NCBI GenBank assembly: GCA_963777955.1
Contig: CAVZSQ010000022.1
Coordinates: forward strand, 64,001 to 128,000
Reading direction: 5' to 3'
DNA: 64,000 bases
From: Calditrichia bacterium
GTDB lineage: Bacteria > Calditrichota > Calditrichia > JAJRVZ01
Of the stretch, positions 1 to 64,000 are shown in pieces. The first letter of the stretch is position 1; every line of letters starts with the position of its first letter. Made by a program: the position numbers and the translations under genes. The notes below the pieces were generated by a model. That model did not search any database and was not told the origin of the DNA. It was given only the letters and a program-made list of their open reading frames with translations.

Positions 1-152
1 TCGACAACGTCGTGATGGCCCCGCACCTCGGCTCGGCCACCACCACCGCCCGCGCCGCCATGGTGCGGCTGTGCGCCGAGAACATCACCAACGTGCTCGC
101 CGGCCGCCCCGCCGTCACCCCGGCCCCCGGCCCGCCGCTCACCCCTCGCTGA
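1..152 (+). CDS. D-isomer-specific 2-hydroxyacid (D-glycerate-type) dehydrogenase, C-terminal fragment
   Basis: Frame from nt 3 reads DNVVMAPHLGSATTTARAAMVRLCAENITNVLAG...PR*, which contains the PH(L/I)GSAT motif; cut by the window edge. Confidence 0.8.
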   Translation, partial: DNVVMAPHLGSATTTARAAMVRLCAENITNVLAGRPAVTPAPGPPLTPR

Positions 153-771
153 GGGCCGTCGCCGGGTGCGAGACCTCCGTGTACCGGGCGGCCTCCTCGT
201 CGGCCTCGCCGAAGACCTCGCGACTCGACGGGCCGCCGGGCCTGCCGGTGTACCGGGCTCGTGGAGCCCGTGCTCCAGGACGGGACCGGTGAGGGCCCAC
301 GCGGTCGGCTCTCGCCAGCGTCGCGATCTGGGTCGAGTGGTAGTCCTCGGCCTCCTCCGCGGTCATGCGCTGGTCGAGCGAGTACGCGTCGCCGCGGGGC
401 CCGACGATGCCGACGAACATCAACGCAGGAAGCTGATCGTCGTACGGCCGGCCGACCTCACGCAGGAAGTCGATGGCGCGCAGCTGCATCTCCTCCAGCG
501 CGGCCGGCGAGTAGCCGAGCCGGGTCGCCCAGTCCGGGCTCGCCCGGTAGTCGAAGCCACCCATCAGCGCGCCGAACCCATGGGCACAGGCGGTCTCGAG
601 GTAGCGCTCGTACATCGCCCGCAGCTCTGCGACCGCTCGGGGGTCGTCGAGCAGCGGGAACATGGCGAACTCGGGCAGCTCGAACCCGAACTCGTACATG
701 ATCTCGGTCTCCTGACCACCTTCGGTCAGGTACCGCAGACCATCCTGCTGCTGCGGGAAGGAACCAGCCAT
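139..771 (-). pseudogene. Homocysteine S-methyltransferase family protein, N-terminal half only
   Basis: YLTEGGQETE, YRASPDW, VGPRGDAY and AEEAEDYHSTQIATL are typical of the family. Similarity stops near nt 290 and the C-terminal Zn-binding GGCCG region is missing. Confidence 0.7.
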
Positions 772-895
772 CTCACACCCCCGATGCGCCGTTGCATGAG
801 TCTCGTGGATGAAGCCGCCCGACGCCGATCAGGACGTTCGAGGCGACACGATGGGGGTCGAGTACCGCCAGGCGGGCCTGCTCCGGAGGCGCCGC

Positions 896-2186
896 TCAGC
901 CGACGTTGATCGAGCGCCCGGCCCGGTCGGTGGCGGTGACCGTCGGCGCCTCGTGGGGGCGCCACGCCGGTCGGGCCAGCGCCATCTGCACGACGCTGAT
1001 GGCCCGTTCGTCGAACGCCGCCTCGCAGTAGCAGAGGTAGAAGTCCCACATCCGCACGAAGCGCTCGTCGAGGCCCATGGCGTCGAGGGCGCTCTCGTCG
1101 TCGTGGAGGTTGGCCCGCCAGCGGCGCAGGGTCTCGCCGTAGTGCAGGCCGTAGTCGTCGACGGCGGTGACGGTGAGGTCGGTGACCCGGCTGATCGACC
1201 GGACGATGGCCTCCATCGAGGGCAGGCAGCCGCCGGGGAAGATGAACGCCTTGATGAAGTCCTGCGTGTTCTTGGCCCGCTCGTAGCGCTGGGGCTCGAT
1301 CACGATCGCCTGCAGGGCCATCAGCCCGTCGGGGCGCAGGAGGCGCCGGCAGTGGCCGAAGAAGGTGTCGTGCTCGCGCCAGTCGACGGCCTCGATCATC
1401 TCGATGGAGGCGAGCTTGTCGTAGGTGCCGGTGAGGTCGCGGTAGTCGTCGTGCAGCACGGTGATGCGGTCGGACAGGCCCTCGCGGGCGACCCGCTCGG
1501 TGGCGTAGGCGTGCTGCTCGGCCGAGATCGTGGTGGTGGTGACCCTGGCGCCGTAGTGGCGGGCCGCGTGCACGGCGAAGCCGCCCCAGCCGGTGCCGAT
1601 CTCGACGACCCGCTCGTCGGGGCGCAGGTCGAGCATGCGGCAGAGCCGGTCGAGCTTCTCCTTGGAGGCGTCCTCGAGCGGGGCGTCCCAGGTCGGGAAG
1701 ACGGCCGCCGAGTACATCATCGTGGGGTCGAGGAAGTGCTCGAAGAAGTCGTTGCCGAGGTCGTAGTGGGCCCGGATGTTCGTGCGGTCGCGGCGCTTGT
1801 CCTGGCGGCGGAGGCGGCGCACGGCGTCGGTGGCCGGGCCGGTGACCCGCTGGATCGGACGAGCGCTGGCGGTCGGTGCGGCGGGTGGCCCGGCTGAGGA
1901 TGCGCAGCACCGAGGTGAGGTCGTCGGTCTCCCACAGGCCCTCGAAGTAGGCCTGCCCGAGCCCGGCGCTGCCGCCGGTGGCGACCAGGCGCCACGCCCG
2001 GGGGTCGCGCACGATCATCTGGCCGCGGAGCGCGGGGCGGCCGAGCTCGTCGGGGCCGTCGTCACCGAAGCGGTGGGTCTGATCGGGCTCGACGATGTCG
2101 AGGCGGTCGACCACGAACCGCCGGGCCAGCCCGAGGACGATCAGCCGGGCCGCCCGGTCGATCGGGTCGTCGTGTCGCGGCGTCAT
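896..2186 (-). CDS. cfa: Cyclopropane-fatty-acyl-phospholipid synthase family methyltransferase (Cfa/UfaM-like), one frameshift near 1860
   Basis: GLGQAYFEGLW in the N-terminal part; NIRAHYDLGNDFF, MMYS, EIGTGWGG, SIEMIEAV, FIFPGGCLPS, RMWDFYLCYCEAAF. ATG at 2186 overlaps the upstream TGA. Confidence 0.9.
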
Positions 2187-3079
2187 GGACGGTCCACCTT
2201 CCCTCTGGGGCCGGCGACGATGACAGGGCGCTCGGGGCCGGTGCGGTCGGGGTGCGGGAAGAACGGTACGCGCTTGGCGGCGAGCGCGACGGCGTGAGCG
2301 TGGATCCCGAGCCACACCTTGTAGGTGGCGAACGGATGGTCGAGCAGCGTTCGGGCCATGAACGCCCTGGTCAGCGGCTCTGCGGCGGAGGGCGAGGTCG
2401 GCGTCGAAGACCTTCGTCGGCTCACCTTCGGGGCCGTCCTCGAAGGTCTCGAGCCGCAGCCAGAGGTGGGGACCGGGCGCGGTGCACGTGAGCCGGTAGG
2501 TCTGGTCCATCGGCATGAACGGCGAGACGTGGAGCGCCTTCGGCATCTCGGCGTGGAGGCGGCCGCGCTCGTCGAGGTGACCGACGGCGAACGGGGCCGG
2601 GAGCGCTCGTCGGGTCGGCGCCGGGCCGGGCGTCGACGACGTAGCAGTGGCGCTCGTGCCACGGCGTGCTGGTGACCTCGAGCACCACGACCTCGAGAGC
2701 GGGGCGCTCGTCGTCGCTCGGTGCCGGGGGCGAGGCAGTAGTGCACGGTGATCGGGTTGAAGACGTAGCCCTCGGTGCGGACCTGGGTGAGGGTGCGCAC
2801 GGGGCCCAGCGGCCGGCGGCCGGTGCGGGCCTCGACGAGGTCGCGGACCGAGGTGCCGAGCGGGGTCGAGGCGTCGCCGTCGAGGTAGTCGGTGCGGCGG
2901 TAGTGCACCGGCCACCAGGGCTCGGGCCCGAGGGCGCCGCCCCGGCGGCGGGGGCCGTCGGCCCGGTCGAGCTCGTCGTGGTCGAGCAGCACGAGGTACA
3001 GCGAGGTCTTCAGGGTGTGCGGCTTCGGGGCGAGCCGCCGGTGGCGCGTGGCGCCGGTGTAGATGGCTCCCGCGGTCAC
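2183..3079 (-). CDS. DUF1365 family protein (UfaO/RSP_1090-like), frameshifted
   Basis: IYTGATRHRR, GYVFNPITVHYC, VLEVTSTPWHERHCY, KALHVSPFMPMDQTY and IHAHAVALAAKRVPF, spread over three frames; GTGA/ATGA coupling on both sides. Confidence 0.85.
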   Translation of the reverse strand: MTAGAIYTGATRHRRLAPKPHTLKTSLYLVLLDHDELDRADGPRRRGGALGPEPWWPVHYRRTDYLDGDASTPLGTSVRDLVEARTGRRPLGPVRTLTQVRTEGYVFNPITVHYCLAPGTERRRAPRSRGRGARGHQHAVARAPLLRRRRPARRRPDERSRPRSPSVTSTSAAASTPRCRRRSTSRRSCRWTRPTGSRAPRPVPTSGCGSRPSRTAPKVSRRRSSTPTSPSAAEPLTRAFMARTLLDHPFATYKVWLGIHAHAVALAAKRVPFFPHPDRTGPERPVIVAGPRGKVDRP

Positions 3080-4361
3080 AGCCCGGTGCCGAAGTGGCGG
3101 CACACGTCGAGGGCCGAGACCACGCCGTCCTCGTGGAAGCCGTAGCCCCAGTAGGCGCCGGCGAAGAAGGTGCCCCTGTCGCCCTGGATCTCGGCCCGGC
3201 GGCGCTGGGCGGCCATCGCCGCGCCGTCGAAGACCGGGTGGTCGTACTCGAACTCGGCGAGCACGGTGGAGCGGTCGATCTCGTCGGCCCGGTTGAGGGT
3301 GACGAGGAAGTCGTGGTCCGACTCGAGGCGCTGGAGGTTGTTCATCCAGTACGTCAGTGTGGCCTCTCGGCCCGAGCCGACGCCGAGGTGGTAGTTCCAG
3401 CTCGCCCGGGCCCGCGGCTCGCGGGGGAGCAGGCGGGCGTCGGTGTGGAGCGTGGCGATGTTCGGCTGGTAGCGGATGGCGCCGAGGATGTCGCGCTCGG
3501 CCGGGGTCGGGTCGCCGAGCAGCTCGAGGCTCTGGTCGGAGTGGCCGGCGAGGATCACGCGCGTCGAAGGTCTCGGGGCCGTGGGTGGCGGTGACGACCT
3601 CGACGGCGGTGCCGAGCGGGCGGTCGGCGTCGACGGTGCGCACGACCTTGGTGACCGGCGAGTCGACGCGCACCGGCTTCGAGAGGCGGGCGGTGAGGGC
3701 CTTCACGTACTGCTGCGAGCCGCCCTTGACCGTGCGCCACTGGGAGATGCCCGGCAGCTCGAGCAGGCCGTGGTTGTCCATGAACCGGCAGTAGGCGGCG
3801 GCGGGGAACTCGAGGAAGGTCTCCGGGTCGGCCGACCAGATCGAGGCGCCGAGGGGCACGAGGAAGTCGTCGCGGAAGCGCTGCGAGTAGCCGCCCTGCT
3901 CGATGAAGTCGGCGAGGGACACCGTGTCGTCGCCGCCCTCGGCGACCAGGCGCCGGGCCCGCCGGTTGAAGCGCAGGATGTCGATCAGCATGCGGGTGAA
4001 CGACGGCTTCAGCAGGTTGCGAGCGCTGGGCGTAGAGGGTGTTGAGGTTGGTGCCCCGGTACTCCATGCCGGTGAGCTCGCTGCTCACCGAGAAGCTCAT
4101 CTCGCTGGGCTGGCTGGCCACGTCGAGGCGCTCGAGCAGCTTGATGAAGTTCGGGTAGTTGCGGTCGTTGAAGACGATGAAGCCGGTGTCGACGGCGTGG
4201 TGCTGCAGGGTGCCGTCGGGACCGGGCAGCTCGACGTCGACGGTGTTGGTGTGGCCGCCGACCCAGGAGCCGGCCTCGAAGACGGTCACGTCGTGGTCCG
4301 GGTCGAGCAGGTGGGCGCAGACGAGCCCCGAGATCCCGGTTCCGACGATGGCGATCCGCAT
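3076..4361 (-). CDS. FAD/NAD-binding oxidoreductase (COG2907, UfaD/RSP_1091-like), frameshifted
   Basis: MRIAIVGTGISGL Rossmann motif, GGHTNT, VDTGFIVFNDRNYPNF, ASWNY, TYWMNNLQ, YDHP, GAYWGYGFHEDG. Confidence 0.9.
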
Positions 4362-4423
4362 CGAGCCTCCTGTGTGGTGCCGACGGGATCGCCGGACGGG
4401 GGGATGTAGGGGAAGTGAACGCC

Positions 4424-4435
4424 TTTAGTGCTGAT
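4424..4435. promoter_or_regulatory. Candidate operator TTTAGTGCTGAT upstream of the oxidoreductase-DUF1365-cfa operon
   Basis: 10 of 12 positions match the reverse complement of the palindrome at 6401-6412; AT-rich island in GC-rich DNA about 60 nt upstream of the start codon. Confidence 0.4.
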
Positions 4436-4488
4436 TCATTCCCAGCGGGTGGCTACGCCATGACTACGAGGCCGGCCCCGTCGACGGA

Positions 4489-5488
4489 TCACCGGCATCG
4501 GTCGGGGTCGGTGGCCGCAGTGGCACGCTGCTCGCACCACGCCCAGAGCCGGGCCCGCTCACCGGGGGGCGTGTGGGTCCACGGCACCTTGGTGGCGCTG
4601 CGGCGGCGGCGGTCGAGCCAGAACCCGCCGCTGGCCCCGAGCTCGGCGGCCGGCGCCGCCGGCCATCCAGACCAGGGTGTCGGCCCCCTCGTCGGGGCTG
4701 CGCAGGATCGGCCGGGTCAGCGAGTGGAACCTCGGCAGGCTCTCGACGACACCAGGGGTGTCGGCCCACCCCGGGTGCAGGGCGTGGAAGGCCACCGAGG
4801 CCGGGCCACGGCGGGCCCACTCGGCGGTGAGCTCGACCTGCGCCCGCTTGGCCCGGGCGTAGGCCCGCACGCCGTCGTAGTCGTCGGGGCCCATCTCCAG
4901 GTCGTCGACGTCGAGCCGCTCGGCGTACATGCCGCCCGACGCCATGGTGAGCACTCGCCCGGCATCGGCGGCCTCCAACTGCGGGAGCAGCAGCGTGGTG
5001 AGCAGGAACGGCCCCACGACCTGTGCGGCCACGGTGGTCTCGATGCCCTGGGGCGAGGTGGTTCGCTGGCGGGTGAGCGCCCCGGCGTTGTGCATCAGCA
5101 CGTCGACGTGGTCGTGGGCGGCGACGATCTCGGCGGCCAGCCGGCGCACGTCATCGAGGTCGGAGAGGTCGGCCACGCTGGTGGTGACCTGCCCGCCCGA
5201 GCCTCGGAGTGCGGCCGAGGCGTCGCGCACCTTGTCGGGGCTGCGGCCCACGAGGTGGAGGTGGGCGCCGAGCCCGGCCAGGCGCTCGGCGGCGGCGAGC
5301 CCGAGCCCCGAGGTGAATCCGGTCAGCACGATCACCCGGTCGTCGAGGCGGGGGAGCGGAGCGTCGTCCCACCGGTAGAGGCGGCGGCGGGCGAGGTAGC
5401 CGAGCCGGCTCCAGCTCGGCGCCACGGTGAGCTCCATGGCGGCGTCGACGAGGCCGGCGAAGGGGACGGGGTCGGGTCCGGTGGCCAC
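4489..5488 (-). CDS. Short-chain dehydrogenase/reductase (DHRS12-like), frameshift near 4660
   Basis: TGFTSGLG, HNAG, ASGGMY, YARAK catalytic YxxxK, HPGWADTPG. The shifted frame continues GGFWLDR...LWAWCE to a stop at 4489. Confidence 0.85.
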
Positions 5489-5490
5489 GC

Positions 5491-6361
5491 TCAGGAGGCC
5501 CGGAGTCGGGTGCCGGCCAGGCGGCCGAACACTTCGATCAGCTCCGGCGCGCTGGAGGTGACCTCGTCGGCGCCGAGGGCCTTGCCCGCGGCCTCGTCGG
5601 GAACCCCCTGCCCGCCGAGCACGACCGGGCAGTCGAGGTCGCGGTGCACGGCCTCGATGGCCTCGGCGATGCTGGCCTCGTTGTCGCTGCTGGTGGCGCT
5701 GATGCCGATGCCGACGAGGCGGTCAGCGCTCAGCCCGGCGTCGACGAACGACGATGCCGGGCTGTCGGCGCCGAGGTCGATCACGGAGAACCCGGCGCCG
5801 CGGAGCAGGTCCGCGGCGAGGGCCACGGGCACGCCGTGGTGGTCGCCCGGCGGGGCGCCGACGACGACGGTGCCGCGCTTGCGGCCCCGCCGCGAGAAGC
5901 GGGGTCCGAGCCGGCCGATCAGTCGGAGCATGACCACCGACGCCCGATGCTCCTGGGCGACCGAGACCCGGCCGGCGGCCCAGTCGTCGCCGATGCGGGC
6001 CATGGCCGGTGAGAGGACCTCGAGGTAGATCTCCTCGGGGTCGACCCCGGCGGTGAGCGCGTTCTCGATGATCGCCCACGACCCCGGCCTCGTCGCCGGC
6101 GAGGAGCCGGTCCTCGAGGCGCAGGTGGTAGTCGTGGCGCCGGCGCCGGCCCTTCCCGGGTCCGCCCGCCGGCGGTCCCCCCACAGCGGCGGCGCCGGCC
6201 GCGCCCGAGCGCATCGCCTCGACGTCCGAGGTCGCGACGCGCCACTCCGAGCCGAGCTTGGTCGCGGGAAGACGACCGGTTCGGACGTACCGGTAGGCGG
6301 TCATGTAGTGGACGCCGAGGAGCTCGGCGGCCTCGGTCAGGGTGATGGTCTCGTTGGGCAC
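5491..6361 (-). CDS. Excisionase-type HTH plus cobalamin-binding domain regulator (CarH/LitR-like B12 sensor), frameshift near 6085
   Basis: N-terminal TLTEAAELLGVHYMTAYRYVRTGRLPA; IGDDWAAGRVSVAQEH (W...EH motif of the B12 helical cap); GDHHGVP...DLLRGAGFSVIDLG...VVLGG Rossmann B12 domain. Confidence 0.85.
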
Positions 6362-6400
6362 GGCACCTCGAGAACCGTTCGGGGCCGGATCGACCGGCCA

Positions 6401-6412
6401 TTCAGCACTGAA
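6401..6412. promoter_or_regulatory. Palindrome TTCAG-CA-CTGAA, candidate operator in the divergent promoter region
   Basis: Perfect 5-bp arms, 40 nt upstream of the B12 regulator start; near-copy at 4424-4435. Confidence 0.45.
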
Positions 6413-6518
6413 CGTACCGCACCGGGGTGGCCGTCCGGCGGGTCGGAGGGCCGTTTCCTCCGCCCGGATCGCCGGTGGTCCCGTGGGGCACGACCGGCGC
6501 CGGTACGGTGGCCTCCGC

Positions 6519-7442
6519 ATGTCCACCAGCTTCCGTCCCCAGGTGGCCGCCGCCTTCGAGGTCCTGGCGGAGGGCCTCGCCCCGTTCGTCGACGCCCGCA
6601 TGTCCGCGCTCGACCCCGGCGAGGACTGGATCCTCATGGCGGCGAGCAAGCTCGGGAAGCGGCGCGACGTGCTCGTGTCGATCGTCGATCCGCACTTCCA
6701 GCTCGAGGTGATCAACCGCTGGTGGGGCCCGGCGTTCTCGCCGGTGCTGCCCGAGTCGATGCGGCCGGTGGTCACCGACCTGCGCACGGCGCGCAACCAC
6801 TGGGCCCATCCCGACGCCGACCACCCGTTCGACCGGGCCTACGCCCTCGACGTCCACAAGTGGGCCGAGGAGCTGTTGCGGGCGATCGGCGCCCCCGAGG
6901 CCGACCAGCTCGGTGAGTTGGCCGAGGCGGTGCGATGGGAGTCGCTCTACGAGACCGCCCGGGAGTCGGGCCAGCCCGAGGCCGAGGTGCTGTTCGAGGA
7001 GCTCGTGCGCCTGGAGTCCGAGCAGGCGTCGCTCAGCACCCAGCTCGCCGAGGCCCGGGAGGCCGCCACCACCGCTGCCGGCCGATCGCGGGCGATCTCC
7101 CGGCAGCTGGCCGAGCTCCAGGCCCAGTACGCGGCCGTGGCCGGTCTGCGCGACGACTACCTCGCGCTCCAGGCCCAGCTCGACACCGAACGGTCGGTCC
7201 GCGACGCCGACGAGCGTGACACCGGGGAGCTGCGGCAGCGCCTCGAGCGCACGGCCGAGTCGTCCGAGCGTCTGGCCGCCGAGGCCGAGGTGCTCCGCGT
7301 CGAGCTCGAGCGCACCCGCGAGCAGATGCGCGAGCTCGACCCCGTCGACACCGAGATCGGCCGGCGATGGATCTGGCTGGTCACCGCCATGATCGTGGTG
7401 CTGGGCGTGCTGATCGCCCTGATCGGCTACACCCCGCGCTGA
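6519..7442 (+). CDS. Swt1-like HEPN domain protein with coiled coil and C-terminal transmembrane helix
   Basis: LAEGLAPFV...W...DP...W..AF...LRTARNHWAH (RxxxxH), then a long E/L/A/R heptad-rich region and WIWLVTAMIVVLGVLIALIG. Confidence 0.75.
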   Translation: MSTSFRPQVAAAFEVLAEGLAPFVDARMSALDPGEDWILMAASKLGKRRDVLVSIVDPHFQLEVINRWWGPAFSPVLPESMRPVVTDLRTARNHWAHPDADHPFDRAYALDVHKWAEELLRAIGAPEADQLGELAEAVRWESLYETARESGQPEAEVLFEELVRLESEQASLSTQLAEAREAATTAAGRSRAISRQLAELQAQYAAVAGLRDDYLALQAQLDTERSVRDADERDTGELRQRLERTAESSERLAAEAEVLRVELERTREQMRELDPVDTEIGRRWIWLVTAMIVVLGVLIALIGYTPR

Positions 7443-7483
7443 GCTCCTGGGGCCGAGTCACCCTGAGTCGCCCGGGTCGTGGG

Positions 7484-8416
7484 TCAGGAGCGGAGCGTGC
7501 GCCCGGCCATGCGGGACACGAGGGCCGTCTTCTCGGCCAGCTCGTCGTCGTCGAGCACGCCGGCCCGGTGGAGCTCGACGATCGCCCGCATGAGCGACCG
7601 CTCGTCGAGCTGGGCGAGCACCGGCATCGCGACGGGTCGCAGCTTCAGGATGGCGTCCCGGGCAGCTTCGGCGGCCTCGGGCCGCAGGCCCTTGATCGCC
7701 ATGTCGGTGCCGTTGCGGGTGCTCACGAGGAGCACGGCGCTGGTGAGCCGGCGCTGCACCTGCACGTCGGTGATGTCGGCGAGGGCGAGCGTGCGGCGCA
7801 GGCCGTTGTGGCGGTCGCGCAGCTCCAGGCGGTCCCTCATCACCACGAGCTGGTCGCCGAGGCGGTCGATGTCGGTCGCCAGCACCGTCGGGCGCAGCTC
7901 CATGACCGGCTGCTCGTGCTTCGGCCGCTGGGCGGCGGCCGCAGCGAGCACGCCGGTCGTCACGCGGGCCGGTCCGCCGGCGGGGACCACGACGCCGGGG
8001 GGCGGGACGCCCACGGGGCGATCGTCGGCGCCGGCGTGATGGTGGGGGTCACCGGGATCGCTCCCCGCCAACGGCATCGGCCAGGGTCCGGAGGAGGGCG
8101 GGGTCGAGGGAGGCGGTGGTGTCGGCCCGGGCCCTGCGGATGGCACCGAGCCGGCGGCGACCGCGACGGGCGTCAGGTCGAGCGGTTCGGCGACGGGCGG
8201 GGGTGGCGGGAGCGCGGCCGGCGGATCGGGGATCACCAGGAGCCGGTCGTCGGCGATCGGGGCCCGCCGGGGGACCTCGAGGCCCAGGGCGCGGGCCGCC
8301 GCCTCGCTGCGGAGGGGCGCCACCCTGGCGGCGTCCTGACGGGACGCGGCCTCACGGGCGGCGAGTTGGGCGGCGAGGTGGTCGTCGTCATGGATCGGAT
8401 GGGTGAAGTCGGCCAC
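7484..8416 (-). CDS. Pro-rich protein with bacterial PH-like domain and SHOCT-like tail
   Basis: Pro-rich linker; LADITDVQVQRR...LLVST (PH-like); ELHRAGVLDDDELAEK (SHOCT-like). Start codon uncertain. Confidence 0.55.
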   Translation of the reverse strand: MADFTHPIHDDDHLAAQLAAREAASRQDAARVAPLRSEAAARALGLEVPRRAPIADDRLLVIPDPPAALPPPPPVAEPLDLTPVAVAAGSVPSAGPGPTPPPPSTPPSSGPWPMPLAGSDPGDPHHHAGADDRPVGVPPPGVVVPAGGPARVTTGVLAAAAAQRPKHEQPVMELRPTVLATDIDRLGDQLVVMRDRLELRDRHNGLRRTLALADITDVQVQRRLTSAVLLVSTRNGTDMAIKGLRPEAAEAARDAILKLRPVAMPVLAQLDERSLMRAIVELHRAGVLDDDELAEKTALVSRMAGRTLRS

Positions 8417-8477
8417 GCTTGTCTCATCGGCGTCCGAGGGCCGATGATTGAGCGTCGTCTCACCCAGGAGCCTCCCG

Positions 8478-8726
8478 ATGACCGATGCCGTGCAGCCCGA
8501 CGTCCCCGAGCAGGACGGCCTCGCCGAGCCCGAGCTGCCCCAGCTCGACATCGAGGGGGCCCGCCTGCTGGCCAACGAGGCCCGCGATCGGCTCCACGCC
8601 GACGGCTTCACCGACGACCAGATCGACGCCTGGGTGCGGGTCTACTTCGAGCAGGAGCACGAGGGCACCGTCGACGGGTTCATCGCCTTCATCGCTGCCG
8701 AGCAGGCCGCCGGCCGCCAGTCCTAG
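8478..8726 (+). CDS. Small acidic hypothetical protein
   Basis: CAGGAG RBS before ATG 8478; GC3-biased codons; 82 aa. Confidence 0.65.
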   Translation: MTDAVQPDVPEQDGLAEPELPQLDIEGARLLANEARDRLHADGFTDDQIDAWVRVYFEQEHEGTVDGFIAFIAAEQAAGRQS

Positions 8727-8754
8727 GCGGCCCTACCGGGGAGGAAAGCCCTGG

Positions 8755-9411
8755 TCAGGACGGTCGTAGTCGGCCCACGAGGGCCGGCATCGACGACAGG
8801 ACCTCCACATCGAGCACCCCGGTGAGGAAGCTCCGGTTGCGACGGTGCAGGTCGTCGGCGGGGTCGAACCGGTTCAGCATCACGAGCGGGGTGGCCACGT
8901 GGGCCCCCGTGTCGAGCGCCTCCAGGCCGAGGCGCACACCGTTGATCGTGCCGAGCCCGGCGTCGGCCACCAGCAGCACGACGATCGGGCTGCAGCTCCT
9001 CGATGAGGGTGACGGCGTCGCCGTCGGCCGCCAGCGGCGAGCGCACGCCGCCGGCCGTCTCGACCAGGCCGACCTCGGGCCCGGCACCGGCCAGGCCGTC
9101 TCCAGCACCAGGTCGGCGATGGTGAAGGGCGGCCGGCCGAGCACGTCGGCGGCCATCGGCGGCGCCATCGGCACGGTGTACCAGCGGTGCTGCGGGCACA
9201 CGTCGGTGGGGTCCTCGCCGGTGGCGCCGCCGAGCACGTCGGCGTCGGTGGTGCGGTCCTCGGGGCCGAACGACTGGGCCGGCTTGCGGGCGGCCACGGT
9301 GTGGCCCTCGGCCCGCAGGTCGCGCAGCAGGTGGGCCGACACCCAGGTCTTGCCCACCTCGGTGCCGGTGCCGACCACGACGATCAGCAGCTCGGGGCGG
9401 GCGCCGCTCAC
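8755..9411 (-). CDS. bioD: Dethiobiotin synthase, frameshifted
   Basis: VVGTGTEVGKT P-loop, RKPAQS, APPMAA, VETAGGVRSP, LGTIN. Confidence 0.9.
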   Translation of the reverse strand: MSGARPELLIVVVGTGTEVGKTWVSAHLLRDLRAEGHTVAARKPAQSFGPEDRTTDADVLGGATGEDPTDVCPQHRWYTVPMAPPMAADVLGRPPFTIADLVLETAWPVPGPRSAWSRRPAACARRWRPTATPSPSSRSCSPIVVLLVADAGLGTINGVRLGLEALDTGAHVATPLVMLNRFDPADDLHRRNRSFLTGVLDVEVLSSMPALVGRLRPS

Positions 9412-10564
9412 GGTCGACCTCCGACGGGCTGGCCCAGGGCGTCGAGCGCCCGGGCGAGGGCGTCGACCTGGGCGTCGGTGTGCGCGGCCGACAGCGCGAC
9501 CCGCAGCCGGCTGGTGCCCGGCGCCACCGTGGGCGGTCGGATCGCCGGGACGAGCAGCCCCTGCTCGAGCAGCGCGGCCGAGGCGGCCATGGCGCGGCCT
9601 CCTCGCCGAGCACGACGGCACGATCGGGGAGGGGTGACCCGGGCGGAGCCGCTCGACGTGGCCGCGCAGCCGGGCGCGCAGCGCGTCGCCCTCGGGCGAG
9701 ACGCAGCGACGCCGACCGCGGCGAGCGCGGCGGCGGCGTCGGCCGGGCTGAGGGCGGTGGTGAAGATGTAGGTGCGGGCCCGGTTGACCAGCAGCTCGAC
9801 GTAGCGGTCCGGGAACCGGCGACGAAGCCACCGAGCGCGCCGAGGGTCTTCGACAGCGTGCCGACCTGGAGCACGGACGGGCCGTCGGTGGAGGTCACCG
9901 GGATCGGGCTCGAGCACGGCGTGGGCCTCGTCGAGCACGAGCAGGGCATCGTGGCGGGCGCAGATCTCGAGCAGGTCGTCGACGGGGGCGACGTCGCCGT
10001 CCATCGAGAACACGGAGTCGGTCACGACGACCGGCGCTCGGCACCCGGCTCGGCCAGGAGCGCGTCGAGCTGGTCGAGGTCGCCGTGGCGGTACACCGCG
10101 CAGCTCGGCCCCGTGGCGCGGGCCAGGCGGCAGCCGTCGATGATCGAGGCGTGGTTCAGCTCGTCGGAGCGGATGCGCACCCCGGGGCGGCCGAACGTGG
10201 TGAGCACGCCGAGGTTGGCGGCGAAGCCGGTGGGGAACAGCCGCGGCCGCCTCGGTGCCCTTCCAGCCGGCGAGCGCGGCTCGAGCTCGTGGTGGACGGG
10301 CCGGGACCCGACGATCAGGCGCGCGGCGCCGGCACCGGTGCCCCACCGGTCGACGGCGGCGATGGCGGCGGCCATCACCGCGGGGTGCTGGGAGAGCCCG
10401 AGGTAGTCGTTCGAGGCGAACGACACGACGTCCTGGCCGTGGCGGTGAGGCGCGCCGCTGGGCCCGGCCGCGTCGAACGAGCGGGGCTCGCGCCACTGGC
10501 CGGCGGCGTGGATGCCGTCGGTCTCGGCGTCGACCCAGCGCTCCCAGGCGCCGCCGGGGCTCAC
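9408..10564 (-). CDS. bioF: 8-amino-7-oxononanoate synthase, frameshifted
   Basis: FASNDYLGL, GAGAARL, DELNHASIIDG, DSVFSMDGD, DEAHA, GTLSKTLG, AIRPPTV, RLRVALSAAH. Confidence 0.9.
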
Positions 10565-11915
10565 CGGCCGCACACCTCGTCGACCGCCTCGGCCGAGCAC
10601 GTCGACGATGCGCTCGATCTCGTCGGGCGTGAAGGTGAGCGGCGGCATGAGCACGATGACGTCGCCGAGCGGCCGCAGCAGCACGCCCGCGGCGCACCGC
10701 CGCGGCGCACACGAGCCGGCCCCAGCGCAGGCCGTCGGTGGGCGGGTCGAGCTCGACGCCGCTCATCAGGCCCCGGCGGCGAACGTCGCCCACCACGGCG
10801 GGTCGTTCGCCGGCGAACTTCTCGAGCAGCGCACCGAGCTGGGTGGCCCGCTCGCGCACGTTGGCGAGCACGTCCCACTCGTCGAACAGCTCGAGGTGGC
10901 GGAGCGCCACCGCGGCGGCGAGGGCGTTCCCGCAGTAGGAGTGCCCGTGGTAGAGCGTGCGCTCGCTCAGGTCGGGGCCGAGGAAGGCGTCGTAGACCCG
11001 ACGGCTGGCGACGGTCGCCGACATGGCGAGGTAGCCGCCGGTGAGGCCCTTGCCGATGGTCATGAGGTCGGGGCGCACGCCGCACTGCTCGGAGGCGAAG
11101 AGCGTGCCGGTGCGGCCGAAGCCGGTGGCGACCTCGTCGCAGATGAGCAGCACGTCGTGCTCGCGGCAGGCGTCGGCCGACGCGCGCGACGCGACTGGGG
11201 GTCGGCGACCCGCATGCCGGCCGCGCCCTGCACCAGCGGCTCGATGACGACGGCGGCGAGCTCGTCGGCGTGGGCGGCGATCAGCGCGCAGGCCGTGTCG
11301 GCCCAGCCGTCGGGTCGTCGAAGCCGGGCGCGCGCAGCACGGGGAAGCGCAGCGGGTCGAACACGTCGGTGCCGAAGCCGCCGTCGCCGACCGAGAGCCG
11401 CCGATCGTGTCGCCGTGGTACGCGCCGCCGAACGCGAGGTAGCGGGTGCGGCCGGTGACGCCCTGGTTGGTCCAGTACTGGAAGGCGATCTTGAGCGCCT
11501 GCTCGACGGCGGCGGCGCCGTCGGAGGCGAACAGGAAGTGCGGCTCGTCGACCGGCACCCGCGGCGCCAGCGCCTCGGCCAGCTCGATGATGGCCCGGTT
11601 GCCGTTGCCGAGCAGGGTCGTGTGGGCGACCCGGTCGAGCTGCTCGCGGGCGGCCTGGTCGAGCTCGGGCACCCGGTGGCCGAGGGTGGTGACCCACAGC
11701 GACGAGATGGCGTCGAGGTAGCGGCGGCCGTCGACGTCGATGAGCTCGTGGCCGTCGGCCGACTCGACGATCACCGGCTGGTTCTCGGCGTAGCACGACA
11801 TCTGGGTGAAGCCGTGCCACACGACGGCGGCGTCGCGGTCGACCCAACGCTGATGGGCGCTGGTGAGGTGGGCCCCGGTCGTGGCAGGGGTCTGGTCGCC
11901 GGTCGTCACCCTCAC
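10561..11915 (-). CDS. bioA: Adenosylmethionine-8-amino-7-oxononanoate aminotransferase, frameshifted
   Basis: VWHGFTQM, YLDAISSLWV, AVEQALKIAFQYW, YHGDT, DEVATGFGRTG, GKGLTGGYL, HGHSY, LRPLGD. Confidence 0.9.
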
Positions 11916-13040
11916 AGCTTCGCGCCGGTGGCCTCCGACCGGCGCCGGCGGCGCCACTCGTCGATGCGCAGGGCCATCGGGGTGGAGGGCGGGCCGTCGA
12001 CGAAGGGCCACAGCTCCTCGGCGATGCGCCGCCAGTTCCCGGTGGCCTCGAGCTCGCCGAAGATGGCGTAGAGCCCCAGGTTGATGCGCTGGATGATCAC
12101 GAAGCTCTGGGGGACGTTGGCCGCCTTCTGCATCGTGGCGTAGGGGCCCGACGTGTCGAAGAAGCGGCGCACGGTCTCCGCCGCGTACTCGTGGGTGATC
12201 GTGTAGGGCCCGTCGACGCGGACGAAGTCGTAGAAGTGGCCGAGGTAGTCGGCGACCTCGTCGTCGGTGACGGGCAGGCCGGCCGGCAGCAGCCCGATCC
12301 GCTCGACCGTGGCCCGGAACGCCGCCGGGTCGTGCTCGAGCACCATGTGCCGGATCATCTCGTCGAAGTCGTCGAGCTCGTCCTGGGTGAAGTGCTTCAC
12401 CAGGCCGAAGTCGAGGAAGGTGACCCGGCCGCCGGGGTGGAACAGGTAGTTGCCCGGGTGGGGGTCGCCGTTGAAGGCCCGCAGGCGGTAGAGGCTGCCG
12501 AAGGCGAAGCGGTAGAGGGTCTCGGCGGCCAGGTCCTTCTCGTCCTGGGGCCAGGTGAGCAGCTCGTCCCAGCGCACGCCGTCGGAGAGCTCGGTGGTGA
12601 GCACCCGGCGGGTCGAGAGGTCGGGCACCACCGCGGGCACGTGGATCGTGGGATGGCCGTCGTAGGCCTGGGCGAACACCTGCTGGTGGCGGGCCTCGGC
12701 GCGGTAGTCGAGCTCCTCGACCAGGCGCTCGCGCAGCTCGGCCACGAGCGACTTGGGGTCGAGGCCCGGGAACAGCTGGCCGAGCCCGCCGAAGAGCAGG
12801 CCGGCGTTGTCGAGGTCGGCGGCGACGGCCTCGGCGACCCCCGGGTACTGCACCTTCACCGCCACGGCCCGGCCGTCGTGGGTGATGGCCCGGTGGACCT
12901 GGCCGATCGACGCCGAGGCGATCGGCACGGGGTCCCACTCGGCGAAGACCTCGTCGGGCTCGCCGCCGAGCTCCTGGCGGATCACCCCGGCGGCCAGCTC
13001 GGCGCTCATCGGCGGGGCGTTGTGCTGGAGCTCGGCCACG
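11912..13040 (-). CDS. ABC1/AarF/UbiB family kinase, 5'-truncated at the junction
   Basis: ELQHNAPPM, PIASASIGQVHRA, VAVKVQYPG, EELDY, NGDPHPGN, FLDFG. The apparent N-terminus at 13041-13147 is foreign sequence. Confidence 0.9.
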
Positions 13041-13050
13041 CTACCACCGG
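13035..13050. other. Junction between two unrelated genomes (chimera or concatenated contigs)
   Basis: Abrupt GC and codon-usage switch; the genes on both sides are 5'-truncated at the same point; no IS, att site or tRNA visible. Confidence 0.92.
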
Positions 13051-14326
13051 CAATGATGTCTGGCTGATTAAAACCAATGCCTCCGGAGATACACTCTGGA
13101 CCAGAACGTTCGGTGAAATCGGTTCGGATGGCGGTTATTCGGTTCAACAGACCGCGGACGGAGGATTTATTGTAACCGGGTCAAAAAGCACATTCGATGG
13201 CAACGGCAGTTATGTCTGGCTGATTAAAACCGATGCCGCCGGAGATACACTCTGGACCAAAACGTTTTGGGGATATTATTCTGGTAATGCTGGTCAGGCG
13301 GTACAGCAGACTGAAGATGAGGGATATGTCATTTCCGGATATACGGAGGCCTGGGACTACAGTAATGGCGAGGTCTGGCTAATCAAGACCGATTCCTCCG
13401 GTGATACACTGTGGACGAAAACTTTCGGAGGAAGTCAGAGGGAGTACGGCAATTCAATCCGGCAGACTGAAGATGATGGGTACATAATAGCCGGCTCGAC
13501 ACATTCATTCGGCGCCGGCAACTCTGATCTCTGGCTGATTAAAACCGATGCCCTGGGCGATACACTCTGGACCAGGACATATGGTGGAAGCAGCGTAGAT
13601 AGAGCATATTACATCCAGCAGACTGCAGATGCAGGGTATATCATCACCGGCTCGACACATTCATTCGGCGCGGGAAACTATGATGTTTGGTTGATTAAGA
13701 CAAATGCCTCTGGTGATACACTCTGGACCAGGACGTACGGAGGAAGAGGTGAGGATTGCGGTAATGCAGTCCAGCAGACTGATGATAAAGGTTATATCTT
13801 AAGCGGCTATACCTCTTCATTCCCCGCCGGTATCAGGGATGCCTGGTTGATTAAGACCGATGACGCCTCCGGGGATATAATCTGGACGAAAACATTCGGG
13901 GGAGGTGATCATGATGCCGGTTACGACGTCCGGCAGACGCCGGATGGAGGATATATCATAGCCGGTTATACCTCTTCATACGGTAGTGGCGGCTCTGATG
14001 TCTGGCTGATTAAAACCACCTCTGATGTTAATCCAATTTATGAAGATAACATCGACAATACTTCAGATTATGATTTACACCAAAACTATCCCAACCCCTT
14101 TAATCCATCCACTACTATTGAATTTGATATTCACTCGTCCGGATTTGTTTCATTGAAAGTGTATAACATAGTGGGTCAAGAAGTTGCGATATTAGTTAAT
14201 AAAGAATTATCCCAAGGGAATCATAAAGTAGAATGGAAACCAGAAAATCTATCAAGTGGACTATACTTCTATAAAGTGGAGACAACAGGATATCAGGAAA
14301 CGAAGAAACTCATACTAATGAAATAA
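13041..14326 (+). CDS. Secreted repeat protein (probable beta-propeller) with T9SS type A-like C-terminal domain, 5'-truncated
   Basis: Seven WLIKT-containing repeats of about 50 aa (DVWLIKTDxxGDTLWTRTFGG...QQT.DGGYII.G), then QNYPNPFNPST...SSGLYFY...KKLILMK. Confidence 0.85.
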
Positions 14327-14439
14327 AAAGTAATATCTATCTGACCTGTCTGCTGCCAGGCAGGCGCCGGCTGGCCCTGGTCAATAAAATCATCCAGGCC
14401 GAATTGTGGGAAAAATTAGTGGGAGATAGGGGTAAAGCA

Positions 14440-14632
14440 TTACACGGAGTTACACAAAGTAACACGGAGTTCCACAGAGAAAGAAAAATTCTGGTTTAGT
14501 AATAGGACTTCATTAATAAATGATTCAGTTTAAAAATCTTTAATATCCCATGCACGAATCATCAAATATTAATTACCAATCCTGATTAATTGCTCCGTGA
14601 AACTCCGTGCTCCTCAGTGGCTCTCCGTGTGA
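14440..14632 (+). repeat. CACGGAG-terminal inverted-repeat element, copy A
   Basis: Left arm of repeated (A)CACGGAG units, right arm of CTCCGTG units; core TTCTGGTTTAGTAATAGGACTTC shared with copies B and C. Confidence 0.8.
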
Positions 14633-14667
14633 CTATCTTCTTACTCGCTCTCCAATTTATTCAGCAT

Positions 14668-15741
14668 TCACGGCCTTGGATTTTTATGCTGTAAAAAGAA
14701 AACCTGCACATGGGCTTGATGCTGCGGACGCACCCACTCATCGCCATGATCTTTGTAAACCTGCATCTCCTTGACAAAAGCGAAGTCTTTCTCCAGTGAA
14801 AATTGATCCTGCACACTGTCGAGATCTTTCCCGTTTAAGGCAGCTTCTTTTGTGCCGTTCCACAGGTTCCTTATATATTCAAGGTGGGTAACTGCGCGTT
14901 CTCTCGTCCAGACATCACTCATATCGCAGATGACCCTTTCAACCGCATTTTTACCTTCCAGCAGCTCCTCAAGTATCGAGATCCAGCGTTCCACATCCAG
15001 TTCGGCATATTCATGGTAGGGATAAGGGGCCAGATGCTGGGCATGCAGAATAAAACCGGGTATAATTGCCAATTTCTCCTCCGGAATAACCACTACGGTC
15101 ATGCCGTTGTAATTTCCGGCCTTGCCAAACCAGATCAGTTTGAGCGTAAGATCACCCAGGTCAAGCGACATTCTATCGCTATAAACCAAGGTCGGTAAAA
15201 TCAGGGAAAAACCGGCCTCCAGCTCGTCGGCCCTGCGCTGGCAGGTCATGATCCACCGCTGCTCAATGCCGGCTTTATCCGAATCTTTTTCCAGAGTTTC
15301 CAGACGTTTACGTGCAGCATCGGCTTTCCGGCGCCACATGTCTGTAAGTTTCCTGATTTCCGCCTTAACTTCATCTTGCTTGCCCGTAAACTTATCCAAA
15401 AAACTGTCGTGACCGACGATACTGGTTTCTCCATAGGCTGCATTTCCGCCAAACATATCCAACCGATCCACCATGTTGATGGTATAGGCAAAATCATCCC
15501 GTTTGAAATATTTGACGATTTCTGCTTTATATTGCCGGGCGGTAATCTGGGACCAGAAGGTATCGAAAACAATCAGCCCCTTTTCTGAATTAATAACTAA
15601 TTGATCTTCTCCTCCTGCGGGATCATTCACAATGAATATTTTATCGGTAATGGCCCTGATCTGAAAGTCAGCGGCCAAAGCGAAATTGGAACCGATTATA
15701 TGCTGAATTATAAACAGTATAATCATAATTATTCTGTTCAT
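14668..15741 (-). CDS. Exported MBL-fold protein with degenerate metal-binding motif
   Basis: Signal peptide; GLIVFDT, YTINMVDRLDMFGGN (at the HxHxDH position), IVGH, PTLVYSDRMSLDLGDLTLKL; GGGAGG RBS before ATG 15741. Confidence 0.7.
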   Translation of the reverse strand: MNRIIMIILFIIQHIIGSNFALAADFQIRAITDKIFIVNDPAGGEDQLVINSEKGLIVFDTFWSQITARQYKAEIVKYFKRDDFAYTINMVDRLDMFGGNAAYGETSIVGHDSFLDKFTGKQDEVKAEIRKLTDMWRRKADAARKRLETLEKDSDKAGIEQRWIMTCQRRADELEAGFSLILPTLVYSDRMSLDLGDLTLKLIWFGKAGNYNGMTVVVIPEEKLAIIPGFILHAQHLAPYPYHEYAELDVERWISILEELLEGKNAVERVICDMSDVWTRERAVTHLEYIRNLWNGTKEAALNGKDLDSVQDQFSLEKDFAFVKEMQVYKDHGDEWVRPQHQAHVQVFFLQHKNPRP

Positions 15742-15883
15742 TGCTTGTCCCTCCCGGGTATTAGATAAATTTAAAATCAAGATCAATTCAACGTTTGTTC
15801 GTCTAACAGGTGTTATGTGCCTTAGATTACGGAAGGCGGGCGGAGAAAGTTTCAAATTCGTTTTGGGTGGTTGGGGGAAAGCA

Positions 15884-16082
15884 TCACACGGAGGGACACG
15901 GAGCAGGCACGGAGAAACACGGAGAAGATACTTATGGATTTGTAATTAATATTTTGATCAACAGTGCTTGGGAGTTTAGCATTCTTCATCCTAATCACTT
16001 ATTGACGAAGTCCTATCACCAAACCAGAAATATTTTTACTCCGCCGAAGGTCTCCGTGCTTGCTCCGTGTAACTCCGTGTAA
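15884..16082 (-). repeat. CACGGAG-terminal inverted-repeat element, copy B (inverted relative to A and C)
   Basis: Reverse complement carries TTTCTGGTTTGGTGATAGGACTTC...CCCAAGCAC...ATATTAATTAC, aligning to copy A. Confidence 0.8.
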
Positions 16083-16171
16083 CGCTTTTCCCTAACCTCC
16101 GGAAATTAATATTTCCCCTTTTTAGTTACTCAATTATATTATCATATGTAAACCAAAAAGGAGATTGTATC

Positions 16172-16687
16172 ATGTATAAATTAAGCATCCTGTTTTCAAT
16201 TCTATTCTTACTCCTCACGGTACCCCTGCTGGCCCAGGAGGAACCTGCCCAATCCATGACGCTCCCCCAGCCGCTTGACGACGCATTCCTTAAATGGATG
16301 GTCGGGGAGTGGAAGGGAACCACCAGTTCAAGCAACGGCATCACGGAAGATTATATGAACTGCGAAATGGAGATAGGTGGACAGTTCCTCTTCGCTACCT
16401 ACACGGCGAACTATGAAGGAAAACTGATGATGTCCGGCTTGGCTGTGCTGACCCTGGACAAGCAGGGTAACGATGTGAGCTACTGGATCGACTCCATGCG
16501 GGAGATGGGAACAGGCAAGGGCAGCCGGCAGGGGAATGTGTCGGTCGTGAAATGGCCCATGTACGGCGGGGAATACGTACGCACCACCGAAAAAGTCGAT
16601 GAAAATACCATGAAAGTCACCGGGGTGATGCTCATGCCCGACGGGAAGGAAATGAAATCGGAGACGTTGTTGAAAAGGATTAAGTAG
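16172..16687 (+). CDS. Exported DUF1579-like beta-barrel protein
   Basis: AGGAG RBS, signal peptide, LKWMVGEWKG, GGQFL, YWIDSM. Confidence 0.65.
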   Translation: MYKLSILFSILFLLLTVPLLAQEEPAQSMTLPQPLDDAFLKWMVGEWKGTTSSSNGITEDYMNCEMEIGGQFLFATYTANYEGKLMMSGLAVLTLDKQGNDVSYWIDSMREMGTGKGSRQGNVSVVKWPMYGGEYVRTTEKVDENTMKVTGVMLMPDGKEMKSETLLKRIK

Positions 16688-16696
16688 AGATTTATA

Positions 16697-16929
16697 TTAC
16701 ACGGAGTTCCACGAAGACCTTCGGCACGGAGACCTTCGGCGGAGATTAAAATTTCTGGATTAGTGATTAGATTTCATTACTGAGTGATAAAATTCAAGTT
16801 TTACATATGAATTGATAACTGTAATGTAACTGGTAATTACTAATTACTAATTACCAATTACTAATTATTAATTCCTAATATTTACCTCCGCCGAAGGTCT
16901 CCGTGTTTACTCTGTGGAACTCTGTGTAA
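16697..16929 (+). repeat. CACGGAG-terminal inverted-repeat element, copy C, with internal (AATTACT/C)n heptamers
   Basis: Same arms; core TTTCTGGATTAGTGATTAGATTTC; tandem AATTACT/AATTACC at about 16834-16870. Confidence 0.75.
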
Positions 16930-16947
16930 TTTTTTACCCTAAACCTC

Positions 16948-18481
16948 CTACTTCACCAATACCATCTTCCTCATCTGTACCCAATCATGCCCAACCTGCA
17001 ACCTGTAAAAATACACCCCGCTGGCCAGACCTGAGGCGTCAAATTGCACCATATGCTTACCAGCTGTCTGATTTCCGCTTACCAGTGTGGCCACTTCCTG
17101 TCCCAGTAGGTTATAGATTTTCAGAGTTGTTAAATTCAGGAATTTGGGAATTGTGGAATTGGAAGGTGGTGCTTGAATTAAAGGGATTGGGATAATTCTG
17201 ATTTAATTGGTATTTGGTTATTGGTGCTTGGTTATTCCCAACTTGGGTCGCGTAATCGCTTTCAAAAGCGCCGAGATCGGGTGCTGAACCTTTATATGGA
17301 TAGCCCAGATCCACACCGCCATCGATCAGATCGCTGCCCTCGTAGAGGTGCATGAAGGCGATCTCCGGTAAACTATTGCCGGCCTGGCGTGCGGTATCAG
17401 CCGACTCGCTGTCCAAACTCAGAAAATCACCGGCCGTGACTTCAAAAGGTGTAAGCCAGCTGTTAGTTTCCTGCACGGCAAAGGTTCCCAACTCGACATT
17501 GCCGTTATATGAAACACAATTTTTTACGGTCAGGGTCTGTCCGGGAACCAGCGCACGCTGAATTCTGTAATTGGACACCAGGTTGCCGTAACCGGTGCAA
17601 TTATATAAAGTCATTGATCCGAGATTGTTATTCTGATCGAATCCTTTACCTTTATTATTAAACGCCAGACAATTTATTAAAATAAAATGGTGCATCAGCG
17701 AATCGGCATTGCTGTTGTCGCCACCGCCCATCTTAAAGCCGTTACCGTTGGCCTGAATACCGGGATCCGAGCCGTCTTTCAGATAGCCGTTACCCCAGGT
17801 CCAGCAATTTTCCAGTGTGGTGGTTACGTCTGTAGCGCCGCGCATATAACCATCCCAACCATCGTCGCAATTGCCCCAGGCCCGGCAGCCGTAAAAATAG
17901 TTGCCGCTGCCGACGGTAAGCTTGGGCGCGAAACCGTCCGCATCCCCATAATCGGTCGGATCGGCATTATAGTAGGAATCGCAATTGATGATCCGGTTAT
18001 TGGCCGAACCGTTGCCCAACTGCAGCCCGCTGTCCCGGTTTTCGTAAAACTGGCAATTTTCGATAATATTATTGGAACCGAAGTCGATATTCATACCGTT
18101 ATCGCCGGCACCCTTGATCTGCAGTCCTTTAAAATGCCAGTAATTCGCTTTCAGAATGAAACCTCTTGAGCCGAACGCCTGTGCTGAAAAATCAAGAATA
18201 GGTACCTCGTCATTGTAGGCGGTCATGGTGAACATCAGCTCTAGAGTACCGCTTTTTACCGCGGTGATGGTTATGGTAGCAATCAGATTATATACACCGC
18301 CGCGGACATAAATCGTATCACCAGGTTGGGCAGCCGAAATTGCGGTGGGGAATGTGGCGTAGGCTGAATCTATGGTACCAGGATTGGTGTCCAGACCGTC
18401 AGGGGAAATGTATATTTGTGCATTGAGCAGAGTTGTGGTAATTAGTAAATAGTAATTAGTAATTATGAATTTTTTGAGCAT
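16948..18481 (-). CDS. Polysaccharide lyase family 9 (PelL-like pectate lyase) with T9SS type A-like CTD, frameshift near 17130
   Basis: PGDTIYVRGG, ENRDSGLQ, DADGFAPK, GNCDDGWD, NGNGFKMGG, GFDQNNN, APDLGAFE. The CTD resumes in another frame (TLKIYNLLGQEV...ASGVYFY...RKMVLVK*). Confidence 0.88.
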
Positions 18482-18497
18482 ACCAATTCCTTCTTCA

Positions 18498-18561
18498 TGA
18501 CCCTCCCCAGCCCCTCCCTTTCAGCCTCTGGGCTGAAAGGGAGGGGGTAGGGGGTGGGTTA
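18498..18561 (-). repeat. REP-like hairpin, copy 1
   Basis: TAACCCACCCC...CCCTTTCAGCC-loop-GGCTGAAAGGG...GAGGGTCA on the minus strand; begins at the stop codon of the upstream gene. Confidence 0.85.
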
Positions 18562-21500
18562 TTTCATCAACACCAGTTTCTTTACCGACACAAAATCACC
18601 CGCCGGTGATGCGGTAATAATAAATTCCACTGGCGTAGCCGCGGGCATTCCAATGGATGATGTAAGCACCGATATTGTGCCTGGCGTTGACCAATTCAGC
18701 GACCTGGCGGCCCATTACATCATACACCACCACAGTAACATCACTTTGTTTCGGAATGTCGTAGCGGATGGTCGTCGCAGGATTGAACGGATTCGGGTAG
18801 TTCTGGTAAAGGGCGAATACTTTCGGTATCTCGGCGGACGGTTCGGTTTCCACCGAGCTGGGATCGATCAGTAAACTTCCGCCTTCATATGAAATCGAAC
18901 CATTCGGTCCCAGGGTGAAAGGAATCGTATTATCAAATACGCCTTGTTTCAGATGCAACACGCCGTTAATGGTCGTTTCCTGGGATAATTTTACACCGGA
19001 TGTATCGTCGATGCTCAAATCGTTGACAATCACCGGCATCAGCATACCGGTAACCTGCGGCACGCTGGCGTGAAATATGTAATTGGCGCCGCTGCTCAGG
19101 GAATCTTTCCCCGTATTTTGCAGGGTGCTGTCCAGACCGCCGGGATTAGCCGTGGCCAGCGTCGCGCCTTCGTTCAATATAAACAGGCCTGCGCCGCCCA
19201 GTCTGATTAGAACTAAAATCCAGTATTGTACCGGAAGCGACTTCCAGGGGCAATCCTCCTCCGCCGTAGGTCATATTGTGGAGGGAGATGGTCTGTACTG
19301 TATCGCTGTTAAACACAAACCAGGCATTTTTGGTATTCGAGTTTTGTGTGGCGGCATTTGCCAATGATAAATTCCCTTCATGCAGATACCAGCGGGTGGA
19401 GCCGGAACCTTCGCCCTGCGATCCGCGGCAGACAGAAAGGTTTCCACCGGTAGCGATAACGTCACCGTATTGATGTACAATAATGGTCGTAAGGGCATTG
19501 CTTGTTCCATTTGAAGTAAATTGACCGCTCTCAACGACCACATCTCCCATGATAGTGAGTTCGGCCGTATCGCTGGCAACGGCTGAGGTCATCTGCCATC
19601 TGTAAGCGCCGGTATTAATCACATTTATGTCGCCACCGATGGTAATACCATTCCAGCTCATGTCGCGGTTGCGTCCGAGATTAGGTGTGTTAAAGGTGAC
19701 ATTATAGAAATTCTGATTGCGGTTGCCCGGCGCATCCTGAGTCGTGCCGGTCAGCAGCAATGTGGAACTTTCGTTCCAGGTGCCGTTCGGAATTTCTCCG
19801 CCGTTCTGCGCATGTTCGTAAACCGAGCCCGCATCAAAATCCAGTGTGGCGACGGCACTGAGAACACCTTTATTGACAACAGTACCTGCGACATTCCCCC
19901 CGCTGGTAGTTATACTCCCTGCGCTATCGATCTGCATAACTGAACCTGCCTCCACTTCCAAATCCGTGCAGACAAGGGTGTCGTTAAAGGTGACTCCGGC
20001 CGTATTGATTATGGTCAGCGTGCCTATGGAATCGGTTATGGATACTCCGGATATCTGTGCTGCAGTTCCGTTGAACGTGAAATTAGCTGCCAGGTTTATT
20101 GAGTCTTTACCTGTATTTTGCAGGGTGCTGTCCAGTCCGGCAGGATTTGCCGTGATCAGGGTTGCATTCTGATTCAGTATGAACATGCCTTCACCGTATA
20201 AATTGTTCAGGCCAAAATCAAGTGACGAACCCGTGGCGACCTCGATGGGCAGACCTCCGCCGGCATAGGTTACATTGGAGAGTGTTATCATTTGTACGGA
20301 ATCTTTATCAAAAACAAATTTAGCATTACCGGGGGTGGGATTGGAATTCTGTGTTGTGGCATCGGACAAAGAGAGATTCCCGTTATGCAGGTACCAGGTG
20401 GTTGTACCTGAACCGCTGCCCTGTGTTCCCCGGGAGACGGATAGATTTCCACCGGTGGCGATCACGTCGCCATACTGATGGACAATAATCGTTGTATTGG
20501 CATTGCTTGTTCCGTTGGTAGTAAACTGGCCCGCTTCAACGATCACGTCACCCATAATGTTAAACTCGGCAGTATTGTTTGCCGAGGCGGAGGTCATTTG
20601 CCATCTGAATGCACCGGTATTCAAAACCGTAATATCACCACCGATAGTATTACCAGTCCAGCCCATGTCGCGGTTGCGTCCAAGATTGGGTGTGTTGAAG
20701 GTGACATTGTAAAAATTCTGGATCCGGTTCGCCGGTGCATCCTGCAGGGTACCGGTCAATAAAAAGGTCGATCCCGCTTCCCAGATAGTCTGTCGGTATG
20801 CTACCCGCATCGCGGGCATGATCGTAAACCGAACCATTGGCAAAGGTCAATACGCCCATCGGATCAACGGCGCCGTGGTTGACCAGCAGGCCGTTGACAG
20901 TGAGATCTGTAGTTATTTGCATGACAGCAGTATCGGCAACTTCGAAATGGATTCCGCCTCCGCCGTAGGTTACATTATCGAAACTGACTTTCTGGGTGTC
21001 TTTCTTAGCAAAGACAAACTTTGCATTTCCTGCAGTCGGATTAGAGTTCTGTATGGTGGAATTGGCCAGGGACAAATTCCCGTTGTACAGAAACCAGGCG
21101 GTTGTACCCGAACCGCTTCCCTGCGAACCTCTGGCCAGGGAGAAGTTGCCACCGTTAACATCGATGTCGCCGTAGTGATTAACAATAAAAGTCGTATTGG
21201 CATTACTTGTTCCCTGTACGGCCAGGGCGCCGGATTCGACAATCACATTGACCCATTATGGTAAATTCAGCAGTATTGTTAGCCGAAGCCGAGGATAATT
21301 GCCATCTGTATGCTCCGGTACTGATTACCCTGATATCACCACCGACGGTATTTCCGTTCCAGCCCATATCGCGGTTGCGTCCAAGGTTTGGAGTATTGAA
21401 GGTAACATGATAAAAATCCTGGTTCCGGTTACCCGGAGCATCCTGCACAGTACCGGTCAAAAGCAGGGTTGATCCCTCGCTCCAGGTGGCTACGGGAAGG

Positions 21501-21847
21501 CTGCCAGCATCACGGGCATGTTCGTAGGTACTGCTATCTCCAAAATCCAGGGCAGCCGGTGGTGACTTCAAGGAGTGCCGTATCCTTTAGCAGGTTACAT
21601 ACCCGGTAATAGTCACGGCTCCATCCACAAGAACTGTATCTACTCCGTCAACAGTGATTATTTCTGTCCCGGTCGGAGCACTGCCGGCAGCAACCCAGTT
21701 CGATCCGTCGAATGTCTCCCAGGTGGCTGCAACGCTCCAGTTCCCGCTGGCCACAGAGCGGTAATCACCGGTTGCCTGTGAAAAAGCAAATACGGATAAC
21801 AACAAAACAAAGAATACTGCTAAAATTGCATGTTTTGGTATTCTCAT
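18559..21847 (-). CDS. Large secreted protein with three copies of an uncharacterised ~240-aa beta-rich module and a type A-like CTD, multiple frameshifts
   Basis: Signal peptide, ATGDYRS..SGNW, three copies of FYxVTFNTPNLGRNRDM.W...GGDI.V..TGA.RWQ...GTSNA...HxYGD...GGN.S..RGSQG, then QNYPNPFNPAT. Confidence 0.8.
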
Positions 21848-21902
21848 AAGGCTTCCTCCCTATTGGTTACTATTTTGTTTAGCATATGTATTCTAAAAAG
21901 AA

Positions 21903-22000
21903 ATTCCAAATTCCAAGCACCAATAACCAAAATTCAGTTCACTAATCCTTAAATTTTTTCTCCGTGGATCTTCGTGTCTTCTTCGTGTCACTCCGTGTAA
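21903..22000 (+). repeat. Right half of the CACGGAG element family
   Basis: TTCCAAGCAC...AATCCTTAAATTTTTTCTCCGTG...CTCCGTGTAA matches the right end of copy D. Confidence 0.65.
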
Positions 22001-22027
22001 TTTTAATTACCAGTTACAAATTACCAA

Positions 22028-23590
22028 TTACTTTATCAACAACATCCGTTTGACTTCCACATTCTCCCCCGCCTGGATGCGGTAAAGATATACTCCCGAA
22101 CTGAGATTGCTGGCATCGAATTCCACATTATGCACTCCTGCACCTTTCCTGCCCTCAAAAAGCGTAGCGATTTCCTGTCCCTGAACATTGAATACTTTAA
22201 CGGTTACATCAGATACTGTAGGCAGCCCGAAGCGTATTGTCGTGGAAGGATTGAACGGATTTGGAAAATTCTGCAGAACAAAAAACGTATTGGGAATATA
22301 CCTTGGCATATCTTCCAGCGCAGAAACCGGAACTTTTAAACTTCCGCCTTCATACGAAATCGATCCGTTCGGGCCAAGAATGAAAGGAATGGTATTATCG
22401 AACTCGCCGGCTACCATGAGTCTCAACACTCCCATGATGGTCGTTGATTGCGACAGCACCACCCCGGCTGTGTTATTAATTGTCAGATTGGTTACGGTAT
22501 CCGGCATTAGTGCACTGGTGACCTGTGCGGCACTGCCGTTAAATTCAAAACTTGAAGCATTGGCCAGACTGACCACACCGGTGACCGTACTGAAAATTCC
22601 GGTTAGCCCTCCGGCCACAGTTGTAGCCAGGGTTGCTCCTGTGCTAAGAGTAAAATTACCGCTGCCGGCCAGCACACTGGCACCCATATCAAGCGTCGTG
22701 CCGTCGTTGACTTTTATGAACAATGCGGTAAGTGTATTGCCTTCGCCCAGGGTTAAGGTTTGTCTGCCGGCCTTGCAAAAGATAAAATTGGCATTGCCCG
22801 GAGGATTGGTGGAACACTGGGTGGTGGCATTGGACATTGAGAAATTACCTTCATACAGATACCAGGTAGTACTTCCATTCGGTTGCGATCCGCGGGCCAG
22901 GGAGAAATTGCCGCCGGTAACGATAATGTCGCCATAATGATGGACGGTGAATTTGGTCAGGGCGTTACTGGTGCCCTGCGTGGCAAACGTTCCCGCCTCG
23001 ACAATTACATCTCCGAGTATGGTAACGACCGCACTATCGTTGGCGGTTGCGGAGGTCAGGTACCAGCGATTCAGACCGGTATTAATTACCCGGATGTCGC
23101 CGCTGACAGTATTGCTGTCCAGGTTCATATTAAGATTAGCCACCTGATCGGGGCAATTGAAGGTAATATTATAATAATTCTGATCGCGGTCATCCGGAGC
23201 GGTATCCTGCACCGCGCTCATCAACAAAGTTGAACCCTCGGCCCAGTTGGCCAGCGGCATGCTGCCCCTGTTGCGGGCATGTTCATAAGTCCCGCCATTG
23301 GCAATTGTAAGCAGGCCGTTTGCTTCCACTTTCCACTGGTTGACCAGTTTTCCGCTAATAAAGACAGCCGCGTCGATAAAAATCGAGTCACCGCTTTGTA
23401 CGGTACTCGTTTCGGCTCCGGTGGGCGGAGTGCCGATGGCTGCCCAGGTTGAACCGTTATAGCGCTCCCAGTTCTGGGCCGCACTCCAGTTGCCGCTGGC
23501 TTTGGTCCGGTAATCCCCGGTAGTCTGGGCCAGCAGGGATATTGATAATAATAAAATCAGGATGAATACAAATGATGTAAATCTTGGCAT
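22028..23590 (-). CDS. Secreted protein with one copy of the same module and a type A-like CTD (paralog of 18559-21847)
   Basis: TTGDYRT..SGNW, YEHAR, QNYYNITFN, QGTSNA, HHYGD, GGNFSLARGSQ, FDNTIPF.LGPNGSISYEGGSL, QNFPNPFNPST. Confidence 0.88.
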   Translation of the reverse strand: MPRFTSFVFILILLLSISLLAQTTGDYRTKASGNWSAAQNWERYNGSTWAAIGTPPTGAETSTVQSGDSIFIDAAVFISGKLVNQWKVEANGLLTIANGGTYEHARNRGSMPLANWAEGSTLLMSAVQDTAPDDRDQNYYNITFNCPDQVANLNMNLDSNTVSGDIRVINTGLNRWYLTSATANDSAVVTILGDVIVEAGTFATQGTSNALTKFTVHHYGDIIVTGGNFSLARGSQPNGSTTWYLYEGNFSMSNATTQCSTNPPGNANFIFCKAGRQTLTLGEGNTLTALFIKVNDGTTLDMGASVLAGSGNFTLSTGATLATTVAGGLTGIFSTVTGVVSLANASSFEFNGSAAQVTSALMPDTVTNLTINNTAGVVLSQSTTIMGVLRLMVAGEFDNTIPFILGPNGSISYEGGSLKVPVSALEDMPRYIPNTFFVLQNFPNPFNPSTTIRFGLPTVSDVTVKVFNVQGQEIATLFEGRKGAGVHNVEFDASNLSSGVYLYRIQAGENVEVKRMLLIK

Positions 23591-23619
23591 GATGTATCTC
23601 CTTGTAAAAGTGATGTCAG

Positions 23620-23758
23620 TGACCCTCCCCTAGCCCCTCCCTGTCAGCCAGGAGGCTGACAGGGAGGGGGAAAGGGGGTGGGTTAATTTCGTCTCTGACC
23701 CTCCCCTGGCCCCTCCCTATCAGCCCCGGGCTGATAGGGAGGGGTATGGGGTGGGTTA
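23620..23758 (-). repeat. Two tandem REP-like hairpins (copies 2 and 3: 23620-23685 and 23696-23758)
   Basis: Same consensus as 18498-18561, with compensatory stem changes (CCCTGTCAGCC/GGCTGACAGGG and CCCTATCAGCC/GGCTGATAGGG). Confidence 0.85.
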
Positions 23759-23760
23759 TT

Positions 23761-25255
23761 TTATTGTATCTTCCACGGTATATCATACGTCAATTGCGCA
23801 AGTAAAAAATGACGCCTGTCACTATTCTTGCTGATCGCAGTGGACCAGATATCCTGGTATTTCATCAGCGAATTCTCATAGGTTAAATTCAATCGCAAGC
23901 CTGCATAATAAACTCCGCAGCCTGCCGAATAAACCGTATAGGTCACCGGCTCACCTGCCAGATAACTTCCTTCTGCCTCGAAAACCTCAGCTTCGCCCCG
24001 CATTCCGCCGCGCAGCGCCAGCCATGGTGTAACCTGATACTCAGCTCCTACCCGGAAAAGAGAAGACTGCAGCCAGGGGGCCGTTTCCGTACCCTGCGCA
24101 TCGGTATAACGGACAGACTTGTAGGGCCGGAACTCATACTCCAGACCGACCGTCAGATTTTCCCGCGGAGTAAGGGAGAGACCGATTGTTCCGCGCCAGG
24201 AGAGTTTCAGTTTATCCTCGCCCTGGACCGAGGATATTGAAGGCGTTCCGCCACCTGTGGTGTCTGTGGCAATTTGCATCGAGTATTTTCTGGTAATGGT
24301 GGTCGGCGGTTTAATAGAAAATCCGATGCTGACATAGCGGCTGCTGAGGATGCTGCTCAGGGTAAATTCCCGGCCGCTGAAATCCGAAGTACCGGTTTTA
24401 GTAATTCTTCGATACACCGAATCTGCCCGGAAAGCCTGGAAGTAGAATGTGAGTTTACCTCTGGCCAGTTGTTGTTCGTAATCATCACTGCTGCCGTCCA
24501 GAATCATCCCGCTGAATCCGAAGGCCAGGTTATACTCCGGCAGACCTCCGGCCAGGGCAAAACCGTAGCCCTGAATTTCACCTTTCCGCTGGCGCAGCGA
24601 TTTGCGACCAATCCACAGCAAGCGGATTATCATCGGTCGGACGTAAGGTGGGCAGGGGACGCTGCGATAAAATCGACGGCGAAAGCACATTGTTATTCTG
24701 ATAATAGTGATTCAGGTTGGCATATTCGACAGTACCGATGCCGGCGACGATTTTGACTTCACCCAGCGATACCGGCACAGCCAGCATGGCCTGCAGCGGC
24801 ACGCTGTTTTTGCCCGATCTTGACCAGTTCGGACCTATTTTGTCGTACGGTCTCTGCACGGTGTCCTGGAGCGTGAAACCAAAAAGCGAGGTGTCGGGAT
24901 CGGGAATATAGGCGGTCAGCCCTTCCAGCAGCAGACTCAGATTTGTATAATACCGGACCGGAGCGTAATTCTGCTCCTGTTTTGATTCGCTGGAAAAATA
25001 AAGTCCTCCCAGCGATAACTGCAGCCCCTGTATCGAAAAGAGAGTGGCCGGATTCTGGAACATCAATCCGGGATCCTGCTTTATACCGATCGAAACACCG
25101 GCCATGGCCCTTGAGGCGGCCGAATGCAGGGTGAAGTGGTCAAGCCCCTGGAAGGTCAGCGCTCCGCCATACCCCTGGGCATAAAGCGGCGCTGTAATAA
25201 AAAGCGGGCTGATACACAAACTTAGAATTCCAATAATGACTTTTATCTTTTTCAT
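23761..25255 (-). CDS. FadL/PorV-like outer-membrane beta-barrel protein, frameshift near 24600
   Basis: Signal peptide, SAASRAMAG...MFQNPATL, amphipathic strands (FRVGAEY, LALRGG, YSAGCGVYY); ATGA-coupled to the PorV-like gene. Confidence 0.65.
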
Positions 25256-26286
25256 GGCAGCGCAATCCCTATACTAAACCGCTGTACATTGCCGAGATAG
25301 GTACCCATGGCTCCATAACTGTAATCCGCCGATAAGCGGATACCTTCGATGGCATATTTAATCCCGGCTCCGAATGTTAATCCGTCATAATCATAATTGA
25401 ATTTATATCCACCGCGCAGGGCAATCGAACCGGCAAATTCATATTCCAGGCCTACATGCATTTGCTGGGCGTAATCGTTGGGATGGAATATGTCATAGGC
25501 CATGCTTAAGCGGTGCTCGCTGCTTCCGCTAAGCATCAATCCTTCGGTACCGATGACATCGGCACCCACGCCGATACGGAACAGCAGCGGCACGGCGTTA
25601 GATTCCCTGGCATATTTTACATTTGCGCCAAAGTTCTGCACCGCCGAGCCAAGATAAACAGAGCGGTAACCGGTGTTATAGCGAATTCCAAAATCAAACA
25701 ACAATCCATCCGCCCAGGTCTTGACCTCTTCAAATACCCCCTGTTTTACCTGGGCGACTACTCTTTGACCATTAAATAGTGATTCATGGGCATACTTCAT
25801 GCTTATACCTATTGAAAACTTATCAGTCAGGTAGCGGGCATACGATATACCGATCAGATAGCTGAACGGATTGAAAGTATTGCCGGTCAGTCCGGGGTGG
25901 TCAGGATTGCTGATATACGGACGTTCGTTGCTGGTTTCCTCGAACTCGCCGAAATCGACATACTGGACCTGCACACCGACGGCTCCGAATCCCTGTATGG
26001 CCAGGGCATAAGAAATTGCACCCTGCTGGGCATCGAACAACCAGTTGACATAGGTAGTGGAAAGTTCCATGTTATCCAGCCTGGCCAGACCGGCGGGATT
26101 CCAGAAAACCGCTTCGGCGCCGGTGGCCCACACCGCATAAGCTTCACCGAGCGCAGTGGCCCGGGCCGAGGGCATGACCTTCAGGAACTGCATCGAGGTA
26201 CTGCCCACCTTCTGGGCAAAAGATAATGAAGTACAAAGCAGCCCGGCTAAAACTGCAAGAATAAATTTTCTTTTTAGAATACTCAT
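25252..26286 (-). CDS. PorV/PorQ family outer-membrane barrel
   Basis: KVGSTSMQFLKVMPSARATALG, AVFWNPAGLA, ISYARYLTDKFSIG, PLLFRIG, HPND, GLEY, LRGGY, DYSY. Confidence 0.88.
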   Translation of the reverse strand: MSILKRKFILAVLAGLLCTSLSFAQKVGSTSMQFLKVMPSARATALGEAYAVWATGAEAVFWNPAGLARLDNMELSTTYVNWLFDAQQGAISYALAIQGFGAVGVQVQYVDFGEFEETSNERPYISNPDHPGLTGNTFNPFSYLIGISYARYLTDKFSIGISMKYAHESLFNGQRVVAQVKQGVFEEVKTWADGLLFDFGIRYNTGYRSVYLGSAVQNFGANVKYARESNAVPLLFRIGVGADVIGTEGLMLSGSSEHRLSMAYDIFHPNDYAQQMHVGLEYEFAGSIALRGGYKFNYDYDGLTFGAGIKYAIEGIRLSADYSYGAMGTYLGNVQRFSIGIALP

Positions 26287-26335
26287 GATATTTCTACCAT
26301 ATTTTTAATTTCCAAATTCTAATTACTAATTAAAT

Positions 26336-26440
26336 CAAATTCCAGGCACCAATGACCAAAATACAAATTACTAATCTCAAATTTATTCTCCGTGGAACTC
26401 CGTGGTTCTTCGCCGAAGGTCTCCGTGGATCTTCGTGTAA
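26336..26440 (+). repeat. Right half of the CACGGAG element family
   Basis: TTCCAGGCAC...CTCCGTGGAACTCCGTGG...CGCCGAAGGTCTCCGTGG...CGTGTAA. Confidence 0.6.
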
Positions 26441-26454
26441 TTTTTTACCTGATA

Positions 26455-26492
26455 AGATTTCTCGTCCGCCTGCCGGCGGACTCGAAATGACA
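26455..26492. repeat. AGATTTCTC...GAAATGACA palindromic repeat, single unit
   Basis: Same ends as the units at 50725-50822 and 53444-53558; internal GC hairpin GTCCGCC-GGCGGAC. Confidence 0.65.
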
Positions 26493-26528
26493 GTCATTAT
26501 TTCAATTACCAATTACTAATTACCAATT

Positions 26529-28742
26529 CTAGTGTATCACCACAAACTTCCCGCTTGACCTCGCGCCGGTATCTCTGTCCTCCACAACAAAATAATACAC
26601 CCCCGAGGCGATTATCTGATTATTAATACTGAGTTGATACCAGGGATTACCGTACGTTTCCCGGTTGTGCTCGCGGGTCATGATCAACTGGCCGGTGTAT
26701 GAAAATATCCTGATGGTGCAGCGATCAGTCAGGCCCACAAACTGGATGCGGTCGCCTATTTCTCCCCCCGGATCGGACCCGCTTAATCCGCTGGTGACCA
26801 GCAGCGGATTAGGTATCACATAAACTTTTCCCAGCGTTTCAGCCGGAGGTGCCTGTGTTTCATGTATTGTTATATTGGTGAAGCCGCTTCTGCCGCCCAG
26901 TTCATCCACTGTGATGACAGCATAGGCAGCATTATCACCGAGATTACTTTCAGGATCTATAATGGCATATTCGCCATTGCTGAAGTATCTCAGATCACCA
27001 GGGTTAACGGAGTCTATGACCGTCCATGGACCCAGGGGATGAGGTGCGCGCAGCACTTCGTAATGATCCAGGGCAGCATGGAGTTTTGGTGAATCAAAAG
27101 ATTCTACCTGCGCTCCCCAGATAATCTTGTTTGCTGCAGCACGGGTATCTTCAATCCGGATGACCGGCGCAGGAAAGGGAATGGGAATAGTGTTGTACCT
27201 GCCCGTTGCCGGTGCTTCCTCCGGTCTGTACTGCAGTGTATCATATTTGGCCAGCGGTTGCCCGGTATACATTTCTATTGCGCGGTCGGCCACATCCCGG
27301 ATCGACACCACGCCGGGGGTCACGTACCACGGCAGCGGATGATTTTGCAGATAATCACTCCCTATATAATTCTTATTTCCTAAATAATTATAATGCAGCG
27401 TATCATACCAGCTCGGTACCGGATTAAAATAGGCACCGGCGTCGACACCGGAACGGATGGCTCCGCCAACATCCTTATAAATCTTATCACCGGCCACGCC
27501 GGGACCGTAACCCGCCAACTCTGCTATCGTAAAGCGCATGACTTCGTCCGGTGGAAGTACATAAGGGTAAAATCCATAAGCGCGTGAAACAGGTTGATAC
27601 CAGGAAAGATTTATTGAAGTTTTAGTGCGTCCTTTCCAGTACGGCCACAGTTCCGGTTCAAACTGGTCGGCGAAACGGGTTGAATCGGTAGTGCCTTGCC
27701 ACACGCCCGTTTTCCGCTGCAGAGTCGGGTCCATCCAGGTTCCGGTTTTAGTATCTCCGGGCAGATTACCGTTTTCGTAACGCAGCAGAAAGGGTTGTTT
27801 GGCTTTGCTGTTTTCATCCCACATACCTGTGCTGTCCGTTGCTCCGTAAAATACCTGACCGGTCTGGTCTTTGCGGCTCAAATGTTCGTAGTCATAATGC
27901 AGCACCATTATACCGACAGCCTGTGGAGAGTTCAAGCCGCCGCGGTTGCCTGCAGTTGACCAGGTGTCAAAGAAATCCGGGTCCGGCAGGCCGTCCCTTT
28001 CGTGGTTATAACTCATCCAGCGCTTTAGATCGAATCGTGCAAAATGATCACCCAATCCTGGTGACTGACCTCGAAAGGAAGCCTCGGTCCATTCACCGTG
28101 ATTCCGCTGGTAGCCGAACATCGATGGGCCGAAGGTGTTGGCAAAGGTAATGAACAGATCTGCGATCGTATCGCCAGTTACATTTTGAAACTCATATTCG
28201 TAGATGATAAAACTGTCATAACCGGGAAAACTCCAGGTCCGGCTGGTGCGGGTGACCCTGATACCGGCGGGTGTATCCCAGCGTGAGAGGATAATTTCTT
28301 CAGCTTCGTCGGGATTATAGGCAGTATTCAACTCGCCGTTTTCCAGCACGGGGAAATTCTCGGTCCTGACCAGTTCCAGGGGTGTACTGTACACTCCCAG
28401 CACCGGCACCGGTTCTCCGCTGGTATTGGATGTGGCACCGCAGAAGGCATAAACCCGGCCTGATGGCAGGGTTCCGGCGATCCAGATCCCGCTGCCGAAG
28501 GAATTATGCTGGCCGGGATAATTCACCCGGTCCAGGATCATGCTGGAATAGGGCGGCCATTCCATGGAGGGACTGCCCGGTTGTATGGTGCCTCCGGCAT
28601 TATACGCCCGTCCTAATTCACCCGTATTATAAACAGTCTGATGCAATAATCCGCGTCTGTGCACCTGCCAATCACGCACCTGGGCATATAAATCGCTCAA
28701 GGGGAGAGTCAACAGCAGAATTATTAAGCCAATACGTTTCAT
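26529..28742 (-). CDS. Large secreted TBDR-associated protein with non-type-A C-terminal domain
   Basis: Signal peptide; MEWP, GIRVTRTSRTW...FIIYEYEFQN; C-terminal VYVIPNP...IQFVGL..RCTIRIFSYTG...ASGVYYFVV...GKFVVIH. Confidence 0.85.
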   Translation of the reverse strand: MKRIGLIILLLTLPLSDLYAQVRDWQVHRRGLLHQTVYNTGELGRAYNAGGTIQPGSPSMEWPPYSSMILDRVNYPGQHNSFGSGIWIAGTLPSGRVYAFCGATSNTSGEPVPVLGVYSTPLELVRTENFPVLENGELNTAYNPDEAEEIILSRWDTPAGIRVTRTSRTWSFPGYDSFIIYEYEFQNVTGDTIADLFITFANTFGPSMFGYQRNHGEWTEASFRGQSPGLGDHFARFDLKRWMSYNHERDGLPDPDFFDTWSTAGNRGGLNSPQAVGIMVLHYDYEHLSRKDQTGQVFYGATDSTGMWDENSKAKQPFLLRYENGNLPGDTKTGTWMDPTLQRKTGVWQGTTDSTRFADQFEPELWPYWKGRTKTSINLSWYQPVSRAYGFYPYVLPPDEVMRFTIAELAGYGPGVAGDKIYKDVGGAIRSGVDAGAYFNPVPSWYDTLHYNYLGNKNYIGSDYLQNHPLPWYVTPGVVSIRDVADRAIEMYTGQPLAKYDTLQYRPEEAPATGRYNTIPIPFPAPVIRIEDTRAAANKIIWGAQVESFDSPKLHAALDHYEVLRAPHPLGPWTVIDSVNPGDLRYFSNGEYAIIDPESNLGDNAAYAVITVDELGGRSGFTNITIHETQAPPAETLGKVYVIPNPLLVTSGLSGSDPGGEIGDRIQFVGLTDRCTIRIFSYTGQLIMTREHNRETYGNPWYQLSINNQIIASGVYYFVVEDRDTGARSSGKFVVIH

Positions 28743-28760
28743 ATTTTCTTCACCGTTATT

Positions 28761-31690
28761 CTAAAATTCAAAGACGATTCCGAAACTATAGGACCTCGGT
28801 TGATTACTGTAAATTAGAAACGATTGATCCACGCTGAATGGGCCCTGTGTTCTCTTATCCCACCAGTAGCGGATACCGTTTTCCTTATCATTTATGGAAA
28901 ATTGTTCATAATATTGCAGCGGGAGGTTGGGATTGATAGGCGTGGGTCTCTGGAACAGATAATCGTAATTGAGAGTTTTATTCTCGAACAGGTTGAATAT
29001 TTCGGCATAAAAACTTACCGGCACGCCCAGGAAATTCTGAATCTTTTTGGTCACCCTCAGGTCAGTATTGTATTCCATCGGTGTACGCTTCACATTGATC
29101 AGCCGGATATCGGAGGGGGAGGTATAAGGTCTGCCGCTGCGAATCGATGATTGCGCCGAAATATTTACGTTGGACAAAAGTTTTGACTGTAGAATTGCAG
29201 GTCCCCAGTCTTTCCCGGTCAAATAGCCGAGGGTCAGGATAATATTATGCGTCCGGTCGAAATCCAGCAGGATGTCGCGCGTCGGCACATTGGTCAGATC
29301 GGTGGTAACGATTCCCAGGGTATCGCGGTTAAAAAGTGGAGTGGCTGCGGTGGCGGTAGCGCTTTTACCGGTGGCGTAACCGTACTGGTAATTGATCGAT
29401 CCGGTCAAGGCTCCTCTTCTTTTGTTCAGGGTTATGCGGAAGCCGCGAATATCGGCATAATCGAGGTTGAAGTACGAACTCACCTGGTAAGCCGGCTCTT
29501 TCGTCTATGAAATCCGATTGTTGAATAAGATTTTTAACATCCTTGTAGTAGCCGCTGACATCCAGGGTAAATCCTTCTCCCGAGGCCTTGCACCACTCCG
29601 ACATCGTAACTGTTGGTCGTTTCTGGTTTAAGCCTGGGATTGCCCAGGATCAGGGGATCGCTCAGGAGTTGGCCGATTCTTCTGGAGACGATATATTGAA
29701 ATGATGGTCTTTGCATGAAAGCGCCATAGTTCAGATGAAAGGTGGTGTTGCTGGAAACAGGGAATGAGAAACCAAGCCGCGGCTGCAGGCGACCATGGAC
29801 AGGCGATTTTTTAGTATCGGCCTTTGATGGCTTGAATCTGCCCAGCGAGTCGGGATCTCCGAACGGAGTGTACAGATCAGGGTAATAATCCACACCGGAG
29901 TACCATAAATCAAATCGCAGTCCCACATTGGCGATCATACCTTCAAATTCCATTTTATCCTGCACATAGATTGCGGCTTCAAAGGGGTGCGCCGTGTATC
30001 GTTCGAGTTCCCGGTTCGAGCGCACGCTCAGAAAGTTCGACACATCGATGAAGTATGAATTGACCTGAATACCGCTATTAAGCAGGTGAGATCTGGTAAT
30101 CTGACTGGTGAATGCACCATCAAGTGTTATAGTCCGGGTTTTCTCTTTGTTGAATGTATCATAACCGGATTGATAATCGAGCTGGTCGGGGGAGCTGGTG
30201 TTTGGATAGACGATGGTCTGGTTCGGCCAGTTAAAATCGACTGAATCAGGCAGTATGTCGGGTACCGGAGTAGCGCCGGTCGTATTGTCGGTGAACAGGG
30301 TGTTCAATTTCACTTCATAAAAAGTACTCTGGCTGATTGTCTTGGTCAGGCGCGCCCCGAGTTGAGTATTGAGTCTTTTCCTCTGGCGGATGCCGGTTAT
30401 GCGGTCCCAAAGCCAGCGCTGGTATCCGCCCACACTGTTCACACCGGGAAAGACGTTGTTGTTTTGCTGGGTAAAACCCCCGCTGAGACGGAAGGTGATA
30501 CTTTTGCTCAGATCGGTGACCACATTGCCCATGGCCTGGTATTCGGTGTTGGGTAGTTCAGTGGGGAAAACAGGTGCCTGCCGGTCTGAGCGCAGGGCCA
30601 GGAACATGGTCATCTGCTCATTGATAGGTCCCCCGGTGGCTGCTTCCAGGGAGTAATCCACTTCAGTTCCGTAGGTCCGGCCTATATCTCTGCGGGTCTG
30701 TTCCCAGAGGGTCCGGGCCACGGCCAGTCGCACCAGGGTATCGCCCATGAAAGTGTTGGCAAATCCCGAAATCATCGCACCGTAATATGGCTGGGATTGG
30801 TCTGAGTTGGGGTCTCCGCTTAACCAGACCTCTCTGTTCAGCAGCAGTTTGATATAATCATTGGCGTCCGGGTCGAAGGCACTGGGACCGAAATGTTTGC
30901 GGCCCGGGGCGCGCATACGCGATTCGAACCTGGTTTGCCATTTGTTCCGGTCACCCTCTTTCATCGAGATATTAACCACTCCGGATTGGGCATTACCGTA
31001 CTGGGCGCCGAAGCCGCTGGTGATAACCTCAACTTCCTCGACGCTGCTCATGATCGGCAGAAAAGCCGAAGAGCGGTCCAGCGGGTTGACAATGCCCATG
31101 CCCTGCAGGATGTAGTATTCCTCCCCCTCGCGTCCGCCTCTGAAGTGCCCGTCGGAAATATCGGCAGCCAGGTTAAGGACATCTCCGATGTCCCTTATCC
31201 CCGGCAGTGCTTGCACCTCTTCGAAGCGGACGATGGCGCTGGTTGAGGTTTTATCCCGTTCCACATCGGGTCGCACGGCTATAATCACCACCTCTTCCGA
31301 TTTAAGCACCTCGACTGACATTTTAAAATCGATGGTGGTAGTTCTGGTGGCGTTCACGATAATATCTGTCATTTTTATAGTCTGAAAACCGATTATACTG
31401 GCGCGGAGTTCATATTTTCCCGGAGGAACATTCAAAATATAGTATTCGCCATTGATGTCGGTAGCCGCGCCCATTTTAGTGCCGACAACGACGATATTTA
31501 CACCCGGTATCGGTTCGCCGGTTTCAACCTCTGTAACAGTTCCGGCTATTTTACCGACCGTCTGGGCAGAAAGCGGGTTTGAACACAGACAACAACGAAC
31601 CAGGCAGAAAAGAGTACTTAAAAATAAATTATGGAGTTTACCGGCACTTCTGATATAATTCCGTATTTTATTGGGACTTGAGGTGGACAA
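28761..31690 (-). CDS. TonB-dependent receptor with carboxypeptidase-regulatory-like N-domain, frameshift(s) near 29490-29580
   Basis: GKIAGTV, GHFRGGR, EVITSGFGAQYGNAQSGVVN, YVQDKMEFEGMIANVGLRFD, QPRLG, GNPRLKPE, C-terminal PRSYSFGIVFEF. Confidence 0.9.
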
Positions 31691-31868
31691 CTTGACTTAT
31701 CATTAATCTCTCCTATTGGGGTATAGGAAACTTTTTCGCCGTATTTTAAAATCGGTTACTGCCCATCTAACGATTCATAAATTGCTGATTTAGTATACAT
31801 CTGAATCTAAGCAATTATTATATATAAGAAAGTGATTCACTGTGAAAAACAGTGGAAAAAGTGTCTTT

Positions 31869-33950
31869 TTACTGCTGCAACACCACGCGAATAGTCTGTT
31901 CCAATTGTTTAATAGAAAAAGGTTTGGAGAGGAAACAATATTTATTTTGCGGTGCTTTATCCCCACTATACACCCGGGTTTGTGTATAGCCCGAACATAA
32001 AATTATTTTAATCGATGGTTTGATTTTTTTAATATGATCAGCCAGTTCATCTCCGCCCATTACCGGCATCACCATATCACTGATCAACAAATCAATCTTA
32101 TCAATCAAATTCTCAGCCACCACCATATCCAGTGCGCGCTCGCCGTCTTCTGCTTCGATAAGTTTATATCCCAGGGATTTCAGAGCACTTGATAACCAGC
32201 CCCGGACATGGGGATCATCTTCAACCAGCAGAATAGTTTCACCGGTTTGTTTAAATTGTATTTTTGTATCAATGATTGTATTCTCAACGCGGTTTTCGCT
32301 GGTAACAGGCCAGTAAATTTCAAAAATAGTTCCGATACCCACTTCACTTTCTACATGGATAGTGCCATTATTTTGTTTAACTATGCCATAAACTGTTGAC
32401 AAACCAAGCCCGGTCCCTTCACCATCTTTCTTGGTTGTATAGAATGGTTCAAATATCTTTTCCTTCATTGTTTCGTCCATGCCGATACCGGAATCCTCAA
32501 CGGCGATCAGCAGGAATTTCCCTTTATTGCCTTCAGGGTGATCCTCATCTGACTCCACATTTAACTCTCTCTGATCAGTCGTGATTTTGATACACTTCTT
32601 TTTTGATCTATCCTTGTCTATCATGATGGCATGATTGGCGTTTACTATAAGATTTATCATGATTTGTTGAATCTGGGCCGGATCGGCTTTTATATCGGGC
32701 AAATTTTTGCCCAGGTGCAACTCAAACTGGATATCTTCTTTTATCATCCGCGAGAGCATGCTGTGCAATTCGTTAATAGCCTGATTCAGGTTTATTATTT
32801 TCGGCTCGATCATTTGTCTGCGGCTGAAAGCAAGCAGATTACGGATCAACCCTTCTGCTCTTTTACTGCTATCAATAATATTCCTGATCTCCATGTGATG
32901 AATACTCGACTCATCCAGATCCATCAGCACAAGATCTGCATACCCTCTTATGGTGGTTAAAATATTATTGAAATCATGTGCAATACCGCCTGCCAGCAAT
33001 CCAATGGATTCCAGTTTTTGCGATCTGGTAAGTTGTTGCTCTAACTTCCGCCTCTCGGTGATGTCATGCAAAATACCCTGATAGGCAATGATTTCACCAT
33101 TCTCATTTCTAACCACTGTCGCCGTTTCCAGAACAGTGATTTTTTTCCCATCCTTACGTTTAAGTTTTAATTCGTAATTTTTTATATGACCCCGGATTTT
33201 CATCGTTTCTTTATAATTCGCTCTATCCTGTGTATGAATATAAAGATCCCGTCCGATGTTGATCTGCAATAATTCCTGGACCGATTCATAGCCGAATAAT
33301 TTTACACCCGCTGTATTGATTTCTAAAAGTTTACCCTCCGGTGTTGAAATAAAAACGACATCTTCAATCTCTGCAAAAAGGTTTTTATACTTCCTGTCCC
33401 GTAACAATTCGGATTGAGCCTGTTTTCTGCGCAGAAAAGATTGAGCTATGATCTGAGCGCACATTTCCAGGAGGTATTGTTCATCTCCGGAAAATAACCG
33501 CAGTTCCCCGACACGATCCACGCCGATAAAACCTATTACATCGTCCTGACTGCACAGGGGCCATAGCAGCATGGACTTAGTATTCTCAACTTCCATAATC
33601 GTTGTCAGGGTGCAGGATTTGGTCAGTAAATCGGAAGATGAGGTAATATGTATCGATTGTTTATTCAGGATTGCAGGCATTAGCCAGTGGAAATCTTCCT
33701 TGTCCACCTGTTCGTGCTGGCGGATTTTACCTTTGACCCCTTTTTGATAATAGTAGTGCGTTAACAGCAGGGAGGTTTTATTAATGAGATAAATATAACA
33801 CCGTTCAGTCTGCAGATAATCTGTAATTTCTTTTAAAGCTGCAGTAATCCTTTGATCAATTTTATCAGGATCCATACTGATAAATTCACTGGCCAGAGTT
33901 GACAAAAACCGCTCAATTTTTAGGCGTTCCTGATAATCTGATTTTTCCAC
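31869..33950 (-). CDS. Cytoplasmic hybrid sensor kinase (GAF-PAS-HisKA-HATPase-REC)
   Basis: LAGGIAHDFNN, NLIVNA, DSGIGM, FEPFYTTK, GTGLGL, LLVEDD, LLISDMVMP, FLSKPF. Confidence 0.93.
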   Translation of the reverse strand: MEKSDYQERLKIERFLSTLASEFISMDPDKIDQRITAALKEITDYLQTERCYIYLINKTSLLLTHYYYQKGVKGKIRQHEQVDKEDFHWLMPAILNKQSIHITSSSDLLTKSCTLTTIMEVENTKSMLLWPLCSQDDVIGFIGVDRVGELRLFSGDEQYLLEMCAQIIAQSFLRRKQAQSELLRDRKYKNLFAEIEDVVFISTPEGKLLEINTAGVKLFGYESVQELLQINIGRDLYIHTQDRANYKETMKIRGHIKNYELKLKRKDGKKITVLETATVVRNENGEIIAYQGILHDITERRKLEQQLTRSQKLESIGLLAGGIAHDFNNILTTIRGYADLVLMDLDESSIHHMEIRNIIDSSKRAEGLIRNLLAFSRRQMIEPKIINLNQAINELHSMLSRMIKEDIQFELHLGKNLPDIKADPAQIQQIMINLIVNANHAIMIDKDRSKKKCIKITTDQRELNVESDEDHPEGNKGKFLLIAVEDSGIGMDETMKEKIFEPFYTTKKDGEGTGLGLSTVYGIVKQNNGTIHVESEVGIGTIFEIYWPVTSENRVENTIIDTKIQFKQTGETILLVEDDPHVRGWLSSALKSLGYKLIEAEDGERALDMVVAENLIDKIDLLISDMVMPVMGGDELADHIKKIKPSIKIILCSGYTQTRVYSGDKAPQNKYCFLSKPFSIKQLEQTIRVVLQQ

Positions 33951-33994
33951 TCAAACCACTCCGCCGGCATTTTTGGTAATGCGCATATAAAAAG

Positions 33995-36900
33995 TTACCT
34001 GCATAAAATCATTTTTATAAACTTAATGTACTTTCCGGTTTTTAACTGCAGAAAATAAATACCGGAGGATACCTGCTCTCCGGCTGCACTGGTACCATAC
34101 CATTCAAGCTGGTAAAAACCGGCCTCCATTTTTACTCCGCTTAGTAAGGTGTTTATTTTCTGACCTAAAATATTATAGATATTGATCGTAACTATGCTCG
34201 CTTCAGGAATACTAAACTTAATTGTTGTTCCGGGATTGAATGGATTAGGGTAGTTCTGCTCGAGATTCCAGGTCAGGGGCAGTTGTTGGAAATTTGACCT
34301 GGCCAGGGCGATATACTGTTCCGTTCCAATAATTATTTTATACCGGCTTTGCTGCTCCGTTGTCTGAATGACCCTCTGCGGATAATAGATGCCTTTATCT
34401 TCTGATACGACGATCCAATCGTAATCATCCGGAAGATTCTCCTCGCGAAAAGATATTTTGATTTGTTCTTCGATATTAGCGGACACTTCGAATTCAAAAA
34501 CATATTGTCCCAGCGCCAATCCGCGGTAATCTGTAGAATACTTTTCGGACGTATTAGGTGGTGCCAGCTTGAGTGAAATATATGTGCCGATCGGCAGAGG
34601 CTCAGGATAATCACAATAATCGATGCCCGCTGTTGCCTGTTTAAATGCACCCACATAATTAAACAGGTCTCTGGCCTGTGCCGATTCGGCTGAAAGTTGA
34701 ATACGCCATCCGTCAACAGCCTGGTTTTGAGACTTTTCTGTCGATTTCAGCACAGCTGCAGCATCCTGCGGAGGTATGAGCAAGACCGTATCTTTGGGTA
34801 CATGTATCGCATATCCCTTGAAGGGTTCGAGTAAAGTGGCGAAAGGCCAGTCCGAACCATCATAGTAGCGCAGGGCTATTTCTGTGCTGACCTGGTTCCA
34901 GGCAACCGGAAAGGCAAACGGGGTGGCAATCAAATTCCAACCCTGCTGTAATTGCAGTTCAAAATTTTGATCGGTGCTTATGGTCTGTGCTGCTGATACG
35001 ATCAAATCCTTTTCCTCTCTGGTAATCAGCCAGATGGCTTTTCCCGGGGAGAGTGTTTTATTCATGCTGGCAATTTCCGTGTAGTGCGTGCCAGCCGTTA
35101 ATTCGTAGATTCTGTATTTTGTATTATCATAAGGACCTAATTCATCTTCAAATAACTCCTGCAAATCCTGGCCGGATGTCGCCAGCGGTACAGAAATCAT
35201 CTGGTATATTTCTTTTTTGGTTTGCCAGGGAAAGTGTATTTGAGGTACAATCACCTGGATGGCATTAGGATTATCCTGGCCATTGGCCGGATAATAGGTT
35301 GAAGTCAAACCCCGCTGGACCTGGACATAGTATTCCAGACCGCGTTCGGTAACCAGAGAGAGCATCTATCTGTGCTGACCAGTTTTCGCTGCTTTGTTGA
35401 TTCAGGGACAATCGTGTGTAGTTGATACTCCCGCCTGTTCTGACCAGAACAAAAGCAGAATCAGGAGAGGGTGATCCCGGTAATGGTAAAGCTTATAATA
35501 GCAGATTGTCCGTCGGTAAATTGATTGCTGGAATGCAGCGGATCGAATGATATGGTAAATCTGACTGGAATTATAACCCCCGCCCGGAACAGCGGTACGA
35601 TCAGTACGGAATCAATGGGATCATTGCTCCTGATTCTCAGGTCAGCCGGTTTATGCTTGTCCTAGCGGGTGAAAATTAATTTTAATCTCCGCCGAATCCT
35701 CAGGGGCTGAACTGTAATATCTTCAGTTTGTTTTCGATCATAAATGCAGCGGTCTGGCTGCCTGTAATGGAGAGAGCGTCGCAGGGGATGATCAACTCGC
35801 CTGGCCCTTATTATGGATATAAAGAGTTTTTATGAATCCCGGTCTATTAATACCTGTCCAAAATCCAATTCTGTTGCCGATAAAATGATTTTCTGCGGCA
35901 ATCCCCGTACCGCTCAGGTCAACCCATATTTTATTTCTATACGGGTCGTTTGAATGAATCACAACCTGGGCCGTCGACCAGACCTGTGCTGATGGGGGTA
36001 AAGCCAATCTGCACATGCAAAGTGCTATCCGGCATAATAGTCGCGGTGAATTCCGGGGGTATATCAATGAGTCTGAATCTTAAACTATCCAAAGGCTGGC
36101 CGGTAATCTTAAGACTGTCTATGATCAGCAGATCATTACCTGAATTTCCGATAATCAGATTAAGCAAACTATCCGCATGGCAGCACGACATTTCCAAAGT
36201 TCAGTTCAGTGGCCGACAGGTTAATTTCAGCGACAGTACCGTTGCCGTGCAGATCCACCGATATTCGGTTCTTGAACGGATCGTTTGATCGGATCACGAG
36301 CTGAGCCGCGACCAGACCCGTTCTGAGCGGAGTGAAGCCGATTTGTACCATCAGAGTGCTGTCCGGCATCAGGGTTGTGGGAAACTCCGCAGGCAGATTG
36401 ATGATTTCAAAGCAGATACTGTCCGGATGCTGGCCGGTAATTTTAAGACTGTCTATGATCAGCAGGTCATGACCTGCATTTCCGATAATCAGATTGAGAG
36501 AGGAATCGGAAAAAACGGGAACATTTCCAAAATCCAGCATTTGCGGTTCCACATATATGGACGATGCTGAGCCTTCCCCCTTGATGGAGACGGCTATACG
36601 CCTTTTATCCGGATCATTACTAAATAGAATCAGTGAATCCTGGAAAATTACCGGCAAGTCCGGTTCAAAAATCACGGTGATACTATCCAATAACTCAGGA
36701 CCGATTACCAGAGAGGATTTGCTTAAAGTGAAGACGGAATCGGCGAGTAACATCATATTCAGACGAAGAGTATCACTCCCCGAATTAAGGATTGGTAAAA
36801 ACAGAGAATCAGAATTCCCAATGGTCACCTTGTTAAAAACAATTTCCGGTAACAGCACATTCAGCTCTGCTGCAATTCCCTCACCACTGAGCGGGATATG

Positions 36901-38130
36901 AACATCGCCATGCGTTACAGTCCGCAGTATTAAATCAGCCTGAAATAGCGAGTCCTGGTCGGGCTGGAATGAAGTCTTTAATTCCAGGCTGTCTGCATAG
37001 GGGACAAAGAAATTTTGTTTATCCGCTGTAAAGACCTGTGCATTATCACCCTGAAAAATAATTTCAGATACATTTATCCCCGAATCGCGGTAGTTGAGAA
37101 TATTCGCAGCAATTGAAGTAGTGCTATCATACGGAACTTTACCGAATGAAATATTCTGCGGCTTTACATACAGGGGCGGATACCAGCCAAATGCTGCCGG
37201 TCCGCCGTAGGCACCCATATCGTTAAGTTTACCCTTAAGGGAAGGAGGAAAATATTTATCATCGTAGGCAGCATCGGGATTACCGGCATCTATACAGGGT
37301 GATTGCATTGGTAAGATATATCGCTCAAGATCGTTAAACCCGGGAACGGAATTAATATTGCCCGTACCGGGATAAACTAATGCCCCCTGAACAGCACTAT
37401 AGGTCACATCCGGAACGTTGTCGACTATATAGATCTGAGAATTATTATAAAAAACAATTGAATTTATAACGGTAAGGGCCCCCTTCTGACAACTGATACC
37501 GATGTTGTGATTGTTGGCAATTACCGTATTCAACAAGGTGATCGCATCATTCTTATTCGTGGAGAGGATACCATCGAGTGAATTATCCGAAATTATTGAA
37601 TTCGAAGCGCCGATTTGTGCAGAATTCAGATATATACCGTTATTCGTATTATGACTTATTACACAATATTTTATTTCGATATTTGTATTTCTTAAATGGA
37701 TCCCATCGCCATTGTTATGGACAATTTTACAATTCGATATTACCGGTATGCTTTGATCAATATATATACCCTGACTCAGGGCACCCTCAATCCGGCAATA
37801 AATGAGATAAGAGGCCACCGAGGTGTTTTTAAAGTTAATACCCGGCCAGCCCGCAGTATTTGAAGAATCAGGTTTAAAAACAATGGAATCACTATAAAAT
37901 CCATGGGCCTGGAGAGTACCATTAACCTCAAATTTATAAGTAGAATCGAATATAACTGTCACGCCTGCCTGAATGGTCAGGTCATCGATGGTGATATCCC
38001 CTTTGATGATATACGGTGAATTCTCAGCAGTCCAGATATCGCCGTCGAGAGTATCCTGGAATACAATCGTCTGGGCAACCAGGAGATTGACTAAGACCAG
38101 AGATAAAAATATTGAATATCTTAATTTCAT
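33995..38130 (-). CDS. Large secreted protein: parallel beta-helix, ASH/choice-of-anchor-D Ig repeats and type A-like CTD; heavily frameshifted 35365-36200
   Basis: WTAENSPY, N-G-I repeats, SPCIDAG, DMGAYGG, repeated FG.V...I.N.G...L...SNDP, QNYPNPFNPGT...KMILCR. Confidence 0.78.
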
Positions 38131-38144
38131 GATCTCTTTTTTAT

Positions 38145-38745
38145 TTATGGTAACGGCGGAGGCGCCGGTAATGGCTGATTTGTGTTATTGTTTTCTGCGC
38201 CAGCGGAAGATGTGGCGACCAGGACAATAATGGCAGTGACTGCGACACCACCGGCACCCAGCCAAATCCATGGCTTTATACCGGCTTTCTGCTGAGCTTG
38301 CTGAGCTGACTCAGCCTGTTCAGCCTGCAACCTGGCATATTCTATTCTGGTTTCATTCACCAGATCGACAAAGCGGGGGGATTCTTGTTCAAGAGTAGGT
38401 TGATAAGCCGGGTCGAGTTTCAGTAACAACAGCAGGGTTTCTTTTGCTGATTCGAATTCTTCCAGAGTTAAGATACGATCGTGCTAGAATCTTATGGGCA
38501 CGGATACGATCATCCATACTCAGCAAGGAATCGGTCAGACATTGCCGAGTTAGCGTTATGGATTGCTGCGGATTCCCGTTATAATAACTCTCTTCGGCCT
38601 GATCCAATTTTGCTTTAGCGGAGGACTGCTCATCGGCAGCAATCAGCTTTGGCATCCCATTAATTAGCTGCATATAAAGTAGCAGCCAGCAAAGCAATAA
38701 TCGTATCAGGCGCATACTATATTCGCTAATACTTTTGAGCATCAT
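38145..38745 (-). CDS. Exported TPR-like helical protein with C-terminal hydrophobic anchor, frameshift near 38465
   Basis: Signal peptide, AEESYYNG, AHKILARSYL, LKLDPAY, WIWLGAGGVAVTAIIVLV, PLPAPPPLP. Confidence 0.6.
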
Positions 38746-38800
38746 AACTTTTTGTAGAAAGTGCCAAAATGCACCTTTTTTTCCACTATACACCAAGATT

Positions 38801-41047
38801 CTAGTTCCCCTTCTTTAAAATAAATTTCAGAGAATTATCAACGCCTGTATCTACTAAAATCTCTTTTTCCCCGCCCTCGGTATAATAACCATCCTTTTTT
38901 ACGCCGACTTTATGCAGGCCAACCCGCAGTAAAATTTCACCGGGCCTGCTTTGCTCAATTTTCTTTCCATCAACGTAAATTTCCCCGTTAAGCATATTAT
39001 TCTGATCATCGACCGTTTTTACCTGCAGCGGCAGTTCCTGAGTAAAATTGACGATCACATTTGTTTCCTTATCCCCCTGGACTTGTACCGTTTTCTGCCA
39101 GATACCCAGAGTCGGATGTTCGACCCTGACGTTGTACTGCTCGACCGGCAATCTGACTGTATACTTTATATCCGCTGAAGACTTATGTAATTGGTTGTTT
39201 AGGTAAATCGATCCCCACGGCCTTACCTGGATGTTCAGATTCCCCTCCTGGCGAACCAGTTTAGCGTCAATTGTGTAAGTTTCATTGCGCACAATTTCAA
39301 TTTCTTCCGTAAAGGATGCATAACCAGGATTGGAAACTTCCAGGTGGTGTTTTCCTATGGGCAGACTACTGATATTAAGTACAGGTAAATTTTGCCCATT
39401 CATTTTTTTACCATCCAACAGCACTGTGGCCGATGATGGATCTTTTGTTACAGCTAATCCGCCGCTCAAAGGTGTAAGTTTGGCGTTAATGTTCTGATTG
39501 TTTCCGGCAACAAGTTGCAGATCCTCGGAGTATTTTTCATACCCTTCCCGGCGAATCTCCACCAGGTAAGTCCCCTGGGAAATCCTGTGCAACTGGAGCG
39601 GGGTTTTCCCCTGGAGTTCTCCATTCAACCAGATCTCGGAATCGGACGGATCCGCCTGGATGGATAAGTCAGCAAAGACAGGAGTTGTGGTTATTTGTTC
39701 TGGCGCGGTCGTCTGGACTTCCTGAACAGGGATTTGCCTGTCTTCAATCTCCGGCAATGTAAAAACCAAGGCCACATCGCTGTCTTTGGTTAAAAAAATA
39801 GTTGTATCGAGTGAATTATAATCAGCTTTACTTATTTTCAATGAATATTGACCGGCTGGTAATGAATGATTTTTTATAGGAGTCTGACCAAGCGAATCTC
39901 CATTCAGGATAATCCAGGCGGATACGGGAATACTTGAAATAGTCAGGCGGGGACGCAGCTGGTCATCCTGAACCTGTCTGGTTAGCGCTGAGGCGCCTGG
40001 AAAAAACTTATCTTTAAATAAAATTAATACAAGAATAGCGATAAAGATTAACGCACCAGCCAACTTTAGTACGGGTAGTTTTTTTCCGCGAATGACCGGT
40101 TCGACAGTTTTTTGTGGTAAGGGGCTGTCCATCCTCCTAATAGGTTCATCATGAACCACGGGCACTTGCGCGATCTGTTCTTTGCTTTCTGTCTGCTCTT
40201 TACCGGCAAGATCATACTTCTTTTCGAATTGCTGAATAGCCTGCATCATATCGTCTGCCGTCTGAAATCGGTCATCCGGATTCTTACTGATGGACTTCAT
40301 GATGATCATTTCTAATTCTGCAGGTATTGTAGGATTAATCGATCGCGGGTTCTCAAATTCTTTACGGATAATTGTTTCGCGTATATCAAAATCTGATTTA
40401 ATATTCAGGAAGGGAACAATTCCGGTGAGCATTTCATAGAAAGTCATGCCGATGGAATAAAGATCGCTGCGGGCATCTATAAATGAAAAACCTTTCACGT
40501 GTTCGGGTGACATATAGTATAAAGTTCCGCCGCTGGTAGCCGATACGGTTTGGGAATTAGTGGTCTGATCCTTAGCCAGGCCAAAATCGGTAATTTTAAC
40601 GATGCCTTTGTCGCTGATCATGATATTATTGGGTTTAATATCACGGTGGATGATACCGGCTTCATGAGCATGGCCGATTGCTCCAAGAACCTGCTTAATA
40701 ATGGGCAGTGCTTCCAGCCAGTGGAAAGCGCCGTCTTTTAAAATTTTATCGGTCAGGGTGATGCCCTGTACAAATTCCATCACAATGAACCATTGGTCAT
40801 CGACCGAGCGTAAATCATAGATGCGGACAATATTAGGATCTTCGAATTTTGCCAGGGCTTTCGCCTCGGTTTGGAAACGTTTGATAAAATGCTCGTTCAT
40901 GGACAGGCCCGGGGCAATTATTTTCAGAGCAAATACTTTATCCAGCTTAATATGGATGGCCTTAAAAACAACGCCCATGCCGCCGATTCCCAGTCTTTCC
41001 AGGATGCGGTAATTATCTAATACTTTTCCGATGAACGAAGAATACAT
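38801..41047 (-). CDS. Hanks-type Ser/Thr kinase with TM helix and periplasmic PEGA repeats
   Basis: GIGGMG, ALK, HRDIKPNN, DFGLA, GTLYYMSPE, SDLYSIG; TM helix; repeated S.P..A.I.LNG...G.TP. Confidence 0.93.
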   Translation of the reverse strand: MYSSFIGKVLDNYRILERLGIGGMGVVFKAIHIKLDKVFALKIIAPGLSMNEHFIKRFQTEAKALAKFEDPNIVRIYDLRSVDDQWFIVMEFVQGITLTDKILKDGAFHWLEALPIIKQVLGAIGHAHEAGIIHRDIKPNNIMISDKGIVKITDFGLAKDQTTNSQTVSATSGGTLYYMSPEHVKGFSFIDARSDLYSIGMTFYEMLTGIVPFLNIKSDFDIRETIIRKEFENPRSINPTIPAELEMIIMKSISKNPDDRFQTADDMMQAIQQFEKKYDLAGKEQTESKEQIAQVPVVHDEPIRRMDSPLPQKTVEPVIRGKKLPVLKLAGALIFIAILVLILFKDKFFPGASALTRQVQDDQLRPRLTISSIPVSAWIILNGDSLGQTPIKNHSLPAGQYSLKISKADYNSLDTTIFLTKDSDVALVFTLPEIEDRQIPVQEVQTTAPEQITTTPVFADLSIQADPSDSEIWLNGELQGKTPLQLHRISQGTYLVEIRREGYEKYSEDLQLVAGNNQNINAKLTPLSGGLAVTKDPSSATVLLDGKKMNGQNLPVLNISSLPIGKHHLEVSNPGYASFTEEIEIVRNETYTIDAKLVRQEGNLNIQVRPWGSIYLNNQLHKSSADIKYTVRLPVEQYNVRVEHPTLGIWQKTVQVQGDKETNVIVNFTQELPLQVKTVDDQNNMLNGEIYVDGKKIEQSRPGEILLRVGLHKVGVKKDGYYTEGGEKEILVDTGVDNSLKFILKKGN

Positions 41048-41228
41048 ATTTTTATGTTAAAATTACCTGCCTTAAATCCAACATTCCTATTCTATTGTTT
41101 TATCGTCAAAAAAAAGGATAAGTTTATATTGGATTTTAGTTTTTAAGCCGAATAAGCTATAAAAGAATGAAGCACTTACAGGAATAGGAAGGTATTAAAT
41201 ATGGATGGTATTTTGCCACTTAAAAGAG

Positions 41229-41407
41229 TTACACGGAGAGACACGGAGTAGGCACGGAGAAAATAATTTTAAGGTTAAAAGATTTGAATGCGGTCATCGA
41301 GCAGTTCTGATCACCTATGAAAAGTGAATTCCAAGCACTGATTAGTGAATGTTAATTATCAAATCCTTAAATTTTTCTCCGTGCCTACTCCGTGTCTCTC
41401 CGTGTAA
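41229..41407 (+). repeat. CACGGAG-terminal inverted-repeat element, copy D, perfect 35-bp TIR
   Basis: TTACACGGAGAGACACGGAGTAGGCACGGAGAAAA and its exact reverse complement at the right end. Confidence 0.88.
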
Positions 41408-41512
41408 TTATTTACCCCAAACGCCAAATTGCAAATCCATCCCCTTTTTACTATATTTAATCAAAGTTTCAGCGGGTTTCGGCAACGCCGATTAAATTAA
41501 AATGGAATCATC

Positions 41513-42811
41513 ATGAAACGGGCCCTTCAGGTTCTGATCTTCGTCTCGCTGGTCATGATTTCCATCATAATATATTACCTGAGTCATGATTATGAAGCGG
41601 GTGATAGCGTAAAAAAAATTTATTTTGCCGATAATATATCCGCTGCCCACCAGAAACTGATCGACAAATTCAACCAGGAATATCAGGGACGCATTGAAGT
41701 CTTTCCGGTCAATCTGCCCTTCTCCAAATTCAGTACCAATGAACGTAAAGAGTTGCTGGCCCGTTCCCTGCGCAGCAAAAGCGACCGCATCGATGTCTTT
41801 GCCGTCGATTTGATCTGGGTACCCCGTTTTTCCCGCTGGGCTGAATCACTGGACATGTATTTTCCGGCTGAGCAGCACGGTTCGATCATCCCTAATGCCA
41901 TCGAATCGTGTTATTTTAACGGTCAGCTGGTCGGATTTCCTTTTTATATCGATGTGGGTCTGATGTACTACCGTAAAGATATGCTGCAACAACTAGCCGA
42001 TTATCCGTATTGGGAAAAAAAGATACAAGCATCGCTGACCTGGCCGGAACTGCTGACCTTAGCCAAATATCTGCATTCGCCGCAGGGATTCAGTTATATT
42101 TTTGCCGCTGATAATTATGAAGGCCTGGTTTGCAGTTTCCTGGATCTGCTGGTCAGCCAGCGAAGTTCGATTATGAGCGGGGACTCGGTCGACCTGGTTA
42201 CTGCTCCGGCCATTCGTTCACTGCAGTTACTGGTAGATCTGGTCAATACCTACAAAATCACGCCCCCGGCAGTGACTTCTCTTGATGAATATCATACGTA
42301 TCTCTATGCCTTGCGCTTTGATATTCCGTTCCTGCGCGGCTGGCCGGGCGCTAAAACCCAGTACCGTAATACGATTGAAAACGGGGAGAAGTTGAATTTA
42401 TTGGAATTTGCCCCCTTGCCCCATTTTGAAGAGGCGAACCGCACCTTTGTACTGGGCGGTTGGAACCTGATGATTCCCAGGTATTCCCGCCGGAAAACGG
42501 AATCACTGGAATTCATACGCTTTATCCTTCGTCCGGAAAATCAAAAGATATTATATAAGGAAGGCGGATTTATACCGGTCATAAGTGAGATGTATGCCGA
42601 TCAGGAATTTATTAAAGATAATCCGGAACTCAGCCGCTATCAGGCTCTGATCGAACAGGGTTTTCATCGCCCCAAGCTGGTGGATTATACCAAAATTTCG
42701 GATGCGATTTCATATTACAGCAACCTGGCAATCCAGGGACAGTTGACTGTCCCGGAAGCACTGCAGCGAGCCACCCATACTATTAACCAGAATCGCACGG
42801 TGATCAAATAA
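41513..42811 (+). CDS. Sugar-type extracellular solute-binding protein with N-terminal membrane anchor
   Basis: DVFAVDLIWVPRF, GFPFYIDVGLMYYRKD, YEGLVCSF, LGGWNL. Confidence 0.88.
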   Translation: MKRALQVLIFVSLVMISIIIYYLSHDYEAGDSVKKIYFADNISAAHQKLIDKFNQEYQGRIEVFPVNLPFSKFSTNERKELLARSLRSKSDRIDVFAVDLIWVPRFSRWAESLDMYFPAEQHGSIIPNAIESCYFNGQLVGFPFYIDVGLMYYRKDMLQQLADYPYWEKKIQASLTWPELLTLAKYLHSPQGFSYIFAADNYEGLVCSFLDLLVSQRSSIMSGDSVDLVTAPAIRSLQLLVDLVNTYKITPPAVTSLDEYHTYLYALRFDIPFLRGWPGAKTQYRNTIENGEKLNLLEFAPLPHFEEANRTFVLGGWNLMIPRYSRRKTESLEFIRFILRPENQKILYKEGGFIPVISEMYADQEFIKDNPELSRYQALIEQGFHRPKLVDYTKISDAISYYSNLAIQGQLTVPEALQRATHTINQNRTVIK

Positions 42812-42836
42812 CCGAAAATAAAACAGCGAGATATAA

Positions 42837-44300
42837 ATGAATTCCAGACTATTTTTTCTACGGGGATATCGCTTCGAATTTCGTCACCTGCTGGTTGTGC
42901 TGATTTCCCTGATATTTTTCCAGATCCTTGTATCGATTATTCATAAAACATCGCTGCAGAACCTGCTGCTCAAAACGCAGGATTGGTATCAACGGGATGA
43001 AGCAGAACGCATGGCTAATCTGAGTACTACTTCTCTGGAATTGCTGCTGGAAAATATCCCGGCCCAGTTGTCCGCCGACCAGCAACGCCAGATTATTCAG
43101 GCCTTTGATATTGTACTGGGTCAGCAGTTATTGCAGCAAAATGTACAGGAAATATGCCTGATCGCACCGTACAACAATAAATTCATTGCTCTGGATGAAG
43201 GGAAACAGATCTTTAATTTTTTTATCAATAACGAACGATCAGTGGAAGTACCGGCCGATCAGCATGCTTCGGCGATTAAATTATTCGAGGAAGCCAGGGA
43301 AGAAGTTCAGAACAATGAACGGACTTACAGCCTGCGCGAGGGTGCGCAGACGTTTCATGTTTTTGTACCCTTCGTACCACGGGGTGAATTTACCGGGGCC
43401 ATATATGTAAAAAATACGCCGGATTTCAGTTATATCACGGGTGAAATTATTACCAGTTTTGATAAGATCAGTGCCATCTTTATTGCTTTAATCTTCCTGG
43501 GCCTGCTGGCCATGTTCTATATTTCGTCGTATACCGTCAAAGCGCGGGATGATGCGCAGAAATTACTTTTCCAGGAAAAGGAAAAATTGATCGCCGAACA
43601 AATTCATCACCGCAAGGAAGCACAATTTACCATGCGCATCTATCACACCCATCACAAGGCTGAAAAAATCATGGGTTTTATAAAGGAGGATTTGCGCGAA
43701 CTGACCTCGGCCTCGATTGAACAGATCAAATACCGGGTCAGCAAATATGCCAACTTCATATCCCGGGTGATTTATGATATGAAATGGTATGAGCCGCCGG
43801 TACAATCGATTCGCAATCCGATGTTCCGCACCGATCTCAATGAAGTCATCCGTTTTATCATTGAAAATATTTTTAAACGCACCTCAACGTCTTCCGGTTA
43901 TGATTTTGAACTGGATTTACACGAAGAAATTCCCAAACTTAATGTCAATGAGTTTGTAGTCTGGGAAATCATTGAACCGCTGCTGCAAAACAGTGTCGAT
44001 CATTCCGGGAAAAATGATGTGCGTATAAGTATTATGACCCGGTACGATGCGAATAAAAAAGAGGCCAGTCTGGTTATAACCGATAATGGCAGCGGTATTG
44101 TCGAAGAACTGCTTGAATCAGATGGAACGGGCCGGCAGCATATTTTTGAAGATCATGTTTCAACTAAAGAAGGTAATACCAACTCCGGGTATGGGTGTTA
44201 TATTGCCTATGAAATTGCCACCCAGCGCTGCAACTGGCAGATCGCTGCCGAAAACGGCGAAACGGGTGGAGCAAAATTTACCATAAAAATTCCATTTTAA
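42837..44300 (+). CDS. Membrane sensor histidine kinase with atypical H-box
   Basis: Two TM helices; IYHTHHKAEKIMG; LLQNSVDH (N), DNGSG (G1), FEDHVSTK (F), GYGC (G2). Confidence 0.85.
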   Translation: MNSRLFFLRGYRFEFRHLLVVLISLIFFQILVSIIHKTSLQNLLLKTQDWYQRDEAERMANLSTTSLELLLENIPAQLSADQQRQIIQAFDIVLGQQLLQQNVQEICLIAPYNNKFIALDEGKQIFNFFINNERSVEVPADQHASAIKLFEEAREEVQNNERTYSLREGAQTFHVFVPFVPRGEFTGAIYVKNTPDFSYITGEIITSFDKISAIFIALIFLGLLAMFYISSYTVKARDDAQKLLFQEKEKLIAEQIHHRKEAQFTMRIYHTHHKAEKIMGFIKEDLRELTSASIEQIKYRVSKYANFISRVIYDMKWYEPPVQSIRNPMFRTDLNEVIRFIIENIFKRTSTSSGYDFELDLHEEIPKLNVNEFVVWEIIEPLLQNSVDHSGKNDVRISIMTRYDANKKEASLVITDNGSGIVEELLESDGTGRQHIFEDHVSTKEGNTNSGYGCYIAYEIATQRCNWQIAAENGETGGAKFTIKIPF

Positions 44301-44315
44301 AACCGGGCCGGGATT

Positions 44316-45765
44316 ATGAGAAGCCGAGCGATCCGTTTGCTGGTGATTGAAGACGAACAGTACGATGTCCGCCGGATCAGGAATACCTTAAAACCATTTG
44401 AACAGCGTATCCACATCCATGATGTGGTGGCCACCGGGCACTGCCGCCCTTGATTTAATCCGGGAAAATGAAAAATTCTACGATGTCATTATTATGGATT
44501 TTCATATTGCCGGCAGTCTTAATGGTGAAAACCTGATCCGCCAGATCAAAGCCATCGAGCCGCTGGTCCAGATAATCGTCGTGACCAAGATGACCATCAA
44601 TATTACTGATTTTGAATTTGCTAACCGTCTGATCGAAGCGGGAGCCATGTGGTACTGCACAAAATATCCCGTCGATATCGAAGAATATATTTACCAGCCC
44701 ACGGATTTCATCCTGAGTATCCTCAATGCCTATGAGAAACGCTGCCTGGAGCAGGCCCGGATCAGAACCGAGCAACGCCTGCAATATACCATTGATGAAC
44801 AGATCGAAGCCATACCGATCATCGGCAGCTCTCCCGGTATTGCCAAACTGCGTGAACAGATCAACCAGTGTGCCCGCACCGATACGACGGTTTTGATCCT
44901 GGGAGCATCGGGAACCGGCAAAGAACTGGTGGCCAAACACATCCATTTCCAGAGCAACCGTCGAAACGAGAAATTTGTACCGATCAACTGCGGCAGTATC
45001 CCCGAGCATTTGATCGAAAGTGAATTGTTCGGATTCGAGAAGGGGTCTTTCACCGGCGCCGATAAGAGCAAGCCGGGATTGTTTGAACTGGCCGATCACG
45101 GTACGATTTTCCTGGATGAAATCGGCGAGTTGCCGCAACCAGCACAGGTAAAATTACTGCGGGTGCTGCAGGAAGGGGAAATACAGAAAATCGGGCGGAC
45201 CAACCGTATTCAGGTCAATACACGCGTAATCGCCGCAACGAACAGTGATTTATGGAAGAGCGTGGAGCAGAAAAATTTCCGCGAGGATCTGTTCTACCGC
45301 CTGAATGTCCTGACCATAACTGTTCCCCCGGTCCGTGAACACCGCGAAGATGTGCCGGCACTTATCCGGCATTTCTTTATGGACTATGCCGAACGCAATA
45401 TGCTCAAAGTGCCGGAAATTACGGCAGAGGCCATGAAGCAATTGGAAACATTCTCCTGGCCGGGCAATGTACGGCAAATGCAAAATGTGGTGCAGCGCTT
45501 ATTGCTGACCACGAATACAGTGATCAATAAATCGGATGTGGAGAAAGTCATGAGCGGACCCAGCGGCGGAAACCCGCCCGCTGAACCGGTCTATAATTGG
45601 GACCCGGATCATATCCAGAATTGGCGCACGATGGAAAGGGAATTAAGAAAAAACTATTTTGAATTCGTCCGCAGCCACTCTAATTCAGATGCCGATACAG
45701 CACGAAAATTAGGTCTGGCTCCGCCTAATTACTACCGGATGTGTAAAGAAATTGGAATTAAATAA
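44316..45765 (+). CDS. Sigma54-dependent response regulator (REC-AAA-HTH), frameshift near 44440
   Basis: LLVIEDE from ATG 44316, IIMDF, GASGTGKE, ESELFG..KGSFTGA, FLDEIGE, FREDLFYRL, WPGNVR. Confidence 0.92.
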
Positions 45766-45880
45766 TTATCAAATAGATAATGAGTATATTATTAATTTAA
45801 TAATAAATTAATAATTTGAGAAAACTAAAATCTTAAAAAACAAGATGTTATATTTTCAGCAGGGATGGCACTATTTTTGT
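45765..45880 (+). promoter_or_regulatory. Sigma54-like promoter (TGGCAC-N5-TTGT, 45866-45880) with upstream tandem palindromes as candidate enhancer sites
   Basis: Correct -24/-12 spacing with one mismatch; ATTATC-N5-GATAAT (45765-45781) and ATTATT-N5-AATAAT (45788-45804). Confidence 0.6.
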
Positions 45881-45950
45881 ACATCTTTAATATTCTAACC
45901 ATTCTTGCAGACAAAAGCAGGCAGCATTTTAATATGGAAAGGAAAATATT

Positions 45951-46817
45951 CTGAAGAAATTATTCTTTCCGGTAATTTCTGTAATCCTGATTTTCCATTG
46001 CTTACTAAATAGTAGTTGCGATAAAAATAGTACGAAACCACCAGACCAAAAACCGGATTCGATATATGTTCCGCCAGGCTGGACGCTGGTCTGGCACGAT
46101 GAGTTCAATGCTGCTGAGATCGATCTTTCCAAATGGGAGCACGAAGTCAACGCCTGGGGGGGCGGGAATAATGAACTGCAGTATTATACTGCCCGGCCGG
46201 AAAATTCCTACACAACCGACAGTGTACTGATCATCAAAGCGATAAAGGAGACCTATACAGGTCCTGAAGGCACGCGCCAGTATACCTCGGCACGCCTGCG
46301 CACACTCAACCAGGGGGACTGGAAATACGGCCGTTTTGACATCCGGGCGCAATTGCCTTATGGCCAGGGGCTCTGGCCGGCAATCTGGATGCTGCCGTCG
46401 GACTGGATCTACGGCGGCTGGGCGGCCAGCGGGGAGATCGATATCATGGAACTACTCGGCCATGAACCGCCGAAGGTATATGGCACACTGCATTATGGCG
46501 GAGAGTATCCAGATAATGTACGCAGCGGATCATCTTACACCCTGTCCGGCGGTACATTTTCGGAAGATTTTCACCTGTTTACGCTGGAATGGGACACCAC
46601 CGAAATCAACTGGTATGTGGATGGTGAGCATTATCTGACCCTGAACAGCTGGTACAGCGCCAATTATGGTTTTCCGGCGCCTTTCGATCAAAGGTTTCAT
46701 CTCTTATTAAATGTAGCTGTAGGCGGGAACTGGCCGGGCAACCCGGACGCCTCGACAGTTTTCCCGCAGGAGATGAAGATCGATTATGTAAGGGTCTTTG
46801 AAAGGGATGATAATTAA
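45951..46817 (+). CDS. GH16 laminarinase-type glycoside hydrolase, lipoprotein; start codon non-canonical or erroneous
   Basis: Open frame from CTG 45951: LKKLFF...NSSC, LVWHDEF, GNNELQYY, YTSARL, WPAIWMLP, GEIDIME, LLNVAVGGNWPG, IDYVRV. Confidence 0.9.
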   Translation: MKKLFFPVISVILIFHCLLNSSCDKNSTKPPDQKPDSIYVPPGWTLVWHDEFNAAEIDLSKWEHEVNAWGGGNNELQYYTARPENSYTTDSVLIIKAIKETYTGPEGTRQYTSARLRTLNQGDWKYGRFDIRAQLPYGQGLWPAIWMLPSDWIYGGWAASGEIDIMELLGHEPPKVYGTLHYGGEYPDNVRSGSSYTLSGGTFSEDFHLFTLEWDTTEINWYVDGEHYLTLNSWYSANYGFPAPFDQRFHLLLNVAVGGNWPGNPDASTVFPQEMKIDYVRVFERDDN

Positions 46818-48837
46818 ATGACCAATAAATTAAATTCCAAATCTCAAAATCCAATCAGGCTGTTTATTACGGCGATGATTCTACTGATAGCTTCGCAGAA
46901 CAGTTTTTCTGCATTTTTCAAAACGCAGGGTGACACAATTCTGGACACGAACGGGCAGCCCATATTATTACGCGGGGTTGGTCTGGGCGGCTGGCTGGTT
47001 CCCGAAGGGTATATGCTGCGTACTCCCGGCTTCGGCTCACCCAGCTCAATCCGGGCTCAGTTTGAAGGTTTGATCGGAGCAGAAAATACGGATCTGTTTT
47101 TTGACCTGTACCGGGCCAATTATGTAAATGAAAACGATATCGCGGCCATTGCCGCTCTGGGCTATAATTCCATCCGGCTGCCGTTTCATTATAACCTGTT
47201 TTATGACCCGGACAGTTCCAAATTTGAAGAGGCAGGTTTTGCTTTGGTCGATACATTCCTGGAATGGTGCCGCCAGTATAACCTGTTCGTGATCCTGGAT
47301 ATGCACTGCGCCCCGGGGGGACAGAATGCCGGGAATATATCCGACAGCGACGGTGAAGAGGCGCGCCTGTGGACCAACAGTGCCAACCAGGATCTGACCG
47401 TGCTGATCTGGACAGAAATTGCCGGCCGTTACGTTAATGAAGAATTGATCATCGGTTATGATTTGCTGAATGAACCTGTCCTGCCATCCGGCTATAGTAA
47501 CAACATTCTGAAATCTTTTTATATCAGGATGATTGCTGAAATAAGACAGGTAGATGCAAATCATATACTCTTCATCGAAGGGAACAACTGGGCCACAGAT
47601 TTTAATTTATTAACTCCGCCCCTGGGCTCTAATACGGTCTATGCTTTCCACAAGTACTGGAGCGAGACCACGGTGTCAACCATCCAGAATATGCTCGATA
47701 TCAGGACGCTCTATAATGTTCCGCTATGGATGGGAGAATCGGGAGAGAATTCGAATCCGTGGTTTTATGAAACCATTCACCTGCTGGAACAGAATGATAT
47801 CGGCTGGAACTGGTGGACGCATAAAAAGATCGCCACTACCACCAGCCCGTACTCGGCACTGATTACTGAAAACTACCAGACCGTACTCGATTATCTGGAT
47901 GGCAATACGACCAAACCCTCGGAGGAATTTGCCAAAAACGCCCTGTTTGAGATGGCGGAAAATCTGGCCATTGATAAATGCGAGTACCATCCTGATGTAG
48001 TAGCCGCACTCTTTGACGGGCAATATAATTCGGTCAGCAAACCGTACCAGGATTTAAAAATCCCGGGAACCATCGATGCGGTAAATTATGATATCGGGAA
48101 CAACGGTCTGGCTTACTTCGATTCGGATTACAAACGGATCCGCTGGGATGTCTGGCAGCCCTGGAATTCAGGCGGAGCATACCGCAATGACGGAGTGGAC
48201 ATTGAGGCAGCGCAGGACGCCCAGGGGGCGGCATATAATATCGGCTGGATTAAAAACGGGGAATGGATCAGGTATACGATCAATTCAGAAATTAACGGTA
48301 TTTACCGCTTAGCTCTGCGTATTGCTTCGTCCGCTAATACCGGCCGGCTGAATGTCGAGATAGACGACCAGGCCCAGGTCAGTAATCTTTCCGTACCCAA
48401 TACCGGGGGCTGGCAGAATTGGCAATGGCTGGATGCCGGGGATGTAGAATTAACGGCAGGATCGCATGAACTGCGCTTATACTTTGTCCAGGAAGGATTT
48501 AATATCAACCAGATAAAATTTTCGTTACTGAGCAGTTCCGGATTTGAAAAGATCAATAGTACATTTTTTTGCGGGAAGAATTACCCGAATCCCTTTAACG
48601 GAGTCAATACGATTCCTATTGTTTTGCCAAATCCTACCAGGGTCAGGATTTCAGTGTATGACAACCAGGGCAAATTGATTAAAACCGTAATCGATGGCAA
48701 TCTGTCCGAAGGTTTATCGGAGATCAGGCTGGGATGGCCGCAACAGTTCAGGCGATTCAGTGGCTTCGGGCCAGTATTTTTATCTGCTGGATATAAATAA
48801 TAAAAAGATTACACGGAAGATGATTTTGTTGAGGTAG
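46818..48837 (+). CDS. GH5 glycoside hydrolase with CBM6 and type A-like CTD, frameshift near 48730
   Basis: LGGWLVPEGYM, IRLPFHY, LDMHCAPGGQ, DLLNEP, FHKYW, WMGESGEN, YRNDGVDI, NTGGWQNW, NYPNPFN. Confidence 0.9.
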
Positions 48838-48840
48838 TAA

Positions 48841-48904
48841 TAACCCACCCCATACCCCTCCCTTTCAGCCTATAGGCTGAAAGGGAGGGGCTAGGGGAGG
48901 GTCA
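48841..48904 (+). repeat. REP-like hairpin, copy 4
   Basis: TAACCCACCCCATACCCCTCCCTTTCAGCC-TATA-GGCTGAAAGGGAGGGGCTAGGGGAGGGTCA. Confidence 0.88.
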
Positions 48905-48916
48905 TCAGAGTTAAAT

Positions 48917-50707
48917 ATGCGTATATTAAAAATACTGATATTAATATTGCTCTCGGCGAATCTCCTCCCGGCCAAAACCTATAAAGGGGCTGAATTGCGT
49001 ACGGTGAGCACATACCTGTACGGAAAATTCGAAGTGCGAATGAAGTCGGCAGCCGGCAGCGGATTGCTTTCCTCATTCTTTACTTATTATGACGGGACGG
49101 GTCTGCCGGCCAACTGGAACGAAATTGATATCGAGATCATGGGCCGCTACACGGATCAGGAACAGTTTAATGTGATTTCGCCGGGACAGGTTAACCATGT
49201 GTATAGTCATAACTCTCCTTTCAATCCCCAGCAGGCTTTTCATGTTTATTCTTTTGAATGGACCCCTGATTATATCGCCTGGTCGGTCGATGGCTATGAA
49301 GTATACCGGCAGACAGGTGATCATATCGCCGGTATTTCCCGGGCTCAGAAAATTATGATGAACATCTGGCCACCGGATAATGTGGGTTGGGCCGGTAGTT
49401 TCAATCCGGCTATTTTACCGGTCTATGCTTATTATGATTGGATTAAATACTATTCTTATACTCCGGGTGTTAACGACAATTTTACTTTGCAGTGGACTGA
49501 TGATTTTACCAGCTGGGATCAGGGCAGGTGGGCCAAGGCGACGCATACCTTTGACGGGAATAATTGTGATTTTATCCCGGCTAACGCGGTCTTTACCAAT
49601 GGCTATATGATTTTGTGTCTGACCGATGCTGTCAACACCGGTTATAACGGAGACCCGGTTGGCGATGAAGACATTGATCCCCCTTATATGGCCTGGGCCA
49701 GATCTTATCGTACCTGTGTAGATGCGGCCTTTTCAGAAGAGATCGATCCGCTTTCTGCCCAGACTTTATCGAATTATACCATTCCGGGTGCAGAAATCAA
49801 CAACGTTGTTTTACTGACCGATCAGCGCCGGGTCAGATTGCAGGTTGACAGTCTGGATAATGAGTTGAGTTACAACCTGATTGTCAATGGGATCAAGGAT
49901 CTGGCTGAGCCGGCCCATACCATGAGTCTTACGCTGCGGCAGATTACCAGTCCTCCGGCGGTTCCGCTTAAAATTAATTGCGGCGGTGCGGCCTTATCCG
50001 GTTTTATCGCCGATCAGGTCTGGGATTATTCAAAAGAATATGGCCGGGTGGGCGGTTATACGGTCACACAGCAGTCCGGAACGCAGTTCCAGGGAACCTT
50101 GCAGCCGGAAATATATGAAACGGAATTAAGAGACATCACCTTCTATAATATTCGCCTGGCCGAAGGAATTTACAATATTACCCTGCTGCTGGCCGAAACC
50201 GAATACAGCGCCGCCAATCAAAGAGTTTTTGATGTCTACTGTGAAGGACAATTATATTTTAATAACCTGGATATATATAATGAAGCGGGCAGCTTTACAG
50301 CATTGGAAAAGGTGATCGAAAACCTGACTGTTTCTGACGGATTGTTAGAGTTATACCTGGATACCAGCCAGGGCGAAACCGTATTGAGCGGCATCAAAAT
50401 CGACCTGATCGCTACGGGAATACAAAGTCCCGCGGCAGCGTCTGAGTCGTTTAAGTGGAAGATCTATCCTAATCCATTTAATGCCGCGGTAACTGTTGAA
50501 TATCAATTACCCGGATCCTCGACGGTTCAGTTAAAAGTGTATAACATGCTGGGTCAATTGGTGTTATCACTCGATCAGGGCTATCAATCATCAGGCAATC
50601 ATTCAATCAGGATCGATGGCAGTAGCTTAAGTTCCGGGATTTATTTTATTGAAGTGCTTGTGGATCGTGAAATTTCCGGCAGGATAAAGTTAACTAATTT
50701 AAAGTAG
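48917..50707 (+). CDS. GH16 lichenase-type beta-glucanase with Ig-like and malectin-like domains and CTD
   Basis: YKGAELRT, YGKFEVRMK, WNEIDIE, FHVYSFEWTPDYI, MMNIW; INCGG...LAET...RVFDV (malectin); YPNPFN. Confidence 0.88.
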   Translation: MRILKILILILLSANLLPAKTYKGAELRTVSTYLYGKFEVRMKSAAGSGLLSSFFTYYDGTGLPANWNEIDIEIMGRYTDQEQFNVISPGQVNHVYSHNSPFNPQQAFHVYSFEWTPDYIAWSVDGYEVYRQTGDHIAGISRAQKIMMNIWPPDNVGWAGSFNPAILPVYAYYDWIKYYSYTPGVNDNFTLQWTDDFTSWDQGRWAKATHTFDGNNCDFIPANAVFTNGYMILCLTDAVNTGYNGDPVGDEDIDPPYMAWARSYRTCVDAAFSEEIDPLSAQTLSNYTIPGAEINNVVLLTDQRRVRLQVDSLDNELSYNLIVNGIKDLAEPAHTMSLTLRQITSPPAVPLKINCGGAALSGFIADQVWDYSKEYGRVGGYTVTQQSGTQFQGTLQPEIYETELRDITFYNIRLAEGIYNITLLLAETEYSAANQRVFDVYCEGQLYFNNLDIYNEAGSFTALEKVIENLTVSDGLLELYLDTSQGETVLSGIKIDLIATGIQSPAAASESFKWKIYPNPFNAAVTVEYQLPGSSTVQLKVYNMLGQLVLSLDQGYQSSGNHSIRIDGSSLSSGIYFIEVLVDREISGRIKLTNLK

Positions 50708-50724
50708 GGTCGATGCAATTCATA

Positions 50725-50822
50725 AGATTTCTCGCTATACCGCTTTGCGGCATTGCTCGAAATGACAAAACCTGCTGTCATTTCGAATCCTCCGGCAGAT
50801 GCCGGATCGGGATGAGAAATCT
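50725..50822. repeat. Inverted pair of AGATTTCTC...GAAATGACA units
   Basis: AGATTTCTC...CGAAATGACA-spacer-TGTCATTTCG...GAGAAATCT. Confidence 0.75.
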
Positions 50823-50933
50823 AAGTTGTCCATTTCAAAAGAATAATACTTAAAAAAGGAGGGCATACTGCAGCAAAATAAACTTAACAGAATTGAACAC
50901 ACAATGTTTCATAAACTAATAACGGAGGTTGTT

Positions 50934-53405
50934 ATGCGTAAGTTTTTACCCTTTTATTTTCTGTTGTTTTTATTGATGGCCTACACTGCTCAGGGACAGT
51001 TAGGGCAGGTGATCATCGATTCTTTCGAATCTGCCGAACCGGAAAGTCTGTACCTGATAAATAGCGAAGGCGCTCCCAGCAGATTGGAGCTGACCCAGAA
51101 TACTGCTGATTTTGTCGACGGTTCAGCCTCTCTGGATCTTAATGCGGTGGTCGGGTCATTTCATACCTGGGGCAGTTTTGTCGAATTCAGTTATACGGCC
51201 CCCAGCGGGACAGGGCCCTGGGACTGGAGCCTCAGCGATTCGTTGAGCCTCTGGTTGAAAGTACGGGTTGCACCCACAATCCCGGCGACTTTTCTTTTAC
51301 GGGTCAACTTGTACGATCAGTTGACCACCGGCGGGAACATGGACAGGTACATTTATGAGAACATAGGCGTTCTCGATCAGGTTTCAGGTTGGATTAACCT
51401 GAGAATGCCCCTGGTTCAAAAGACCAGCGATGGATCGGTCAATCCGGACAGCACCGGCTTTGTGATCATCCCGAGCAACTGGAATCCTCCGCCCTCGAAC
51501 AACAGGATACTGGATTTTGACAAGATAGTTCGTTATCAATTTGACTTAGTCGTTTCGGGATCGGGGACCGGAAATCTGCCGGCTGACTCGATGCAGGTTA
51601 CCTTTGATAAATTCAACCGCTTTGGATTCAAAAAGACCCCGTTTATTTACTTCAACGGCAAGGTTTTAGCTTCAAGGTTGACTTCCTGGACCTGGGGAGG
51701 TTCAGCTATGGGGGTCGAAGAAAATGCCGGTTCGGAAGAAGGTACCAATGCCATGAAATGGGTGCAGGGCGCCGGCTGGACAGGATTTGGTTTTGATATC
51801 AGTCCTGCTGATAATATGACCGCAGTCTGGGCCAGTGATTCGGTTAAATTCAGGATGAAAGCCCAGTCAGGCACTGGAGCCCTGCGTATCCAGTTTGAAG
51901 ACGGCACTGCCAAGAAAGGCACGGTATTCACGCCTACGGCCGACGGCAACTGGTACACCTATGCTTTTAAACTGAGTGAAATGGTATATCAGGACGGAAC
52001 CTCAAACTTTGATTCTACGAGTATAACGAAACTTGGTCTGATGGCCGAGAACAGCGGCGTTAACGGGAATGAAGTATATATCGACTTTCTATGGACCGGC
52101 AATCCGGTCATTGATGTAGCCCCGCCGCCCAAGGTGCTGAATTTTGTGGTTGTGCCCGACGCGGTTAATTTCTATAACCTGATGTCCTGGTCGGATCTGC
52201 CCAATGAATTGAATGAGTCTTACCTGATTTTTGTCAGTGACAAAGCGATTACCAACGTTGACGATCCCAAGGTCGAACGCCTGCTCACAGTCAGGGAAGG
52301 GGAGAATAGCGCCATACATTACCCCAGGTATCCGCTGGTGGATCAGTCGGTCAATCTTTATTATGCTATACAGGCCCAGGATGAAGCCGGCAATGTGGGG
52401 CTGATTTCGGCCAAGGGTCCGATTACCAATACTGCCAAAGGAATCGCTACTTTTTCACAAACCCCGCCTGCCAATCTGGTCATCGACGGTGATGTACCGG
52501 AATGGGAGTTGAGCGGAATCGTTCCGTATGTACTGAAGAGATCAAATGTCGCGACCACTTTCGTCAGCCGGGGCGTGGTGACCGATGATGCCGATATAAC
52601 CGCCACGATCTACCTGGCCATGGATGATGCGAATTTGTACATCGGTGCACTTCTATTCGATGATGATTATGAGTTTACAACCGGTAACTGGTGGGAACAG
52701 GATGCCCTGGAAATTTTTATAGGACTGTATAATTCTGTTGGTACCAAACACACGGCGTTCAGACGCGGCAGTGAACCCGATTATAAACTTATCCTGAAAA
52801 CCGATGAATTGGCCCGTGAACCTTCCTGGAAAACCCTGGCTCTGCCCGGGTCGGCGTTTTATCAATTCCAGGACTGGGGCGGCGGAGAGTATAGTTACGA
52901 AGCTGTAATACCTTTCGATTCGGTCAGACAGGAGGGAGACGATCTGTTCGTCCCGGAACGCGGGATGCGCATTCCTCTGGAAATAACCGTACATGACCGG
53001 GATAACAGTGCTTCTGAAGGAAACCTGGTGATGAGTCCTTATAATAAGGATAATGCTTATCTGACACCCTCGGTCTGGTCGCACACCTGGGTTGGCGATA
53101 CCGTAAGTACGGGAGTTATCGGCGATAATAATTCTGTCCTGAACTCGTACGAACTCAGGCAAAATTATCCTAATCCTTTTAATCCACTTACGACTATTGA
53201 ATATTCCATCGGCCGGGCATCGCTGGTGACCCTGGATGTTTATAATATACTGGGACAGCGTGTCAGAAACCTGGTCAACCAGAAACAAGCGAGCGGACGC
53301 TATCAGATCAGTTTTGATGGTAAAGATCTGGCTTCGGGAGTTTATTTCTACCAGATCAAAGCTGGTGATTTCTCCACCATTAAAAAGATGTTGCTGATAA
53401 AGTAA
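50934..53405 (+). CDS. Secreted multi-CBM protein (galactose-binding-like modules, Fn3-like, CBM9-like sugar-binding domain, type A-like CTD); no catalytic domain recognised
   Basis: GGAGG RBS, signal peptide, AQDEAGN, VIDGD..EW, YLAMDDANLYIG, WEQDALEIF, YEAVIPF, QNYPNPFNP...KKMLLIK. Confidence 0.75.
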   Translation: MRKFLPFYFLLFLLMAYTAQGQLGQVIIDSFESAEPESLYLINSEGAPSRLELTQNTADFVDGSASLDLNAVVGSFHTWGSFVEFSYTAPSGTGPWDWSLSDSLSLWLKVRVAPTIPATFLLRVNLYDQLTTGGNMDRYIYENIGVLDQVSGWINLRMPLVQKTSDGSVNPDSTGFVIIPSNWNPPPSNNRILDFDKIVRYQFDLVVSGSGTGNLPADSMQVTFDKFNRFGFKKTPFIYFNGKVLASRLTSWTWGGSAMGVEENAGSEEGTNAMKWVQGAGWTGFGFDISPADNMTAVWASDSVKFRMKAQSGTGALRIQFEDGTAKKGTVFTPTADGNWYTYAFKLSEMVYQDGTSNFDSTSITKLGLMAENSGVNGNEVYIDFLWTGNPVIDVAPPPKVLNFVVVPDAVNFYNLMSWSDLPNELNESYLIFVSDKAITNVDDPKVERLLTVREGENSAIHYPRYPLVDQSVNLYYAIQAQDEAGNVGLISAKGPITNTAKGIATFSQTPPANLVIDGDVPEWELSGIVPYVLKRSNVATTFVSRGVVTDDADITATIYLAMDDANLYIGALLFDDDYEFTTGNWWEQDALEIFIGLYNSVGTKHTAFRRGSEPDYKLILKTDELAREPSWKTLALPGSAFYQFQDWGGGEYSYEAVIPFDSVRQEGDDLFVPERGMRIPLEITVHDRDNSASEGNLVMSPYNKDNAYLTPSVWSHTWVGDTVSTGVIGDNNSVLNSYELRQNYPNPFNPLTTIEYSIGRASLVTLDVYNILGQRVRNLVNQKQASGRYQISFDGKDLASGVYFYQIKAGDFSTIKKMLLIK

Positions 53406-53443
53406 AATTAATGGTGTAGAAGGAACAGCCTGGAAGTGTCGAT

Positions 53444-53558
53444 TGTCATTCCGAATCCCGTCCGGCGCTAGCGAGCCGGACGGGGTGAGGAATCTGTTTT
53501 CTGTAAGTACGCTAAGATTCTTCCTCATTCGCCTGCTGGCGAATTCGTCAGAATGACA
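53444..53558. repeat. Inverted pair of TGTCATTCCG...GAGGAATCT units
   Basis: TGTCATTCCGAATC...GAGGAATCT-spacer-AGATTCTTCCTC...AGAATGACA with internal GC hairpins. Confidence 0.75.
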
Positions 53559-53714
53559 TTTTAAGGATGACCCTTCTATCTTTTGCCAGCTGTAATATTT
53601 GTGCAGTTACCATTCGGCTAACAGCCGGGAGATAAATACGGAAAATTAGTTTCAGCGCCTGTCAAGCAGTTGACAGCAGGATTTAAAAAAACAGAATTAA
53701 TTAAGGAAGCGAGT

Positions 53715-56414
53715 ATGAAAAAACATCAACTGTCTTTGTTGAGTGTATGTCTGATTGTCCTGTTTTTTCAGACTGCCATGGCACAGACGACCGGGAAAAT
53801 AGCCGGTACGGTTTATGATCAGAACAGCAGAGAGCCGGCGATCGGGGCCAATGTTTTCCTGGAGAACACGGCCCTGGGTACCACCGTCAGTATAGACGGC
53901 AGTTTTTTCATTATTAATGTTCCGCCGGGGACGTACACTATGATCGTGCAAATGATCGGTTATGAAACCGTCCGGATCGAAGACCTGCGTGTTTCGGTAA
54001 ACCGGACAGCGTCAGTGGAAACATTTTTAAAACCGGCAGTGGTCGAAGGTTCGGTAATCGTCGTGCGGGCGGAAAAAATTGCCACCAAAAAGGATCAGAC
54101 CAGCTCTATGCGTACGGTCTCTTCCGAACAGATGGAAATCCTGCCCGTCGAAAGTGTCGGACAGGTGGTGGCCATGCAGGCCGGGGTGGTCAACGGACAT
54201 TTCCGCGGCGGCCGCTACAATGAAGTTTCATACCTGGTTGACGGCATGCCGGTGGATGATAGTTTTAACCGCAGCGGAAAGATGGTCGAGCTGGAAACTA
54301 ATGCCGTTCAGGATCTGGAAGTTATCACCGGAACTTTTAATGCCGAGTACGGCCGGGCCATGAGCGGTATAGTAAATGCGGTGACCCGCGAAGGCGGGAA
54401 TAAAATTTCGGCCAGTGTTACGGCAGGCTTTGCCAATTACTTCACCTCCCATAAGGACATTTTTCTCGGTTTAAAAGATTCGCAGTTTGACCGGAATAAG
54501 GATTACAGCATCGATCTGAGCGGTCCAATCATCAGAGAAAAGTTGACCTTTTTCTCCAATATCCGTTATCAGGATAATAAAAATCATCTGAATGGAATTC
54601 AACGTTTCAATGTTGGCGACTTTAGTGATTTTTCGGAAGATAATCCGAATTTATGGATATCAGAACACAGCGGTGATAGTAAATATGTGCCGATGAATAA
54701 TTCCCTGAATCTTTCTTTTATGGGTAAACTGGCTTATAAAATGACAAATAATATAAAACTTTCGCTGTTATACACGCTCAATGATGACGAATGGCACGGT
54801 TACGATCATGCTTTCAAATATAATCCGGACGGCCGGGCGGCAGCCTATCGTAAAACGGATATGTTGTCTCTGCAACTCAATCATATGTTAAGCACCCGTG
54901 CTTTTTATGAATTCAAACTGTCTTATGTTGAAAATTATAATGGCTGGTATCTGTACGAAGATCCCCTGAATGCTGGTTACATACATGATGGGTATTTAAG
55001 AAGTAATGACCTGACGGGTTTTTATACCGGCGGCCAGCAGAAAGGGCACGCCGAGCGGACTATGACGGATATAAACGCCAAATTTGATTTAACCTGGCAG
55101 ATCAATAAGAGTCATAGTATAAAAACCGGCTGGCAATACATTAACCATGTAGTGGATAACCGCTGGGAAGATATCCGCAATCTTTATTATGGAACGGATG
55201 CTGAAGATGATCTGAGTTTATATGTCCCCATCGTTTATGCTGATTCGTCAGAATATTCAGATATTTACAAAGTGAAACCATATGAATTTGCCGCTTATCT
55301 GCAGGATAAAATGGAATATCAGGACCTGGTAATGAATCTGGGACTGCGTCTCGATTATTTCAATCCCAATACGGCCTATCCATCCGACCGCAGAAATCCG
55401 GCTAATCGGCTGTTGTATGCCGACAGTCTGAACCGTATGTCAACCTATCCGAAAGCGGACCCGCAGATTCAATTGAGCCCGCGTTTCGGCCTGGCCTACC
55501 AGTTAGGCCAAAAGGCCGTGCTGCATTTCAGTTACGGACACTTCTTTCAGATGCCGCCCATGGAAAACCTGTATCAGAATCATTCTTTTGATTTAGGTTC
55601 GGCCGATTATGCCACCACCATGGGAAATTCTCAGTTAAAGGCCCAGAAAACAGTTCAATATGAAATCGGTCTGTGGCAGGAAATAATCAAAGACATGGGC
55701 CTGGAAGTTTCCCTTTATTACCGCGATATCTACGACCTGTTGAGCACGAAATTCATCGCCACCTATAACCAGGTTGTTTACGGTCTGTATACCAATTTAG
55801 ATTACGGGAATGTGAAAGGACTGGAATTAAAATATGATTTCAGGGTGGGACCGGTCCCGATAAATATCAATTATACTCTGCAATATACACGCGGTAATTC
55901 AGATACCCCCCTGCAGAATTTTAACCGTGCCGGTAATAACGCCGATCCGGTTAGTGTACTGATCCCGATGAGCTGGGATCAGCGCCATACACTGAATGCC
56001 ACCGTGGGTTATTATCAGCGGAATTACGGTGCAACACTGACCGGTTATTATAATTCAGGTGCACCGTACACCTGGAGTTCCATTACCGAGAATATCCAGA
56101 CCTATATCAATTTACTACCCAATAATGACTATCGGCCCAGCCGTATTTCGCTGGATCTCAACGCCTATTATGATTTTGATATTTATAAAAATTTCAGGGG
56201 GCGCCTGAGCCTGCTGGTTTATAATATACTGGATCGCCTGAATGAAGAATCGGTGAATGGTCAAACTGGGCGGGCTTATACGGCAATTGTACAGGAAGTA
56301 AATCTGGCCGGCCACCGCAGCGACTTCAACACCTATTACGACCGGATTCAAAATCCAGCGATGTATTCATCACCCAGGATGATCAAACTCCTGATGAGTG
56401 TGTCTTTTAATTAA
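53715..56414 (+). CDS. TonB-dependent receptor, same subfamily as 28761-31690
   Basis: TTGKIAGTV, GHFRGGR, EVITGTFNAEYGRAMSGIVN, YLQDKMEY...NLGLRLD, SPRFG, WDQRHT, C-terminal aromatic residue. Confidence 0.92.
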   Translation: MKKHQLSLLSVCLIVLFFQTAMAQTTGKIAGTVYDQNSREPAIGANVFLENTALGTTVSIDGSFFIINVPPGTYTMIVQMIGYETVRIEDLRVSVNRTASVETFLKPAVVEGSVIVVRAEKIATKKDQTSSMRTVSSEQMEILPVESVGQVVAMQAGVVNGHFRGGRYNEVSYLVDGMPVDDSFNRSGKMVELETNAVQDLEVITGTFNAEYGRAMSGIVNAVTREGGNKISASVTAGFANYFTSHKDIFLGLKDSQFDRNKDYSIDLSGPIIREKLTFFSNIRYQDNKNHLNGIQRFNVGDFSDFSEDNPNLWISEHSGDSKYVPMNNSLNLSFMGKLAYKMTNNIKLSLLYTLNDDEWHGYDHAFKYNPDGRAAAYRKTDMLSLQLNHMLSTRAFYEFKLSYVENYNGWYLYEDPLNAGYIHDGYLRSNDLTGFYTGGQQKGHAERTMTDINAKFDLTWQINKSHSIKTGWQYINHVVDNRWEDIRNLYYGTDAEDDLSLYVPIVYADSSEYSDIYKVKPYEFAAYLQDKMEYQDLVMNLGLRLDYFNPNTAYPSDRRNPANRLLYADSLNRMSTYPKADPQIQLSPRFGLAYQLGQKAVLHFSYGHFFQMPPMENLYQNHSFDLGSADYATTMGNSQLKAQKTVQYEIGLWQEIIKDMGLEVSLYYRDIYDLLSTKFIATYNQVVYGLYTNLDYGNVKGLELKYDFRVGPVPININYTLQYTRGNSDTPLQNFNRAGNNADPVSVLIPMSWDQRHTLNATVGYYQRNYGATLTGYYNSGAPYTWSSITENIQTYINLLPNNDYRPSRISLDLNAYYDFDIYKNFRGRLSLLVYNILDRLNEESVNGQTGRAYTAIVQEVNLAGHRSDFNTYYDRIQNPAMYSSPRMIKLLMSVSFN

Positions 56415-56469
56415 ACGAACAGGGTATGCCGAAGAGTAGATATAAAAATATCAAAGGAGTTTTTAAAAT

Positions 56470-59400
56470 ATGAATCATAAACTGTGGATCTTTGTGTGGC
56501 TGCTGGCCTTACTGTTTGTTCTGCCCGCTCAGGTATGGGCCCAGGGCAGTCCCTATACCGGACCTGATGATCCTGCCGGCGACGATGCCGCCATCCGGGA
56601 AGGATACATGGACGGCAACCGCATTTATCTTTATTATCAGAATACCACTGAACTGGCCTATTGGATCAGCGGAGTAACCGATCCACTGTGGTCCCGCTGG
56701 CCTAATAATTTTGAAGGGGAGCGCATGATAGAAGGGGTAGGTCTGTTAATTGGGGCCAAGGTCTACGTGGTGGAAAATGATACCATACCGGTAACCAATC
56801 CGGTTGATATTCAAAATGGATATGTTATGATAGATGGGCAGCCCAGAACATATTGTACCCTTATATTATCTGCAAACCAGTTACCGGGAAGAAATGGATA
56901 CGGCACCCGGTGGTTTTCCAAACTGGAGTTTATACCCGGTCTTTGGTTATCTCAATGAAACCAGTGAATGCCCGGCCATCAGTGATGATGAAAATTCCTG
57001 GCCGGCAGTCGGCTGGCCATCGACCGGCGATGAATTGAAATGGCCCGGTGAATGGAACGGGCGCTTCGGACGCGGTATATTTAAAGCCGATCTGGAAACC
57101 TATTTTGTGGCCAACGATGCCCAGGATCAGGAGTATCTTGGCGCTGAAGACCTGACCAAATATTATCCCCGCCCGGGTATAAAAATCGGATATAAAAGAG
57201 CATCTACCATTCAGAATGGCCTGCCCTGGGGGGGTGTCGGTATACGGGTTTCTCAACGGGGTTTTCAATGGAATAATCCGCAGGCCCGCGATGCTATTTT
57301 CTGGGAATATTCCATTGCCAATATATCCGATTATGACCTGACCGAAGTTGCCTTTGGTTACTGGGTCGATAACGGAATCGGCGGAGATCTGGCTGATGAT
57401 GAACTCGGCTATTTTGACCGTGATATCGATATGGCCTATTCCTGGGATTATAACGGTATCGGTCGCGGCGGAATTAAAACCGGTACGATGGGTTTTGCTT
57501 ACCTGGAGAGTCCGGGACTGGGTTTCGATGGTGAGGACAATGATAATGACGGACTACTGGATGAAAGAAGAAATAATGACGCCGGAGTTTTAATCGGACC
57601 GACAGATGGGATAAACGATATTAATCGTTTTCTGGAAGTATACAAATTGAAATTGGAAGAGCTGCAGGACCACTTTCAGGGGGATGAAGATCAGGACTGG
57701 CAACATGGGACAGACGTGAATGGCAACGGTACTTATGCTATTAATATAGGCCAGGATTCGCCGCTGTGGGTTTTAGAGGCAGGTGAGAATGCCGGAGATG
57801 ATGTCGGTTTGGACGGTGTTGGTCCGACCGATTTGAATTATAACGGACCGGATGAAGGGGAAGGAAATGGCAAACCGGATTTCAGAGTCGGTACCGGCTG
57901 CGAACCCAATTTTAATCTGACCGATGTAACCGAATCAGACATGGTAGGCTTGACTTCATTCCGGCTTTTTCCTGTACCCAGTCATTCTTCCAGTGACCGC
58001 TGGTTCCGTGGTGACCAGTCGATGTGGGAACTGATTGGTACGGATACCACCCTGGAATATCTGGGCAATATTTCCAATTTGATAGAAACATTTGCTTCAG
58101 GCCCGTTTCCGTTATACCAGGGTGAAGAGGAACATATATCCATGTCGGAATTACATTCCTTCGATCCGCTGGAAGGATTACAGAACGACTATTCTGCTCC
58201 GGCCTTGTTCAGGTTGAAGGAGATTGTGCAGATTATCTATGAAAACGATTATCAGTTTGCCCGGCCGCCGGAAATGCCTACTTTATCAGCAACTGCCGGA
58301 GACGGGCAAGTTATCCTGACCTGGGACAACCGGGCCGATAAACTTACCCGGGAACCTTTATTGAATAATAAAAATGATTTTGAAGGTTATAAACTCTTCC
58401 GGGCTTCTGATAAATTCATGTCCGATGCCACACAGATTACCGATGGTTACGGTGACGCCAAATATTTAAAACCTCTGTTTCAATGCGATCTGAAAGACGG
58501 CATATCTTTCTTCACCGATTTCGGTATGATCGATGGGGTCGGTTATAACCTGGGTAATGAAACAGGCATCGTGCATCATTTTGTCGACAACAATGTCCAG
58601 AATGGCCGGACCTATTATTATGGTCTGATTGCCTATGATTATGGGATGCCGGATATGGGACCGGGTGTATCCCCTTCCGAGAATAATATTGTGATCCGGC
58701 TCGATGAAAAAGATAATATAATCAAACTCGGGAAAAATGTTGCCGTGGTAACACCGCATCAGGTTGCCGCAGGATATGTTCCTCCCGAAATCGAACAGGG
58801 AACCACGCAAAATGTTCTGGGAACCGGGAAGTTGGCTGCCGAGATCATGGCTAAAACAGATTTAAAAACCGATCACACCTATAAAGTAAAATTTTCCATC
58901 GACACGATATCGGCGGTCACCGGTGTCGAAAATGCGGTACTGTATACGAACAACGGATTAACGGTGTATGATGTAACCTCGGGATCGGATGTTGCGGTAT
59001 ACCATGAAGATTCCCTGAGTTTTTCTTATAATAACCTGAAGAAAAAAACTGAATATTTTTCAGCACCAGGGGATTCGCTTTCTTTCTGGACTCTGAAAAC
59101 TGAATCAGCATTAGCGACGGATGTATTTGATGGATTGCGTGTTACGCTGGATTCCCTGCTGGAACGTCCGGAGTATGATTTCAGTAAATCAGGCTGGAAA
59201 AAATGGCAGACTGCTCCGGCTGCGATCCGCGTTATTCCTTCGCTGCCCGATATCAGTTATTACCCCTGGGATTTTGACCTGATTTTCAGTGCTGATACGG
59301 CTGCCTACCGCGGTAAAGTATATTTTAAGAATTTATACGATGAGTCCTATCAGCCGGTAAGCCGCCGGGATATGTTATTCAGGCAGGCATTTAATTTCTA

Positions 59401-60013
59401 TATCATCAACTCCGTATTCGGTGATACTCTGGATCTGGTGGTTCATGATCAGAATGATAACGATACTCTCGATATTTTTGAGGATCGTATTCTGGCCGGA
59501 ACGCTGACTCCTGAAAGAAACTGGGGTGGAACTGTTTTTGCCATTGATTTCAAGTCGGTTCCGGACAGCAGCCAGTTGCCGCAACCCGGAGATGTATACT
59601 CCATGAGTTTTAAGCGGCCTTACTGGATTACCGATTCGATTTTATTTACGGTCAAACCGGAAGGTATTTTAAATACCGCAGAATTAAAAACCAGTATGGA
59701 TGAGATTAAAGTTGTACCTAATCCGTATGTGGCCACGAACACGATGGAAGAAGCACTGCGCAGTTCAGTGATGAACCAGCAGCGGAAAATAATGTTCACC
59801 CACATCCCGGCCAGATGCACGATCAAGATCTTCACCACCAGCGGTCAGCTGGTAAATACCCTTGAAGTGAATAACCCTGCAGAGAATGGCATAATGCACT
59901 GGGATCTGCTGACCAAAGAGGGGCTGGAAATTGCCGCCGGTATCTACATTTTTTATGTCAAATCAACCCAGACCGGGGAAGAAAAATTCGGCAAATTTGC
60001 AGTGGTTAAATAA
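56470..60013 (+). CDS. Large secreted TBDR-associated protein with Asp-rich loops and non-type-A CTD, frameshift near 56855
   Basis: Signal peptide; GIRVSQRGFQW...AIFWEYSIAN; DNDNDGLLDE; DFEGYKLFR; NGRTYYY...AYD; IKVVPNPY...IMFTHIPARCTIKIFTTSG...WDLLTKEGLEIAAGIY...GKFAVVK. Confidence 0.88.
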
Positions 60014-60062
60014 GTGGATTTTAAATATATGTTAAAATATCCTTTCAGGAAGGGTACTAAAT

Positions 60063-61121
60063 ATGAATTATAAAAAATTAATCATTTTCTTAATCATGGC
60101 TGTGACACTTCAAACTGCGTTGTATGGCCAAAAACCTCACCGCGTGGGTACAACTGCAGCCAACTTTTTGGAATACGGTTTCGGCGCTGCCGGTGCGGCC
60201 ATGGGTGATGCCTGCGTAGCCACAACCAACGATATCACGGCGATGTACTGGAATCCGGCCGGGATGGCTTTTATGGAGCAGAGCGAGGCCCAGATGGTCT
60301 ATCAGCCCTGGATCGTCGATATCAATACCTCATTCGCCGCGGCGGGCCTGGTAATTCCGTCTATCGGTACCATCGGCCTGGGCTTCATCAGCGTGGATTA
60401 CGGGGAAATGGATGTCACCACTGTTACCATGCAGGAAGGCACCGGCGAAACATTCTCGTCAAACGATTATGCGATCTCCCTGTCCTATGCCCGGCTATTG
60501 ACCGAGGGATTCGGGTTCGGAATTTCCGGCAAGTATATCGGATCCAAGATCTGGCACATGCAGGCAAACGCCCTGGCTGTGGATATGGGCGTGGTGGTCA
60601 GGACCTATTTCTTTTCCCGGAACAACGAACTGGAAAACGGTTTGCGCCTGGCCATGAGTATTTCCAATTACGGAACACGAATGAAGTACGATGGAATTGA
60701 TCTGGTGCAATCAATCGATATCGCGCCTGGTGAGGATGGTAATTTTGAATTTGTCGAGGGACAATACCGGCTGTCCGAATGGGAATTACCCCTGATCTTC
60801 AGAATCGGCGCATCCATGGTTCCCTACCATACCGAAAACCAAAGGTTAGTTGTGGCCGTTGATGCCCTGCATCCTAACAACAATGCCGAATCTGTCAATT
60901 TAGGTATGCAGTACGAATTGGATGTACCATCGACCGGTAAGTTTTTTCTGCGGGGCGGATACAAGGCGCTTTTTCTGCCGGATTCGGAATATGGACTCAG
61001 CCTGGGCGCAGGTATGGTCAAATACCTGATGAATAATCTGGCGTTGAAAATTGATTATGCCTATCGCGACCTGGGTCTGCTGGGTAAGGTGCACAGTTAT
61101 AGTGTCGGGTTTTTGTTCTGA
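60063..61121 (+). CDS. PorV/PorQ family outer-membrane barrel
   Basis: RVGTTAANFL...GAAGAAMG, AMYWNPAG, LSYARLLT, LPLIFRIG, HPNN, LRGGY, IDYAY, C-terminal F. Confidence 0.88.
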   Translation: MNYKKLIIFLIMAVTLQTALYGQKPHRVGTTAANFLEYGFGAAGAAMGDACVATTNDITAMYWNPAGMAFMEQSEAQMVYQPWIVDINTSFAAAGLVIPSIGTIGLGFISVDYGEMDVTTVTMQEGTGETFSSNDYAISLSYARLLTEGFGFGISGKYIGSKIWHMQANALAVDMGVVVRTYFFSRNNELENGLRLAMSISNYGTRMKYDGIDLVQSIDIAPGEDGNFEFVEGQYRLSEWELPLIFRIGASMVPYHTENQRLVVAVDALHPNNNAESVNLGMQYELDVPSTGKFFLRGGYKALFLPDSEYGLSLGAGMVKYLMNNLALKIDYAYRDLGLLGKVHSYSVGFLF

Positions 61122-61147
61122 GAAGCGGACGGGTGCAGAAGTTTTGA

Positions 61148-61222
61148 GGGTAAAAAGGTTAACAGGTTAAAAGGTTAAAAGGTTAACAGGTTAAAAGGTT
61201 AAAAGGAAAATAGGTAAATAGG
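61148..61222 (+). repeat. Octamer tandem repeat (AA[A/C]AGGTT)n
   Basis: AAAAGGTT AACAGGTT AAAAGGTT AAAAGGTT AACAGGTT AAAAGGTT plus degenerate flanking units. Confidence 0.85.
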
Positions 61223-61233
61223 AGATAGTTTCT

Positions 61234-62733
61234 ATCAGGCGATATATAGAATTATCTATCCTGGCGGTTCTGATAATTTTTTATTCCGGTTGTAAAAAGG
61301 AACATGCTGCTGAGGATAAGAATGAAGTTATTTTAGCACGGGTTGGGGATAAAACCATATCGGTGGATGAGTTTGTACGCCGGGCCGAATATACCATTCG
61401 CCCGGATTACTGCCAGGGCCAGAATTATATTCATAAAAAGATTGTGCTGAATTCACTGATTGCCGAGAAAATGCTGGCTATGGAAGCAGGATCCGATAAC
61501 GAACTAAGCCGCAATGAGGAATTTCAGAATTATTTACGCGGCCGGAAAGAACAGGCCATGCGGCAATGGTATTATTATCAGGAAGCGTACAATGAGGTGA
61601 CTCCCGATACCGCAGAAATTAAAAAGGAATTCGCTGTGGCCGGAAGAACCTATAAGATTTCCTATTTCACCCTGCCACTTAACAACTCTCAGGAAAAAAT
61701 GCGTGAACGGTTAAAACATGATGCCACGGCCTTTGAAACGGTATTCAAAGAAATCGCCGGAGCAGAGAACACCCTGCCGCAAAAAGAGATCGGCTATGAT
61801 AAACCTGAAGATGAACAGATCTATGCACAATTGTTTTTTAATCCTGTACGGCAGGGACAGCTAATCGGTCCGCTGGAAACGGCTGATGGTACACAACTGG
61901 TTCTGCGTGTGGACGGCTGGAGCGATGATCTGGCACTGTCCGGTCAGCAAATTCAGGAGCGCTGGCGTACGGTTAAAGAAAATGTCACCAATCGTAGGCC
62001 TGGACATCTATGAGCGCAAAGTGCTGGATATTATGAAGGGCAAAAAAATAGAATTCAACCGGGATGTTTTTTTTAAGCTGGCCGAAATTGTGGCAGCGGA
62101 TTATTACAAAACTGAAGAGGAGAAGAAACAGAGTTTCAATAAAAAATTCTGGAACGAAGACCGCGACGAGATGGTACTCGATGACCGGTCCAGTCAACTG
62201 GAATCGATCCGGGATCAGCAACTTTTTACTGTCGATGGACAGGCCTGGACCGTGGGGGCCTTTGAGCGGGAATTACAATCTCATCCACTGGTCTTCCGTC
62301 AAAGGCGCTTTCCGCGAAACCGGTTTGCCGAACAATTTAAACTGGCTATTGTGGACATGGTCAGGGATAAATACATCACGGCAGCGGCTTATCAAAAGGG
62401 TTACGATAAGGTTGGAGCGGTCGAGCGGAATTCCCGGATGTGGCAGGATAACCTGTTAGCCCTGTATCAAAAGCATACCTACGTGAATTCTCTGAAGACG
62501 CAGGCTAAAGACCAGCTGCAAATTATTACCGAAGAACTGAATCCTTATGTCCAGGGACTCTTTTTAAAAAATATAGCGATGATATAAAAATTGATGTAAA
62601 GAAATTTGAAGAAATCCAACTAACCGGTGTGGACATGTTTGTGATCCAGCGTAATGTGCCATTTCCGGTGGTAGTTCCGGGTTTCCCGCAGTTGACTACG
62701 CATGACCGGCTGGATTACGGACAAAAAATGTGA
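61234..62733 (+). CDS. SurA/PrsA-like chaperone lipoprotein, two frameshifts; start codon non-canonical or erroneous
   Basis: ...LIIFYSGC lipobox, ILARVGDKTISVDEF, LNSLIAEKMLA.EA; second half DKYITAAAYQKG. Confidence 0.6.
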
Positions 62734-62865
62734 TGACCCACTCCATTCCCCCTCCCTGGTCCCCGAGCGGAGTCGAGGGGATAAGGGAGGGGGGTCAAGA
62801 ATAACCCACCCCATACCCCTCCCTTTCAGCCAAAAGGCTGAAAGGGAGGGGCTAGGGGAGGGTCA
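62734..62865 (+). repeat. REP-like hairpin copy 5 (62802-62865) preceded by a variant unit (62734-62797)
   Basis: Copy 5 is identical to copy 4 except for the loop (AAAA); the variant keeps the CCCCTCCCT/AGGGAGGGG arms. Confidence 0.82.
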
Positions 62866-62900
62866 GTGAGAAAACATGAAATATTTCATTGGAGCATATC

Positions 62901-64000
62901 ATGAACAAAATTCATTTCTTTTTATTTGCAATTTTAATTCTGTCATTCATTTCAGGCTGCAGTAATAAGCCCATGATGCAAAATTACTCGAAAGCCACGA
63001 TCCTGCAGACCTCCCGGGCGGGGGATAATTTAAAGAACACAGGGACATTTGAGTTAAGTGCAGCAGGACAAAGCGATAATATCCTGGTCGAGATTTTACC
63101 CGATCAAAAATATCAGCAGCTGGTCGGTTTCGGAGGAGCGTTTACCGAATCATCAGCCCAGGTATTAAAGCAATTAGATCAGGTCAAACGGGATGAAGTG
63201 ATCAGGGCATACTTCAGCCCGGCCGGGGCGGCCTATTCCCTGACCCGCACCCATATCAACAGTTGTGATTTTTCCCTGAATAATTATGCCTATGACAATA
63301 CACCCGGGGATGTCGAGCTGAAGGATTTCAGCATCAAGGAGGATATGGATGATCTGATCCCTCTGATTAAAGACGCCCTGGCGGTTGAAAAGGCTGATTT
63401 TAAAATAATCGCTTCACCCTGGACCGCTCCGCCCTGGATGAAAGATAATAATAATTGGAATAACGGATCATTGAAACCAGAATACTATCCGGCCTGGGCT
63501 CTGTACTTTTCCAGGTACATTAAAGCCTATGAAAAAGAGGGCATTCCGATCTGGGCGGTCACTGTTGAGAATGAACCGGAGGGTAATGGCGGAAATTGGG
63601 AAAGTATGATCTACACCCCCCGGCAAATGGCCGACTTTATAAAAGATCATCTGGGTCCGCAATTTGTCAAAGACAGTATCAAATCTGAAATCCTGATTTT
63701 TGATCACAACAGAGACCATGTCAAGGAATGGGCCGAGCAGATACTCAGTGATGCTGCTGTGGCCAAGTATGTATGGGGCACAGCGGTGCACTGGTACAGC
63801 AGTACGAATAACTGGTACCCCGAAACGCTGAACGAAGTGCACCAGAAATTTCCGGATAAACATTTACTGCATACTGAATCCTGTATAGATACCGAAGTGC
63901 CGGTCTGGCAGGATGACGCCTGGTACTGGAAAAAAGAAGCCACTGATTGGGGCTATGACTGGGCACCGGAAGCAGATAAACCCCTTCATCCCAAATATGT
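62901..64000 (+). CDS. GH30 glycoside hydrolase lipoprotein (beta-1,6-glucanase/glucosylceramidase family), 3'-truncated by the window
   Basis: Own translation from ATG 62901 (GGAG RBS): ...FISGC, YQQLVGFGGAFTES, RTHINSCDFS, ASPWTAPPWMK, VENEP, FDHNR, VHWY, LHTESC. Confidence 0.92.
   Translation, partial: MNKIHFFLFAILILSFISGCSNKPMMQNYSKATILQTSRAGDNLKNTGTFELSAAGQSDNILVEILPDQKYQQLVGFGGAFTESSAQVLKQLDQVKRDEVIRAYFSPAGAAYSLTRTHINSCDFSLNNYAYDNTPGDVELKDFSIKEDMDDLIPLIKDALAVEKADFKIIASPWTAPPWMKDNNNWNNGSLKPEYYPAWALYFSRYIKAYEKEGIPIWAVTVENEPEGNGGNWESMIYTPRQMADFIKDHLGPQFVKDSIKSEILIFDHNRDHVKEWAEQILSDAAVAKYVWGTAVHWYSSTNNWYPETLNEVHQKFPDKHLLHTESCIDTEVPVWQDDAWYWKKEATDWGYDWAPEADKPLHPKY

Follow-up and report, generated by a model that had tools for sequence, protein, structure and literature searches.

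A recurring gene triad of TonB-dependent receptor, secreted partner and PorV-family barrel in Calditrichota and related phyla

Described systems closest to the triad

PUL prediction is usually built on susC-susD pairs. In SusC/SusD (RagA/RagB) systems, loci for CAZymes or peptidases carry a gene for a TonB-dependent receptor (TBDR) and, after it, one for a surface partner that is inherited with it; a genome has many such paralogues. The three-gene unit analysed here, which was found twice in a 64,000-nucleotide stretch of a Calditrichia bacterium genome (the window), resembles these systems in all of these respects. However, its TBDR is not a SusC, in place of a helical lipoprotein its partner is a mainly beta, Cys-free protein ending in a T9SS-type tail, and a third gene, encoding a barrel, is nearly always part of the unit.

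Other described systems share single properties with the triad. PorQ-PorZ and PorV-PorU likewise pair a PorV/PorQ-family barrel with a tail of PorZ/PorU fold, but they are single-copy secretion parts, whereas the source genome of the window holds 13 dedicated pairs tied to TBDRs. Genes for cargo with a type B C-terminal domain (CTD), such as SprB, cluster with a cognate SprF/PorP barrel; in the triad, by contrast, the barrel belongs to the PorV/PorQ family, no type B match is seen in the tail and the unit includes a TBDR. TbpA-TbpB-Slam and HrpABC (type XI) also combine a TBDR, a co-receptor and a barrel that places the co-receptor outside, yet their proteins are unrelated to those of the triad, belong to Proteobacteria and serve metal or heme uptake, and Slam translocates its cargo while the triad barrel is a predicted tether. 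In BamG-BamH, too, a barrel of the FadL family docks a protein at the surface next to a larger one, but the docked BamH is a lipoprotein attached through its N-terminus, and BamA is the larger barrel.

The triad gene order itself is in print solely as hypothetical genes in Rhodothermus loci. The tonB-hypA-hypB genes of the R. marinus alginate locus comprise a TBDR, a 2,181-nt gene with a T9SS CTD and a PorV/PorQ gene (PMC9530828, Fig. 2 legend), and the portion of that paper describing the locus gives them as hypothetical genes without a proposed role (PMC9530828). In size, hypA corresponds to the short partners described below; its likeness to the triad is one of gene order and size. A partner homologue is also listed for Caldithrix abyssi (P0023).

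Two triads in the window

The first triad lies on the plus strand, with 55 bp between TBDR and partner and 49 bp between partner and barrel:

53715..56414, plus strand: TBDR of 899 aa (CarboxypepD_reg, plug, barrel), non-SusC, of the triad-associated TBDR group
56470..60013, plus strand: partner of about 1180 aa, its frame broken by a single extra base near 56850
60063..61121, plus strand: PorV/PorQ-family barrel, a paralogue specific to triads that stays under the equivalog cut-offs for PorV and PorQ

A Pfam scan of the TBDR matched PF00593 (E 3.5e-27) as well as the plug and an N-terminal CarboxypepD_reg domain. The SusC profile TIGR04056 gave no match to this protein at E<=0.01, and a motif check found the SusC motif AIYG.R..NGV in neither of the two triad TBDRs. 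The barrel scored 214 bits against the PorV/PorQ family profile NF033709 (cut-off 90), 98.5 bits against the equivalog NF033710 (cut-off 250) and 88.6 bits against NF033711 (cut-off 220), placing it in the family and outside PorV and PorQ proper. In the Pfam scan it was identified as PorV and not as DUF560, so that it does not group with the Slam barrels of type XI, and it is not the housekeeping PorV, the gene for which sits at C22:793.5k. The sequence-only reading had described a non-SusC TBDR, no SusD lipoprotein after it and a PorV-family barrel in third place; profiles and coordinates bear this out, and a profile check of both window loci showed no SusC above cut-off and no SusD match.

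The partner gene appears here as two overlapping ORFs (56470-56958 and 56834-60013). The extra base is probably an assembly error, because an intact relative exists (P0001, 1176 aa, 92% identity), related-strain contigs in three of four runs have one base fewer at 56850/56851 (in the fourth run no contig covered this place) and split genes are numerous elsewhere in the assembly; a real pseudogene was ruled out by the intact relatives. The expected secreted protein of about 1180 aa was accordingly recovered in its size and its signal peptide, but not as a single ORF. It consists of a Cys-free signal peptide, a predicted beta-supersandwich head, an FN3-like domain, a spacer (about residues 765-1060) and a PorZ/PorU-like C-terminal domain; an acidic insertion predicted in the head probably binds Ca. 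Across triads, partner length ranges from 590 to 1260 aa. Pfam scans found no family in P0001 or the triad 2 partner, and none in the partner of triad 1 beyond a weak Ig-like match in the tail; PDB sequence searches with partner and TBDR found nothing, and a protein atlas returned unnamed clusters only for the partner, the relatives of which amount to 8,909 clusters at 50% clustering (E<=1e-10, head). SusD was ruled out as the identity of the partner by the absence of a SusD Pfam match, by the absence of a lipoprotein signal (residues 1-35 contain no Cys) and by structure models that are mainly beta and not helical TPR; fold searches with the partner also returned no SusD-like row, which by itself does not exclude SusD.

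The partner combines its signal peptide with a C-terminal Ig-like CTD fold. When the predicted model was used for fold comparison, the tail, about 100-120 residues long, aligned with PorZ (Z 11.7, rmsd 2.1, 85 aligned) and PorU (Z 9.9, rmsd 2.6, 87 aligned). Sections of two papers describe PorZ and PorU as staying on PorQ and PorV (PMC10202324) and their tails as non-cleaved (PMC11285876). By sequence profile, the tail weakly matched the end of NF052228, had no type B CTD match and scored 17.3 bits against the type A CTD TIGR04183, below the cut-off of 23, indicating a separate tail class. In the source genome (G000), an HMM of the partner tail recovered exactly the 13 partners at 76-131 bits and everything else at 47 bits or below, while 139 ORFs were better fitted by the ordinary CTD than by this HMM. 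The partner tail is a distinct class, PorZ/PorU-like in its predicted fold and confined to triad partners.

The second triad and its surroundings lie on the minus strand:

28761..31690, minus strand: TBDR of triad 2, frameshifted near 29540-29590
26529..28742, minus strand: partner of triad 2, short type, 737 aa, with head, FN3-like domain and CTD and without spacer
25252..26286, minus strand: PorV/PorQ-family barrel of triad 2 (NF033709, 220 bits)
23761..25255, minus strand: second barrel, FadL/BamG-like, in two ORFs behind triad 2 (weak matches)
17111..18481, minus strand: PL9 (PelN-like) lyase, 6.8 kb downstream of triad 2

Here, the TBDR scored 56.8 against TIGR04056 (cut-off 368), over its N-terminus only, and the barrel reached neither equivalog (82 bits for NF033710, cut-off 250; 96 bits for NF033711, cut-off 220). 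A repeat of the triad at 25252-31690 beside a PL9 gene had been proposed: the gene order is indeed the same, but the PL9 gene stands apart, with the FadL-like barrel and two more genes in between. The wider group of triads to which triad 2 belongs neighbours PL9, PL6-like and GH28 genes. The proposal of a separate PorV-family barrel for every triad was upheld.

Conservation and gene neighbourhoods

The survey covered 80 related loci in Calditrichota, KSB1, Marinisomatota and Ignavibacteria. The gene directly upstream of the partner encoded a TBDR in all 77 scorable loci and the gene directly downstream a PorV-family protein in 62 of 64; in a second subfamily the corresponding counts were 72/75 and 55/57. 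The synteny across phyla, a survey of which had been suggested, is therefore real, its conserved order lying far above chance, and the three genes were congruent as well, the trees of TBDR, partner and barrel agreeing over 46 triads. Tree distances correlated best between TBDR and head (r 0.83), and those of the tail correlated with TBDR at r 0.79 and with the barrel at r 0.76. This congruence may reflect operon linkage alone: partial correlations could not tell linkage of tail and barrel from linkage of tail and TBDR, and inter-protein mutual information over 64 paired rows (top z 9.9 versus 9.2-10.6 in three shuffles) was uninformative at an effective depth of about 26.

Triad TBDRs scored 260-1512 bits; among 29 other TBDRs, 28 lay at 23-139 bits, and neither a partner nor a barrel occurred in any of 37 further, non-triad TBDR regions. 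There was one orphan triad-type TBDR (L290), and partner-barrel pairs were found without an adjacent TBDR at L143, L149 and L151. Because support for monophyly of the triad TBDRs was low (0.49 at midpoint root), only the score gap was used to set them apart.

The source genome contains 13 triads, two of them inside the window, and, at 92% completeness, no SusD and no SusC above the TIGR04056 cut-off. Elsewhere SusD is found in 28 of 71 genomes of the phylum, and Table 1 of PMC6987092 lists an R. marinus locus in which a true SusC/SusD pair occurs together with a TBDR and, behind it, a hypothetical gene bearing a CTD, so that replacement of SusD is not exclusive. TonB was present in the source genome, as were SprA (TIGR04189 above cut-off, in pieces) and a PorU-like protein; the PorV, PorU-like and M6-like genes lie away from the triads. 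GldM was not found in this genome and GldN exceeded its cut-off in 0 of 21 genomes, with no positive control for either among the control genomes, and from their non-detection the export machine appears to differ from the studied T9SS. Genomes of these lineages have at least 13 PorV/PorQ-family matches each, a number explained by the triads, each of which brings one barrel.

The genes around triad 1 are as follows:

41513..45765, plus strand: solute-binding protein, histidine kinase and sigma-54 response regulator
45933..46817, plus strand: GH16 with EIDIME motif and lipoprotein-like signal; open frame, start codon uncertain
46818..48800, plus strand: GH5 with CBM6 and a partial type A CTD
48917..50707, plus strand: GH16 (BglS-like, below cut-off) with malectin and type A CTD
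50904..53405, plus strand: CBM9-like secreted protein with an ordinary type A CTD
61222..62587, plus strand: PpiC/SurA-like lipoprotein, frameshifted here
62889..64000, plus strand: GH30, best match endo-1,6-beta-glucanase BT3312-like, below cut-off; extends past the window end

Pfam and profile matches confirmed that triad 1 sits inside a GH16/GH5/GH16/GH30 cluster. Among long loci (15 kb or more, n=47) of this beta-glucan subfamily, a glycoside hydrolase was present in 45, the cluster of the CBM9-like protein in 44, and the PpiC/SurA-like lipoprotein, the common fourth gene, in 38; the kinase and the regulator were each found in 15 of the 80 related loci. Promoter and terminator scans remained at chance level. 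Of the canonical PUL features, CAZymes, TBDR and regulator are clustered here and a tandem susC-susD pair is absent. In four single-contig genomes, however, GH, PL or CBM genes were among the nearest neighbours of only 14 of 46 triads and peptidases among those of 6 of 46, and one subfamily adjoins MurR, YfcC and MpaA-like genes (murein-peptide), which rules out a module for glycans only. The idea of an alternative PUL architecture consequently stands in part: the unit is co-inherited and independent of SusC/SusD, its partner is not a SusD and it occupies beta-glucan loci, but it is not confined to PULs.

A proposed uptake mechanism and its alternatives

We favour, with some reserve, a model in which the three genes form a conserved, co-inherited outer-membrane module whose partner captures substrate and delivers it. 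According to this model, the partner would be exported through the SprA translocon, a step that we regard as likely, and its PorZ/PorU-like tail would then, with almost the same likelihood, remain bound to its own PorV-family barrel, which would take the role of the SusD lipid anchor. With the FN3-like domain and spacer acting as an arm, the supersandwich head would be placed at the TBDR mouth as a substrate-capturing co-receptor; on balance, and by a small margin of confidence, we expect the head to bind ligand and hand it over to the TBDR. The substrate at the triad 1 locus would probably be beta-1,3/1,6-glucan fragments, and the module would serve as a general importer, other copies handling other glycans or peptides.

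The head could instead be catalytic, the partner being a surface enzyme of a new family that cleaves or modifies polymer beside the TBDR while the barrel holds its tail. Lower fold matches of the predicted head do include catalytic supersandwich proteins (GH174 fucanase, Z 11.3; mutarotases/aldose epimerases, Z about 10), and many Asp, Glu, His and Trp residues are invariant in heads of the beta-glucan subfamily. However, the best matches (Z 15-17) are the non-catalytic supersandwich domains of GH94, GH116 and GH15, accessory parts of (alpha/alpha)6 enzymes, the catalytic barrel of which the partner lacks; 46 diverse triad heads share no invariant column, with P, G and G alone reaching >=90% and the best acidic residue 80%; and the loci already contain GH16, GH5 and GH30, while one fold recurs across glycan and peptide loci. 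An enzyme is therefore an unlikely reading. We consider slightly less likely still a structural role for the partner, as a cover of the TBDR or a factor in its assembly that binds no nutrient, akin to a BamG-anchored BamH/BamM canopy or a phage shield. A section of PMC12611786 describes a FadL-family barrel anchoring surface BamH over BamA, a PpiC/SurA-like gene follows many triads, and variable heads on constant stalks would also suit phage escape: in genome G035 a single triad locus carries five tandem partners and one barrel, with stalk and tail DNA 92-100% identical within each of two groups and heads mostly 54-93% alike, an array that speaks for the co-receptor model too. Against a cover, the fold is of a carbohydrate-enzyme type with 15 Trp of the head conserved at >=90%, and heads cluster with TBDR type and neighbouring enzymes, as in the triad 2 group. 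Counting against the model that we favour, head domains occur as well in ordinary type A cargo without a TBDR link, for example behind a subtilase, and some partner relatives also bear Reg_prop propeller repeats.

The single barrel for five partners in G035 would equally fit a barrel that is only a secretion shuttle, as SprF is for SprB, with a partner that is released or loosely held and returns substrate like a hemophore. The relevant section of PMC10202324 places type B cargo genes in clusters with their cognate PorP/SprF barrels, and T11SS loci in which a soluble hemophore goes with a TBDR and a barrel figure in part of PMC8406197; but the length of the tail and its closest fold likeness, to tails that are non-cleaved as outlined in PMC11285876, argue for retention, and we judge a shuttle improbable. 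Export of the partner by its TBDR, compensating for an absent GldLM motor, would accord with the non-detection of GldM and GldN and with the M. xanthus TBDR Oar, which exports PopC according to a passage of PMC8406197. It is very improbable, as the genome has SprA and a PorU-like protein, along with about 140 ordinary CTD proteins that have no TBDRs of their own, and as the loci are set among catabolic enzymes and inner-membrane importers.

The triad provides a three-gene marker and gives context to a large unannotated protein family. Because PUL prediction relies on susC-susD pairs, triad loci in Marinisomatota, Calditrichota and KSB1 would be missed by it. The triad also suggests a further use of the T9SS, in which retained tails display transporter partners. 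Tentatively, it may represent a second, SusD-independent architecture for TonB-dependent uptake in FCB phyla other than Bacteroidota, in which a supersandwich lid exported by the T9SS would be tethered by a private PorV-family barrel, not by a lipid, and would cap its TBDR in a stable complex of the three proteins. If so, duplication and diversification of lids behind one transporter would retune it. Calditrichota, KSB1 and Marinisomatota would then capture glycans and peptides chiefly through triads, of which a genome has up to 16 and to which about 8,900 clusters of the head relate, and the triads would serve as a marker from which substrates could be predicted.

Triads encoded in the window

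Two triads, each composed of a TonB-dependent receptor (TBDR), a large secreted partner and a PorV-family barrel, had been proposed from the window's sequence alone, and the following features were found.

53715-56414, + strand: TBDR of triad 1, with PF00593 and plug family matches
60063-61121, + strand: barrel of triad 1, PorV/PorQ family (NF033709, 214 bits; cut-off 90)
25252-31690, - strand: triad 2, in the same gene order, with a frameshifted TBDR and a partner of 737 aa

The TBDR and barrel of triad 1 lie where the sequence-only reading had placed them, and the receptor is not a SusC, as claimed, having no TIGR04056 match and lacking the motif AIYG.R..NGV. The PorV-family assignment of the barrel stands at family level, with scores under the PorV and PorQ equivalog cut-offs. 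For the partner the expected size (~1180 aa) was supported by P0001, an intact 1176-aa relative that is 92% identical, but not its integrity here: the window assembly holds two ORFs, and the alignment with P0001 crosses a frame change at 56837-56862. One base fewer is present at 56850/56851 in related strains in three of four sequencing runs, the fourth having no contig there. The split is likely an assembly error, because the same assembly contains many of this kind. Triad 2 repeats the gene order as described, but the PL9 said to adjoin it is 6.8 kb away.

Several other features surround the triads. A PpiC/SurA-like lipoprotein (61222-62587) accompanies many large-partner triads and is possibly their dedicated folding helper; a short tandem repeat of ~11-base units (61150-61210) separates it from the triad-1 barrel. 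Directly behind the triad-2 barrel is a second, FadL/BamG-like barrel (23761-25255), similar genes to which appear to follow the barrels of loci L120 and L137 and occur near L145. The stretch 18596-23590, which separates triad 2 from the PL9, encodes a large, repeat-rich secreted protein broken by frameshifts into several pieces, together with a 520-aa CTD protein related to it; other than the CTD, no Pfam family matched there. At positions 1-14400, in contrast to the remaining window, long ORFs of both strands overlap; this part is possibly misbinned DNA (genome contamination 5%).

Synteny and neighbouring genes

Triad order was surveyed, as the sequence-only reading had suggested, in 80 of the 226 GTDB loci for the triad-1 partner, the best-matching ones, from records whose names include Calditrichota, KSB1, Marinisomatota and Ignavibacteria. 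The order is kept: the TBDR is directly upstream in 77 of 77 loci scorable by their flanks and the barrel immediately downstream in 62 of 64. Both genes adjoin the partner in 60 of 62, the two exceptions having one or two genes inserted before the barrel. Among the 47 loci of at least 15 kb, with neighbour clusters labelled from one representative each, glycoside hydrolases occur in 45 (GH16 in 32, GH5 in 28, GH3 in 18), a CBM9-like cluster in 44 and a PpiC-like gene in 38. Given these counts and the endo-1,6-glucanase type of the window's GH30, the substrate of this subfamily is likely beta-1,3/1,6-glucan, possibly with mixed-linkage glucan in addition.

More broadly, four single-contig genomes gave 87 PorV-family matches, and the 58 regions fetched around the stronger ones yielded 46 triads (14, 9, 16 and 7 per genome) and four further loci with the partner farther upstream. 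In L108, L116, L125 and L144, the partner is followed by at least two genes and then the TBDR and barrel. A domain scan of 115 of the 131 nearest same-strand neighbours (the other 16 mostly carried labels already) found GH/PL/CBM beside 14 of the 46 triads, peptidases beside 6, a polysaccharide deacetylase beside 1, only a sugar-type ABC binding protein beside 3 and nothing telling beside 22. In the triads of L107, L122, L129, L138, L139, L150 and L152 the partner extends C-terminally beyond the usual tail end, and GWxTD-domain genes and subtilases often adjoin.

In the window's own genome, the regions read contain GH or PL at 6 of 13 triads and peptidases at 3 of 13. One peptidase-linked triad retains its order in 79 metagenome loci (TBDR 72 of 75, barrel 55 of 57); the 80 loci including its own carry a MurR-type regulator (53), a YfcC-like gene (34) and an M14/MpaA-like gene (24), and an NCBIfam scan named no CAZyme among their seven commonest neighbour clusters. 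This subfamily (G000:C13:38864-50851, L012, and L189-L267), where an epimerase-like enolase also occurs, with PepT-like and cyanophycinase genes additional at the window genome's locus, probably serves murein-peptide scavenging. Since triads are linked to peptidases and MurR, the module is a general importer and not glycan-only; the proposed alternative PUL architecture fits the long beta-glucan loci but not triads at large.

Partner architecture and co-inheritance

No Pfam family matches the partner, in line with the view that it is not a SusD. In an AlphaFold2 model of P0001 (pLDDT 80, pTM 0.66), residues 33-592 resemble a beta-supersandwich domain, with CgsiGP1 at Z 16.6, laminaribiose phosphorylase at Z 16.1 and GH116 at Z 15.2, the catalytic barrel of these enzymes being absent, and residues 1065-1176 resemble the tails of PorZ (Z 11.7) and PorU (Z 9.9); Foldseek placed PorZ top, with many FN3 repeats. 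The head of a distant subfamily has the same predicted fold (Z 16.8). All 46 triads share one plan: head (315-663 aa), FN3-like stalk (104-208, range inferred from sequence), spacer (1-10 or 236-377) and tail (100-144), with no invariant head column. A tail profile recovered exactly the 13 partners of the window's genome at 76-131 bits, one belonging to its training set, and all else at 47 or less; by profile score, the tail is a class of its own. The head profile matched 12,175 clusters at E<=0.001, falling to 8,909 at a limit of 1e-10, counts that overstate the number of triad partners because they include ordinary type A T9SS cargo with the domain as an accessory module. Two such type A proteins lie at G000:C22:345344-348049 and C17:194244-196340, and the domain once follows a subtilase.

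The congruence anticipated for the three genes was found across the 46 triads, three broken ones dropped: tree-distance correlations were 0.83 (TBDR-head), 0.79 (TBDR-tail), 0.76 (tail-barrel) and 0.75 (TBDR-barrel), each at p 0.002, the lowest value that 499 permutations allow, related triads not being independent of one another. The head tree recovered 22 of 29 supported TBDR splits. Such agreement between trees shows a unit, not contact. On an HMM of triad-1-subfamily TBDRs, triad receptors score 260-1512 bits. The 29 other TBDRs scored, drawn from 37 regions in three of those single-contig genomes, reach 23-139 in 28 cases and 354 in an orphan; no partner or barrel lies in any of the 37 regions. 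At the depth of the paired alignments (64 rows), mutual information between TBDR and partner head did not rise above shuffled controls.

In the relative G035, one TBDR and one barrel precede five tandem partners (C8:137561-160508; L272, L273), followed by a second TBDR, two partners and a barrel. The five form two groups, inside which stalk and tail DNA is 92-100% identical and head DNA 54-99%, mostly below 90%. An anchor that stays constant while the head varies would be the pattern expected of a ligand-recognising surface part, although it could also stem from phage escape or from an artefact of assembly.

Secretion parts and proposed mechanism

Two Pfam models detected no SusD in the window's genome (92% complete), and no SusC there scores over cut-off, as a SusD-less system would have it. 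The genome contains TonB, SprA in pieces and 38 PorV-family matches, fragments included; thirteen TBDRs sit in triads, 12 ordered TBDR-partner-barrel (one with a small inserted gene) and one TBDR-barrel-partner. Housekeeping PorV, M6-like and PorU-like genes lie away from them. In profile searches run without a positive control, GldM was not found in this genome and GldN was over cut-off in 0 of 21. The window's genome has SprA, PorV, a PorU-like gene and ~140 CTD proteins, yet GldM/GldN went undetected; a similarly pared-down set has been described in Melioribacter and Ignavibacterium (PMC11705866). Across the phylum, PorV-family matches occur in 71 of 71 genomes (at least 13-29 each) and SusD in 28 of 71 (1-3 each).

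PorU and PorZ are described as retaining their tails and remaining on PorV and PorQ, and protection of tails against cleavage by their cognate barrels has been proposed (PMC10202324; PMC11285876). By analogy, the partner would leave the cell via SprA, remain on its own PorV-family barrel by its tail and reach over the TBDR, the barrel taking the place of SusD's lipid anchor. We modestly favour this whole chain. That the partner is a surface enzyme is unlikely; slightly less probable is a cover or assembly factor, to which BamG-BamH is comparable (PMC12611786), and a released scavenger, with T11SS loci as the comparable case (PMC8406197), is a shade less probable again. A TBDR acting as exporter is very improbable. 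The triad, its partner presumably tethered to the barrel, is predicted to work like SusC/SusD and TbpA-TbpB-Slam, though it belongs to neither group.

Full-text searches, covering few subscription papers, listed no description of the triad unit or its proposed role. By gene order alone, the R. marinus alginate locus tonB-hypA-hypB, uninterpreted in its report (PMC9530828), is the same, and Rmar_1070-1072 (TBDR, CTD-bearing hypothetical, hypothetical), adjoining a real SusC/SusD pair (PMC6987092), compares. Term searches gave no mention of PorV or SusD in the C. abyssi genome paper (PMC5317091) and no match in PMC12296878. The triad is a real, widespread three-gene TonB module made of T9SS parts, apparently undescribed, and it brings with it a new protein family, the partner.
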